A DNA stretch of 38,177 nucleotides, taken from an uncultured Nitrososphaerota archaeon. Its GTDB lineage: Archaea > Asgardarchaeota > Njordarchaeia > Njordarchaeales > Panguiarchaeaceae. The first letter of the stretch is position 1; each line of letters opens with the position of its first letter. This document shows, one piece after another, positions 1 to 38,177 of this stretch. The DNA is taken from contig CAZVPA010000001.1 of assembly GCA_964628995.1 (NCBI GenBank), forward strand, positions 26,606 to 64,782, given 5' to 3'. The notes beneath the pieces are model-generated. The model was given only the letters and a program-made list of their open reading frames with translations. It was not told the origin of the DNA and made no database searches. The translations under genes and the position numbers were made by a program.

Positions 1-18
1 GAAACAGAAGAGAAAATC

Positions 19-393
19 GTGGCGAAGAAGGCAACATTTAGGGACATCAAAGAGGAGCTCAGATACATTGTAGAAAATTTTAACGAGGTAATGGTGCGGG
101 AGGGAGTTCTGGAAGCATTGATGGAGTTCGTGGAGGAATGGGATTTAAGGGAGTATCAAGATAAAATTGTGAATATACTCACAATGCTCGAGGAGGGGGA
201 GATAGCAGGGGGGAGTGAGGTATCCGTGATGTTCGAGCAGAGTGGTGACAGACTAACACTCGAGAGGGCTCTAGAGACAACGATATCGTCGCTTATGGAG
301 GCGGAGCCAAGAAATACCCCAAGGGGCCTATTTTATGTATATAGGTTTGGGGTGGCCAGAACTGGAAGGGTTGGGGGAGGCACAGAAGCTTGA
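19..393 (+). CDS. small protein, candidate ubiquitin-like (beta-grasp) modifier precursor; possibly 5'-truncated by the window edge
   Basis: GTG-initiated ORF whose frame stays open back to nt 1. The C-terminal ~60 aa shows a beta-beta-alpha-beta pattern by eye (VSVMFEQ / RLTLER / ALETTISSLMEA / LFYVYRF) and ends GRVGGG-TEA. It is the first gene of the E2-JAB-E1 cassette, and its stop at 391-393 overlaps the next ORF. Confidence 0.4.
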   Translation: MAKKATFRDIKEELRYIVENFNEVMVREGVLEALMEFVEEWDLREYQDKIVNILTMLEEGEIAGGSEVSVMFEQSGDRLTLERALETTISSLMEAEPRNTPRGLFYVYRFGVARTGRVGGGTEA

Positions 394-1756
394 TGTTGAG
401 GAAGCAATAAACCTAATAGTTGATTATATTAGCGACCTCACACCAATATTCATAATTGATAGGGGCCTCTATTTGCTCTCTAATGTTGATACTCTATCAA
501 ACAAGACAATAATTTTTGAGTATGGTGATGAGTCAAAAGAAATAAACTTGACGGGCCCCCTCAGCATGAAGTTCCTATCGGAGTCTCTATACGAACACCT
601 CCACATGGAGCGGCACCTAAACAGGCTTGTTGGTAGGTTGGAGGAAGAACTCAAAGAGATGATTGATGAGGACTTCTCAGTCGAGCTGATAGAATATAGT
701 AGATATGTGGAGTTCATGCTTAGGGTACTAAGAAAGGAATTTGGTGTGGATCCATCAAGAATACCGCTAGATGTCGACATGTATGTTGGTGGTAAGGGCT
801 TGGAGCAAGCCTTGATACTCATCCAGAGAGAGAAGAATAGGTCACTCCAATTTCTCCATGATTGGAGAATAGATAGGATTCTTCTTCCTCCGGAGGGAAA
901 GATCTATGTCATAACAAAGAAGGGGCTATTTGAATACTCGATTATAGAATCTGGGGATATTATTAGGATGCTGGGGGAGACAAGGAAGTTGGTAAAGGAT
1001 ATGAGATCTCTAGCGAGGGTATTATTATTGCTCGCGTGGAGGGGGCTTGAAGTAAGACGTGTGAAAAAGCTCAGTAGTATGGAGGCACAGCTAAGATCGG
1101 GGGCTATGTCCTCGGATAGATTGCTCTTAGCCCTCACACGTAAACTAGTGAGGGAAAAGCGGATAGAGTTCCCAGTAGTTGTTGAGGGTGTAAGAACAAG
1201 TATAGGGCTTAGGCTCATCAAAGGTAAGGTCTACGCATTTATCAGCTCGGGGGAATATGTTGTGAGGGAGGTGATGAATAAGAGAAAATTTGGTGTCTTC
1301 GTATACTTTCCACCAGTAGATCTATGTGTCGAGCTGGGCTCCGAGACACGCGAAGATGGTAGTGTAGTGATTTTTCCAGTAGAGTCCCCAGTAATGATTG
1401 ACGATTATCTACATCCATCCGTCCCCAGCAAGCATGGCAAAAGAACTATATGTCTCGGAAACCTCAGGTCATATGTGGACAAGATAGTTGCCACATCTAA
1501 AGATGTGGCACTGGAGGGCAAGCCAAAGGAGGTACCAGGCTTCAAGATTAGAATCTCCTCACCAGAATATGCACTAAAGGAAGTACTAACAACGGCCTTT
1601 CGTATTGTTAGGTATGGATATGTGCCAGGTGCGAATCCACATAACCATGCCGTGGATTGTACAAGTTTTAAGGGGGTAAGAATCGTTAAAAGCGAAGAAA
1701 TCAAAGAGTTAAAGGCCAGGGGAGTAGAAATAATAGATCCGCTATCGAGGAGATAG
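335..1756 (+). CDS. protein with C-terminal E2/UBC-like domain and an uncharacterised N-terminal ~285 aa
   Basis: C-terminal signature YFPPVD...VIFPVESPVMIDDYL-HPS-VPSKHGKRT-ICLGNL (His360 at nt 1412, Cys373 at nt 1451-1453) resembles the UBC motif HPN...G.ICLDIL. The true start may be TTG 371 rather than ATG 335. The stop TAG 1754-1756 lies 2 nt before the JAB ATG. Confidence 0.55.
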   Translation: MYIGLGWPELEGLGEAQKLDVEEAINLIVDYISDLTPIFIIDRGLYLLSNVDTLSNKTIIFEYGDESKEINLTGPLSMKFLSESLYEHLHMERHLNRLVGRLEEELKEMIDEDFSVELIEYSRYVEFMLRVLRKEFGVDPSRIPLDVDMYVGGKGLEQALILIQREKNRSLQFLHDWRIDRILLPPEGKIYVITKKGLFEYSIIESGDIIRMLGETRKLVKDMRSLARVLLLLAWRGLEVRRVKKLSSMEAQLRSGAMSSDRLLLALTRKLVREKRIEFPVVVEGVRTSIGLRLIKGKVYAFISSGEYVVREVMNKRKFGVFVYFPPVDLCVELGSETREDGSVVIFPVESPVMIDDYLHPSVPSKHGKRTICLGNLRSYVDKIVATSKDVALEGKPKEVPGFKIRISSPEYALKEVLTTAFRIVRYGYVPGANPHNHAVDCTSFKGVRIVKSEEIKELKARGVEIIDPLSRR

Positions 1757-1758
1757 CT

Positions 1759-2601
1759 ATGATAGTTGGTATATCAAGACATGTTATGGAGTTCTCGAAG
1801 AGAATATGTGGATATGTCAGGATGGAGTGGTATGCTTTCCCACTTGGTAGGGTACAGTGGATGGGTGATGAGGCAATATTCCTTGTTGAGGATCTCTATA
1901 TACCACGGCAGATCGCATCCAGAATGCATGTTGAGATCCCTGCGGATGTCAATGTTCAAATTATTGGTGAGTTGGATAGGCTTAGGAGTGTGGACAGGAA
2001 CATACTTCTCCTAGGTATGTGGCATAGCCATGGAGACTTAGGGGTATTTCACTCTGGGGAGGATATGAGTAATATAAGCAAGATATTCCAGGGGTTTCTG
2101 AAGTATCTTCCATCCCGCTATCATAGGGAGGAACTTATAGGGATGTTTAAGGGCAACATATATAGTGTCGAGCCAATAATAGTGGATAATATGTTCAGGG
2201 GGATAAAGTTTTCGTTTGGTGTTGCATCGATACAGATAGACTTTGATAAGCCAATAGAGAATATAGATTTCTTCGTAAGATGGTACAAGCATTTCTATGA
2301 CATAAAATGCTTCTTCGAGGTCCTAAGAGAATACTATAAGGTTGAACCAATAGTTAAGAATCTCTCAAAGAGGAAAGCATACTATCTGCTTAGTGTTGTG
2401 GTCAATAATCGAGGTGACATGTTGGCGGAGATTTTTATCCGGGAATATAGGGACTCAGAAATATCTATTGAATCCACAAAAGCAAAAATAAGGGTGGTGG
2501 ACATGAAGAAAAAGCCGTACTTTTTAACAAGAGCGAGTTTTGATGATATAATTAGAAGAATAGGGGGAGTGATGAGAACTGGGGAGCTCCCTAGTATTTG
2601 A
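1759..2601 (+). CDS. JAB/MPN+ (JAMM) metalloprotease, putative deconjugating/processing peptidase
   Basis: Complete JAMM motif: upstream Glu (DEAIFLVED) then WH89-S-H91-GDLGVFH-S99-GE-D102 (nt 2023-2064), i.e. HxHx7Sx2D. About 170 aa of uncharacterised C-terminal sequence follows. Confidence 0.85.
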   Translation: MIVGISRHVMEFSKRICGYVRMEWYAFPLGRVQWMGDEAIFLVEDLYIPRQIASRMHVEIPADVNVQIIGELDRLRSVDRNILLLGMWHSHGDLGVFHSGEDMSNISKIFQGFLKYLPSRYHREELIGMFKGNIYSVEPIIVDNMFRGIKFSFGVASIQIDFDKPIENIDFFVRWYKHFYDIKCFFEVLREYYKVEPIVKNLSKRKAYYLLSVVVNNRGDMLAEIFIREYRDSEISIESTKAKIRVVDMKKKPYFLTRASFDDIIRRIGGVMRTGELPSI

Positions 2602-2704
2602 CAGGCAGACATACCTATCCTGGTGGAACCAAGAGAAGATACATGATACATCAGTATACCTAATTGTCGATGAGCCCCTTGGTTTTATCCCAGCAATAGC
2701 GCTT

Positions 2705-3991
2705 GTGGCTGTGGGATATGGGCGTATCGTAATTATTGGGTCAAAGGAGGTGAGGGATTTCAAAATACTCTTCTACGACTATTCCGGGAATTTCCCAGTA
2801 GGCATAGAACGCTTTGTTGACATGTACCTAGGTAAATACCTAATGAACTATGGTATAGAGTTGGAACCAGTAACAATAAATCTGGCATCGAATGGGGCAC
2901 TCAATCTAGTACTTAAGATGATGGAGGATGATCCCAACGAGAGAAAGGTTATTCTAGACTTCTCAAATACCCCAGCAATAAAGATATATGTTAGGAAACT
3001 ATTCAACGAGACACACATACCCACATATGTATGCTCACTAGCCGGTGACCTCAGGATATATAATATGAAACCAATGGAGCGTGAAACCGCATTATTGCTC
3101 AGGAAGGAACATGGGGGTTTCCCGGAGATATACTCTAGAGCAGTAAAGGCACGGATGAAGGCGTTATCGGATGAGCATCTATATCTACTAGCCAGCGGCT
3201 TAGTAAGCGGAGAAATAACGATGGATATTCAAGATGAGGAAAATGAACTACATCTATCCACATACATGCTTGGCTATCCATTCAAGGAATTGGGGAGACT
3301 TAAGAGGCATTTTGGTGCGCTCAAGAAGGTTGCTATTGTGGGATGTGGGGCATTGGGAACGTTCTATGCGATACAACTGGCATTACTACAAAACATGAGG
3401 ATGTTAAGATTAAAAGAGGTAGTTTTTGTTGATCCAGATGAAATAGAGCTCGTGAACTTCAATAGACAGGTATTATTCTGGGGGGACACGATAGGTGAAC
3501 CAAAGGCCCAGGTAATGGCTGAGAGATTCCAGAGGATGGTGTACGACCCAGTTATAGTGCGTCATTATAATACGACATTTGAGGAGATTCAGAAGGAACT
3601 CACTGATGTGGATCTAATAATAGAGGGCGTAGATAGGTGGGAGGTCAGAAAGAGAATAACAAATTTTGCTATCGAGCACAAAATACCGCTCATTACCGCG
3701 GGTGTAGAAGTAATAAGGGGTCACGAAACAGTATATTTCCCAAACAAGACATACTGCCCGTATCACTCAATAAATCTTGCCGAGAAGAAAGATCCAGAAA
3801 ATCCAACCGGGTGCCTACAGATAGATCCATCAGTAATATTCTCAAACATGACAGTAGCATCACTAGCGATACTGAACTCCCTTATGCTCGAAGAGCCCCT
3901 AAATGGAGTCATGTACTACAGCCTGAAGGGGGAGTACGAGATATATGATAGATTTAAGGTCGACAGATTTAGCGGCTCGTGTGGGGACTGA
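2705..3991 (+). CDS. E1-like ThiF/MoeB/HesA-family adenylyltransferase with extra N-terminal ~205-aa domain
   Basis: Rossmann motif VAIVGCGALG (nt 3341-3358), VFVDPDEIELVNFNRQ (NFNRQ at nt 3455-3469), GEPKAQV, DLIIEGVDRWEVR, PLITAG, plus cysteines TYCPYH and NPTGC. GTG start. Confidence 0.8.
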   Translation: MAVGYGRIVIIGSKEVRDFKILFYDYSGNFPVGIERFVDMYLGKYLMNYGIELEPVTINLASNGALNLVLKMMEDDPNERKVILDFSNTPAIKIYVRKLFNETHIPTYVCSLAGDLRIYNMKPMERETALLLRKEHGGFPEIYSRAVKARMKALSDEHLYLLASGLVSGEITMDIQDEENELHLSTYMLGYPFKELGRLKRHFGALKKVAIVGCGALGTFYAIQLALLQNMRMLRLKEVVFVDPDEIELVNFNRQVLFWGDTIGEPKAQVMAERFQRMVYDPVIVRHYNTTFEEIQKELTDVDLIIEGVDRWEVRKRITNFAIEHKIPLITAGVEVIRGHETVYFPNKTYCPYHSINLAEKKDPENPTGCLQIDPSVIFSNMTVASLAILNSLMLEEPLNGVMYYSLKGEYEIYDRFKVDRFSGSCGD

Positions 3992-4054
3992 ACATCAATA
4001 ATTCTTCTCCTTGATGGTATACTTGATAATCTTGATTCATGTACTTTCATATGG

Positions 4055-5518
4055 GTGACCAATGTGTCATTCTCGATAAGGTATTATGACATATTTAGGG
4101 AGGATTATAGGGAAATATCTGTGAGGCCACCAGCATTTAGTGATGTTTCATCCAGGAAGGTAGTGAGTTTCGGGAACCTTACGGTGGTACCTGCATTCAT
4201 TGATGCCCATGCTCACCCAATAAGTCTGGCAGTGAAATATAACTGGTTTGATCTATTCCAAGTAAAGAGGAAGAAGGACTTATTGAACTTCATTAAGAGC
4301 TTTGCGGATAGTAAGAGGGAGCCTTTTATCGGATATAACTTTGATGAATCCATGTGGGAGGACGACAGGACATACCCAACGAGGAAGGAGCTTGATGATG
4401 TAGCCCCAGAAATACCAGTCCTGCTGATCAGAATTGATGGGCATATGGGAGTAATAAATACCATGGGGATAAACTCTCTTGGTCTGCATAGGGATCTTTT
4501 CTCCGATTTTGATCTCGGCATTATCGTTGAGGACAATCTAACTACAGTCATTTCTAGGTTCGTTAACATGTTAGGTATCCCTCCAAGGGAGGAAGCACTA
4601 GATGTATTTATAGAGAATGGTATCGCCATAATATGCGATATGGATCTCGCATACTCTGTCCCCAAGGGCTTTCTGGAAAGGATCTCAGAGAAAATAAAAC
4701 TATTCTATTACCGCACATTGGAAAACATGGAAAGGATAAGCGAAGACACCCTTTTGGGGGCAATAAGAAAATATGGGGTTAAGGGCCACGGAATAAAACT
4801 CTTTGTTGATGGCTCCATCGGTGCAAGAACAGCATACCTATCAGAGTCATATAATGATGATCCTGGAAATAGGGGGAAACTATTACTGGATGAGGATACG
4901 CTCAGTGAAATCGTAAGACTTGCGGACAAGCTAAGGCTACAACTAGCAATACATGCCATAGGGGACAATGCGATAGATATTGCCCTTAGGTGTCTCAAGA
5001 ATGCCGACCCAACGCTAAGACATAGAATCGAACACTTTGAAATGCCCCATAGGGACCACATAGAGAAACTCGCGAAATATGGTGTTGTTCCATCAATGCA
5101 ACCAAACTTCATAGCGAATTGGCAGGGAAGAGGGGGGCTATATGAGAGGAGGCTTGGTTGGGATAGAGCGAAGAGAATGAACCCGCTCAAGTCAATATTG
5201 GAGAAGAGAGGGATTATCGCATTTGGAAGTGACTGTATGCCTGTGGGCCCTCTTTATGGGATCTATGGGGCGATGTCGCATCCGCTTGATGATGAAAAAC
5301 TTAATTTTAGGGAATCCATATACTCATACACGTATGGTGCTGCATATTCGATCTTCCTAGAGAACAAGTATGGGAAAATGGATGTAGGCTATAATGCGTC
5401 CTTTGTTGTGATCAGTATCGATCCAAGGTCCATCTCGCCGGAGAATATTAGAAGCGCGAAAGTAGTAAGATTTTTTGTGGATGGGAAAGAAGTGTCCGCT
5501 AGGGATCGTATGGTATAG
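4055..5518 (+). CDS. metal-dependent amidohydrolase (amidohydrolase-3 / YtcJ-like family)
   Basis: Motifs PAFIDAHAHP, LQLAIHAIGDNAID, RIEHFEM, PSMQPNF, AFGSDCMP. GTG start. Confidence 0.8.
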   Translation: MTNVSFSIRYYDIFREDYREISVRPPAFSDVSSRKVVSFGNLTVVPAFIDAHAHPISLAVKYNWFDLFQVKRKKDLLNFIKSFADSKREPFIGYNFDESMWEDDRTYPTRKELDDVAPEIPVLLIRIDGHMGVINTMGINSLGLHRDLFSDFDLGIIVEDNLTTVISRFVNMLGIPPREEALDVFIENGIAIICDMDLAYSVPKGFLERISEKIKLFYYRTLENMERISEDTLLGAIRKYGVKGHGIKLFVDGSIGARTAYLSESYNDDPGNRGKLLLDEDTLSEIVRLADKLRLQLAIHAIGDNAIDIALRCLKNADPTLRHRIEHFEMPHRDHIEKLAKYGVVPSMQPNFIANWQGRGGLYERRLGWDRAKRMNPLKSILEKRGIIAFGSDCMPVGPLYGIYGAMSHPLDDEKLNFRESIYSYTYGAAYSIFLENKYGKMDVGYNASFVVISIDPRSISPENIRSAKVVRFFVDGKEVSARDRMV

Positions 5519-5528
5519 TATTTGAGGC

Positions 5529-6560
5529 TTACTTATATACTCTTTCATAGTTTCTGGGTCGGAGTTCTAGTGGGGTCTTACCATTCCATAATAGTATTAC
5601 TCTAGCGCGGGGTACCTCGTCTTTTATCTCATATCCTATTAGTTGTTCTAGTGTGATGGCGAAGGATCTTATATCCTCCATGCTTGGCTGTGCTTTCTTT
5701 GGTAGTCTCTCCCTAGATCTACCGACCCATGAGTATCCCTTTACCTCTACGAAGTCGGGTTGGGCCAACTCAATGAGTTTCGCATATTTTTCTGGATGTA
5801 CGAGGTTATGGTCTTTTACGGCTGTTATCCTGAATACGGTTCTTATCCCCAGAGATGGGACTAGTTCGAGTGTCTTGATGAGATTTTCCCATTGTTCTCT
5901 CGCATTCCAGAGAGGTCTAGTCATGCTTGCCCATATCTTGAATTCTGGGCCCACAACACTAATATATAGCTGATGGGGGAGAGTATGCATCCTCTCCAAT
6001 ACCTCTGGGAATGTACCATTCGTAACAATAAATGTCGTCATACCATGTTTCTTACCAAGATACATTAGGTCATCAATCTTTGGATACATCAATGGTTCCC
6101 CTATGAGAGATGTAGCCAAGTGATCAGGCCCCTTCATAGCGTCTTCCCACATCTCCCTGTCAACACTCTTGTTATGTTTGGGATCATATGCCCTGAGCGT
6201 CTTAAAGTATTCCTTAACAACAGCATTAAATAGTTCCTCTGGGGAATCCCAATCGATCTCTTCCGGGTTGGATATTTTAAATGGTGGGATACCCAAGTCC
6301 ATCCTATGGACACGCCAACAGAATACACAGGCTTGGTTACACTCAACTATGGGCGACCATTGGATACAGCGGTGTGTACGAGTACCAAAGAACCAATACT
6401 TATAGCACATGATTCTCCTCTTGAGTGCGGCCTTAAAATAGTAGCATGGTTCGAACGCACCATGCCTACCAATAATCCTATATCCAGCATGTATCAGTGA
6501 GTCTAGATACTTCTTCGGCATGGGTATCTGCATTAATTGCTGAGCTATCCTAATCACCAC
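5529..6560 (-). CDS. taw1: radical SAM tRNA 4-demethylwyosine synthase (Taw1/TYW1 family)
   Basis: Radical SAM cluster motif CNQACVFCWR is typical of TYW1/Taw1. The ~340-aa size and an additional upstream Cys-rich region fit the archaeal enzyme. Confidence 0.8.
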   Translation of the reverse strand: MVIRIAQQLMQIPMPKKYLDSLIHAGYRIIGRHGAFEPCYYFKAALKRRIMCYKYWFFGTRTHRCIQWSPIVECNQACVFCWRVHRMDLGIPPFKISNPEEIDWDSPEELFNAVVKEYFKTLRAYDPKHNKSVDREMWEDAMKGPDHLATSLIGEPLMYPKIDDLMYLGKKHGMTTFIVTNGTFPEVLERMHTLPHQLYISVVGPEFKIWASMTRPLWNAREQWENLIKTLELVPSLGIRTVFRITAVKDHNLVHPEKYAKLIELAQPDFVEVKGYSWVGRSRERLPKKAQPSMEDIRSFAITLEQLIGYEIKDEVPRARVILLWNGKTPLELRPRNYERVYK

Positions 6561-6609
6561 TGGATCATGATTCTAAATATATCCATAACCTATTATTAAG
6601 TAATTCAAA

Positions 6610-7653
6610 TTATAGTTCATATGTTTCGATTAGGTTTTTCGTTATTAGCTGTATTATGCCACCTAGTGTGTAGGTATCAGCGGGGAAATAGAGGAATAGG
6701 ATATCGCTTCTCCCTCCACATTCGACGTTTTTCATCCTTATTTTTTGGCATAACTTTTTGAGGTTTATCTCTGGGTTGTATGTCTCGATCCTCACGGTGA
6801 ATCCGCTTCTTGTTACACCGATGGCAAATGCTACTTCGAACTCTACTGCGAGTGTGTAGATCGCATCTAGGAGTGCGGTTCTCTCTATAGGATCCCCATA
6901 ATCATATATTATGAATGCCATTGTTTCTCTTCGCGTCGCTCTATTATATAGCCTCTTGGCCTTTGGTAGTGCTACTTTTTTATATCTTTCGGCCTCTGTT
7001 CTAACCCAACTATCTATAGAGTCCCATGAGTCCGTCATTATTGCTAGGGGTATGTATCCATATATGGGGCTTGTCCTTACGAGCTCAAGCAGTATGTCTA
7101 TTAGTTTCCCCTCGTACTTAACTTTTTCCGTGAGGCCCGAAAAAACCTCGTCAAAGATCTCTTCATTAGGGACATTTCTACTTATTATGAAGGCTCTGGC
7201 GACATCGTATGCTAGTTGTGTGGCATAGTTCCTATAGTCTGCCTCGTCTATGGCGAATATTAGGTCTTCTGGTGCATTTATTTTGTCCCCAAAAATATGG
7301 AGGATCAGTCCCGCTACTGATGTACTGATACTATATTTTCTCGTAAGTGTTGGTGTGGTACCCTCATAAAGTACCACTCTTGGGGGGTCAGGGTGATGGT
7401 CAATTAGTAGGTTGCTGCCCTTAAATGTTATTCCCCTCTCAGGCCCCAACTCGATCAATATGGAGTCGCTAGCACTTATTTTTTTGAGTTCTCTAGCTCT
7501 CGGGAATCTTATCGATCCATCAAGTATATGTTTTTCCTCAAGCTCTATTAGGGCTTTGATGAGCATCCCAGAAGCGAAGAGACTGTCTAGGTCGCCATCA
7601 CATATGAGTCTGAATCCCCTATTCCTAACGAACCTCGTTATTATATCCGACAA
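6610..7653 (-). CDS. DHH-family phosphoesterase-like protein (RecJ/Cdc45-like fold)
   Basis: Motif I ICDGDLDSLFASG, motif III LLIDHHPD, motif IV-like FAIDEADY, DHHA1-like CGGRSD. Confidence 0.5.
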   Translation of the reverse strand: MSDIITRFVRNRGFRLICDGDLDSLFASGMLIKALIELEEKHILDGSIRFPRARELKKISASDSILIELGPERGITFKGSNLLIDHHPDPPRVVLYEGTTPTLTRKYSISTSVAGLILHIFGDKINAPEDLIFAIDEADYRNYATQLAYDVARAFIISRNVPNEEIFDEVFSGLTEKVKYEGKLIDILLELVRTSPIYGYIPLAIMTDSWDSIDSWVRTEAERYKKVALPKAKRLYNRATRRETMAFIIYDYGDPIERTALLDAIYTLAVEFEVAFAIGVTRSGFTVRIETYNPEINLKKLCQKIRMKNVECGGRSDILFLYFPADTYTLGGIIQLITKNLIETYEL

Positions 7654-7714
7654 GGCATGGTCACCAAAATTTGATCAAAAATATACCACAAAAAATATTA
7701 TTCCTACGAGGAAG

Positions 7715-8803
7715 ATGGGGAACAAAATAGTAGAGAAACTCCTTGAATCTCCATGTGCAAGGGAAGCATTATTATGGGAGGATCTCGGGAACAATAGAGT
7801 GCGATGCTATGTGTGTGAGCGTAGGTGTATCATACCTGAGGGAATGCGGGGAATGTGTGGTGCCAGATATAATTATGGTGGGGAACTCTATGTCCTGACG
7901 TATGGGAATATATCATCCATATCGAATAATCCGATGGCTAAGAAACCGTTCTTCAATTTCCATCCAGATGAGTATGCACTAACAATAGGGAGTTGGGGAT
8001 GTAACTTTACGTGTCCTTGGTGCCAGAACTATGAGATCTCAAAAACGAAGGTAAGGGCATGCTACTATTTATCCCCAGAGGAGTTTGTTAGGAAGACAAA
8101 AGGGATGAGTAGTGGGACAAGTTTCTCCTTTAATGAGCCTCTTGTCACACTATTTGAGTATTCCCTCGATGTGATGCCTCTAGCTAGGGAGAATGGGTTA
8201 TTTAATACGTATGTCACCAATGGTTATATGACCCAAGAAGCATTGGAGCTACTTGTTAAGCATGGTCTGGATGCTGTGAATATAGATATCAAGGGTTGTA
8301 GGGGGAGTATTGAACGGTGGATAGGGGCTGATGTCGAGGTTGTCTGGAGAAACGCAAGGATGTTTAAGGAGAGGGGGATACATGTGGAGATAACAACATT
8401 GGTGATTCCTACAGTTAATGATGACGAGGAATGCCTGAGGTATATTGCTAGGAGAATAAGGGAGGAGTTGGGTCCAGAGACCCCCTGGCATGTTACTAGG
8501 TATTTCGCGATGTATCGGGCACTAGATATGGGGCTTCCAGTCCAGACAGAGACTCGGACTGTTGAGAGGGCATATAAAATTGGGAAGGATGAGGGCCTAT
8601 ATTACGTGTATGTTGGTAATGTCTGGCCATCGCATCCATGGGAGAATACTTATTGTCCCTACTGTGGGGAGTTGCTTGTGAGTAGGGTAGGTTTTAGTGT
8701 ACAGGTCCTGATAGATGAGCCATATTGTCCTAAGTGTGGAGAGCTTGTCCACCTAATATTTAGGAGTGGAAGTAGAGTCTATGATTGGCGGAAGATTAAA
8801 TAG
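7715..8803 (+). CDS. amrS: AmmeMemoRadiSam-system-type radical SAM enzyme (PflA-related activase family)
   Basis: N-terminal Cys motif CYVCERRC...GMCG, PMAKKPFFNFHP, radical SAM box GCNFTCPWCQNYEIS, C-terminal CPYCG...CPKCG. The start is set at ATG 7715 (MGNKIVEKLL). The track ORF start at 7412 would overlap the divergent DHH gene. Confidence 0.7.
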   Translation: MGNKIVEKLLESPCAREALLWEDLGNNRVRCYVCERRCIIPEGMRGMCGARYNYGGELYVLTYGNISSISNNPMAKKPFFNFHPDEYALTIGSWGCNFTCPWCQNYEISKTKVRACYYLSPEEFVRKTKGMSSGTSFSFNEPLVTLFEYSLDVMPLARENGLFNTYVTNGYMTQEALELLVKHGLDAVNIDIKGCRGSIERWIGADVEVVWRNARMFKERGIHVEITTLVIPTVNDDEECLRYIARRIREELGPETPWHVTRYFAMYRALDMGLPVQTETRTVERAYKIGKDEGLYYVYVGNVWPSHPWENTYCPYCGELLVSRVGFSVQVLIDEPYCPKCGELVHLIFRSGSRVYDWRKIK

Positions 8804-8832
8804 TTTTTCTGTTTCTATATGGCGAACCAAGA

Positions 8833-11800
8833 GTGAGGTCTGTCATCATATGTATGTTGGTAATTGTGTTGTTGTTCTATCCATATAGCCATGTAATATA
8901 TGGTCTGAGTATTGCTGGTGTGGAAAACAAAAGCATCGGTAAAGGGGATTTGGGAAGTAGGAGTTTTTCATCGGGCATTATTGATGGATCCACAAATAGG
9001 CGGTCAATAAACACCACTACTAATAGTCGGGGTGACGAGATTGGAATATTCAGGATGGAGGGAAACCTCGGGAAGCTCACAGTAAGATATAGACCAAGAA
9101 TTCAGAGAAATCCTAGGAAGTGGACTTTTATGGTGTATTTGGATGCTGATAATAACCTTGAAGATGCTGGGATAGATGATTTCTTGGAGATGAGTTCAGT
9201 AGGATCAACGGACGATGTAGCCATTGTCGTATTATTTGATAGGACACCAGACTATGTAGACTATTATGGTGATTGGTCAGAGACTCTTCTATTCTATGTT
9301 GATAGTGGAGTACTACCATATCGTGAGAATGCAGAGGCAAGTTTTGGGGAGGCAAACATGGGTAACCCCCAGACATTGGTTGATTTTGTATCCTATGTGG
9401 TTTCTAATTATCCTGCCGACCATTATGCTTTGGTTTTGTGGGATCATGGGGGTGGGTTGAGCGGTGTGTGTTGGGATGACACCAATGGTGGGGATAACCT
9501 GAATCTCTTCGAGATAAGGAATGCATTAGAGACGGTATGCAAGGAATTGGGTATAAGAATTGATGTTGTCGGATTTGATGCATGCCTCATGGGGATGATG
9601 GAGGTAGCATACCAATTGAGGGATTATGTTGATTATGTAGTTTTTTCTCAAGAAGTAGAACCGGGGGATGGATGGCCTTACAATGATATACTTGATCCCC
9701 TTGTGTCAAATCCCTCCATGAGTCCGTCAGAGCTGGCATCGATGATCGCTCAAAAATATATAGAATCATATAACGGTGGAAGCCAAGGGTCTGTCGAGTG
9801 GGTAACACAGTCGGCTATAAATGTTTCATATCTAGCATTCCATGTTTTTAGTAAGATTAACAGGCTTGTTGGTGAATTGCTGAGATATTATGATGATTAT
9901 TCGTCGGCTATTTCGTCTGCTGTTGGAGATACTGAGAGTTTCTATTATTCTTACGAGAAAGATATGATTCATTTCCTCAAGCTTTTATATGATGATGTCA
10001 GCAATGAGAGTCTGAAAGCAATTATTAATGAAACAATATACGCAATAAATGGCTCAATCCTTTATGCTGGGCATTTATGGTATCATCCAAATGCTTATGG
10101 GCTCTCAGCATATTTCCCAAACTATTACTCGGAATCTTATGATGATATATTGATGTCCTTACACCACCAATGGAGTGAGTTTGCTAAGAGATTGGGGAGG
10201 AAGTATTCTAAGCTATGGTTTTATGATATTGACTTCAGGGGTTGGGACCGTGACTCTGACGGCTATTACGAAGTTGCCAAGGTGTATATTGATCTTGATG
10301 CAACAAGTGTTGTAGAGGTAGAAGTAGTGGTGTATGGGTATGATGGATCTACGGAATACAAGCTGGGGGAGCATAGCACTACCATAAATGGGTCAACGAG
10401 TAATGATGCCTTCCTGGTTTTCCTAAAATATATCCCAACGAAATCTATATATGTACTTAGGTTTGATGTTATGATGAGGAATGCTCCCTCTAGGGACCTA
10501 TATTATTACTGTGATGATGACGTGGTGGACATACCGCTGGAGGAGGCCCCGTGGGTGGAGATAGTATATCCAGAGAACGTCTCGGTTTTCAATGTTACCT
10601 CATTGACTATCAGATGGGAATACAGCAATGCAACGCCCCTAGATCATTTCGAGATAAGTCTTAATGGCTCTGCGTGGCTGGATGTGGGTGATCAGACAGA
10701 ATACGTATTAACGGACTTAACTGAGTCCCTATATGTTTTTAGTGTAAAGGCATGGGATATTTATGGTAATATTGTAAATAGTTCGGTGGTCTTTGGGATA
10801 GACTTTACACCCCCGATGGTGAGTATTATATCTCCCCTGAACCATACTGTGGCTACATCAGTATTCGTAGACATAGTGTGGGAAGGTTGGGATAACCTCC
10901 TTATAGATCACTACCAAGTAAAGGTCGATGATAGGGAATGGGTGGATGTGGGCTTGTCGCAGAGATATACCCCAGTACTTGCTGAAGGGAGCCATGTGGC
11001 AACGGTTAGGGTATATGATAAAGCTGGATATTGGAGTGAGAGTAGGATTATATTCGTTGTTGATATTTCTGGCCCACAAGTCAAGATCAGGAATCCCCGG
11101 GCAGGTCTTAAAGTTGGCCAGGTGGTTAACGTATCATGGCTGGTGAATGATATAGCGAGTGGGGTTTCTAGAGTTGAACTATATCTGGATGATTCACTAA
11201 AGGCTGTGTTCTTGGAGGGAGTAAATATGTCGTCTTGGTTTATTATTTCTGGTCTCAGCATCAATGCTAGGCATGTGGTTAAGGTGGTCGCCTATGACAA
11301 TGCAGGATTTACTGGTTCAGATGAGATAGAGGTGGATACTGTGCCTCTTGAACTATCCATAGAGGAACCAGTTGGCAATGTTATTGTGGATAGGTCTTGG
11401 TTTATTCTAGGTTGGAGATGTAGCAGGGATACGGCTACATTCCAAATATATGTGAATGGCACGAGAATCGCCGAGGTTGTTGGAAAGAATAGTCTTAACA
11501 TTAGTCTGGGTGAGGGGGTTTGGAATGTCTCTGTGGTTGCGGTAGATATGGATGGTATGGTGTTGGACTCGAAGATCATCGTGGTCGATATTTTGGGGCC
11601 ATATATAGAGATATTGTCCCCTCAAAACAATACGGTGATCGAGTCTAGGGACCTAACGGTCAGGTGGCGGGTGGATGATATTTCTGGGGTAAAGAATGTA
11701 TCCATAAGAATAGATCAGGAAGAATGGATTAATGTTACTGGTAGGGATACGTATACGTTTAAGAATCTTACTGTCGGGGAGCATGTGATAGAACTTGAGG

Positions 11801-11973
11801 CATGGGATGGCGTAAATCACTCAAGTAAGGTTGTACTAGTAGTAGTTGTTAGAGAAGGGCTGAGTACAGGGTATGGTAGTGCTATCTGGTTAATCCTTGG
11901 TGTTCTTATAGTATTGGTATCTCTCGTGGTATTCATGATTAGAAGGAAAAAACATAGAGGAACCAGAGAATAA
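8833..11973 (+). CDS. membrane-anchored surface protein with clostripain-like (peptidase C11) domain and five Ig-like repeats
   Basis: N-terminal signal/TM segment. C11-like His/Cys dyad context: MVYLDADNNLE, VVLFDR, LVLWDHGGG, VGFDACLMG. Many N-x-S/T sequons. C-terminal TM AIWLILGVLIVLVSLVVFMI followed by RRKKHR. The start could be ATG 8851. Confidence 0.7.
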   Translation: MRSVIICMLVIVLLFYPYSHVIYGLSIAGVENKSIGKGDLGSRSFSSGIIDGSTNRRSINTTTNSRGDEIGIFRMEGNLGKLTVRYRPRIQRNPRKWTFMVYLDADNNLEDAGIDDFLEMSSVGSTDDVAIVVLFDRTPDYVDYYGDWSETLLFYVDSGVLPYRENAEASFGEANMGNPQTLVDFVSYVVSNYPADHYALVLWDHGGGLSGVCWDDTNGGDNLNLFEIRNALETVCKELGIRIDVVGFDACLMGMMEVAYQLRDYVDYVVFSQEVEPGDGWPYNDILDPLVSNPSMSPSELASMIAQKYIESYNGGSQGSVEWVTQSAINVSYLAFHVFSKINRLVGELLRYYDDYSSAISSAVGDTESFYYSYEKDMIHFLKLLYDDVSNESLKAIINETIYAINGSILYAGHLWYHPNAYGLSAYFPNYYSESYDDILMSLHHQWSEFAKRLGRKYSKLWFYDIDFRGWDRDSDGYYEVAKVYIDLDATSVVEVEVVVYGYDGSTEYKLGEHSTTINGSTSNDAFLVFLKYIPTKSIYVLRFDVMMRNAPSRDLYYYCDDDVVDIPLEEAPWVEIVYPENVSVFNVTSLTIRWEYSNATPLDHFEISLNGSAWLDVGDQTEYVLTDLTESLYVFSVKAWDIYGNIVNSSVVFGIDFTPPMVSIISPLNHTVATSVFVDIVWEGWDNLLIDHYQVKVDDREWVDVGLSQRYTPVLAEGSHVATVRVYDKAGYWSESRIIFVVDISGPQVKIRNPRAGLKVGQVVNVSWLVNDIASGVSRVELYLDDSLKAVFLEGVNMSSWFIISGLSINARHVVKVVAYDNAGFTGSDEIEVDTVPLELSIEEPVGNVIVDRSWFILGWRCSRDTATFQIYVNGTRIAEVVGKNSLNISLGEGVWNVSVVAVDMDGMVLDSKIIVVDILGPYIEILSPQNNTVIESRDLTVRWRVDDISGVKNVSIRIDQEEWINVTGRDTYTFKNLTVGEHVIELEAWDGVNHSSKVVLVVVVREGLSTGYGSAIWLILGVLIVLVSLVVFMIRRKKHRGTRE
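10555..11850 (+). repeat. five tandem ~85-90-aa Ig-like domain repeats at protein level, inside the surface protease gene
   Basis: Recurring pattern [IV]xIxxPxNxTV...[VL]x[IV]xWxxxD...[hydrophobic]xxxE[IV]xLxG..W..V......Y.F.L..G.H.[IV].V.A.D..GN....[IV][IV]..[VI]D..xP, seen five times in the translation. Confidence 0.6.
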
Positions 11974-12108
11974 ATTGATCCTGTAAAGCATGGAAGAATT
12001 GTAATTTTGTCTCTATCAATATTGGTAATAATCTATGCTAAAGATTAGTATATACAAATAAATATATTCCATTTTTTTGAAGATTCGTGGTAGGTAGGTG
12101 TTGCCGAC

Positions 12109-13494
12109 ATGGAGAAAAGGCTATCTAAGGAGGAATTGCTCAAGAAGGCTAAGGTGTGGTTCGAGGTTGCAGAGAAGCTTCATAAGCTATATAGGGGTAA
12201 GCTTATGGTCATGCCCCGTTGTGCGATAGAAAGTTATGACGATTTCGCGTGGACATATACTCCTGGTGTGGCTGAACCATGCAAGATTATCCATAAGGAT
12301 GTGGAGCAAGTATGGTGGTATACAGCACGATGGAATTATGCTGCTGTTGTATCTGATGGATCTCGCGTACTTGGCCTAGGGAAGATAGGCCCAGAAGCCG
12401 GGTTGCCTGTGATGGAAGGAAAAGCGGTCTTATTCAAGTATCTCGGTGGTGTTGATGCTTTTCCGCTTGTAACAAGGGCCAATACTGTAGATGAAATGGT
12501 AAAGTTTCTTGAGTGGATAGAACCAAATTTTGGTGCTATCAATCTGGAGGATATAGAAAAGCCAAAATGTTTTGATGTTTTGGAGGAGGCTAGAAAGAGG
12601 CTACAAATATGTGTTTGGCATGATGACCAACAAGGTACAGCGACTGTGGTATATGCAGGGCTAAAAAATGCGTTAAAGATCGTCGGGAAGAAACTTGATG
12701 AGGTAAAAATAGTCTTCTTTGGATTTGGTGCAGCGAATAAGAAGTGTGCTGATGTCTTATTGCTTGCAGGCGCAAAGCCCGAAAACATGATTATTGTTGA
12801 TTCTAAAGGCGCACTAGGCCTACATAGGAAGGACTGTGAGGGTACATATAAATGGTGGTGGTGTGAGCGTACAAATCCTGAGGGGGTGGTGGGAGGTATT
12901 AGAGAGGCTCTAAAGGATGCAGATGTACTCATAGCTATGAGTAAGCCTGGACCGGGCGTTATCAAGAAGGAGGATGTCGCGCAGATGAATCAGGATGCGA
13001 TAGTATTTGTATGTGCGAATCCGATTCCCGAAATGTGGCCATGGGAGGCAAAGGAGGCTGGTGCTCGAATAGTGGCGACAGGCCGTAGTGATTTCCCTAA
13101 TCAGATAAACAATAGTCTTGGTTTTCCAGCAATATTCCGTGGCTGTCTTGATGTTATGGCCAAGACTGTAACGGACGAAATGTGTGTGGCTGCTGGTGAC
13201 GCTATTGCTGAGTATACGGAGAAACATGGAAAATTTGAACTAAGTGAAGACTATATTATTGCTAGAATGGATGAGCCTGGGCTTTTCCCATATGAGGCGG
13301 CAGCGTGTGCTATGCAAGCGGTTAAGCAGGGGGTTGCTCGCCGTACAACCACATGGAAGGAAGAGTACGAGCGTGCTAAGGAGATTATTGATTGGAGCCA
13401 AAAAATGCTCAATGTGCTCATCGATGCGGGTATAATATCTCGCATTCCTGATGATATAAAGGCTCTTTATGTTAGGAGCAAGAAGGGAGAATAG
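12109..13494 (+). CDS. NAD(P)-dependent malic enzyme (malate dehydrogenase, oxaloacetate-decarboxylating)
   Basis: YTPGVAEPC, VVSDGSRVLGLGKIGPEAGLPVMEGKAVLFK, NLEDI, FHDDQQGTA-like WHDDQQGTA, GFGAAN, FVCANP. Confidence 0.9.
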   Translation: MEKRLSKEELLKKAKVWFEVAEKLHKLYRGKLMVMPRCAIESYDDFAWTYTPGVAEPCKIIHKDVEQVWWYTARWNYAAVVSDGSRVLGLGKIGPEAGLPVMEGKAVLFKYLGGVDAFPLVTRANTVDEMVKFLEWIEPNFGAINLEDIEKPKCFDVLEEARKRLQICVWHDDQQGTATVVYAGLKNALKIVGKKLDEVKIVFFGFGAANKKCADVLLLAGAKPENMIIVDSKGALGLHRKDCEGTYKWWWCERTNPEGVVGGIREALKDADVLIAMSKPGPGVIKKEDVAQMNQDAIVFVCANPIPEMWPWEAKEAGARIVATGRSDFPNQINNSLGFPAIFRGCLDVMAKTVTDEMCVAAGDAIAEYTEKHGKFELSEDYIIARMDEPGLFPYEAAACAMQAVKQGVARRTTTWKEEYERAKEIIDWSQKMLNVLIDAGIISRIPDDIKALYVRSKKGE

Positions 13495-13498
13495 TCTC

Positions 13499-13512
13499 CT
13501 ATTTTTTATTTG
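13499..13512 (+). terminator. T-tract, putative archaeal intrinsic terminator after malic enzyme
   Basis: cctATTTTTTATTTg lies immediately after stop codon 13492-13494. Confidence 0.35.
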
Positions 13513-13631
13513 AGGTTATATCGGGTAATTAGATAATATCACCATACTACTATTTCTGCTTTTCTGTTTGCTGAAACAATTATATTGGGAGCTCCTCACG
13601 ATCAGTAGGTATATATATCGATAATACTCGT

Positions 13632-15863
13632 GTGTATGGTGGTGAATACATATTGGAGAGCACTATCCGATATAGAATTCTAAAGAATAAGTATGTGGCA
13701 ATTTCATTCAGCAACATTTTATCCAAAAATGCATTAATTTTGTGCCAAGTCGCTCAATATGCGACCAATAGGCTGTCTATGTCCAGAGAGTATGTTGACT
13801 TACTTAGAAATATGATTATGAGACTTGGAGAATTTTGTAGAAATATTTTTATAGTACTGCAAAAGAGAGATGATATTATCAACTGTTATCTGGTATTGTA
13901 CCTAAGATCGCTCCTATCTAGGAGTCTTAAGGACAAAATTAGACAAGCTATTGCTTGGTTGGAAAGTTTTGCAGAGTTGTCTGGTATTCGATTCACATTT
14001 ATGGATTATAAATCTATTCGTAGTCTCTTGTCTTTTCTTACAACAAAAAAACGAGTAACATGGTATTCGGGGGGTATGGAGATACTGCCATCTGGTGGGA
14101 ATAAATCAGCATTCGCACCAAAAAATATATCTTTCTATGGTGCCCTTGCGAGATACTCGGTTGATACCGTTGATCTGAATCTTTTGTCTTCCGATTTTAT
14201 TCATAATGGACGATTTATAATATTTGGACTCGATTCTTACTCTCTGAGAACCGCGGTGAGCCGGGCGATGGGGCGTACTCTCAATAAATATGCTATTATG
14301 AATAATGGATTAAGCAGAGAAGCATATCCGCGGGATCAACTTTATCAGGTAAAAGTTAGGATAATACTTGGTTCAGGGGGGGAGATAACTGAGATAACAA
14401 GTATGTCGACGAGTAGTGATAGCTCAGAGAAAATTATGTGGCTTCCTATGGCGGTTATTCCCCATAGGATCAGATATAATGTTATGAGAAACAATGATTG
14501 TGGTCTCTTGACACTCTTTCGTGTATTTATCGATGAGAAACCCCATATAACAATAAAGGCAGATATAGAGGTACTCACATACTTTATTTCTCTATTATTC
14601 CATATCCTAATGCTTGCAAAGAAGAGAAGAATATATATGCCGGTTCTGGATATTCAGGATGAAGCGACCAAAGGCGAGATACACATTGGTTGGCAGCTTC
14701 AGTCAGGAGAACCAATAGCCCCTTTTTATCTCAAACTTGTTGACATCCAACGTCATATATTGATTCTTGGCAGAACCGGCATGGGGAAGTCAAGGTTGGC
14801 AAGAATAATAGTTGAAGGGCTCCTTGCTGAACAATACAGCAAGGTGTGGATCTTTGATTTCCATAGGGAATACATCGACTTAGCGTCGAGATATGGCTTT
14901 GAGGTATTTATACCAGGGACATTAGAATATCCTCTAATGATAAATATTTTTGAAAGTATTGGTGAAAACCCCGAGTCCTACTCCACATTCCTAATGTCCC
15001 TTCTTCTCGAGACCATAAAGTTGAGGGGTGGTGAGGTCTCAGCACAAATGGAAAGAGCTCTCTCATATGCATTATGGTCTACAGTAACTGGAGACGAACC
15101 CAGCCCCCTCACATTCCTCAGGAATTTACTTAAATGGTGTAAGGAAGTAGAATCTGATTTACCAACGGCACTATATACGTTCTATGCCGTTATAAATAGG
15201 CTTAAGTCCATATTTTCTGGGATAAGCAGGAACATATTTTGGGTCAAAAGAAGCAACATACATATTAACGAACTAAGAAATAAGAATGTGATTTTTGATT
15301 TATCCTTCCTATTTAAGCGGAATCTCAAGAGAGAAATATTATTGCTCATAAATGTATTACTTCGTTACCTTGTAATGGATATGTTTCGGGAAGGTATAAA
15401 CAACAATAATAGGCCAAAATTATGTCTTGTGGTCGAGGAAGGGCGTTACCTCATGCCGTGGAGAAGAATGGAATCCTCAATGGAAACAACAGCCATGGAG
15501 GATTTTGCGACACTAGCTAGGAAATATGGTTTGGGGCTTGTGGTTATCTCACAATCACCCTACACGATAAGTCCAGACATAATTTCAAATGCTGGAACAC
15601 TATTCATGATGAATGCGGAGATCCCAGAACACGAGCACATAATCTCCGGAGATGAGCAATTGAGGAGATATATCCAAATAATGCCACCAAGGGAGGCAAT
15701 AGTGAGACTGACATCCAGTCCAGCGCTGATCCATATTAGGGTAAGAGAGATAGAGCCGGATTTAGCATCCGAACCAATAATCCAAAGATCGCGCAGGGAA
15801 GATACAGAAAGATATCTGATAGAAATACCCTTCGAGGAGTACATAAAAAGCATTCTCACATAG
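13632..15863 (+). CDS. HerA/FtsK-superfamily (DUF87-type) P-loop ATPase with uncharacterised ~360-aa N-terminal region
   Basis: Walker A ILILGRTGMGKS (nt 14769-14792), WIFDFHREY, Walker B LCLVVEEGRYL, ARKYGLGLVVISQSP...NAGTLFMM. GTG start; the true start is uncertain (a Met at codon 50 is also possible). Confidence 0.6.
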   Translation: MYGGEYILESTIRYRILKNKYVAISFSNILSKNALILCQVAQYATNRLSMSREYVDLLRNMIMRLGEFCRNIFIVLQKRDDIINCYLVLYLRSLLSRSLKDKIRQAIAWLESFAELSGIRFTFMDYKSIRSLLSFLTTKKRVTWYSGGMEILPSGGNKSAFAPKNISFYGALARYSVDTVDLNLLSSDFIHNGRFIIFGLDSYSLRTAVSRAMGRTLNKYAIMNNGLSREAYPRDQLYQVKVRIILGSGGEITEITSMSTSSDSSEKIMWLPMAVIPHRIRYNVMRNNDCGLLTLFRVFIDEKPHITIKADIEVLTYFISLLFHILMLAKKRRIYMPVLDIQDEATKGEIHIGWQLQSGEPIAPFYLKLVDIQRHILILGRTGMGKSRLARIIVEGLLAEQYSKVWIFDFHREYIDLASRYGFEVFIPGTLEYPLMINIFESIGENPESYSTFLMSLLLETIKLRGGEVSAQMERALSYALWSTVTGDEPSPLTFLRNLLKWCKEVESDLPTALYTFYAVINRLKSIFSGISRNIFWVKRSNIHINELRNKNVIFDLSFLFKRNLKREILLLINVLLRYLVMDMFREGINNNNRPKLCLVVEEGRYLMPWRRMESSMETTAMEDFATLARKYGLGLVVISQSPYTISPDIISNAGTLFMMNAEIPEHEHIISGDEQLRRYIQIMPPREAIVRLTSSPALIHIRVREIEPDLASEPIIQRSRREDTERYLIEIPFEEYIKSILT

Positions 15864-16110
15864 TGATAGAGCGATGGGTATTCATGAGAACAATTATTGT
15901 TCACTCATAAACCTTCAAGTATGTGAGGTAGGGACATACAACATATTTAAGAACGCACCTAACAATGTACATTTCGTGCTATCCAAGAGATACATACCAT
16001 GGTTGCCTAGATCTGGACAATACAAGTGATAGTGTTATATCATAAGAAGCTCGGTATTGCTTAATAACCCACACATCTAAGACTATTCCAAGAACAGAAC
16101 TTCCTGATCT

Positions 16111-16911
16111 TCATTCACTATCTTCGATCTCCACTTCCTTCGTAAGTTTAGAATGCAAGATCTTCCTCATGACCCGCCGGGGTAAGGCTACATCCTCCCT
16201 GCTCACCACAGCAGGCCGCAATAGCCTTATCCCAATACCATCCACAATGTCTATTTCCCATAGCCTTAAATCGTGATTGGTTTGTCTCATTTTTTCGATA
16301 ATTAGGTACCTCCGCAATCTTCCGCCTCTGATGAATCTCCTAAATCTTATTATACCATCCGCAACATGTTCAATACCAAAACCAAAGGCATCGCTCGTTG
16401 TTATGGCATATTGCGATGTAGCCAGAATAGTCATATTCCAGCGTGCTAATGTCCTCTTAACATAATAGGCATACTTCCGCGCCATCGCTGGCTTGTCCAA
16501 CCAAAAAGCAGACATAGAATCAATAACGACCCTAGCATGTTTATATCCAAACATCTTTTTGGCCTTTATTATCATAGAGACAAGAGTATCAACAGACAGC
16601 TTCAGTAGGGACCACTCATCAGACTTATCCCTCATAAGTCCATCAATCATTATTAGGTCCCCACGTGTCATATATTCCAGAAAATCCCAGCCAAACATCT
16701 CGGCCTGCCTAATGATGCTGTCCTTCGTCTCCTCGGTAGTAACATAGATCCCTGGTTCACCATTTTTTAATCCCTCCCATATGAAGTGCATGCAGAGAAT
16801 GGTCTTCCCGGTGCCTGGTTCTCCTGTCACAGCAACAAAGAATCTCTTGGGTATTCCGCCCCCTATCAGAGAGTCCAGTTTCGGGATCCCTATTGATATG
16901 CGTTCCAACAC
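16111..16911 (-). CDS. KaiC/RadA-like RecA-superfamily ATPase
   Basis: GIPKLDSLIGGGIPKRFFVAVTGEPGTGKTILCMHFIWEG, YVTTEE, Walker B-like RVVIDSMS. GTG start. Confidence 0.75.
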   Translation of the reverse strand: MLERISIGIPKLDSLIGGGIPKRFFVAVTGEPGTGKTILCMHFIWEGLKNGEPGIYVTTEETKDSIIRQAEMFGWDFLEYMTRGDLIMIDGLMRDKSDEWSLLKLSVDTLVSMIIKAKKMFGYKHARVVIDSMSAFWLDKPAMARKYAYYVKRTLARWNMTILATSQYAITTSDAFGFGIEHVADGIIRFRRFIRGGRLRRYLIIEKMRQTNHDLRLWEIDIVDGIGIRLLRPAVVSREDVALPRRVMRKILHSKLTKEVEIEDSE

Positions 16912-16936
16912 GGTGATCTACCACAAAAACAATATA

Positions 16937-16990
16937 TGTCAGACCTTTAGAGCTTCTTCATAAATCCGAAGAGGTCATCTCATCATCCAC
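16937..16990 (-). ncRNA. candidate C/D box sRNA (downstream copy of a tandem pair)
   Basis: Minus strand reads ATGATGA (C, 16986->16980) - 11 nt - CGGA (D') - ttt - ATGAAGA (C') - 12 nt (agctctaaaggt) - CTGA (D, 16942->16939). The terminal stem is weak. Confidence 0.45.
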
Positions 16991-16995
16991 CAACA

Positions 16996-17054
16996 ATACT
17001 CAGGAAAGCCGGGTTTCGTCATCGAGTCCGAGATCACCTCCCTCATCATCGTAT
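16996..17054 (-). ncRNA. candidate C/D box sRNA (upstream copy of a tandem pair)
   Basis: Minus strand reads atac-g-ATGATGA (C, 17049->17043) - 12 nt (gggaggtgatct) - CGGA (D') - ctcg - ATGACGA (C') - 12 nt (aacccggctttc) - CTGA (D, 17003->17000) - gtat. A 4-bp terminal stem atac/gtat is present. Confidence 0.55.
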
Positions 17055-17083
17055 ATTCCCAACAATACTCTAATAACTGAGAA

Positions 17084-17097
17084 TTTATATTATTTTC
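17084..17097 (-). promoter_or_regulatory. TATA-like element upstream of the tandem sRNA pair
   Basis: Minus strand reads aaaataatataaatt, about 30 nt upstream of the predicted sRNA 5' end. Confidence 0.3.
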
Positions 17098-17245
17098 CTG
17101 ATCTAGGAGGAACAGACCTTCATGGTTTTAGTTTTATTTGGTCTTTTAAAAATATTAAAGGGATGTAAGAGTATATGCCACAGAATTGGTGGATGTAGGC
17201 AAACAACATAATGATCAGATACGACCAGCAATGGGGTGAATAGAA

Positions 17246-18511
17246 GTGCCCAAACTTGCATTTTTAGGAGGCGCGAGAAAAATAGGGGCATCAGCAATCG
17301 CTCTGGAAATAAATAATGATATCATACTCTTGGATTATGGCTCGTCTCCCGATGCGAAAAAACCCGACCTACCAATGAAGGTTGATGTATCCAGAGTGGT
17401 GGCAACAGTAATAACACATGCGCATATTGACCATAGTGGTGCGGTTCCATGGTTATTTGTATCAGCGTACAAACCAATGGTCATAGCCACACCGCTCACA
17501 CTTGAGTTATCAGAGTTACTCATCAGGGATATGATAAAGATATCTGGTAAAAGGCTCCCATTTGGAATACCAGAACTCCAAGAGATGATGTCCTCGTCAG
17601 TACCACTGAAGTATAATTCTAAGATAAAGATCTTTGATGACTGTACAGTGACGTTGCTGAATGCGGGCCATATACCTGGCTCAGCATCCGTAGTCGTTGA
17701 GTTGGCTGGGAAGAAAATATGGTACACTAGCGATATCAATCTAACTGATGCGTGGCTTACACGTGCTGCCGAGATAGTTACTGACGCTGACATTGTGATT
17801 ATGGAAGCCACATACTCATATAAGGATCATCCAGAGAGAAAATCAGAGGAAAGAAAGCTTGTATCCGTGGCGAAGGAAATTGTTGAGAATAATGGTGTGG
17901 TACTAATCCCAGCATTTTCTGTTGGTAGATCCCAAGAAGTATTGGTTTCCCTAATCGCGTATGGATTTGATAGAACCATAGTGCTGGATGGTATGTCCCA
18001 GATAGCTACGAATATCCTCCTAGCATATCCAGAACATATCTATAATTGGATGGCCCTAAAAAAAGCCGCTGAGAGGGCTAGGTGGATGAGGAGTATCAAG
18101 GAGAGGAAAAAGCTTGTTGAAAAACCAGTCGCAATAGTCGCCCCCGCTGGTATGTTGCTTGGTGGTTGGAGCAGGTGGTACTTGAAAAAAATCTTTGGGG
18201 ATGATAAAAATGGAATATTGTTCGTATCCTACCAAGTCCCGGGCACACTAGGATACCGTGTCCTCAATGAGAGAAAAATCTATCATGATGGAAGGGAGAT
18301 GGAGGTAAGTGCTCATGTAGATTATTTTGATTTATCATCGCACGCAGGTAGGAGCCAGCTACGATATATACTATCTAAACTCGAATCCCCAGAAAAAATA
18401 TTTCTCGTCCATGGAGAGGAGGAGAGAATAGTTGCTTTTGCTCAGGAGATATCTGACGATTTTGGTTTTGATGTTGAGGCACCAGCGATTGGGGATACAT
18501 ACAGAATCTAG
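17246..18511 (+). CDS. metallo-beta-lactamase fold beta-CASP ribonuclease (aCPSF2-like)
   Basis: HxHxDH motif VITHAHIDHSG, beta-CASP motif A PAFSVGRSQE, motif B DLSSHAG, motif C LVHGE. GTG start. Confidence 0.85.
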   Translation: MPKLAFLGGARKIGASAIALEINNDIILLDYGSSPDAKKPDLPMKVDVSRVVATVITHAHIDHSGAVPWLFVSAYKPMVIATPLTLELSELLIRDMIKISGKRLPFGIPELQEMMSSSVPLKYNSKIKIFDDCTVTLLNAGHIPGSASVVVELAGKKIWYTSDINLTDAWLTRAAEIVTDADIVIMEATYSYKDHPERKSEERKLVSVAKEIVENNGVVLIPAFSVGRSQEVLVSLIAYGFDRTIVLDGMSQIATNILLAYPEHIYNWMALKKAAERARWMRSIKERKKLVEKPVAIVAPAGMLLGGWSRWYLKKIFGDDKNGILFVSYQVPGTLGYRVLNERKIYHDGREMEVSAHVDYFDLSSHAGRSQLRYILSKLESPEKIFLVHGEEERIVAFAQEISDDFGFDVEAPAIGDTYRI

Positions 18512-18525
18512 CGAGACGCTTAAGA

Positions 18526-19458
18526 ATGATGTGTGACATCAAATATATCGGGAAGGTAGCCCGCAACATCGCAAGTAAGTACTTTAAGGAGGCACTCTTA
18601 GGTGTCTCTGTCTGGGGGGAGATAGTAAACAGGGACATATTTGACCCGAGACTTGACACAATAAACATAATGATAATACTACATCAAATACCATATGACG
18701 AACTTCTCCTACAATCCAGCATAGAATTTGACTACCAAACGGTCCTCAAACACAGCGTTAATGTGACAATATCTACACTACCACGCCTAAAAGATATGTA
18801 CCTTAGAGGCTATGCACCATATGTCCTCGCTGTTCACAACGCATTCTACGCATTCAACCCGGAGATATTCGAGAAACTGAAGGAGAAAAAGTATTCGTGT
18901 AGTAAAGACGCAATAGATTTCTCGCTTGAGAGAGCATTCATCTCATTCGGGATGGGGCTCAACAGTATAATAAAGGGGGACCTAGTGTTCATAGCAGAAC
19001 ATTTCTATAGTGCGGTAATTAACGCCGCGACGGCGGTGATACAGCAAAAGAAAAACTATGTACCGAAGAACCGGAATGAAATACTGGAAAAACTTAGAGA
19101 AGAAGAACTAGGGTTAGTCGAGTATCTATTTCGGGACTCCATGAATAAGATATACGGATTCCTCGAAAGAAAAACCCCACCAACAATGTCAAAGGAAACA
19201 CTACCACTCGAAAGGATAATAATCTTCTCCAGAGACAACGAATATAGAGGAATACTACCCACAGTATATGAACTCCTCCGCCAATCATGGCTACTCATAA
19301 AGAAAACAAGAATCGCCGCACTGGACAAGCTAGTAAGAATAATACAGGAAAACCTAGAGGACGAATACATCGCTGAGATAGAGATCTCGGGAATAGACCC
19401 ATGCCCAGTAATCAGAATAAAGAAGGTAGGAGCAATCATCAACGAAGAGCTAATATAG
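18526..19458 (+). CDS. hypothetical protein; degenerate minimal-nucleotidyltransferase-like N-terminus and helical C-terminus
   Basis: Starts 14 nt after the beta-CASP gene. GVSVWGEIVNRDIFDPRLDTINIMII resembles the G[SG]x9-13DxD NTase motif but lacks the second acidic residue. The C-terminal part looks all-helical. Confidence 0.4.
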   Translation: MMCDIKYIGKVARNIASKYFKEALLGVSVWGEIVNRDIFDPRLDTINIMIILHQIPYDELLLQSSIEFDYQTVLKHSVNVTISTLPRLKDMYLRGYAPYVLAVHNAFYAFNPEIFEKLKEKKYSCSKDAIDFSLERAFISFGMGLNSIIKGDLVFIAEHFYSAVINAATAVIQQKKNYVPKNRNEILEKLREEELGLVEYLFRDSMNKIYGFLERKTPPTMSKETLPLERIIIFSRDNEYRGILPTVYELLRQSWLLIKKTRIAALDKLVRIIQENLEDEYIAEIEISGIDPCPVIRIKKVGAIINEELI

Positions 19459-19520
19459 ATATGTCAGACTAGCTCCTTCTCTTCATCAATCCGAGAGGGT
19501 AAGGATCATCATCCACATAT
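19459..19520 (-). ncRNA. candidate C/D box sRNA
   Basis: Minus strand reads atatgtgg-ATGATGA (C, 19512->19506) - 12 nt (tccttaccctct) - CGGA (D') - ttg - ATGAAGA (C') - 12 nt (gaaggagctagt) - CTGA (D, 19467->19464) - catat. The flanks atatg/catat are complementary. Confidence 0.55.
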
Positions 19521-19536
19521 AAAGAAAAAAATAAGA

Positions 19537-19546
19537 CTAAATAAAA
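19537..19546 (-). promoter_or_regulatory. TATA-like element upstream of the candidate sRNA
   Basis: Minus strand reads ccttttatttag, about 22-26 nt upstream of the predicted sRNA 5' end. Confidence 0.3.
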
Positions 19547-19588
19547 GGCTAAAGTAGGATAATACTCTGGATTTAGTGGTGAACAGGG

Positions 19589-20047
19589 ATGGGCAGAAAG
19601 AAGAAAAAGAGCCGGTTTGAAAGCTTCTTTGGTGATTTCGATGATATTTTTGGCTTCGACATACCAATGGGGGAGGGCTTTAGTGGTTATTCCATAGAGA
19701 TAAGATCAACACCAGAAGGAACAGAAGTCCACGCAAAAGTATATGGAGACACGGATGTCAAGGCTCTCAAGGAGAGATTAGAGAGAATGTATCCTGGGGC
19801 AAAAATAGTCATCGAGGGAGAAGAAACGGGACCTATGATAAGGCGTGTGGATGAAGCCGAAGAAACCACAGCAAAGGAAGAAAAAGTGGAGGAGAGGGGA
19901 GTCAGCATAACATTCCGAGGCGGAAAACCAATAATAATGAGGCAAGAGGCCGAGGAAAGGGAGTTAAAGAAAGAAGAAGCAAAACCCACCGAAGGTATAG
20001 AGATAATATTCAGGAAGGGCAAGCCAATAATAAAGAGAATCGAATAG
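19589..20047 (+). CDS. hypothetical highly charged small protein with duplicated C-terminal motif
   Basis: The ORF has Lys/Glu-rich composition. The motif is repeated as GVSITFRGGKPIIMRQE and GIEIIFRKGKPIIKRIE. Confidence 0.5.
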   Translation: MGRKKKKSRFESFFGDFDDIFGFDIPMGEGFSGYSIEIRSTPEGTEVHAKVYGDTDVKALKERLERMYPGAKIVIEGEETGPMIRRVDEAEETTAKEEKVEERGVSITFRGGKPIIMRQEAEERELKKEEAKPTEGIEIIFRKGKPIIKRIE

Positions 20048-20061
20048 GTCCGTTCATATTT

Positions 20062-20562
20062 GTGTTTTTTATGGTTAGCATAGAAACACTATTATATATT
20101 GTTAGCAACAATAGGGTTCTACTAATAAGGAAGAAGAGGGGCTTGGGTAGTGGCCTGTATAATGGTGTCGGGGGGAAAGTAGAGGAGGGAGAAACGCCAC
20201 TCAGTGCCGCAATAAGGGAGTGTATTGAGGAAGTAGGGGTGGTTCCGAGAAATATTGAATGGTATGGGGTACTCGAATTCTACAATGATGGGAAGCTGTA
20301 TGGGTATGTCCATATTTTTGTCGCGAAAAGTTATGAGGGCGTGCCAAGGGAGAGTGACGAGGCTATACCTCTATGGTTCGGGCTGGATGAGATCCCCTAT
20401 GAAGAGATGTGGGAGGACGATAAGTTTTGGCTACCACTAGTTCTTGTGGAAGGGAAGAAGATATATGCCAGATTCGACTTTGAGGATGACTGGGGGCGTC
20501 TCGTAAGAAAGGAAATATATCTTCTTCATCGGCATGATGTCTCTTCCTATAATAGGGTTTAA
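20062..20562 (+). CDS. NUDIX hydrolase (MutT-like)
   Basis: NUDIX box GGKVEEGETPLSAAIRECIEEVG. The start could be ATG 20071. Confidence 0.85.
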   Translation: MFFMVSIETLLYIVSNNRVLLIRKKRGLGSGLYNGVGGKVEEGETPLSAAIRECIEEVGVVPRNIEWYGVLEFYNDGKLYGYVHIFVAKSYEGVPRESDEAIPLWFGLDEIPYEEMWEDDKFWLPLVLVEGKKIYARFDFEDDWGRLVRKEIYLLHRHDVSSYNRV

Positions 20563-20573
20563 TGGTGTCCTAG

Positions 20574-23042
20574 ATGGCTGTAGTAAAGCTGGATGGTATA
20601 TGGAGAGCTCTACCGGATGTTGATGATAGTGGGGAGAAAAGGGGGTTCTATAAGGTTGATTATGATGACTCCCAGTGGTATGATATTAGAGTACCTGGGC
20701 ACTGGCAGGAGGAGATAGAGGATCTGAAAAACTATTCAGGTGTGGTATGGTATCGGAAAAAATTTAATTGGAAAGGCAGTAATAGGAGGGTATGGCTACG
20801 TTTTAGGGGTGTATTCTATAAAGCAAAAGTCTGGCTAAATGGTGAGGAACTAGGGGGGCATGAGGGATACTTCGCATCCTTCAAGTTTGATATAACAACA
20901 ATAATCCGGGAGGAAAATGTCCTTGCGGTAAAGGTGGAGAGTAGGGATGAGGAGGACATAAACAGGAAGGTACAGGTAGGGGGAATATTCTATCATTGGG
21001 ACTGTCGAGATCCAACATTTAATCCAGGAGGGATATGGGGAGGTGTTGAGATCTATGAGACAGGGGACGTATGGATAGAGAGGATAAAGGTAATACCGAG
21101 AATACATGAGGGATACGCTGAGGTTGAGGTGGCTGTATGGATTAATAGTGCCATTAGTAGCAATGTCAGATTAGTGGCGAATATCTCGCCAAAGAATTTT
21201 ATGGGGAAGGAAATAAGACTGGAGAAGGAGGTATCTGTAAAACAAGGTAATAACTTTTTCATGTTTAGGATCCGTATTGATGACCCCAAGCTCTGGTGGA
21301 CATGGGATCTGGGCAAGCAGAATCTCTACACTCTTAGACTTGAAGTCCTAATAAACAACGAACCTAGTGACTCTAAGGAAGTAATATTCGGCATAAAAGA
21401 AGTAAGGCTTGTCAAGAAGAGGAGTGGCTGGGTATTCTACCTGAACGGTAAAAGAATCTTCATCAGGGGCACAAACTATGGACCGACAAGTCAAAGATTA
21501 GCATATGTCACAAGGGAAGATATGGAAAGAGACGTAAGGATGATGAGAGAGGCAAATATAAATATGGTTCGCATCCACGCGCACATATCACCAGAACTCC
21601 TATCAATCTTTGATGAGTATGGGATACTGGTGTGGCAGGATTTCCCACTCCAATGGCAATACAGCAAAAAAATAAAGAGAGTAGCAATAGAAAACGCCAA
21701 AGAATTCATCCATGTAATTGAAAACCATGCATGCTTAGGCATAATCTGTTGTCATAATGAACCCTTCAAATTCCCAACAAAAAAGGATATTTTGAGCGGT
21801 ACAATAGCGTTTGTTTTGTCGCTACTATTATCACTATTATTTGGTACATTGGGCCTAAGATTAGGATCTGTATGGGTGAGGATTCCACTATGGATTGACA
21901 TAATCCATCTCTTGGAAAAGAATTTTGGGCCAATAAGAATAGGAACACTCATAGGCATAGCATTATTATTTATGCTATACCCAGCCATGGCGTTAGCAGC
22001 AGGAGGATACGAGGCATTAATCAGCACAATAATACTGGGAGCATTACTACCGTGGGATGTGACTCTATTCTTCGTCATATTCCTATTCTGCTTTGGTAAT
22101 TCGGTAGCAACAATAACATGGAACTGGAACAAGAACGTGCTGGACAAGAACCTAGAAAAAACAATGAGAGAGGAGGATATGGGAGTGCACCCAATATTGA
22201 GACACTCGGGAATGTTCGGTTGGTTTATTGATGGCATGGACATACACATATATGATGGCTGGTATTCTGGATGGCTCATACCGCTTAGGAGGTTTAGGGG
22301 ATACAGACATGTGGGACAGTTTAGGGGACTATTTAGGAATGTTCCCAGATTCGTGTCTGAATATGGAGCCCAAGCGTTTCCATCAATAGAAAGCCTCATG
22401 AAGATGTTACCAGAAAACATAATCAACGCTATAAGAGAAAAGGGCTTCGGAAAAGCATATAGAGAAATGGCGAGGTATCTATCAAAATACCACCAATATC
22501 AGCCGAATTTTATGAGGCTGTGGATAGACCCACAAAAATATGGGACACTAGAAGAGTTCATAGAGGCAACACAGGAGTATCAGGCAGAACTGATAAGATT
22601 CTATAATGAGTACTGGAGATCTAGGAGATTTAGTCCAGTCGGCGGAGCAATGCAATTCATGTTTACAGATATAGCCCCCCTCATAACCTGGGCTGTTGTG
22701 GACTACTGGAGAAAACCAAAGAAGGCATATTACGAACTAAAGAAATCATTCCGACCACTCCACATATTTATGGAATGGCCAAAGCCTCGATATAAGCCCG
22801 GGAAGAAATACCGGCTCAAAATATACATCGTTAATGACTACCACAAAAAATTCCAGGGGGAGGCATCACTAAAACTTGATGGAGACATCATATGGACAAA
22901 AAACATAGAAATACCTCCCGACTCACTACAAAAACATATGGTCCCAGTAGTGTTTAGAAAGAAGGGAATCAGTAAGGTAGTCCTAGAGCTAAGGGTAGGG
23001 GAAGAAAGAATAGTGAACGAATACATGATCCGCGCAAAATAA
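20574..23042 (+). CDS. glycoside hydrolase family 2-like enzyme (beta-mannosidase/beta-galactosidase type) with internal multi-TM insertion
   Basis: GH2 N-terminal sugar-binding region (WYRKKF, LRFRGVFYKAKVWLNGEELGGHEGYF), TIM-barrel motifs RGTNYGP, NMVRIHAH, WQDFPLQW, CHNEP (Glu396, nt 21759-21761) and FVSEYGAQ (Glu596, nt 22359-22361). A hydrophobic insert lies between them. Confidence 0.75.
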   Translation: MAVVKLDGIWRALPDVDDSGEKRGFYKVDYDDSQWYDIRVPGHWQEEIEDLKNYSGVVWYRKKFNWKGSNRRVWLRFRGVFYKAKVWLNGEELGGHEGYFASFKFDITTIIREENVLAVKVESRDEEDINRKVQVGGIFYHWDCRDPTFNPGGIWGGVEIYETGDVWIERIKVIPRIHEGYAEVEVAVWINSAISSNVRLVANISPKNFMGKEIRLEKEVSVKQGNNFFMFRIRIDDPKLWWTWDLGKQNLYTLRLEVLINNEPSDSKEVIFGIKEVRLVKKRSGWVFYLNGKRIFIRGTNYGPTSQRLAYVTREDMERDVRMMREANINMVRIHAHISPELLSIFDEYGILVWQDFPLQWQYSKKIKRVAIENAKEFIHVIENHACLGIICCHNEPFKFPTKKDILSGTIAFVLSLLLSLLFGTLGLRLGSVWVRIPLWIDIIHLLEKNFGPIRIGTLIGIALLFMLYPAMALAAGGYEALISTIILGALLPWDVTLFFVIFLFCFGNSVATITWNWNKNVLDKNLEKTMREEDMGVHPILRHSGMFGWFIDGMDIHIYDGWYSGWLIPLRRFRGYRHVGQFRGLFRNVPRFVSEYGAQAFPSIESLMKMLPENIINAIREKGFGKAYREMARYLSKYHQYQPNFMRLWIDPQKYGTLEEFIEATQEYQAELIRFYNEYWRSRRFSPVGGAMQFMFTDIAPLITWAVVDYWRKPKKAYYELKKSFRPLHIFMEWPKPRYKPGKKYRLKIYIVNDYHKKFQGEASLKLDGDIIWTKNIEIPPDSLQKHMVPVVFRKKGISKVVLELRVGEERIVNEYMIRAK

Positions 23043-23112
23043 TAGTTGTACCACTCAATATGTAATGTCCGTATATAAAAGTTCTTTTATCCTTCTACTG
23101 GGGTGATATCTA

Positions 23113-24054
23113 ATGTCACCACTACAAGATATGGTTGTTAATGCCGTTAAGGAGTTGAGGGATAGTGTTGTTACTGTCGTTACTACGAGAATAGCTTATG
23201 ATTTCCTGATGGAGCCAGTACCTGTAAGAGGCGTTGGGTCCGGCTTTATTGTTAATGAGGAGGGCCACGTAATCACGAACTATCACGTGATAGCTGGGGG
23301 AGAAATACTGAAAGTAATAACCCCAGATGGTGAGATGAGGGAAGCAAGGGCTCTTGGTGGGGATCCAAGGTTTGATATCGCGGTTCTAGATATTGCTGGT
23401 AGTGGGTATAAACCAGCAAGAATAGGGGATTCAGACAAGATAAAGGTAGGCCAAATAGTCATCGCTGTTGGTTATCCCCTCGGCTTAATAGGTGAGCCAA
23501 CAGTAACTATAGGTGTTATATCAGCACTCCACAGGACAATAAGAGCACCAAATGTTACATTGGAAAACGTAATACAGACCGACGCAGCAATAAATCCTGG
23601 GAACTCTGGTGGGCCTCTAGCGACAGTAAGTGGGGAGGTTGTGGGGGTAAACACAGCCATAGTGCCCTTTGCTCAGGGGATAGGATTTGCGATACCAATA
23701 AACACAGCGATCAGAATATATAAGGATATAATGGAGTATGGGAGAGTAATATTGCCATGGTTGGGTGTGTATGTTGCCACCGTTAATAAACCAATTGCCC
23801 AATATTATGGTCTCCCAACAAAACAAGGGGCGTTGGTGATGAAGGTAGTACCATACTCGCCAGCATATAAAGCTGGGCTTAGGCCAGGAGACATAATAAT
23901 TCGGATCGACAACGAGGACATAAAGTCTGCGGAGGATCTTTCAGGCGCCATAAGAAGAAGGAGGATAGGTGACACAATAACGATAGAATTCTGGAGGGGA
24001 AGGACAAGCTATAAGGTAAAGACAGAGCTTGAGGCACCACCAACAATATTCTAG
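23113..24054 (+). CDS. HtrA/DegP-family trypsin-like serine protease with C-terminal PDZ domain
   Basis: HVITNYHV (His), DIAVLDI (Asp), GNSGGPL (Ser); PDZ-like LPTKQGALVMKVVPYSPAYKAGLRPGDIIIRIDNEDI. Confidence 0.85.
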   Translation: MSPLQDMVVNAVKELRDSVVTVVTTRIAYDFLMEPVPVRGVGSGFIVNEEGHVITNYHVIAGGEILKVITPDGEMREARALGGDPRFDIAVLDIAGSGYKPARIGDSDKIKVGQIVIAVGYPLGLIGEPTVTIGVISALHRTIRAPNVTLENVIQTDAAINPGNSGGPLATVSGEVVGVNTAIVPFAQGIGFAIPINTAIRIYKDIMEYGRVILPWLGVYVATVNKPIAQYYGLPTKQGALVMKVVPYSPAYKAGLRPGDIIIRIDNEDIKSAEDLSGAIRRRRIGDTITIEFWRGRTSYKVKTELEAPPTIF

Positions 24055-24095
24055 ATGGAACAATAATTTGTTGTCTCCATGGCTGGTGGAGTAAC

Positions 24096-25463
24096 ATGGA
24101 TGAGATCGCATATAGAAGAAGGGTATTCGCAATACTCTATGTGGGTACATTCATGTTTAGGTTAGCATTTGGGTTATCACACTTTCTTGCCATAGCAATA
24201 GTCTCGTACTTATTCTGGAAAAAAATCGGCATACCAGCTATCGTGGCTATAGCATTAGTATCATTCGCAATATCGTTTTCCTTTATTGAGGGTCTATTTG
24301 CTGGTGTTACTGGGTACGCGACAGATATACTTGATGCTAGGATAGTATTATTATTGTCCTCGCTAATAGCATCACTATCAATGATCATATATATCGCCGC
24401 AGGAATATTTTATGCCGAACTGTGGTTCTTCCTCATTGTGCTGATGCTTGGGCATGCCATACATGGGATAGCGTCATCCTTCAAGGTAACACCAACATTA
24501 GCCATAATATCACGCTTCACGGTATATGAAGAAAGAGCAAAAATGATGGGGATATATGATATGGTTCTTATGTATGGCCGCATATCTGGCTTAGCTCTAG
24601 GGGGGGTGGTCTATGCCATCTTTGTTGGGCATGATGGGAACCCATTGGAGGGACTAAAAGGATTCATCATACTCTTCATACTCTTTGTGGCTGTTGGTCT
24701 AATGTTCTATGTTGGTCTTCCACATATTCCTCCAGAACGGAAGGGAAAGGTAAGTCATCTGTGGTCTAGACTTTTCAGCCATATTGGTGCTGGAGCAAAA
24801 GTCATGTTCGGTGGGTTACGGAGGGATCTCGGGCTGACGTGGTTTATGTTGGCGTGTCTATGGGGGCTGGCATTTACGTTGGGGCCGTTCATATTGCTCA
24901 TAGACTTTGGGATAGATGTGGAATCCTCTGGCTTTATATCCGCCATAATCACTCTATTCATTGGGGGGACATCCCCCTTCTGGGGCCTTGTTGCCGATAA
25001 GATTGGTAGGAAAAAAACCGCCACGATTGGTGTTTTAGGACTACTAATCACGGTAATACTTGCTATTGTCGCCATAAAGATATTTGGTATAAGCTATAAG
25101 GACATAAAGTTCTACATAATACTTGCGCCAGGAATATTCTGCTTGGCATCAATAGGCCCTTCATTCCTAGGTAGGTTGGGCGATACAGCGATTGCTGGTG
25201 AGAGGGGTATTGTCTCTAGCGGTTTTCAGTTCGTCACAAGCATGGGTGAGGTAACCGGGATAGTTGTTGGAGGGATAGGATATGTATTGGCTCACGAATA
25301 TCTTGCAGGTACGTCCTACGCTCCACTTAGCGGTATAATAGGGATAGGGATCCCAGGGCTATTCTTCTTCTTCGCCACAATATTCTTTGGGCTCCGACTG
25401 AAACATGATGAGGTTGTTCTACGTGAGATCCAGGAGCTCATGAAGCGAAAGAGCGTGGAATAA
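24096..25463 (+). CDS. MFS-type transporter
   Basis: About 12 hydrophobic segments. MFS motif-A-like GLVADKIGRKKT and GRLGD. Confidence 0.7.
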   Translation: MDEIAYRRRVFAILYVGTFMFRLAFGLSHFLAIAIVSYLFWKKIGIPAIVAIALVSFAISFSFIEGLFAGVTGYATDILDARIVLLLSSLIASLSMIIYIAAGIFYAELWFFLIVLMLGHAIHGIASSFKVTPTLAIISRFTVYEERAKMMGIYDMVLMYGRISGLALGGVVYAIFVGHDGNPLEGLKGFIILFILFVAVGLMFYVGLPHIPPERKGKVSHLWSRLFSHIGAGAKVMFGGLRRDLGLTWFMLACLWGLAFTLGPFILLIDFGIDVESSGFISAIITLFIGGTSPFWGLVADKIGRKKTATIGVLGLLITVILAIVAIKIFGISYKDIKFYIILAPGIFCLASIGPSFLGRLGDTAIAGERGIVSSGFQFVTSMGEVTGIVVGGIGYVLAHEYLAGTSYAPLSGIIGIGIPGLFFFFATIFFGLRLKHDEVVLREIQELMKRKSVE

Positions 25464-25489
25464 TCCTGAATCTTATGTCCGTGGGATCA

Positions 25490-25508
25490 TTTTTTTCAAA
25501 ACTTTTTT
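25490..25508 (+). terminator. double T-tract, putative terminator after the MFS gene
   Basis: caTTTTTTTcaaaacTTTTTTag, about 25 nt after the stop. Confidence 0.35.
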
Positions 25509-25554
25509 AGTTGGTGGTGGTAATATATAATTATGGTTAGAATGGTTTGATTCC

Positions 25555-26403
25555 TTGAGTGAGGAGCTAGACAAGCTCGAGGAAGTCCTAGAAAAGAAAA
25601 CTAAGGAAGAACTCTATGGGGGGATCCTACCGATACCCCGGTCATCTTCTATCGAAAGAATACTTAATAGGTTAGGATATACTATCACCAAGATAGAGAT
25701 GTTTCTTAGCTCATCTGCGAATGTCCCTAAGGTGAGGGGGGGATTATTTGGTGTGTCACTACTTGTGGCACTTGGAGTATCGACTATAGACCTGCGGGTA
25801 TCGATAATACTCCTAGTATTCTTCATATTACTACATTTCCTGTTTTATCCAGATATGGTGTTCTTGGTGGGGAGGTTTTTGTCGCATGTTATTTATGATC
25901 TACTCAAGAAGGGGACAATAGCATCGATACTTACCCCCAAGGAGATTGTGGATAAGTTGAGAGCCACGGAATATGTCCTGTATGCCTCGATTCCATTGCT
26001 ATTTTTATCATTTCTGAATGGTGGACTGATCATCGCTATATTCAGGATAATAGGCATAGTAGTGCTTGTTGTTTCAGCAATAACCTATTACTATTTGAGT
26101 ACTGCGCTAGAATGTTGGGAGAACCCAACTAGAGAGATAAGAGAAAGGGATGTGCTATCCTGGAGGTTCTTCTTCTTAGTGCTAGTGTTCGTCTCGGCAT
26201 CAATATCCCTATACACAATGTTGCCACCTAAGTTTTCTAGTCTATTTGGGTGGGTGCTTACGGTACTCTCCTATGCTCTTGTCAGCACAATAATTGCTGT
26301 TCCAAGTTTTCAGGCTGCCCTCCACGTGACAACACTGTGGAGGGGTATTGACACCCGGAAACTATTTGAGGAAATAGAGAGAAGTGTTAGGTGGATGATA
26401 TGA
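25555..26403 (+). CDS. hypothetical polytopic membrane protein (about 6 TM)
   Basis: TTG start. Charged N-terminal ~50 aa, then multiple hydrophobic helices. The 3' end overlaps the next ORF by 13 nt. Confidence 0.5.
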   Translation: MSEELDKLEEVLEKKTKEELYGGILPIPRSSSIERILNRLGYTITKIEMFLSSSANVPKVRGGLFGVSLLVALGVSTIDLRVSIILLVFFILLHFLFYPDMVFLVGRFLSHVIYDLLKKGTIASILTPKEIVDKLRATEYVLYASIPLLFLSFLNGGLIIAIFRIIGIVVLVVSAITYYYLSTALECWENPTREIRERDVLSWRFFFLVLVFVSASISLYTMLPPKFSSLFGWVLTVLSYALVSTIIAVPSFQAALHVTTLWRGIDTRKLFEEIERSVRWMI

Positions 26404-26879
26404 AGGAAAAAGCATACTTAGTTGAGTCAGTGAGGAGGGGATGGCTGATGAACATTATCAATATGTATGGCCTACTGTCCATTCTCCCATATTATATATT
26501 GATAGGGAGAGGCATGATTGATGTATTAGTATATTCGCTAATACTTATATCCGCTGGATCCCTCATCCTTCTGAAGGCGTCCATCAGGCTGACCTCCAAG
26601 TTTAAGGCGAAGATGCTCAGGGATATCCAGGGGAAAAACATAATGAGATTGGCCTACGGAGGCTTCTATGGGTTTATAATCCCGCAGGTATCTCTGATAT
26701 TCATACCAATAATGATAACGGTGACGATGGCTGTCAGTATGATGGATGTCGTGATATATCTCAAGGTGGCAATAATCTCAGTGGTTCTCTTTGTGTTGAT
26801 AGTCCTATTTACATATAGGAATGTGAGGATTGTCAGTGCCAATATTCATAGGATGATTGAGTACCTGAAATCGGCCTGA
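26391..26879 (+). CDS. hypothetical membrane protein (about 4 TM)
   Basis: The ORF overlaps the upstream gene and ends 2 nt before the next start. It has four hydrophobic segments. Confidence 0.5.
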   Translation: MDDMKEKAYLVESVRRGWLMNIINMYGLLSILPYYILIGRGMIDVLVYSLILISAGSLILLKASIRLTSKFKAKMLRDIQGKNIMRLAYGGFYGFIIPQVSLIFIPIMITVTMAVSMMDVVIYLKVAIISVVLFVLIVLFTYRNVRIVSANIHRMIEYLKSA

Positions 26880-26881
26880 GG

Positions 26882-28096
26882 GTGGTAGGCATAAAGGTCT
26901 TCTGGATATTATCGAGTAAGGGTGGTGCCGGAAAAACACTGTTCACAATGTGCCTCCATAGGGCATTCTATAATACAAAACTTTTCGATCCCAGAAGTAC
27001 GATCCTTATAGATCTCAACACGCAAAATAAAGATCTATTCAATATACTCAAGAAAGTGGCTAGTGGTGAGCCGGAGACACTAAATATTGATGTCCAAGGG
27101 AGGACCATCGGTGTATTCTCTCTCAGACTTAAGGGAGAAAAGATGCGTATATTGTCTCCAATCATGTCTCCCGATCTAGCAACTCGTATAATTCTCCCAA
27201 TAAAGGTATCAGCAATCCTTGGGAGTGATGTTGCTATTGTTGATACAAACCTAAACCTACATACATTCCACACACTAGACAAGAAACGTTTGGAAGGGAT
27301 CAGGAGGGAACTGGAAATCATATGGTCGGATATGGAGGAGATAGACCCGATATTTTTCTTCATATGGACAACTGGGAGCATAACTAGGTATCTGAGCGTG
27401 TCAAAAGGCATGGATATCTTTGAAATCGAGGCGATATTTGAGAGCATAAAAAAACTGGCGTGGGTCTTTGGGAGACAATCCGATATATTCTCTATGAGGA
27501 ATATTATTGTTACAATAAACTCAACTCTATGGATATATAACACAATAACGATGCTCAGGATAATCTTGGGTAGTCTTCAGGAAAAACTGTTGAAGTCGCT
27601 ACATATGAGAGAAAATATTGCGTTATACAGCTTTACTAGGATCTCGAAGGATATCATTCTGAGGGCGTCAAAACTTACGGCTGAAATGCTGGCGGCGGTC
27701 TCTGGCAGAAAACCACTATTTAGGTATCTGGAACCCATGTATATGCTATCCCTATACCACATACTCTTCGGCGGCTCGATGGAAATATTGGAGAAAATAG
27801 TCAAGGAAGTCAAGATCCCGGAGGGACTGAGATTATTCGTAGAAAAACTCAGAGATGAGAAATCGGTGGATCGTGTGCCCCTGAACCTATATGTTGTCCC
27901 TCCGTCTCCAGATGTTCATAATGTTATGCCATTCATTTTTTCGGGTCAGCTCCTAGGAGAGAATGATATAAGGACGATACTTGGGGACGAGGACGCTGAT
28001 GAGCTCCCCTATAGACTTGTTGCAGATCAGGCCATATATCTCGCACGATACTTAGACTATTTCTTCGTTCTGAGGGAGCGTGCTGGTACTGCATGA
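26882..28096 (+). CDS. ParA/MinD-like (SIMIBI) P-loop ATPase with long C-terminal extension
   Basis: Deviant Walker A ILSSKGGAGKT (nt 26918-26938), ILIDLNTQNKD, Walker B-like VAIVDTNLN. 404 aa versus ~250 for typical ParA/MinD. GTG start. Confidence 0.6.
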   Translation: MVGIKVFWILSSKGGAGKTLFTMCLHRAFYNTKLFDPRSTILIDLNTQNKDLFNILKKVASGEPETLNIDVQGRTIGVFSLRLKGEKMRILSPIMSPDLATRIILPIKVSAILGSDVAIVDTNLNLHTFHTLDKKRLEGIRRELEIIWSDMEEIDPIFFFIWTTGSITRYLSVSKGMDIFEIEAIFESIKKLAWVFGRQSDIFSMRNIIVTINSTLWIYNTITMLRIILGSLQEKLLKSLHMRENIALYSFTRISKDIILRASKLTAEMLAAVSGRKPLFRYLEPMYMLSLYHILFGGSMEILEKIVKEVKIPEGLRLFVEKLRDEKSVDRVPLNLYVVPPSPDVHNVMPFIFSGQLLGENDIRTILGDEDADELPYRLVADQAIYLARYLDYFFVLRERAGTA

Positions 28097-29284
28097 TCAT
28101 GCCTTGAATGTGTTTATTAGGTCATCAGTCCAGAATTGCCGCATGTTTTCAATGTCCTCTTGACCAATCTGTATGCCTTCTGAGTCAAAACTTAGATCCT
28201 TTATGTGGGCCCTATCATCATAGTACACCAGTAGTAATTTTGATTGCTCTTGGACTTTTGGATCACTATTCAGTAGTTCCCTTACGATAATCGGGGAGTT
28301 TGTTAGGAATACTATTTGTTTCTTTTCATTCAGCGCTATATCCGCACTTATTCTGAATAATGCATGCTGCATTCTTGGGGACATTATGGACGGCTCAAGA
28401 ATAATCACAGTGTCTTCTCTACCCGTACCAAATAGCACGGCGAGTGTGGGGAGAAGGCTTATGAAGTCTAGGTCAAAGAAGTTCGTCTTTTTCCAAGAGT
28501 TGGAGAGTCTATATTCTATCCCGAGCGATGATGGGGGGATGTATTTCAATCTGACCGCTATATCTCCAGCCTCCCTAAGGAATGTCCCCAATCTCTGTGA
28601 GCTCTCTAGATCCGAAAATATGTCGATCAGTTTCTTAGCAGCCAACGACCTCATGCTTTCAGTCCCGAGGGATTGATATCTCTCTATGAACCAAGACCTT
28701 ATGTCGGCATAATGTATGGAATCCAGAATCCCCGATAATAACCCACTAAAATTCACGGCTGGAAAATTATTCGACCTCTCAGCGATAGTCTTCTTATCTA
28801 TCTCTATCTTCCAGGTCCATACCTCATGCCTAGCAACACTAAACATTATGTGCTCGTTAATTATCAGTCTCAGCATCGTTACCCTATCCCCAAGAATCTC
28901 CAAATATAGGTCCAAGATATCAATCCTCTTGAACTCATCGGAGTACTTATCGAAAGCAACGGGGGATGCACTAAAGAGAAGAGAGAAAAAGGATTCGTGG
29001 AGATTCTTCCTGAAGTTTCTGAACCTGAGATAAAGGATGATGGGCTTGCTTGTGCTCCCATTATACACGATCTCCTCGAAGGACCCAAAACTTATCTTTG
29101 GTGTCGTATACCTAACATTCAGATTCGACATTACTCCTCCAAGCAGGCAGGGAGCCATAAAGAGTGCGGCCTTAACGGAGGAGACGCCGAGCACGACATT
29201 TATCCTCTTGAGGCTGACATCGATACCCTTATCATCCACAAACCCATAGTTGGACACGAAAAAGTTTGTCAGCATAAGACGCAC
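28097..29284 (-). CDS. ABC/SMC-like (AAA_15/AAA_21-type) ATPase homologue with degenerate nucleotide-binding motifs
   Basis: N-terminal LTNFFVSNYGFVD...INVVLGVSSVKAALF aligns to the i.nFrsf...liG.NgsGKS pattern, but the GKS is lost. C-terminal TVIILEPSIMSPRMQHAL...QIVFLTNSP aligns to llIDEPE..LHP..Q..l...Q.I.TTHSP, with the Walker B Asp lost. Confidence 0.5.
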   Translation of the reverse strand: MRLMLTNFFVSNYGFVDDKGIDVSLKRINVVLGVSSVKAALFMAPCLLGGVMSNLNVRYTTPKISFGSFEEIVYNGSTSKPIILYLRFRNFRKNLHESFFSLLFSASPVAFDKYSDEFKRIDILDLYLEILGDRVTMLRLIINEHIMFSVARHEVWTWKIEIDKKTIAERSNNFPAVNFSGLLSGILDSIHYADIRSWFIERYQSLGTESMRSLAAKKLIDIFSDLESSQRLGTFLREAGDIAVRLKYIPPSSLGIEYRLSNSWKKTNFFDLDFISLLPTLAVLFGTGREDTVIILEPSIMSPRMQHALFRISADIALNEKKQIVFLTNSPIIVRELLNSDPKVQEQSKLLLVYYDDRAHIKDLSFDSEGIQIGQEDIENMRQFWTDDLINTFKA

Positions 29285-29353
29285 ACCACCAAGTAAAGAA
29301 ATGGAAATCAGAAAATAAAAGTATTCTCAAAATCTTACAAGTTTCACATAGTA

Positions 29354-30796
29354 TTGTGGAGATCCCCTGTGGATGAAGGAAAGTACTATCTAGAATGTAT
29401 GGGCTGCGGAGGGAAATTCAAAGATATTGAGAATCCATGCCCCCTATGCGGCAGCCAGCTATTCGTGAGATATACAGAGGTAAAACTGGATATTCGTGAT
29501 ACCCCCAGCATGTGGAGGTACATTGATCTTTTACCAATAGATACGGACTCAAGTATAGTATCCCTAGGAGAGGGATATACGCCCCTCATGAGGGCCGAGA
29601 GAATATCAAAAATACTGGGGACACAAGAACTATACCTTAAGGACGAAACGCGAAACCCAACAGGTTCATTCATCGACCGCGGGGTATCCGTAGAAATATC
29701 TAGGATTCAGCGTAGATATAAAAGGATCGTGTGTGCCACTTTAGGTGATACTGGAGCATCCCTATCAGCCTATGCTGCGAAAGCTGGGATAAAACCCATA
29801 ATCTATGCGCCAGAAAAAATAAACATCGGCAAGCTATATCAGATGCTCCTATGTGGGGCTGAGGTTCTTATCACTAAGAACTATGAGGAAGCCCTCATGT
29901 TAGCCAAGACCCATAAGACTAACGAAAAAGTATTCAGCGAGTACTCCCCGTACTATCTTGAGGGAATAAAAACCATAGCCTACGAGGTGATGGAGCAACT
30001 AAACTGGAAAACCCCAGATTTTGTTGTTGTACCCATGGGTACTGGGGGTCTAATAACGATGATATGGAAGGGAGTTAGGGAGCTCCTAGAGCTGGGCCTC
30101 ATAGAGGATACTCCAGGGCTTATTGGTGTTCAGATAGAGGGAGCGGATCCGATAGTTAGGGCGTTTAGAGGGGAGGAAACAGACTTCTTGAGGGGCAAAA
30201 CAATAGCTATAGATCTTATGGTGAGGAGACCTATGCTACAAAGATTCGCTATTAGTGCCATCAGAGAAAGCAATGGGATCGCCATAAGCGTGGAGGATGA
30301 TGTCATCCCACGGTATATAAAGATGCTTGCGGAGGGGGAAGGAATTATCGCTGAACCATCGGCGATAGTACCCCTAATCGCCCTAAAGAAGTTGCTGGAT
30401 CTTGGAGACATACTCCCAAGCGAGAGTGTGATTATTATAATAACAGGCTCAGGCCTCAAGACGATAGACTCACTCCAGGAGATCGTACCGATCGAGGATA
30501 TATCCCTGAGGCTTATGGGTATTCCAGAAAAAACCACGATAAGAAAAATTGGGGAGACAAAACTGATGATACTAAATTTGCTATCCGAGGGAATGATGCA
30601 TGGATACGAGATAAGGAAGAAGTTGAGGGAAAAGTATGGGATATCCTTAGCCCTATCGACAATATATCAGCATCTACATGAACTCATGAATTATGGGCTA
30701 ATATCCAGGGTTGGTAGGAAGACAAAAAACAAGACCAAATACTGCTACTTTCTGACGAGGTCTGGAAGAAAACTCATAGAGAAGCATGAATCATAA
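29354..30796 (+). CDS. threonine-synthase-like (PLP fold type II) domain lacking the PLP lysine, fused to a C-terminal PadR-type winged-helix domain
   Basis: N-terminal zinc ribbon CMGC...CPLC. ThrC-like EGYTPL, LYLKDETRNPTGSFIDRG (Ile107, nt 29672-29674, where ThrC has the Schiff-base Lys of SFKDRG), VVPMGTGG. C-terminal LMILNLLSEGMMHGYEIRKKLREKYGISLALSTIYQHLHELMNYGLISR is PadR-like. TTG start (GTG 29369 is also possible). Confidence 0.75.
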   Translation: MWRSPVDEGKYYLECMGCGGKFKDIENPCPLCGSQLFVRYTEVKLDIRDTPSMWRYIDLLPIDTDSSIVSLGEGYTPLMRAERISKILGTQELYLKDETRNPTGSFIDRGVSVEISRIQRRYKRIVCATLGDTGASLSAYAAKAGIKPIIYAPEKINIGKLYQMLLCGAEVLITKNYEEALMLAKTHKTNEKVFSEYSPYYLEGIKTIAYEVMEQLNWKTPDFVVVPMGTGGLITMIWKGVRELLELGLIEDTPGLIGVQIEGADPIVRAFRGEETDFLRGKTIAIDLMVRRPMLQRFAISAIRESNGIAISVEDDVIPRYIKMLAEGEGIIAEPSAIVPLIALKKLLDLGDILPSESVIIIITGSGLKTIDSLQEIVPIEDISLRLMGIPEKTTIRKIGETKLMILNLLSEGMMHGYEIRKKLREKYGISLALSTIYQHLHELMNYGLISRVGRKTKNKTKYCYFLTRSGRKLIEKHES

Positions 30797-30831
30797 AGTC
30801 AAAAACTGAGGGGCTAGAGGTAGAAAATAGG

Positions 30832-32256
30832 TCAGATACCAATGAGTTTTCGTCCAGATTTACCAATGAATTTTTTGATGATCTTTGAAAGCACACCACG
30901 GGTATCGAGAATCCTTATGAATGAATCAGCCATGACATCAGCAAGCCCTTCACGTATAACTGTGTGGAGGTGTACATGTATCATTGGTTCTGGATAACCA
31001 ACGGGGCTTACATAACCAAGAATCCTAACTGTCTCAAGTGCCTTGGAGTCGGCATTTCTTCGTGAATCCAAATCGCTTCCAAGAATGTTGCGTGGATAAG
31101 TATACTGTATGACGAAATCCCTATACTTTACATATATGATACCGTACAGGCCATACTCCCCATATACCTCATCAGCTATTTCTGGAATAACACTATGTGT
31201 TGCCTTCCTGAGGTTGTTTTTCTTCCCAGTTCTTCTGGTCACATATTTTCCAGAGGCTGGTACTTCAAGCTGGCCTGTATGCATGAGATATTCTCCATCA
31301 TCCAGCGAGAAGTCTAGTGCGAATGCATCAGTGAACATTCTGAATAGTTTATGGTCAAGCTTTTTAGTTAGTATTCTGCTTTCAGGCTCTTTGTTGAGCC
31401 ATAACAATGGAACTTTTTTCCTTCTTGCAGTACTCAGGAGTCTCCTTAGTCCCTCCATCATGAAGTTTGTCTCCATGAACATCGCTATAAAGTTTATGAG
31501 GGATATTTCTCCTTCCTCTGGTATCGAAAATTTTTGATCCACCGAATCCAATATCTCTTCAATATTCCTGACATAGCTTGATAGGAACGTACTCACGATT
31601 TTTCTTGGTTCGTTAGTATCACCAAAAATATCTCTTCTTAGTATTTTGAGTGTTGTATCACTTATGGTATCGCATAGGTCTATAAATTGCTGTTCAGCAC
31701 TCCTAGCGTCATCAGTTTGGGTCTCTAGGTACTTGGTAAATATACCATAAACATCACGGTATAGGTGCTCGATCCCCCATCTCGCAGAGAGGAGTGTGGA
31801 TATGTATGAGCCATCAAGAACAGCAAAGTCAACATTGTTATTATCTATCATGTATGTGGTCGTTATGAATTCCATACCCTTCATTATATTGTTTGCACGT
31901 GTACCAACATAGAATCTTGGGATAAGTATGAGAAAACATATGTCCGGGGTCAACACATATTTCCTAACAAAGCGGGCTTTTTCTCCCCCAATCTCGAAAA
32001 GTAGTGATGAGGCTGAGAAGACAGCAACTCCTGCCCCTCTGCGTTCAGATATTGCGTTACTACCATCAGTAAAGACACCAATAACACTGTCTCCGATACT
32101 TATTTCGCTTAGTAACCCAAGCCTTATAGCATTTGGATACTTCTCACTAACAATATGCTTGAAATCTGATAGTTTCCTGAGGAGTTCGTTGGGAGACCCA
32201 ATAGACAACATACTCTTTAATCTATCCGCTATTATGTTACTCACTACTGGGATCAC
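30832..32256 (-). CDS. nurA: NurA-like nuclease
   Basis: Translationally coupled to herA by a 20-nt overlap. DGS motifs GVFTDGSNAIS and FAVLDGSYIS are typical of the NurA domain. Confidence 0.55.
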   Translation of the reverse strand: MIPVVSNIIADRLKSMLSIGSPNELLRKLSDFKHIVSEKYPNAIRLGLLSEISIGDSVIGVFTDGSNAISERRGAGVAVFSASSLLFEIGGEKARFVRKYVLTPDICFLILIPRFYVGTRANNIMKGMEFITTTYMIDNNNVDFAVLDGSYISTLLSARWGIEHLYRDVYGIFTKYLETQTDDARSAEQQFIDLCDTISDTTLKILRRDIFGDTNEPRKIVSTFLSSYVRNIEEILDSVDQKFSIPEEGEISLINFIAMFMETNFMMEGLRRLLSTARRKKVPLLWLNKEPESRILTKKLDHKLFRMFTDAFALDFSLDDGEYLMHTGQLEVPASGKYVTRRTGKKNNLRKATHSVIPEIADEVYGEYGLYGIIYVKYRDFVIQYTYPRNILGSDLDSRRNADSKALETVRILGYVSPVGYPEPMIHVHLHTVIREGLADVMADSFIRILDTRGVLSKIIKKFIGKSGRKLIGI

Positions 32257-33961
32257 CAGTGAAAAACTCAGTTATCTTCAAGCCCTTATCTCTCTTTTCG
32301 CTATCCGTTTCTTTGAGTAGTTTTCCATATCCCTCGTATAGCTGGTCTATGATCTCATCAAGGTCTTCCTCAGACAATTCCTGTGACCACTCCTCAGAAA
32401 CATTGATATCTCTACCCCCGAGCTCTATATCGATCCCAAATTCCTCCTTGGCTACATGCCTGAATAGGTCGATCTTAGCAATACATGGAATGGGAACAGA
32501 GAAGCCTGAAATTAAGGCCTCACCAACCCCAAGCCCAGCCAGAGATCTCGTAAGGTACCAAGTAATATCCTCTATCGACTCCATGATATATCTCTGATCC
32601 GAGGGATTAACAAGCCTAAGAGCGATGAGAGTACCACACTGAGCCAGAACAGTACTGGAAAGATCCTTTGGTCTCTGGGAAACAATAATAAGCCCAGTAC
32701 CAAACTTCCTCCCCTCCTTCGCAATCCTCTCAATTATACTCTTAGATGGAGCATAAGTATCCCTAGGAGCATATACATGTGCCTCCTCAACAGCGACTAT
32801 TGTTGGTATAACCCTCCCCTTAAGCTTTGCCTCCACGGTAACCCTAAAGAGGGACCTAAGTAGCATGGAAACAACCGCGGTTTGTACGTCAGATGGTACA
32901 CCTCCCAGAGCAATTATTTTGAGGCCAGGACTAATGATAGGCTCAATAACCTTCCTAAAAACAGCTTTAGGGTTATCTTTCACACTCAGACATTCACATG
33001 GGTTAAAAATGAACTCGTACTCAGCACTATATCTTGCATCCTCAAGCTTATCCAATAGGGAATCAATAGAGTCCCTCCTAGCACCGGATCTTCCGATCCT
33101 CTGGATGAGCTCTTCAATATCGAAATACCTCGGAACATCCAGATAGGCTCCCTTTATATCCCTAAGGGCCATCCTAAGGATTCTTCGTTGCGTACTCGCT
33201 TGTGTCCCCAAACCGAGTAGGGAGAACCACTCATCAATATTCAGAAACCAGTATGGTATCTCCAAGTTTTTGAGTGCATCCTTCATTTCGAGCTCCTGCT
33301 CGATTATATCGCGATACTTACCAACGGGACAATATATTGTTACTTTTCCCCGGGAAACCCTGTTTATTGCTGACAAGCCAATATATTCTGAGTGTGTATC
33401 AATAAGAAGAATCCTTGCGGCCGGGAGACCCTTGAGTATCCTAACAATAAGTGTTGCGAGGGTATTAGACTTGCCAGCGCCTGTCATTGCTAGGATGGCC
33501 ACGTGTTTTGTCGCTAATTGGTTAAGATCTAAGGATACTCGAACCTTAGGGTCGTTTGCTAGAGTGCCTATCCTTATGTGGTTCTGGTCATCTCTTGAGA
33601 ATATCTTATTTAGCTCGCTAGCACCCATGAGCTCAACGATATTTCCAGGGCTTGGTATGGCATCATATTTCCTCTCTATTTTGCCATCACCAGTAAGCGT
33701 ACCAACGACAGTAACTAAGATATCGTTCCTTCTCAAGATGAGTTCATCATAATGCTCTGGAAACATTGAGAGGGATCTTGCCTGCCTATATAGCTCGTCA
33801 GAAAGTTCGAGGGAGGCCACAATAGCGATCAGGTCCCTACCAGAATCGGTCTTGATTCTTAGGAATTGCCCTCTACGTCCAACATATTTTAGATCCTCAT
33901 CGTCAAAACTTACCCTTATATAATCTCCACGGACCTGGACTACCCGTCCCTTCACAACCAT
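32237..33961 (-). CDS. herA: HerA-type hexameric helicase/ATPase
   Basis: N-terminal HAS-barrel-like MVVKGRVVQVRGDYIRVSF, Walker A HVAILAMTGAGKSNT, LLIDTHSEY, Walker B TIVAVEEAHVYAP, GRKFGTGLIIVSQRP. Confidence 0.8.
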   Translation of the reverse strand: MVVKGRVVQVRGDYIRVSFDDEDLKYVGRRGQFLRIKTDSGRDLIAIVASLELSDELYRQARSLSMFPEHYDELILRRNDILVTVVGTLTGDGKIERKYDAIPSPGNIVELMGASELNKIFSRDDQNHIRIGTLANDPKVRVSLDLNQLATKHVAILAMTGAGKSNTLATLIVRILKGLPAARILLIDTHSEYIGLSAINRVSRGKVTIYCPVGKYRDIIEQELEMKDALKNLEIPYWFLNIDEWFSLLGLGTQASTQRRILRMALRDIKGAYLDVPRYFDIEELIQRIGRSGARRDSIDSLLDKLEDARYSAEYEFIFNPCECLSVKDNPKAVFRKVIEPIISPGLKIIALGGVPSDVQTAVVSMLLRSLFRVTVEAKLKGRVIPTIVAVEEAHVYAPRDTYAPSKSIIERIAKEGRKFGTGLIIVSQRPKDLSSTVLAQCGTLIALRLVNPSDQRYIMESIEDITWYLTRSLAGLGVGEALISGFSVPIPCIAKIDLFRHVAKEEFGIDIELGGRDINVSEEWSQELSEEDLDEIIDQLYEGYGKLLKETDSEKRDKGLKITEFFTGDPSSE

Positions 33962-34082
33962 GGTATCACCAGATTATATTACCCACCATATAAGTTTCAA
34001 TAGGATTATAAATGAGCATAACTGCTTTATGAATATGCACCATTTTTGTTCTATTTTTTGTCATCTTGGGTGGGTGTGCAAA

Positions 34083-36569
34083 ATGTATGTGAAGAAGCAT
34101 GGCCGCGATTTTGAGTTCCCAGACTATAAACCGAATTATCCGAGGAGCCCAAGCTTTAGGCTTAAACACGTAAGGGTTGAGCTCAAACTACATGTATACG
34201 AGAGAAGGATCGAGGGGAGGGCAACACTTAGACTCCAGAGCATAAAGAAGGGGCTGTCAAGCATCGACCTTGATGCTGTTGATATGACAATAAGGAGGAT
34301 TGTGGAGGGCGAGAAAGAGCTGGACTATAGCTATGATGGAAGCAAACTCACAATATATCTTGGCCGTGAACTTGATGTGGATGAGGAACTAAAAGTAACC
34401 ATAGACTATGAAGCGAGTCCCAAAAAAGGTCTCTACTTTATACTACCAAGCAAGAGATATCCTGATGTTGTCCCCCAAGTATGGTCGCAGGGAGAGACCG
34501 AGGATAACCGGTACTGGATACCCCTATATGACTATCCAAATATGAAGTGTACCTCGGAACTAATAGTGTATGCCCCAAAAGACTTTGTTGTTTTTGCTAA
34601 TGGAAAACTCATGGGTACTAGGGAGAGTGGGGATTGGAAGGTGTGGCATTGGGTTATGGATAAACCCCACTCAACATACCTAATAGCCCTAGTGGCGGGA
34701 CAGTTTGATGTTGTTGAGGAGGAAGTGGATGGAATAAAGCTTGTATATGCGGTGCCGAGGGGGAGGAGGGATGATATACAGAGGACATTCTCCAGAACTC
34801 CAGACATAATTAAGTTCTTCTCCGAATATATCGGGGTCCGATACCCATGGGACAACTACAAGCAGATATGTGTATCCGAATACATATATGGGGGGATGGA
34901 GAACACCACGATAACAATACTCATGGATTATACACTCCATGATGAGAAGGCACACATGGACTATGAGAGTGAGCCCCTCGTGGCTCATGAGGCAGCACAT
35001 CAGTGGTTTGGCGACCTAGTAACAACAAAGGACTGGGCGAACATATGGCTCAATGAGTCATTCGCCACATATCTCCAAGCATTATACACTAGGCACTGGA
35101 AAGGGGAGGATGAATTTATCTATGAAATGATAAGGAACATGGATGCCTACCTGAGGGAATACAGTATGAGATATTCGAGACCCATAGTGACGAGGGTATT
35201 CAAATATTCGAGTGAGGTATTTGACGCACATAGCTACCCAAAGGGGGCATTAGTCCTTCATACGTTGAGGTCGATAATCGGGGAAGACAAGTTTAGGGAG
35301 GTCCTCAAGGAGTTCCTTGAGAAATTCAAATTCAGGAATGCCGATACCGAAGACTTCAGGAAGGTTGTTGAGGAGGTTGTTGGGGGCGATTTTGAGTGGT
35401 TCTTTGACCAATATGTCTATAATGCTGGGCACCCTAAACTCACTATAAGCTACAGTTATGATGCCGAGAACAAAATGCTTAAAGTATCGATAAAGCAGAC
35501 ACAAAAGGAGGACTGCTGGGATATATACCGGATACCACTAGAGATAAGGATAAAAACAAAGAATGGTGCAATAGAGAGAACATTTTGGGTCACGGAAAAA
35601 GAACAAACACTCTACATCCCAATGGAGGAGAAGGCCGACACGATATGTGTCGACCCAAAATTCAAAGTATTCGCGATACTAGAAATAAAGCACGGACTCG
35701 AACAACTAATCCGTGAGCTAGAGTGTGATAGCGTTTACTGTAGGATACTTGCGGCAAGATCGCTATCAAAACACAAGAGCTCTAAGGCAATAGAGGCACT
35801 AAAGAAGGCAGTAATAACGGACAAGTTCTGGGGCGTAAGTGCTGAGGCAGCATTGGCCCTAGGAAAAATAGGGACGGAGGAGGCACTAGAAGCATTATTG
35901 GAGGCCGAACAAAAAGTCAAACATCCGAAGGTAAGGAGGGCCATAGCCAAAGCCCTAGGAGAATTTAGAGAAGAAAAAGCAGCAGAAAGACTGGTAGAGA
36001 TCCTAGAGAACGATGAAGAAAGCTATTATGTGAGGTCAGAAGCAGCAACAAGTCTAGGGAAGACAAGATGGGGGAAGGCATATAAGCCCCTAACAAAAGC
36101 ACTAAAAGTATCATCCCATAACGATGTAATAGCAAGGGGGGCACTAAATGGACTGGCAGAACTCGGCACCGATGAAGCATTTGAAAAAATAAAGGAATAT
36201 ACAAAAATAGGGAAGCCAACATTGGTACGAGCAACAGCTATAGTCGCATTGGCAAAGTTCCCAGAGAGGAGGGAGGCAATAGATATGATAATTGAGGCAG
36301 GCAAGGATGAGAACTTCAGGATAAGATACGCAGCAGTAATGGCTGCTGGGGAAATGTTGTCTCCGAAGCTCCTGCCAATGCTCGATAGGATAGCATCAGA
36401 AGACCTCGATGAGAGATTAAGAAGAAGGGCGAGAGAGGTAGCGAGAAAAATAAGGAAACACATGGAGAAGGGAACAGAATACAAAAAACTACGGGAAGAA
36501 ATAGAGAAAATAAGGGAAGAAAACAGAAAACTACTAGACCGCATCTCTAGGATCGAGGTCAAGTCATGA
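34083..36569 (+). CDS. M1-family zinc aminopeptidase with C-terminal HEAT (PBS-lyase-type) repeats and coiled-coil tail
   Basis: GGMENTT exopeptidase motif, HEAAHQWFGDLVT...WLNESFA zinc motif. C-terminal repeats (ALKKAV..., HPKVRRAIAKALGEF, YYVRSEAATSLGK, VRATAIVALAKF, IRYAAVMAAGEM). The start is set at ATG 34083; the track start 33960 would overlap the herA start. Confidence 0.85.
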   Translation: MYVKKHGRDFEFPDYKPNYPRSPSFRLKHVRVELKLHVYERRIEGRATLRLQSIKKGLSSIDLDAVDMTIRRIVEGEKELDYSYDGSKLTIYLGRELDVDEELKVTIDYEASPKKGLYFILPSKRYPDVVPQVWSQGETEDNRYWIPLYDYPNMKCTSELIVYAPKDFVVFANGKLMGTRESGDWKVWHWVMDKPHSTYLIALVAGQFDVVEEEVDGIKLVYAVPRGRRDDIQRTFSRTPDIIKFFSEYIGVRYPWDNYKQICVSEYIYGGMENTTITILMDYTLHDEKAHMDYESEPLVAHEAAHQWFGDLVTTKDWANIWLNESFATYLQALYTRHWKGEDEFIYEMIRNMDAYLREYSMRYSRPIVTRVFKYSSEVFDAHSYPKGALVLHTLRSIIGEDKFREVLKEFLEKFKFRNADTEDFRKVVEEVVGGDFEWFFDQYVYNAGHPKLTISYSYDAENKMLKVSIKQTQKEDCWDIYRIPLEIRIKTKNGAIERTFWVTEKEQTLYIPMEEKADTICVDPKFKVFAILEIKHGLEQLIRELECDSVYCRILAARSLSKHKSSKAIEALKKAVITDKFWGVSAEAALALGKIGTEEALEALLEAEQKVKHPKVRRAIAKALGEFREEKAAERLVEILENDEESYYVRSEAATSLGKTRWGKAYKPLTKALKVSSHNDVIARGALNGLAELGTDEAFEKIKEYTKIGKPTLVRATAIVALAKFPERREAIDMIIEAGKDENFRIRYAAVMAAGEMLSPKLLPMLDRIASEDLDERLRRRAREVARKIRKHMEKGTEYKKLREEIEKIREENRKLLDRISRIEVKS

Positions 36570-36598
36570 TCAAATCTCTCCTAGCGATGTTTTTCACA

Positions 36599-37267
36599 CT
36601 ATTCGATGTTGAGCTTTGGACAGAGTGTGTTGATTGGACATATATCACATTTTGGTTTTCTTGATGTGCAGAATTTCTTTCCCAGTATGATTATTAGTTT
36701 GTGTAGTCTGTCATAATTGTCCACAAAGTCGAACAGTTCTACATATGCTCTTTGTATCTCATCATAATTGCTGCTTTTCGCTATCCCCCAGCGAATAGCT
36801 ATTCTTTTTGCATGTGTGTCTATCCCCATGATTCTCTTCCCGTATATTGCTAGGAGCACATCCACGGTTTTCTTTCCGATCCCCTCAATACTCAATAAGG
36901 TCTGCCTTATATGCTTTATGTCGTGTGTCAATAGCTCATTTATGTCTAGGCCATGAAGTACTTCCTCTGCGAGTCTTTTTATGGTTTTTGCTTTCTGTTT
37001 GTATAGCCCAGATATACGTATAGTTTCTTCAAGTTTTTCTAGGGGAACGTTAGCGAGGATTTCTGGACTTGTCCCTATTTCCTCCTTAAGCCTCTTAAAT
37101 GCTGCTATGGAGTTCTTCTCGCTGGTGTTTTGGCTGAGTATTATAGATAGCAGAATCTTGAATGGATCCTTAGCATAATCAACGACAAATTGTCCTTGAT
37201 CGAGCGATATAGACCTATTAAGTATCTCCCATACCCTTCTAGCCCATTTTTTATCCCTACGGTGCAA
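36599..37267 (-). CDS. nth: endonuclease III (HhH-GPD DNA glycosylase/AP lyase with 4Fe-4S cluster)
   Basis: HhH LLSIEGIGKKTVDVLL, IDTHAKRIAIRWG, FeS loop C-x6-C-x2-C-x5-C (CTSRKPKCDICPINTLC). TTG start. Confidence 0.85.
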   Translation of the reverse strand: MHRRDKKWARRVWEILNRSISLDQGQFVVDYAKDPFKILLSIILSQNTSEKNSIAAFKRLKEEIGTSPEILANVPLEKLEETIRISGLYKQKAKTIKRLAEEVLHGLDINELLTHDIKHIRQTLLSIEGIGKKTVDVLLAIYGKRIMGIDTHAKRIAIRWGIAKSSNYDEIQRAYVELFDFVDNYDRLHKLIIILGKKFCTSRKPKCDICPINTLCPKLNIE

Positions 37268-37400
37268 AACCTACACCCACCATCCGATCAACATAAACGA
37301 AAATTACCGATAAAGCAAGGATAACCTGTGAAACCATCCGTTGTCTTATCTAGAAATAATACCTCCAGTGAAGATCGATGTTACAATGTACCTGAGTTGC

Positions 37401-37910
37401 CTATACTTCTAGGTTTTCTACAATGTTTCTTATCGCATCTACCAGTTTTCGGGTCAATTCTGGGTCAAGAAGACCATCTTTAGTTTCTATGGGGGTGCAA
37501 ATAGATATTTGCGATAATACTGGTGAAGGAGTCACTTTTTTCTCATGTATTTTGATGATATGTTCATCCCACAATAACCATAATTCTCGTTTCACATCAT
37601 ACATGCTAGTTATTCGAAAGAAGTATGTTAGTGGGGCCCTTATGCTTGATAAATTAGGAGGTAGTGGGGCTGCTATAGTCACGTATGCTCCATAAAGTTG
37701 TGCTACTCCATAAATTCGCTCCATCTGTATGGCCGCACTATATATTTCTATGATGGTGTCTTCTAATTCTACGAATATGAATTCTCCACTAGTAAGTAAA
37801 TAGTCCACTCCCTTTAGAGTATTTGGAGGTAGATAATGAACCTTGAACTTGTCAAGAATTCTCCGAAAGAACATATCTACAAATGGCTCTCCGAGGCTAT
37901 GTAGGCTCAT
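37401..37910 (-). CDS. hypothetical protein (weak PD-(D/E)xK-like GVDYLL...FIFVELED segment)
   Basis: The ORF overlaps the upstream small ORF by 14 nt. Only a weak motif resemblance is seen. Confidence 0.4.
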   Translation of the reverse strand: MSLHSLGEPFVDMFFRRILDKFKVHYLPPNTLKGVDYLLTSGEFIFVELEDTIIEIYSAAIQMERIYGVAQLYGAYVTIAAPLPPNLSSIRAPLTYFFRITSMYDVKRELWLLWDEHIIKIHEKKVTPSPVLSQISICTPIETKDGLLDPELTRKLVDAIRNIVENLEV

Positions 37911-38177
37911 TTCTTAATCCTCTGAGTATTTGTTCTAGTTTCTTTGCTTTTTCTCTGAATTCTTTCCCATCCAGATTGGTGAGCTCCACTAGCTGATCCA
38001 TTAGGTCATCATATTTATTGGTGTCGATTATGCCCATCTCAAATAGCCTATCTAGGGACTTATGGAGGCTCATTAAAATCCTGTTTTTTAGTGGTATGGA
38101 TACATCAATAGCACTAATAATCATTTGTTCTAGTTTCTTTGCTTTTTCTCTGAATTCTTTCCCATCCAGATTGGTGA
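37897..38177 (-). CDS. hypothetical helical protein, 5' end outside window; contains in-frame 65-codon repeat unit
   Basis: The frame is open from ATG 38124 up to the window edge. The upstream codons read TNLDGKEFREKAKKLEQ, identical to residues near the C-terminus. Confidence 0.4.
   Translation of the reverse strand, partial: TNLDGKEFREKAKKLEQMIISAIDVSIPLKNRILMSLHKSLDRLFEMGIIDTNKYDDLMDQLVELTNLDGKEFREKAKKLEQILRGLRNEPT
37928..37982. repeat. direct repeat copy 1 (55 nt, perfect)
   Basis: atttgttctagtttctttgctttttctctgaattctttcccatccagattggtga is identical to 38123-38177. Confidence 0.9.
38123..38177. repeat. direct repeat copy 2 (55 nt, perfect; may continue beyond the window)
   Basis: Identical to 37928-37982 at an offset of 195 nt (65 codons). 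Confidence 0.9.

Follow-up and report, generated by a model that had tools for sequence, protein, structure and literature searches.

Four adjacent genes at the start of a 38,177-nucleotide stretch of archaeal DNA (the whole of the analyzed sequence, here referred to as the window) appear to form a ubiquitin-type tagging system that is rare and unusual, with an E2 step that is only proposed. Taken as a whole, the explanation that we favor is that the genes probably constitute a single transcription unit for a ubiquitin-like modifier system that is self-contained and restricted to a narrow Njordarchaeota-related (Asgard) lineage. The cassette is of the prokaryotic Ubl/JAB/E1 operon kind, with Bil-like logic and an orphan candidate conjugating enzyme. 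A sequence-only reading had described four tightly coupled same-strand genes in an archaeal genome; all four open reading frames are present on one strand, and the archaeal origin is borne out by the downstream TYW1 gene and by the only labeled relatives of the cassette, which are Candidatus Njordarchaeota MAGs. The features are as follows.

1..393, + strand: ORF1, candidate pro-modifier (Ubl candidate), always first in the cassette; 5' end cut by the window edge
335..1756, + strand: ORF2, 473-aa orphan, candidate Ubl-conjugating (E2-equivalent) enzyme, always second in the cassette
1097..1753, + strand: ORF2 C-terminal domain (aa 255 to 473), with an invariant HPS/T...C block
1412-1414 and 1451-1453, + strand: ORF2 key codons, H360 and C373, respectively
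1759..2601, + strand: ORF3, JAB/JAMM metalloprotease, 280 aa (Prok-JAB PF14464, JAMM motif)
2023-2064, + strand: JAMM motif H89-S-H91...S99..D102 of ORF3
2579..3298, + strand: ORF4 N-terminal half, degenerate ThiF-like Rossmann domain (hhalign), candidate inactive adenylation domain (IAD)
3299..3991, + strand: ORF4 C-terminal half, active ThiF/E1 adenylation domain (Pfam ThiF, E 2.3e-31)
3812-3814, + strand: codon of candidate catalytic Cys412 of ORF4, in the crossover loop after C393-P-x-H396
5529-6560: TYW1, downstream of the cassette
7715-8803: radical SAM gene, downstream of the cassette

The four genes are real and co-inherited in a fixed order. Homologues only 34 to 67% identical retain the same gene order in independent loci, so the reading frames are not chance occurrences, and the order ORF1-ORF2-JAB-E1 recurs unchanged in at least nine independent loci from metagenomes or MAGs (the window, L002, L003/L016, L004, L005, L009, L013-15, L017/18, and L019/20). 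Synteny of the unit, proposed earlier as a test, was found in every relative recovered. As first read, the frames spanned 1/19..393, 335..1756, 1759..2601, and 2705..3991. No stop lies upstream of ORF1, whose frame runs off the window edge, and full-length homologues are 140 to 159 aa long, beginning ..LKYVVIINGIPIPIVR..; ORF1 therefore lacks about 20 codons, and GTG 19 was rejected as its start. For ORF4, GTG 2705 was rejected in favor of CTG 2579 because homologous loci have a CTG or TTG start (CTG in four loci and TTG in two), giving a protein of 470 aa. The junctions are a 59-nt overlap of ORF1 and ORF2, a 2-nt gap between ORF2 and ORF3 (the TAG at 1754-1756 and the JAB ATG at 1759, both as previously reported), and a 23-nt overlap of ORF4 with the end of the JAB gene, including its stop. 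As had been claimed, ORF2 includes the ORF1 stop (391-393) if it begins at ATG 335; this start is ambiguous, as the ORF1 frame constrains the sequence around it, and the called starts of homologues either precede the ORF1 stop by 8 to 59 nt or follow it by 10 nt.

ORF1 in the window ends in GRVGGGTEA. The sequence-only reading had given this end correctly, as GRVGGG with a three-residue tail, but GGG is not its key feature: what is conserved is GRVG. In alignments, G143, V145, and G146 are invariant (P0008 numbering) and conservation stops at G146, the consensus end being an invariant G-[RH]-V-G and then 0 to 7 unconserved residues (none, GGTEA, GGSKV, KQDLQA, EIRYI, or KWEGSS). The invariant Gly corresponds to codon 373-375, and the window tail is GGTEA. 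A conserved Gly with a variable tail is the signature expected of a modifier that has to be processed, and ORF1 is on these grounds a putative one; it resembles none of ubiquitin, NEDD8, and SUMO and has no match among Pfam families.

The protease that could carry out this processing is encoded by ORF3, which we firmly predict to be a JAB zinc protease whose catalytic residues are all in place. The JAMM motif recognized earlier is complete (E23, H89, H91, S99, and D102, fitting E...HxHx7Sx2D) and invariant in the family, and the catalytic core (aa ~20 to 110) precedes a C-terminal extension of ~170 aa that is specific to the family. PF14464 matches all five family members (best E 4e-5), with ORF3 of the window scoring 21.6 bits, slightly below the 25-bit cut-off. 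A PDB search with the ORF3 profile ranks 6fjv, a Caldiarchaeum Rpn11-like protein, first (E 1.5e-4) and BilC 8tyx_B next (E 0.07).

ORF4 is, by firm prediction, an ATP-dependent ThiF/E1 adenylating enzyme with one degenerate and one active ThiF domain. The active domain contains all of the adenylation motifs previously listed (GCGALG, NFNRQ, GEPKA, and DLIIEGVDR), matches ThiF/MoeB in hhalign (E 8e-15), and has PDB matches that include ThiF, UBA6, UBA3, and MccB. The N-terminal extension, until now uncharacterized, is a degenerate second ThiF domain: hhalign aligns it with the N-terminal Rossmann domain of a full-length distant homologue, P0035 (probability 91%, E 1e-6), and with the active ThiF domain of another, P0036 (E 5.5e-3), both of which have two to three ThiF stretches in Pfam. 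Compared directly with E. coli ThiF/MoeB, it aligns co-linearly for 138 columns, but the match is weak (E 0.07), and it carries an invariant F-D-R9-Q and VDEPLG in place of GxGxxG. The predicted layout is that of inactive-plus-active adenylation domains, as in eukaryotic E1s and BilD, minus the CYS domain: the distance from CPxH to C412 is only 15 residues, which leaves no CYS-domain insertion. The last three residues are C468-G-D.

ORF2 is the candidate for the E2 step. Its relatives are confined to four clusters in an index of 5.8 billion proteins and to three clusters at 50% identity among 1.84 billion representatives. Conservation peaks in an RYGY.PGA.P...C442 block and in the invariant block H360-P361-S/T362 ... 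G368-x-R370-x-x-C373-L374-G375, of which H360, P361, G368, R370, C373, L374, and G375 are invariant in eight to nine sequences at identities down to 34%; C331 and C442 are further invariant cysteines. The HPS and Cys373 of the sequence-only reading are thus in place (H360, P361, S362, and C373), and His360 and Cys373, whose conservation it had offered as a test, are invariant in nine homologues. Its assignment of the C terminus to the E2/UBC fold fared less well. The AF2 model of the C-terminal domain is confident (pLDDT 84.4, pTM 0.82), but Foldseek returned no UBC/E2 neighbor in the PDB top 50 (best match E 0.1) and no neighbor, UBC or other, in the PDB or BFVD, which at face value contradicts the assignment. 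Pfam, PADLOC, and NCBIfam HMMs and PDB sequences and profiles did not match ORF2 either. Alignments to E2s by hhalign gave nothing past a 19-column HPx..C block (P 0.1-0.2, not significant). The modeled topology (a helix, seven antiparallel strands, a loop with HPS and Cys, and then helices) would fit a UBC core into which two hairpins are inserted. Alternatively, the three invariant Cys and one His could be a metal site instead of a catalytic center. The N-terminal half, a region of ~250 aa, is poorly modeled.

We lean toward a modifier system that runs from JAB trimming through E1 activation to transfer by ORF2. ORF3 would cut the tail off ORF1, leaving the glycine exposed, and might also reverse conjugates. 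The active domain of ORF4 would adenylate this glycine, with Arg9 of the degenerate domain completing the active site, and Cys412 in the short crossover loop would accept ORF1 as a thioester; C393, H396, C468, and D/H470 may hold a structural zinc. Cys373 of ORF2, within the H-P-S...C-L-G block, would then receive the modifier and hand it to target lysines, and the N-terminal region of ORF2 may pick the target or dock the E1. The cassette lacks a RING, and no E3, target, or effector was identifiable.

It is improbable that the cassette is instead an archaeal BilABCD counterpart used in infection to tag the structural proteins of viruses. The order Ubl-E2-DUB-E1 is indeed that of Bil, as the sequence-only reading had suggested (PMC10557695), ORF4 shares with BilD its domain layout, R9/Arg9, and a zinc-type C..C pattern, PADLOC BilD and Cap2-type E1 models match the active domain, and the ORF3 profile detects BilC. 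However, membership in Bil fails by HMM: models of BilA, BilB, and BilC match none of the cassette proteins, and the BilD match is weak (E 2e-8), confined to the Rossmann core, and no better than that of generic ThiF. ORF4 also lacks the 80-aa CYS domain, and no known defense genes were found adjacent. The same housekeeping genes (a 177-aa protein and DeoC upstream, an amidohydrolase and TYW1 downstream) flank the cassette across lineages whose ORF2 is only 35 to 55% identical and therefore indicate vertical inheritance rather than a defense island. The conservation of these surroundings favors a cellular role fixed in the lineage over a mobile defense island; of the Bil-like character originally proposed, the gene order stands.

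A sulfur-carrier or biosynthetic pathway also seems unlikely. Here ORF1 would be a ThiS/MoaD/QbsE-like carrier trimmed by JAB as in QbsD/QbsE or Mec+/CysO, ORF4 would adenylate and thiocarboxylate it via Cys412, and the thiocarboxylate would be used by ORF2, an enzyme binding a metal or cluster, e.g., in tRNA or cofactor thiolation. C412 aligns with the crossover-loop Cys of ThiF/MoeB (ThiF Cys184), a position equally compatible with sulfur-carrier chemistry; the invariant Cys and His of ORF2 come without an E2 fold match; and TYW1 and the radical SAM gene lie downstream. The best NCBIfam matches of ORF4 are likewise ThiF/MoeB models, but equivalog scores are far under the cut-offs (e.g., 78 versus 275 bits) and no thiamine or molybdopterin genes are nearby, so that a housekeeping MoeB/ThiF, which would have undone the earlier reading, was rejected. 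A rhodanese domain and a PP-loop are also absent, the downstream neighbors vary (CbiMNQO in L013 and yet other genes in L019), and ORF1 is ~150 aa with a single conserved terminal Gly, not GG. Furthermore, an inactive and an active ThiF domain in tandem mark the E1s that conjugate (those of eukaryotes and BilD), while E1s of sulfur transfer form homodimers (PMC10557695). We give an equally small chance to an E2-independent system in which ORF4 conjugates ORF1 directly, like archaeal SAMP/UbaA, and ORF2 is a dedicated target, adaptor, or scaffold instead of an enzyme. The size of ORF2, its poorly modeled half, and its lack of detectable E2 homology or fold would fit, as would distant tandem-ThiF/JAB cassettes (L011 and L012) that have no ORF2 and third proteins of a quite different kind; against it, the ORF2 conservation peaks are typical of an active or metal site, not of a passive target, and one is co-linear with the UBC signature, though not significantly.

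SAMP/UbaA/JAMM, CysO/Mec+, and QbsE/QbsD share with the cassette a small Gly-ended carrier, a ThiF-type activator with a crossover-loop Cys, and a JAB protease acting on the carrier to trim or release it. Their carriers end in GG and are ~70 to 100 aa, and the E1s of SAMP/UbaA and bacterial sulfur carriers are single-domain homodimers, in contrast to the tandem ThiF of the cassette. To our knowledge, these systems encode no E2-like partner, whereas the cassette has an obligatorily linked fourth conserved cysteine protein.

Compared with the UBC/E2 superfamily (PF00179, Prok-E2), ORF2 has H-P-[ST]-x5-G-x-R-x2-C-L-G co-linear, not significantly, with H-P-N-x4-G-x2-C-L, likewise with F-P...P-x-x-x-P before it and helices and a P-G-A-x-P loop after it. 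It differs in Ser/Thr for the UBC Asn, a His-Cys spacing three residues longer, and seven modeled strands versus four, and E2, UEV, RWD, Atg3/10, Cap2, and BilB structures do not appear among the Foldseek matches listed. Operons of Caldiarchaeum subterraneum and Asgard archaea encode Ub, E1-like, E2-like, small RING, and Rpn11 proteins (PMC5654768, PMC6043591) and share with the cassette an archaeal host, a ThiF-type E1, a JAB/Rpn11-type protease (the Caldiarchaeum one being the best PDB match of ORF3), and a pro-modifier C-terminal extension, which in Caldiarchaeum pro-ubiquitin is cut by Rpn11 (PMC5654768). Those operons have recognizable ubiquitin, UBC, and RING families; in the cassette, neither ORF2 nor ORF1, which is roughly double ubiquitin in size, matches any family.

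BilABCD, of types I and II, encodes the Ubl BilA, E2 BilB, JAB DUB BilC, and E1 BilD in that order, and BilA has a conserved Gly and then up to nine unconserved residues that BilC removes (PMC10557695). The cassette parallels this in its four-gene order with ORF2 in the E2 slot, its JAB protease, the Gly and short tail of ORF1, and a single-chain E1 with a degenerate N-terminal domain bearing an N-terminal arginine, an active C-terminal domain, and metal-ligand positions in the crossover loop and C terminus. BilD has a ~80-aa helical CYS domain and zinc ligands CxxC and CxC, whereas ORF4 has Cys412 in its 15-residue crossover loop, as in ThiF/UBA5, and apparently CxxH and CxD/H; the Bil E2 has a CEHH pattern, whereas ORF2 has H-P-S...C, with His before Cys, and no UBC fold match. 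Bil is bacterial, and the cassette is archaeal, with conserved chromosomal synteny. In logic and gene order the cassette follows bacterial BilABCD, but its proteins lie outside the Bil families.

Four long open reading frames lie on the same strand at the cassette, in the order candidate pro-modifier (ORF1), 473-aa orphan in the E2 slot (ORF2), JAB/JAMM protease (ORF3), and ThiF/E1 (ORF4). The residues and motifs picked out by the sequence-only reading of this DNA are all present in the window, namely, H360, P361, S362, and C373 of ORF2; E23, H89, H91, S99, and D102 of ORF3; and GCGALG, NFNRQ, GEPKA, and DLIIEGVDR of ORF4. The ORF1-ORF2-JAB-E1 order was kept in every locus recovered, a comparison that took in the window (L001) and the homologous loci L002, L003/L016, L004, L005, L009, L013 to L015, L017/L018, and L019/L020.

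Central genes of the cassette in the window
335-1756, same strand as ORF1, ORF3, and ORF4: ORF2, with its TAG at 1754-1756, 2 bases ahead of the ORF3 ATG
1759-2601, same strand: ORF3, starting at ATG

The ORF2 family comprises four clusters only in a 5.8-billion-protein index, and when 1.84 billion representatives were searched exhaustively with an HMM, only three clusters at 50% identity were recovered. The family amounts to ∼10 sequences in a total of roughly 15 billion proteins. Close clusters of the E1 number about 10 (47 to 67% identity), after which identity falls abruptly to 28%. The only labeled relatives come from two Candidatus Njordarchaeota metagenome-assembled genomes (MAGs) and one MAG labeled “Crenarchaeota archaeon” at NCBI; Njordarchaeota are placed within the Asgard kingdom Promethearchaeati. 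TYW1, found downstream of the cassette, indicates that the host is an archaeon.

The loci share 5′ neighbors (a ∼440-aa protein, a 177-aa protein, and a DeoC-family aldolase) and 3′ neighbors (an amidohydrolase, plus TYW1 in two loci). These neighbors are kept although the ORF2 proteins of the loci are just 35 to 55% identical, which indicates vertical chromosomal inheritance and not a defense island. The sequence-only reading had cautioned that the upstream side is cut by the window, and ORF1 indeed has no upstream stop codon, its reading frame crossing the window edge. The other loci answer the concern as to what might precede it: TATA-like AT-rich boxes stand ahead of ORF1 wherever upstream sequence is intact, so that the transcription unit appears to begin with ORF1. 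An uncharacterized block lies directly 5′ of the cassette in every locus that reaches that far; it consists of an FG-GAP-like protein of ∼550 to 573 aa, proteins of ∼200, ∼440, and 177 aa, and then the DeoC-family aldolase.

Upstream block in the homologous loci
L005, 4956-9864
L013, 337-5306
L009, 243-2836
L002, 13-2547
L019, 388-1608

The rest of the window holds ordinary chromosomal and housekeeping content, including genes for malic enzyme, KaiC, a beta-CASP RNase, NUDIX, HtrA, HerA/NurA, an M1 peptidase, and a C11 peptidase, and scanning the window against Rfam gave no match. Encoded at 8833-11973 (+) is a protein of 1,046 aa, probably a protease of the cell surface, in which a peptidase C11 (clostripain) domain is combined with several Ig-like domains of the bacterial type; at its C terminus, a hydrophobic anchor precedes a basic tail. 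Two HerA-like (DUF87) ATPases are present. One (743 aa) is unpaired and adjoins a KaiC-like ATPase, and the other is paired with NurA, HerA plus NurA being the usual archaeal end-resection pair.

HerA-like ATPases and their neighbors in the window
13632-15863 (+): first HerA-like ATPase
16111-16911 (-): KaiC-like ATPase
30832-32256 (-) and 32237-33961 (-): second HerA-like ATPase and NurA nuclease

ORF3 is, judged by its sequence, a JAB protease. The whole E...HxHx7Sx2D JAMM motif (E23, H89, H91, S99, and D102) is invariant, and Prok-JAB matches all five aligned members (best E value, 4e-5), with the window protein itself slightly under the cutoff (21.6 versus 25 bits). When the family profile was searched against the PDB, the first match was the Caldiarchaeum Rpn11-like protein (E = 1.5e-4), followed by BilC (E = 0.07). 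A C-terminal extension of ∼170 aa is specific to the family. A readthrough fusion of JAB and E1 was ruled out, as the two share a frame in L005 only and elsewhere lie in different frames or are separated.

Full-length homologues of ORF1 are 140 to 159 aa long. Conservation extends to an invariant G-[RH]-V-G motif and ends there; the protein stops exactly at this motif in four loci (L003/4, L013, and L017/18), and elsewhere 5 to 7 unconserved residues follow GRVG (GGTEA, GGSKV, KQDLQA, EIRYI, and KWEGSS). The conserved element is therefore GRVG and not GGG, as had been proposed from the window sequence. A conserved C-terminal glycine, either bare or preceding a short unconserved tail that is removed, is what is looked for in a ubiquitin-like modifier (Ubl), and ORF1 fits this description; its alignment thus gives it the pattern of a candidate pro-modifier. 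No similarity was detected in the PDB profile set, in Pfam, or by hhalign against ubiquitin, NEDD8, and SUMO, and two strand-like segments, KYVVIING-IPIPIVR near the N terminus and YVY.FGVA near the C terminus, are only suggestive of a beta-grasp fold. The L002 homologue (2644-3165) is an outlier, with a called N terminus longer than in the rest of the family and, instead of ...GVA..GRVG, the ending ...SLSLSESPRSGG (PRSGG) followed by LICIHKCILM; the protein may truly have diverged here, or the departure may be an artifact of assembly or of a frameshift.

Judged by its sequence, ORF4 is an E1 whose C-terminal half is a ThiF adenylation domain. Pfam ThiF (PF00899) matches aa 208 to 393 of the GTG-start protein at 109 bits (cutoff, 28.1; E = 2.3e-31); GCGALG, NFNRQ, and EGVD are invariant; PDB matches include ThiF, UBA6, UBA3, and MccB; and hhalign of the active domain against ThiF/MoeB gives an E value of 8e-15. 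The annotated GTG start at 2705 was rejected as too late, since the open frame extends back to 2576 and all loci conserve a peptide (LGSSLVFDRQTYLSWWNQEKI...) encoded upstream of the GTG. The first residue of this peptide is the Leu of a Leu-Gly-Ser position, with CTG as its codon in four loci and TTG in the other two, from which we place ORF4 at 2579-3991 (470 aa), overlapping the JAB stop. Because of these CTG/TTG starts, gene callers and a simple ORF list begin ORF4 29 to 43 codons late and lose the FDRQ arginine motif. In three loci, the CTG start directly follows an in-frame stop.

Start region of ORF4
Window, 2576-2705
L003, 2633
L004, 2892
L005, 12653
L002, 5359
L009, 5566

The N-terminal 240 aa of ORF4 matched nothing in Pfam or PDB searches, nor did hhalign detect similarity between the two halves of the protein. 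Distant full-length homologues supply the connection. P0035 and P0036 each carry two to three ThiF stretches in Pfam, and hhalign pairs the ORF4 N terminus with two of their domains, the N-terminal Rossmann domain in P0035 (probability, 91%; E = 1e-6) and the active ThiF domain in P0036 (E = 5.5e-3). Against hand-entered Escherichia coli ThiF/MoeB sequences, it is colinear over 138 columns at a weak E value of 0.07. What had been taken for an uncharacterized domain thus appears to be a second, degenerate ThiF domain. Its nucleotide loop is degenerate (VDEPLG) and F-D-R9-Q is invariant, so that ORF4 has an N-terminal arginine and an inactive adenylation domain ahead of the active one; on this transitive profile evidence, ORF4 is predicted to be a pseudo-dimeric E1.

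In the crossover loop of all five aligned ORF4 sequences, only 15 residues separate C393-P-x-H396 from an invariant C412, and none of the five has the ∼80-aa helical CYS domain in this loop. C412 aligns with the crossover-loop cysteine region of ThiF/MoeB, and the protein ends in C468-G-[D/H]. We infer a Cys/His/Cys/Asp-or-His zinc site and, in C412, a ThiF/UBA5-like catalytic cysteine. Distant tandem-ThiF E1 homologues (25 to 28% identity) lie in other uncharacterized JAB-linked cassettes, L011 and L012, in which there is no ORF2 homologue and no recognizable E2.

Gene content of the distant JAB-linked cassettes
L012, 1-6988: HD protein, 163-aa protein, AAA+ ATPase, 150-aa protein ending QQGG-YRF, JAB (330 aa), 219-aa protein, E1, 130-aa protein
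L011, 1-5534: JAB-like protein (458 aa), E1 (507 aa), 889-aa protein with repeated SH3-like segments

ORF2 sits at the E2 position of the Bil gene order, and its putative active-site block is colinear with the UBC signature (FP..P...P - HPx - G..CL - helices - P..NP). H360, P361, G368, R370, C373, L374, and G375 do not vary even in homologues with as little as 34% identity, and in nine sequences H360-P361-[ST]362 and C373-L-G are likewise invariant, bearing out the expectation that Cys373 and His360 would be conserved. Relative to canonical HPN, the Asn of the HPx block is replaced and the His-Cys spacing is 3 residues longer. Two further cysteines, C331 and C442, are invariant and, together with C373 and H360, could possibly form a C3H metal site. 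At the other end of the protein, the first ∼19 codons from the ATG at 335 (335-393) overlie the conserved ORF1 C terminus in a different frame. The start of ORF2 is uncertain because its apparent N-terminal conservation (MYIGLGWPELEG in the window versus MCTNLGWRELEG in the homologous protein P0003) may be imposed by the overlapping ORF1.

The UBC fold that the sequence-only reading required of the ORF2 C terminus for its E2 call did not emerge from the searches or the structural model. ORF2, its C-terminal domain, its fragments, and its family members had no Pfam, PADLOC, NCBIfam, or PDB-profile match, and when the C-terminal domain was compared by hhalign with a small, hand-entered alignment of UBC proteins (UBE2D2, UBE2N, and UBE2I), the result, both with and without two predicted hairpin insertions, stayed at chance level (P = 0.1 to 0.2). 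The AlphaFold2 (AF2) model of the full-length protein had a pLDDT of 53, and Foldseek with it was uninformative. The model of aa 255 to 473 was confident (pLDDT, 84.4; pTM, 0.82) and had no convincing neighbor, E2 or other: E2 was absent among the 50 PDB matches listed (best E value, 0.1), the best being BPI/TULIP-like and Bet v 1-like folds at a TM score of about 0.25, and in BFVD the best E value was 0.05, with three E2-annotated matches, all at E values of 0.6 to 1. In the model, a single helix leads into seven antiparallel strands, a loop bearing HPS and the Cys, and several helices; this topology would suit a UBC core into which two hairpins are inserted and, equally, another fold.

In the pathway that we propose as the best supported, ORF1 would be matured by the JAB protease, the exposed glycine would be adenylated by the tandem E1 and loaded onto Cys412, and ORF2 Cys373 would probably take over the modifier and pass it to targets. 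Whether ORF2 is a thioester-forming conjugating enzyme is, in our judgment, an evenly balanced question, with gene position and the invariant His and Cys on one side and the fold searches on the other. A more ambitious reading, unlikely when taken as a whole, makes ORF2 a structurally new, non-UBC class of Ubl carrier/ligase acting in Asgard-lineage host-protein tagging with a minimal pseudo-dimeric E1. The same joint estimate covers its remaining parts: that the HPx...Cys site arose independently, or that E2 and E3 roles are combined in one 473-aa protein, and that the pathway is vertically inherited with a eukaryote-like E1. A system independent of E2, in which ORF2 is a target or an adaptor, would sit easily with the missing E2 matches and less easily with the invariant active-site-like residues; we give it little weight.

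A sulfur-carrier pathway seems similarly improbable. The ThiF-like crossover-loop cysteine would suit it, and the assignment of ORF4 to housekeeping MoeB/ThiF, which would have undone the conjugation reading, was rejected: TIGR02356 scores 78 bits against a cutoff of 275 and MoeB models score 44 to 61 against 266 to 449, and no Moa, Moe, or Thi gene occurs in any locus recovered. An antiviral analogue of Bil, for which gene order would speak and the vertically inherited chromosomal setting would not, likewise appears to us a poor candidate beside the proposed conjugation pathway.

Few complete operons for Ubl conjugation are known outside eukaryotes (the Caldiarchaeum/Asgard ubiquitin operons, Bil, CBASS Cap2/Cap3, and Bub), and each has influenced views of the origin of ubiquitin signaling. 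Literature searches found no description of the ORF1-ORF2-JAB-E1 cassette, which is notable for its Asgard-lineage host, for an E1 that looks intermediate, and for an E2 slot filled by an orphan protein without a structural match. The inactive plus active layout of ORF4, with a primitive ThiF-type crossover-loop cysteine kept, makes it a plausible intermediate form of E1. Should conjugation be demonstrated, the cassette would offer a compact four-protein system for dissecting E1 evolution, possibly define a new conjugating-enzyme fold, and reveal that relatives of the eukaryotic ancestor have a pathway for tagging proteins; were ORF2 not an E2, the cassette would still be a new JAB/tandem-E1 modifier system.

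Membership in the eukaryote-like Asgard ubiquitin operons was rejected because nothing in the cassette matches ubiquitin, UBC, or RING. The resemblance to Bil is closer. The one-operon order Ubl-E2-DUB-E1 of BilABCD matches ORF1-ORF2-JAB-E1 in all loci, as foreseen from the window. BilA has a conserved Gly followed by up to nine unconserved residues that BilC removes (PMC10557695), and the same glycine-plus-tail signature has been described for Caldiarchaeum pro-ubiquitin (PMC5654768); the C-terminal glycine and unconserved tail of ORF1 are like both. Inactive plus active adenylation domains with an N-terminal arginine are a hallmark common to BilD and eukaryotic E1s, according to Chambers et al. 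(PMC10557695). In contrast to BilD, ORF4 lacks the ∼80-aa CYS domain and, unlike the eukaryotic UBA1/UBA6 E1s, it has no CYS-domain insertion; unlike Bil, the cassette lies in conserved housekeeping synteny and not in a defense island. With PADLOC, ORF1 and ORF2 had no match even at an E value of ≤10 (eight members), ORF3 matched generic JAB models only (E = 0.02 to 0.05), and ORF4 matched BilD over the Rossmann core only (E = 2e-8), Cap2-type models being stronger (6e-12). We therefore reject membership in the Bil family, given that three of the four Bil HMMs fail, the CYS domain is missing, and the context differs; the cassette is Bil-like in its proposed working but is not a member of Bil.

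Follow-up and report, generated by a model that had tools for sequence, protein, structure and literature searches.

A lysine-less threonine synthase homologue fused to a PadR-type winged helix is a candidate regulator of vitamin B6 genes in Archaea

The gene at positions 29354–30796 of the window, the 38,177-nucleotide stretch of archaeal DNA analysed here, encodes a threonine synthase (ThrC)-like protein that has lost its catalytic lysine and carries a PadR-type winged helix-turn-helix (wHTH) at its C-terminus. Sequence comparison strongly supports the reading that this lysine-less fold-type-II PLP domain, fused to a PadR wHTH, is a ligand-sensing domain recruited into a transcription factor. 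Its role is probably that of an archaeal PLP-responsive one-component repressor of vitamin B6 uptake and synthesis genes, PdxR-like in function and built on a different fold. We likewise favour, with some reserve, the view that its relatives form the first transcription factor family to have a fold-type-II PLP domain at its core, a master regulator of B6 in Archaea that senses free PLP non-covalently and arose convergently with PdxR. This fusion family seems to be undescribed, large, archaeal and generally annotated as threonine synthase. A literature search found neither a ThrC-like/PadR regulator nor an archaeal B6 regulator, and an earlier description may still exist. MocR/PdxR regulators are reported to be absent from Archaea (PMC5320631).

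The gene lies on the + strand and encodes 480 amino acids from a TTG start, versus 475 amino acids in public gene calls, which begin at a GTG at 29369. An N-terminal Cys4 zinc ribbon (C15, C18, C29 and C32; 29396–29449, +) has near-invariant cysteine columns in the homologue alignment and is also present in the nearest archaeal true ThrCs. It is followed by the PALP/threonine-synthase-like domain of fold type II (amino acids 69–365; 29558–30448, +), which we propose as the ligand-sensing module. This domain matches Pfam PF00291 (E 2.5e-63) and ThrC structures in the PDB (E 1e-54), and the enzyme fold of an AlphaFold2 model (mean pLDDT 84.9 for the protein) reaches a Foldseek target-normalised TM-score of ~0.85 to the ThrC structures 2zsj, 6nmx and 1uim. 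A flexible linker (amino acids 367–394; 30452–30535, +), disordered in the model at pLDDT <50, leads to the PadR-type wHTH (amino acids 401–479; 30554–30790, +).

An earlier note on this DNA had recognised a C-terminal PadR-type wHTH, and both profile searches and modelling bear this out. Pfam PF03551 matches amino acids 406–476 (E 2.4e-11, 43.9 bits against a gathering cutoff of 27), AlphaFold2 models the region as a wHTH of H-H-H-E-E-H topology at pLDDT 75–93, and the nearest solved structures (8jxk, 3elk, 5dym and 5x11) are all of the PadR family. The recognition helix LSTIYQHLHELMN (amino acids 434–446; 30653–30691, +) is of the G1-operator type described below. After the wing, the model has a single short helix only. 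PadR is the sole DNA-binding Pfam match in the protein and is C-terminal; a GntR-type N-terminal wHTH is absent.

The defining change in the enzyme-like domain is an ATC codon at 29672–29674 (+), which places Ile107 within NPTGSFIDRG (amino acids 101–110). In HMMER alignments to the ThrC structures 2zsj and 6cgq, this residue shares its column precisely with the catalytic lysine of NPTGSFKDRG, which forms the Schiff base. This confirms both the substitution that the earlier note had read from the motif and the column to which it had been assigned. The protein thus has a PALP fold with ThrC motifs and lacks the Schiff-base lysine of NPTGSFKDR. It aligns with archaeal ThrCs at 35–42% identity.

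This substitution belongs to a family. In a survey of 258 homologues, each scored for the residue at the lysine column and for the presence of PadR, 178 were non-Lys with PadR and 72 were Lys without it, with five exceptions: two Lys proteins with PadR and three non-Lys proteins without it, two of the latter truncated. The co-occurrence of lysine loss and PadR fusion, which had been put forward as a point to survey, is therefore the rule. Among the 178 fusions, the column holds I (94), L (36), V (25), M (7), R (7) or T (4); the nearest unfused ThrCs have K in 72/72. One bipartition of a neighbour-joining tree parts 71 of the 72 true ThrCs from all PadR fusions. Alignment with true ThrCs revealed no newly conserved lysine in the fusion clade, so that no other lysine occupies the PLP position; lysines at positions 96, 160, 206, 239 and 369 were rejected as replacements, being equally conserved in true ThrCs.

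The rest of the cofactor pocket is kept. Across the 178 fusions, conservation is complete at Asp108, Arg109, Asn/Asp132 and Gly231 of the G-x-G-G phosphate loop (178/178 each) and nearly so at Phe106 (173/178), Gly131 (176/178), Glu334 (170/178) and Thr364 (173/178). The window protein retains GTGGL, the glycine-rich PLP-phosphate loop (30038–30052, +; family consensus G-[STN]-G-G-[LH]), and Thr364-Gly365 of the TG.GLK motif on the pyridine-N side of the pocket (30443–30448, +; ~97% conserved in the fusion family). Its GDTGAS loop (29744–29761, +), equivalent to GNTSAS in ThrC, has Asp132 in place of the Asn that contacts PLP-O3'. This is a minority state in the fusion family that is shared with ECF-linked relatives (L009 and L089); together with low model confidence at amino acids 102–104, it could mean an altered pocket. 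The loop differences that had been pointed out earlier, CATLGDTGAS and PMGTGG, are present and are not diagnostic, as the nearest Lys-bearing ThrCs vary likewise, including at the Arg201-equivalent; the lysine column alone splits the groups cleanly. With the lysine missing and the pocket kept, the fusion proteins are predicted to be pseudoenzymes unable to catalyse.

Members of the fusion family occur in Korarchaeota-like, Asgard, Bathyarchaeia, Nitrososphaerota and Thermococcus hosts, and so span the TACK and Asgard lineages. One comes from a cultured organism: the 441-aa T. chitonophagus protein WP_068578498, which has Arg at the Lys site. A scan of species-representative genomes returned 587 relatives, true ThrCs counted in. 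The best genome-encoded match to the window protein, at 45% identity, is in a Crenarchaeota/Korarchaeota-like MAG. We compared 45 fusion loci from species-representative genomes with 35 true thrC loci at a distance of ≤700 bp. A PF07155 ECF S-component gene lies within this distance at 36/45 fusion loci and pdxS-pdxT at 2/45 (38/45 in total), against 0/35 for the same B6 genes near true thrC (Fisher p = 5e-16). In the closest ECF-linked relatives (L089–L091, 48–49% identity), the gene is divergent from a complete ECF operon. Members of PF07155 also include riboflavin transporters. All three subtypes of the S-component have 4hzu_S as their only PDB match (E 1e-14, 3e-10 and 1e-5), and this chain is HmpT/PdxU2, a pyridoxamine carrier (PMC4860826; PMC9997740). 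Archaeal ECF S-components have been called poorly studied (PMC9997740). Because some PF07155 members carry riboflavin and HmpT was first proposed as a hydroxymethylpyrimidine carrier (PMC4860826), the specificity of the archaeal S-components can only be inferred.

A conserved palindrome accompanies these genes and overlaps their promoters. In the window's subfamily, a 22-bp inverted repeat, TATATARG-N6-CYTATATA (8-N6-8, the G1 type), occurs in the divergent intergenic regions, before the ECF-S gene and before pdxS, and ends 4–13 nt 5' of the regulator start codon. The same operator precedes pdxS-pdxT at four loci (L008, L061, L143 and L154). In Bathyarchaeia, ECF-S is preceded by a TTTAAATA box with the palindrome TAGTATAG-N6-CTATACTA immediately behind it. 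Operator motifs were nearly confined to these promoter positions in ~1 Mb of loci scanned, and thrC loci had none. A blind exact scan of metagenome contigs with a 26-nt operator pattern led back to the same genes: among the 80 loci listed, 62 had the regulator, 59 ECF-S and three pdxS. The kind of operator also tracks two features of the protein, how the recognition helix begins and which residue fills the Lys site: G1 goes with hydrophobic residues and G2 with Arg. Since the half-sites resemble TATA elements, promoter function could account for some of the motif's conservation in place of regulator binding. Comparative genomics strongly supports a tie between the fusion family, a conserved predicted operator and a coherent vitamin B6 regulon.

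These observations suggest a mechanism. Loss of the Schiff-base lysine would leave the ThrC-derived domain able to bind its cofactor reversibly and unable to catalyse, and its replacement by a hydrophobic residue or Arg would make PLP sensing non-covalent. The domain may thus sense free pyridoxal-5'-phosphate or a close B6 vitamer. The protein would dimerise through its enzyme-like domain, as ThrC does, and the two C-terminal wHTHs would grip the 22-bp repeat over the TATA/core promoter. So bound, the regulator would shut off the ECF B6 S-component (PdxU2/HmpT-like), pdxS-pdxT and its own gene. Repression would most likely occur at high PLP, and PLP might serve as co-repressor or as inducer.

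The ligand could be another one. The same sensor-regulator might respond to threonine, homoserine, O-phosphohomoserine, a PLP-amino-acid aldimine or hydroxymethylpyrimidine, a version that we hold to be unlikely though not implausible. Its sensor domain is ThrC-derived after all, hydroxymethylpyrimidine was the first substrate assigned to HmpT (PMC4860826), and Thi4 genes sit a few kb from the fusion gene in Korarchaeota-like loci. Such a ligand is at odds, however, with the operator before pdxS-pdxT and with the conserved residues for the cofactor ring and phosphate, and threonine-pathway genes were linked at none of the 45 fusion loci examined. Among the ligands named in the earlier note, genomic context favours PLP, and nothing points to O-phosphohomoserine or threonine.

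The window copy itself has different surroundings. It shares a 69-bp intergenic region (29285–29353) with a divergent gene at 28097–29284, and this region had been suggested as an operator site. Palindrome, consensus and PWM scans found neither an inverted repeat nor the family operator there, and the best PWM score in the whole 38-kb window was 6.0, against at least 21.6 at true sites and up to 11.3 in shuffled sequence. The proposed operator thus fell away, and no evidence was found for a regulatory link to the divergent degenerate-ATPase gene. Pfam searches of 30 ORFs and tblastn with PdxS, PdxT, ECF-S and CbiQ likewise detected no B6 genes in the window. The protein has the zinc ribbon, non-Lys PALP domain and C-terminal ..YQHL.EL..GL.. 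wHTH of the proposed family, whereas the adjacent ECF-S/pdxST genes and 8-N6-8 operator, found in 38/45 other loci, are missing from its window.

These absences would fit a regulator that is unlinked from its targets and acts in trans. They would also fit a neofunctionalised paralogue with no B6 role, which might control other genes, for instance those clustered with the divergent degenerate ATPase or the NurA and HerA genes downstream. The closest clade (P0002–P0006, 54–55% identity) is likewise not beside B6 genes, which leaves room for a paralogue with other targets; its neighbourhoods vary, with one member after a GNAT-like gene (by a motif in the translation) and one after Zn-ABC transporter genes. 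No B6 genes were found on the contigs of P0003, P0004 and P0006, which are short. In addition, the metagenome sample that contains the window locus, ERZ27248328, yielded an ECF-linked homologue, P0008 (48% identity), with a similar G+C content, and the same genome may therefore hold a second paralogue. Several points nonetheless make a paralogue with its own targets improbable. The window protein has a G1-type recognition helix and wing and shares the GDTGAS signature of ECF-linked relatives, the upstream 69 bp hold no inverted repeat, and the closest relatives do not share a common neighbourhood, which disfavours a local target. Moreover, operators without an adjacent regulator, such as the one that precedes an ECF-S gene by 24 bp at L166, show that trans arrangements exist. 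We thus prefer a B6 regulator acting in trans, with the same targets as its relatives.

The idea that a PLP-domain sensor had been recruited as a transcription factor was first proposed by analogy with MocR/GabR, and it gains support from the co-occurrence of lysine loss and fusion, the tree bipartition, the operator and the B6 regulon. MocR, PdxR, GabR and TauR likewise join an enzyme-derived PLP-fold domain to a winged-helix DNA-binding domain. The PdxR regulons cover pdxST, pdxK and a pdxU transporter (PMC5320631), resembling the B6 genes beside the fusion family. However, in MocR proteins the wHTH is N-terminal and of the GntR type, and the PLP domain, which retains its lysine, is aminotransferase-like and of fold type I, whereas the fusion family has a C-terminal PadR-type wHTH, a fold-type-II domain without the lysine, and archaeal hosts. 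The two are convergent rather than homologous.

Other likenesses are partial. Canonical PadR proteins consist of an N-terminal wHTH followed by at least one dimerisation helix, and sense phenolic acids or drugs directly. The window protein shares the wHTH signature, the nearest structures and an operator palindrome of two 8-bp arms, but its wHTH sits C-terminal to a ~390-aa sensor and the canonical layout, in which wHTH and C-terminal dimerisation helices make up the whole protein, is absent. In Archaea, ThiR follows the same logic of an enzyme fold joined to a DNA-binding domain for thiamine. RbkR is reported to be a riboflavin regulator with a vitamin-pathway enzyme fold and a DNA-binding domain, controlling synthesis and uptake genes in Archaea that lack the bacterial riboswitch or regulator for that vitamin (PMC5397151). 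The fusion family differs from both in vitamin, enzyme fold and DNA-binding domain; RbkR keeps its kinase activity, whereas the fusion family has lost its catalytic residue.

Closest in sequence are the archaeal Zn-ribbon ThrCs (NCBIfam NF006050/PRK08197 and TIGR00260), which share the fold, the Cys4 ribbon and near-identical motifs. The fusion family differs in lacking the catalytic lysine, in its extra wHTH and in a B6 rather than threonine gene context. A protein that is still an enzyme, whether ThrC or another PLP enzyme working through a different residue, or bifunctional like RbkR/BirA, is very improbable. All sources label the window protein 'threonine synthase', and it scores 181.6 bits against the TIGR00260 thrC cutoff of 167.1. 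The Schiff-base lysine is absent, however, from 178/183 PadR-fused homologues with no alternative conserved lysine, and fusion-bearing lineages such as Bathyarchaeota L031 own ordinary Lys-bearing ThrCs too. The window protein also falls short of the cutoffs of full-length models. The sole curated end-to-end model, PadR included, is the 442-position NF004170/PRK05638 'threonine synthase', to which amino acids 13–477 align at model positions 2–440 with 301.4 bits against a cutoff of 421. The architecture has therefore already been catalogued, under a name implying an enzymatic function that the missing lysine would rule out. Finally, an artefact of sequencing or assembly, or a gene in decay, is suggested by the unusual residue and nothing more, and is effectively ruled out. 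The frame is intact, and two assemblies made independently, ENA ERZ27248328 (contig k141_165928, the same locus as the window) and Logan SRR7051321, encode the identical protein; locus L095 is 99.8% identical to the window. The substitution is also family-wide, and purifying selection evidently maintains it in several archaeal phyla.

For annotation, the missing lysine would rule out catalysis for hundreds to thousands of archaeal 'threonine synthase' genes, a mis-annotation that skews metabolic reconstructions of how uncultured archaea, Asgard lineages included, make threonine. Together with its defined 22-bp operator, a domain that would bind PLP non-covalently is also a candidate PLP biosensor. 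The family would be a natural case of an enzyme becoming a sensor through loss of a single catalytic residue, with two operator/helix subtypes, and its rare Lys-retaining intermediates could be used to reconstruct that transition. The association lends support to a B6 function for archaeal PF07155 ECF S-components. The family also offers a testable answer to how Archaea without MocR/PdxR may control the synthesis and uptake of PLP, a reactive cofactor.

The regulator gene in the window is an intact ORF (29354-30796, + strand) encoding 480 amino acids from a TTG start; public gene calls, which begin at a GTG (29369), have 475. The sequence of residues 101-110 is NPTGSFIDRG, and HMMER alignment to the solved threonine synthases 2zsj and 6cgq places Ile107 (ATC at 29672-29674) in the catalytic lysine column of NPTGSFKDRG. 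Pfam assigns PALP to residues 69-365 (E 2.5e-63) and PadR to residues 406-476 (E 2.4e-11, over the gathering score). The AlphaFold2 model (mean pLDDT 84.9) has a ThrC-like body, then a linker (residues 367-394) that is disordered, and at residues 401-479 a winged helix (H-H-H-β-β-H) modelled with confidence. Foldseek gives target-normalised TM-scores of ~0.85 against ThrC structures, and the C-terminal domain taken alone matches PadR-family structures. A Cys4 zinc ribbon (C15, C18, C29, C32) lies N-terminal to the PLP fold. Because these results agree, two observations of the earlier note are confirmed: a ThrC motif with Ile in place of the Schiff-base lysine, and a C-terminal PadR winged helix. 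PadR membership holds at the domain level only.

Lysine loss is a trait of the whole family. All of the best 120 database homologues carry PALP and PadR, and none has the motif lysine. An HMM-guided alignment covered 258 homologues, among them the top 150 cluster representatives (50% identity) of an exhaustive search. In this alignment, lysine is replaced in 178 proteins with PadR and kept in 72 without it, so the predicted co-occurrence of lysine loss and PadR fusion is borne out. Three proteins lack both lysine and PadR (two are truncated fragments), and three fragments with PadR are missing the column. Of the 72 unfused proteins with lysine, 71 are set apart from all fusions by a single bipartition of the neighbour-joining tree. 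The fusion clade has no conserved lysine that true ThrCs do not conserve equally, and therefore no substitute Schiff-base lysine exists. A sequencing error at Ile107 is ruled out by the family-wide absence of the motif lysine. Phe106, Asp108-Arg109, Gly131, Asn/Asp132, the G-x-G-G phosphate loop, Glu334 and Thr364-Gly365 are near-invariant in fusions; in fold-type-II enzymes, by established knowledge of ThrC structures, these residues hold the cofactor. The other loop differences named in the earlier note fall inside the range shown by the nearest ThrCs with lysine; the Lys column alone is diagnostic. Two proteins, P0165 (a Bathyarchaeota cluster of 62 members) and P0187 (Lokiarchaeota), keep the lysine and also carry PadR. 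In the tree these rare members group with the Arg-site subfamily; they may represent intermediates in evolution or variants that bind PLP covalently.

A scan covering each prokaryotic species by one genome returned 587 relatives, from which 80 loci of fusions and plain ThrCs were kept. Fusions occur in Korarchaeota/Crenarchaeota-like MAGs, Thor-, Hel- and Promethearchaeia, Bathyarchaeia (many), Nitrososphaerota, Hadarchaeota and Methanomethylicota, and in the cultured Thermococcus chitonophagus (WP_068578498). Plain ThrCs occur in Methanosarcina, Methanobrevibacter, Methanoperedens and others. Sources name the homologues of the window protein 'threonine synthase' across Asgard and TACK MAGs. 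The window protein scores 181.6 bits against the TIGR00260 'thrC' equivalog (curated cutoff 167.1), so annotation pipelines will give this Lys-less protein the same name. Only one curated model, NF004170/PRK05638 'threonine synthase', covers it end to end, with a score under the cutoff. That identity is rejected because the catalytic lysine is missing.

The genomic context of the fusions points to vitamin B6. Among the 45 fusion loci of the species scan, a PF07155 ECF S-component lies within 700 bp in 36 and pdxS-pdxT in 2; seven loci have neither, and in three of these the gene is at a contig edge. Neither is found within 700 bp in any of 35 true thrC loci (Fisher p = 5e-16 versus fusions). 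Korarchaeota-like loci, and those of P0007 and P0008 (48-49% identical to the window protein), have the regulator transcribed away from a complete ECF operon (S, A, A', T components). It is divergent from an ECF S-component in Hodarchaeota, and in locus L008 from pdxS-pdxT, immediately past which lies an ECF transporter. Three S-component subtypes each match a single PDB chain, 4hzu_S, the HmpT/PdxU2 S-component, for which pyridoxamine transport has been shown (PMC4860826); PdxU and PdxU2 belong to PF07155/COG4720 (PMC9997740).

These loci also share predicted operators. The intergenic region of divergent-type loci reads ATATATAAG.TT..AGCCTATATATAGG and contains the inverted repeat TATATARG-N6-CYTATATA (G1), whose right arm stops 4-13 nt ahead of the regulator start codon. 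An identical G1 element precedes both ECF-S and pdxS. In Bathyarchaeia, where ECF-S follows the regulator, a 22-bp palindrome, TAGTATAGTTATAACTATACTA (G2), lies between the two genes, immediately after a box resembling TTTAAATA; the palindrome shares the 8-N6-8 geometry and is sometimes doubled. Across ~1 Mb of fetched loci both motifs are nearly confined to these positions and never occur in thrC loci. In a blind test, 241 million metagenome records were scanned for exact matches to TATATARGN6CCTATATATAGG, and 101 stretches came up. Of the 80 listed, 62 have the regulator beside the motif, 59 contain an ECF-S gene and 3 contain pdxS. Locus L166 (4955-5918) has an orphan G1 operator that precedes by 24 bp a gene for a 304-aa PF07155 S-component, with no regulator gene within several kb; trans arrangements therefore exist, and regulator and target can be unlinked. 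Operator type co-varies with protein type: at the Lys site, the proteins of G1 loci have a hydrophobic residue and those of G2 loci Arg (NPTNS[FY]RDR), and their recognition helices read [ST][IV]YQHL (G1) and MTRAAIYQHL (G2). The half-sites resemble TATA elements and lie within the core promoter. As promoter occlusion is the usual archaeal repression mechanism, this position suggests that the regulators would repress by occlusion, their own gene included. GNAT acetyltransferase genes recur beside regulator or operator in unrelated lineages (L004 5200-5913; L006 4118-5270; L008 3315-3902; L123 2851-3276; by motif only, L092 3-818) and may be further regulon members. In L004 and L005 a G1 operator lies between the regulator and a GNAT and EamA transporter pair.

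The window protein belongs to the hydrophobic/G1 subfamily, with the G1-type helix LSTIYQHLHELMN and a GDTGAS signature common to its ECF-linked relatives L009 and L089. The 38-kb window holds no pdxS, pdxT or ECF gene and no operator: its best PWM score is 6.0, and 83 true sites all score 21.6 or more. Between the regulator and the divergent gene, the 69-bp region that the earlier note proposed as an operator site contains no inverted repeat, and that proposal is not supported. The best operator-like sequence, TATCTAGGATTCAGCGTAGATA (29697-29718), is an 8-N6-8 inverted repeat inside the regulator coding region with three mismatches to G1; its score falls in the shuffled-sequence range, so it is probably a chance occurrence. 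Neighbourhoods in the closest clade, P0002-P0006 (54-55% identity), are unrelated and non-conserved. The simplest reading of this arrangement is a trans-acting regulator with targets elsewhere in the genome. A neofunctionalised paralogue is a live possibility, because a 48%-identical ECF-linked homologue was found in the same metagenome sample.

Four consecutive ORFs without Pfam or NCBIfam matches lie upstream (25555-26403, 26391-26879 and 26882-28096, +; 28097-29284, -), the last being the 395-aa divergent neighbour; by eye its product resembles an ATPase of the AAA_21/ABC type whose Walker A (GVSSVKAA) is degenerate. This block is kept in L095 and L096 and was not seen beside other family members. 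Convergent with the regulator is a NurA-like nuclease (weak PF09376 match, 21.5 bits) and HerA helicase (DUF87 and HerA_C) pair (30832-33961, -), overlapping by 20 nt. At 335-3991 (+) a 473-aa ORF leads a set with a weakly matched JAB/Prok-JAB protein (1759-2601) and one of ThiF/E1 type (2705-3991); together they may form a module for ubiquitin-like conjugation or of a defence type. Within 13632-16911, a KaiC-type ATPase (16111-16911, -) adjoins a 743-aa protein that combines a HerA central (DUF87) domain with a weak nSTAND3 match. The clostripain-family (Peptidase_C11) protein at 8833-11973 (+), 1046 aa long and with bacterial Ig-like domains at its C-terminus, is probably a secreted or surface protease.

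Two enzyme-derived vitamin regulators of archaea, RbkR (PMC5397151) and ThiR, offer conceptual parallels to the fusion family. The bacterial MocR-family regulator PdxR couples a PLP-fold sensor to a wHTH and controls pdxST and pdxU (PMC5320631), and the fusions resemble it functionally, with a PLP-fold sensor, a wHTH, and pdxST and a transporter as predicted targets. MocR proteins are defined by a GntR-type DNA-binding domain, fold-type I, a retained lysine and a bacterial distribution, and the fusions differ from them in all four. Full-text literature, incompletely covered, yielded no description of a Lys-less ThrC/PadR family, and an earlier mention is possible. Strong comparative evidence supports the central idea of a Lys-less fold-type-II PLP domain as a ligand-sensing transcription factor. 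PLP is the most likely ligand, and B6 uptake and synthesis genes are the most likely regulon; the fusions are probably B6-linked transcription factors, and for the window copy itself the same role is somewhat favoured. Enzyme-derived cofactor-sensing transcription factors are already known as a kind; this family would add one in which the fold and the DNA-binding domain are new and sensing is putatively non-covalent.
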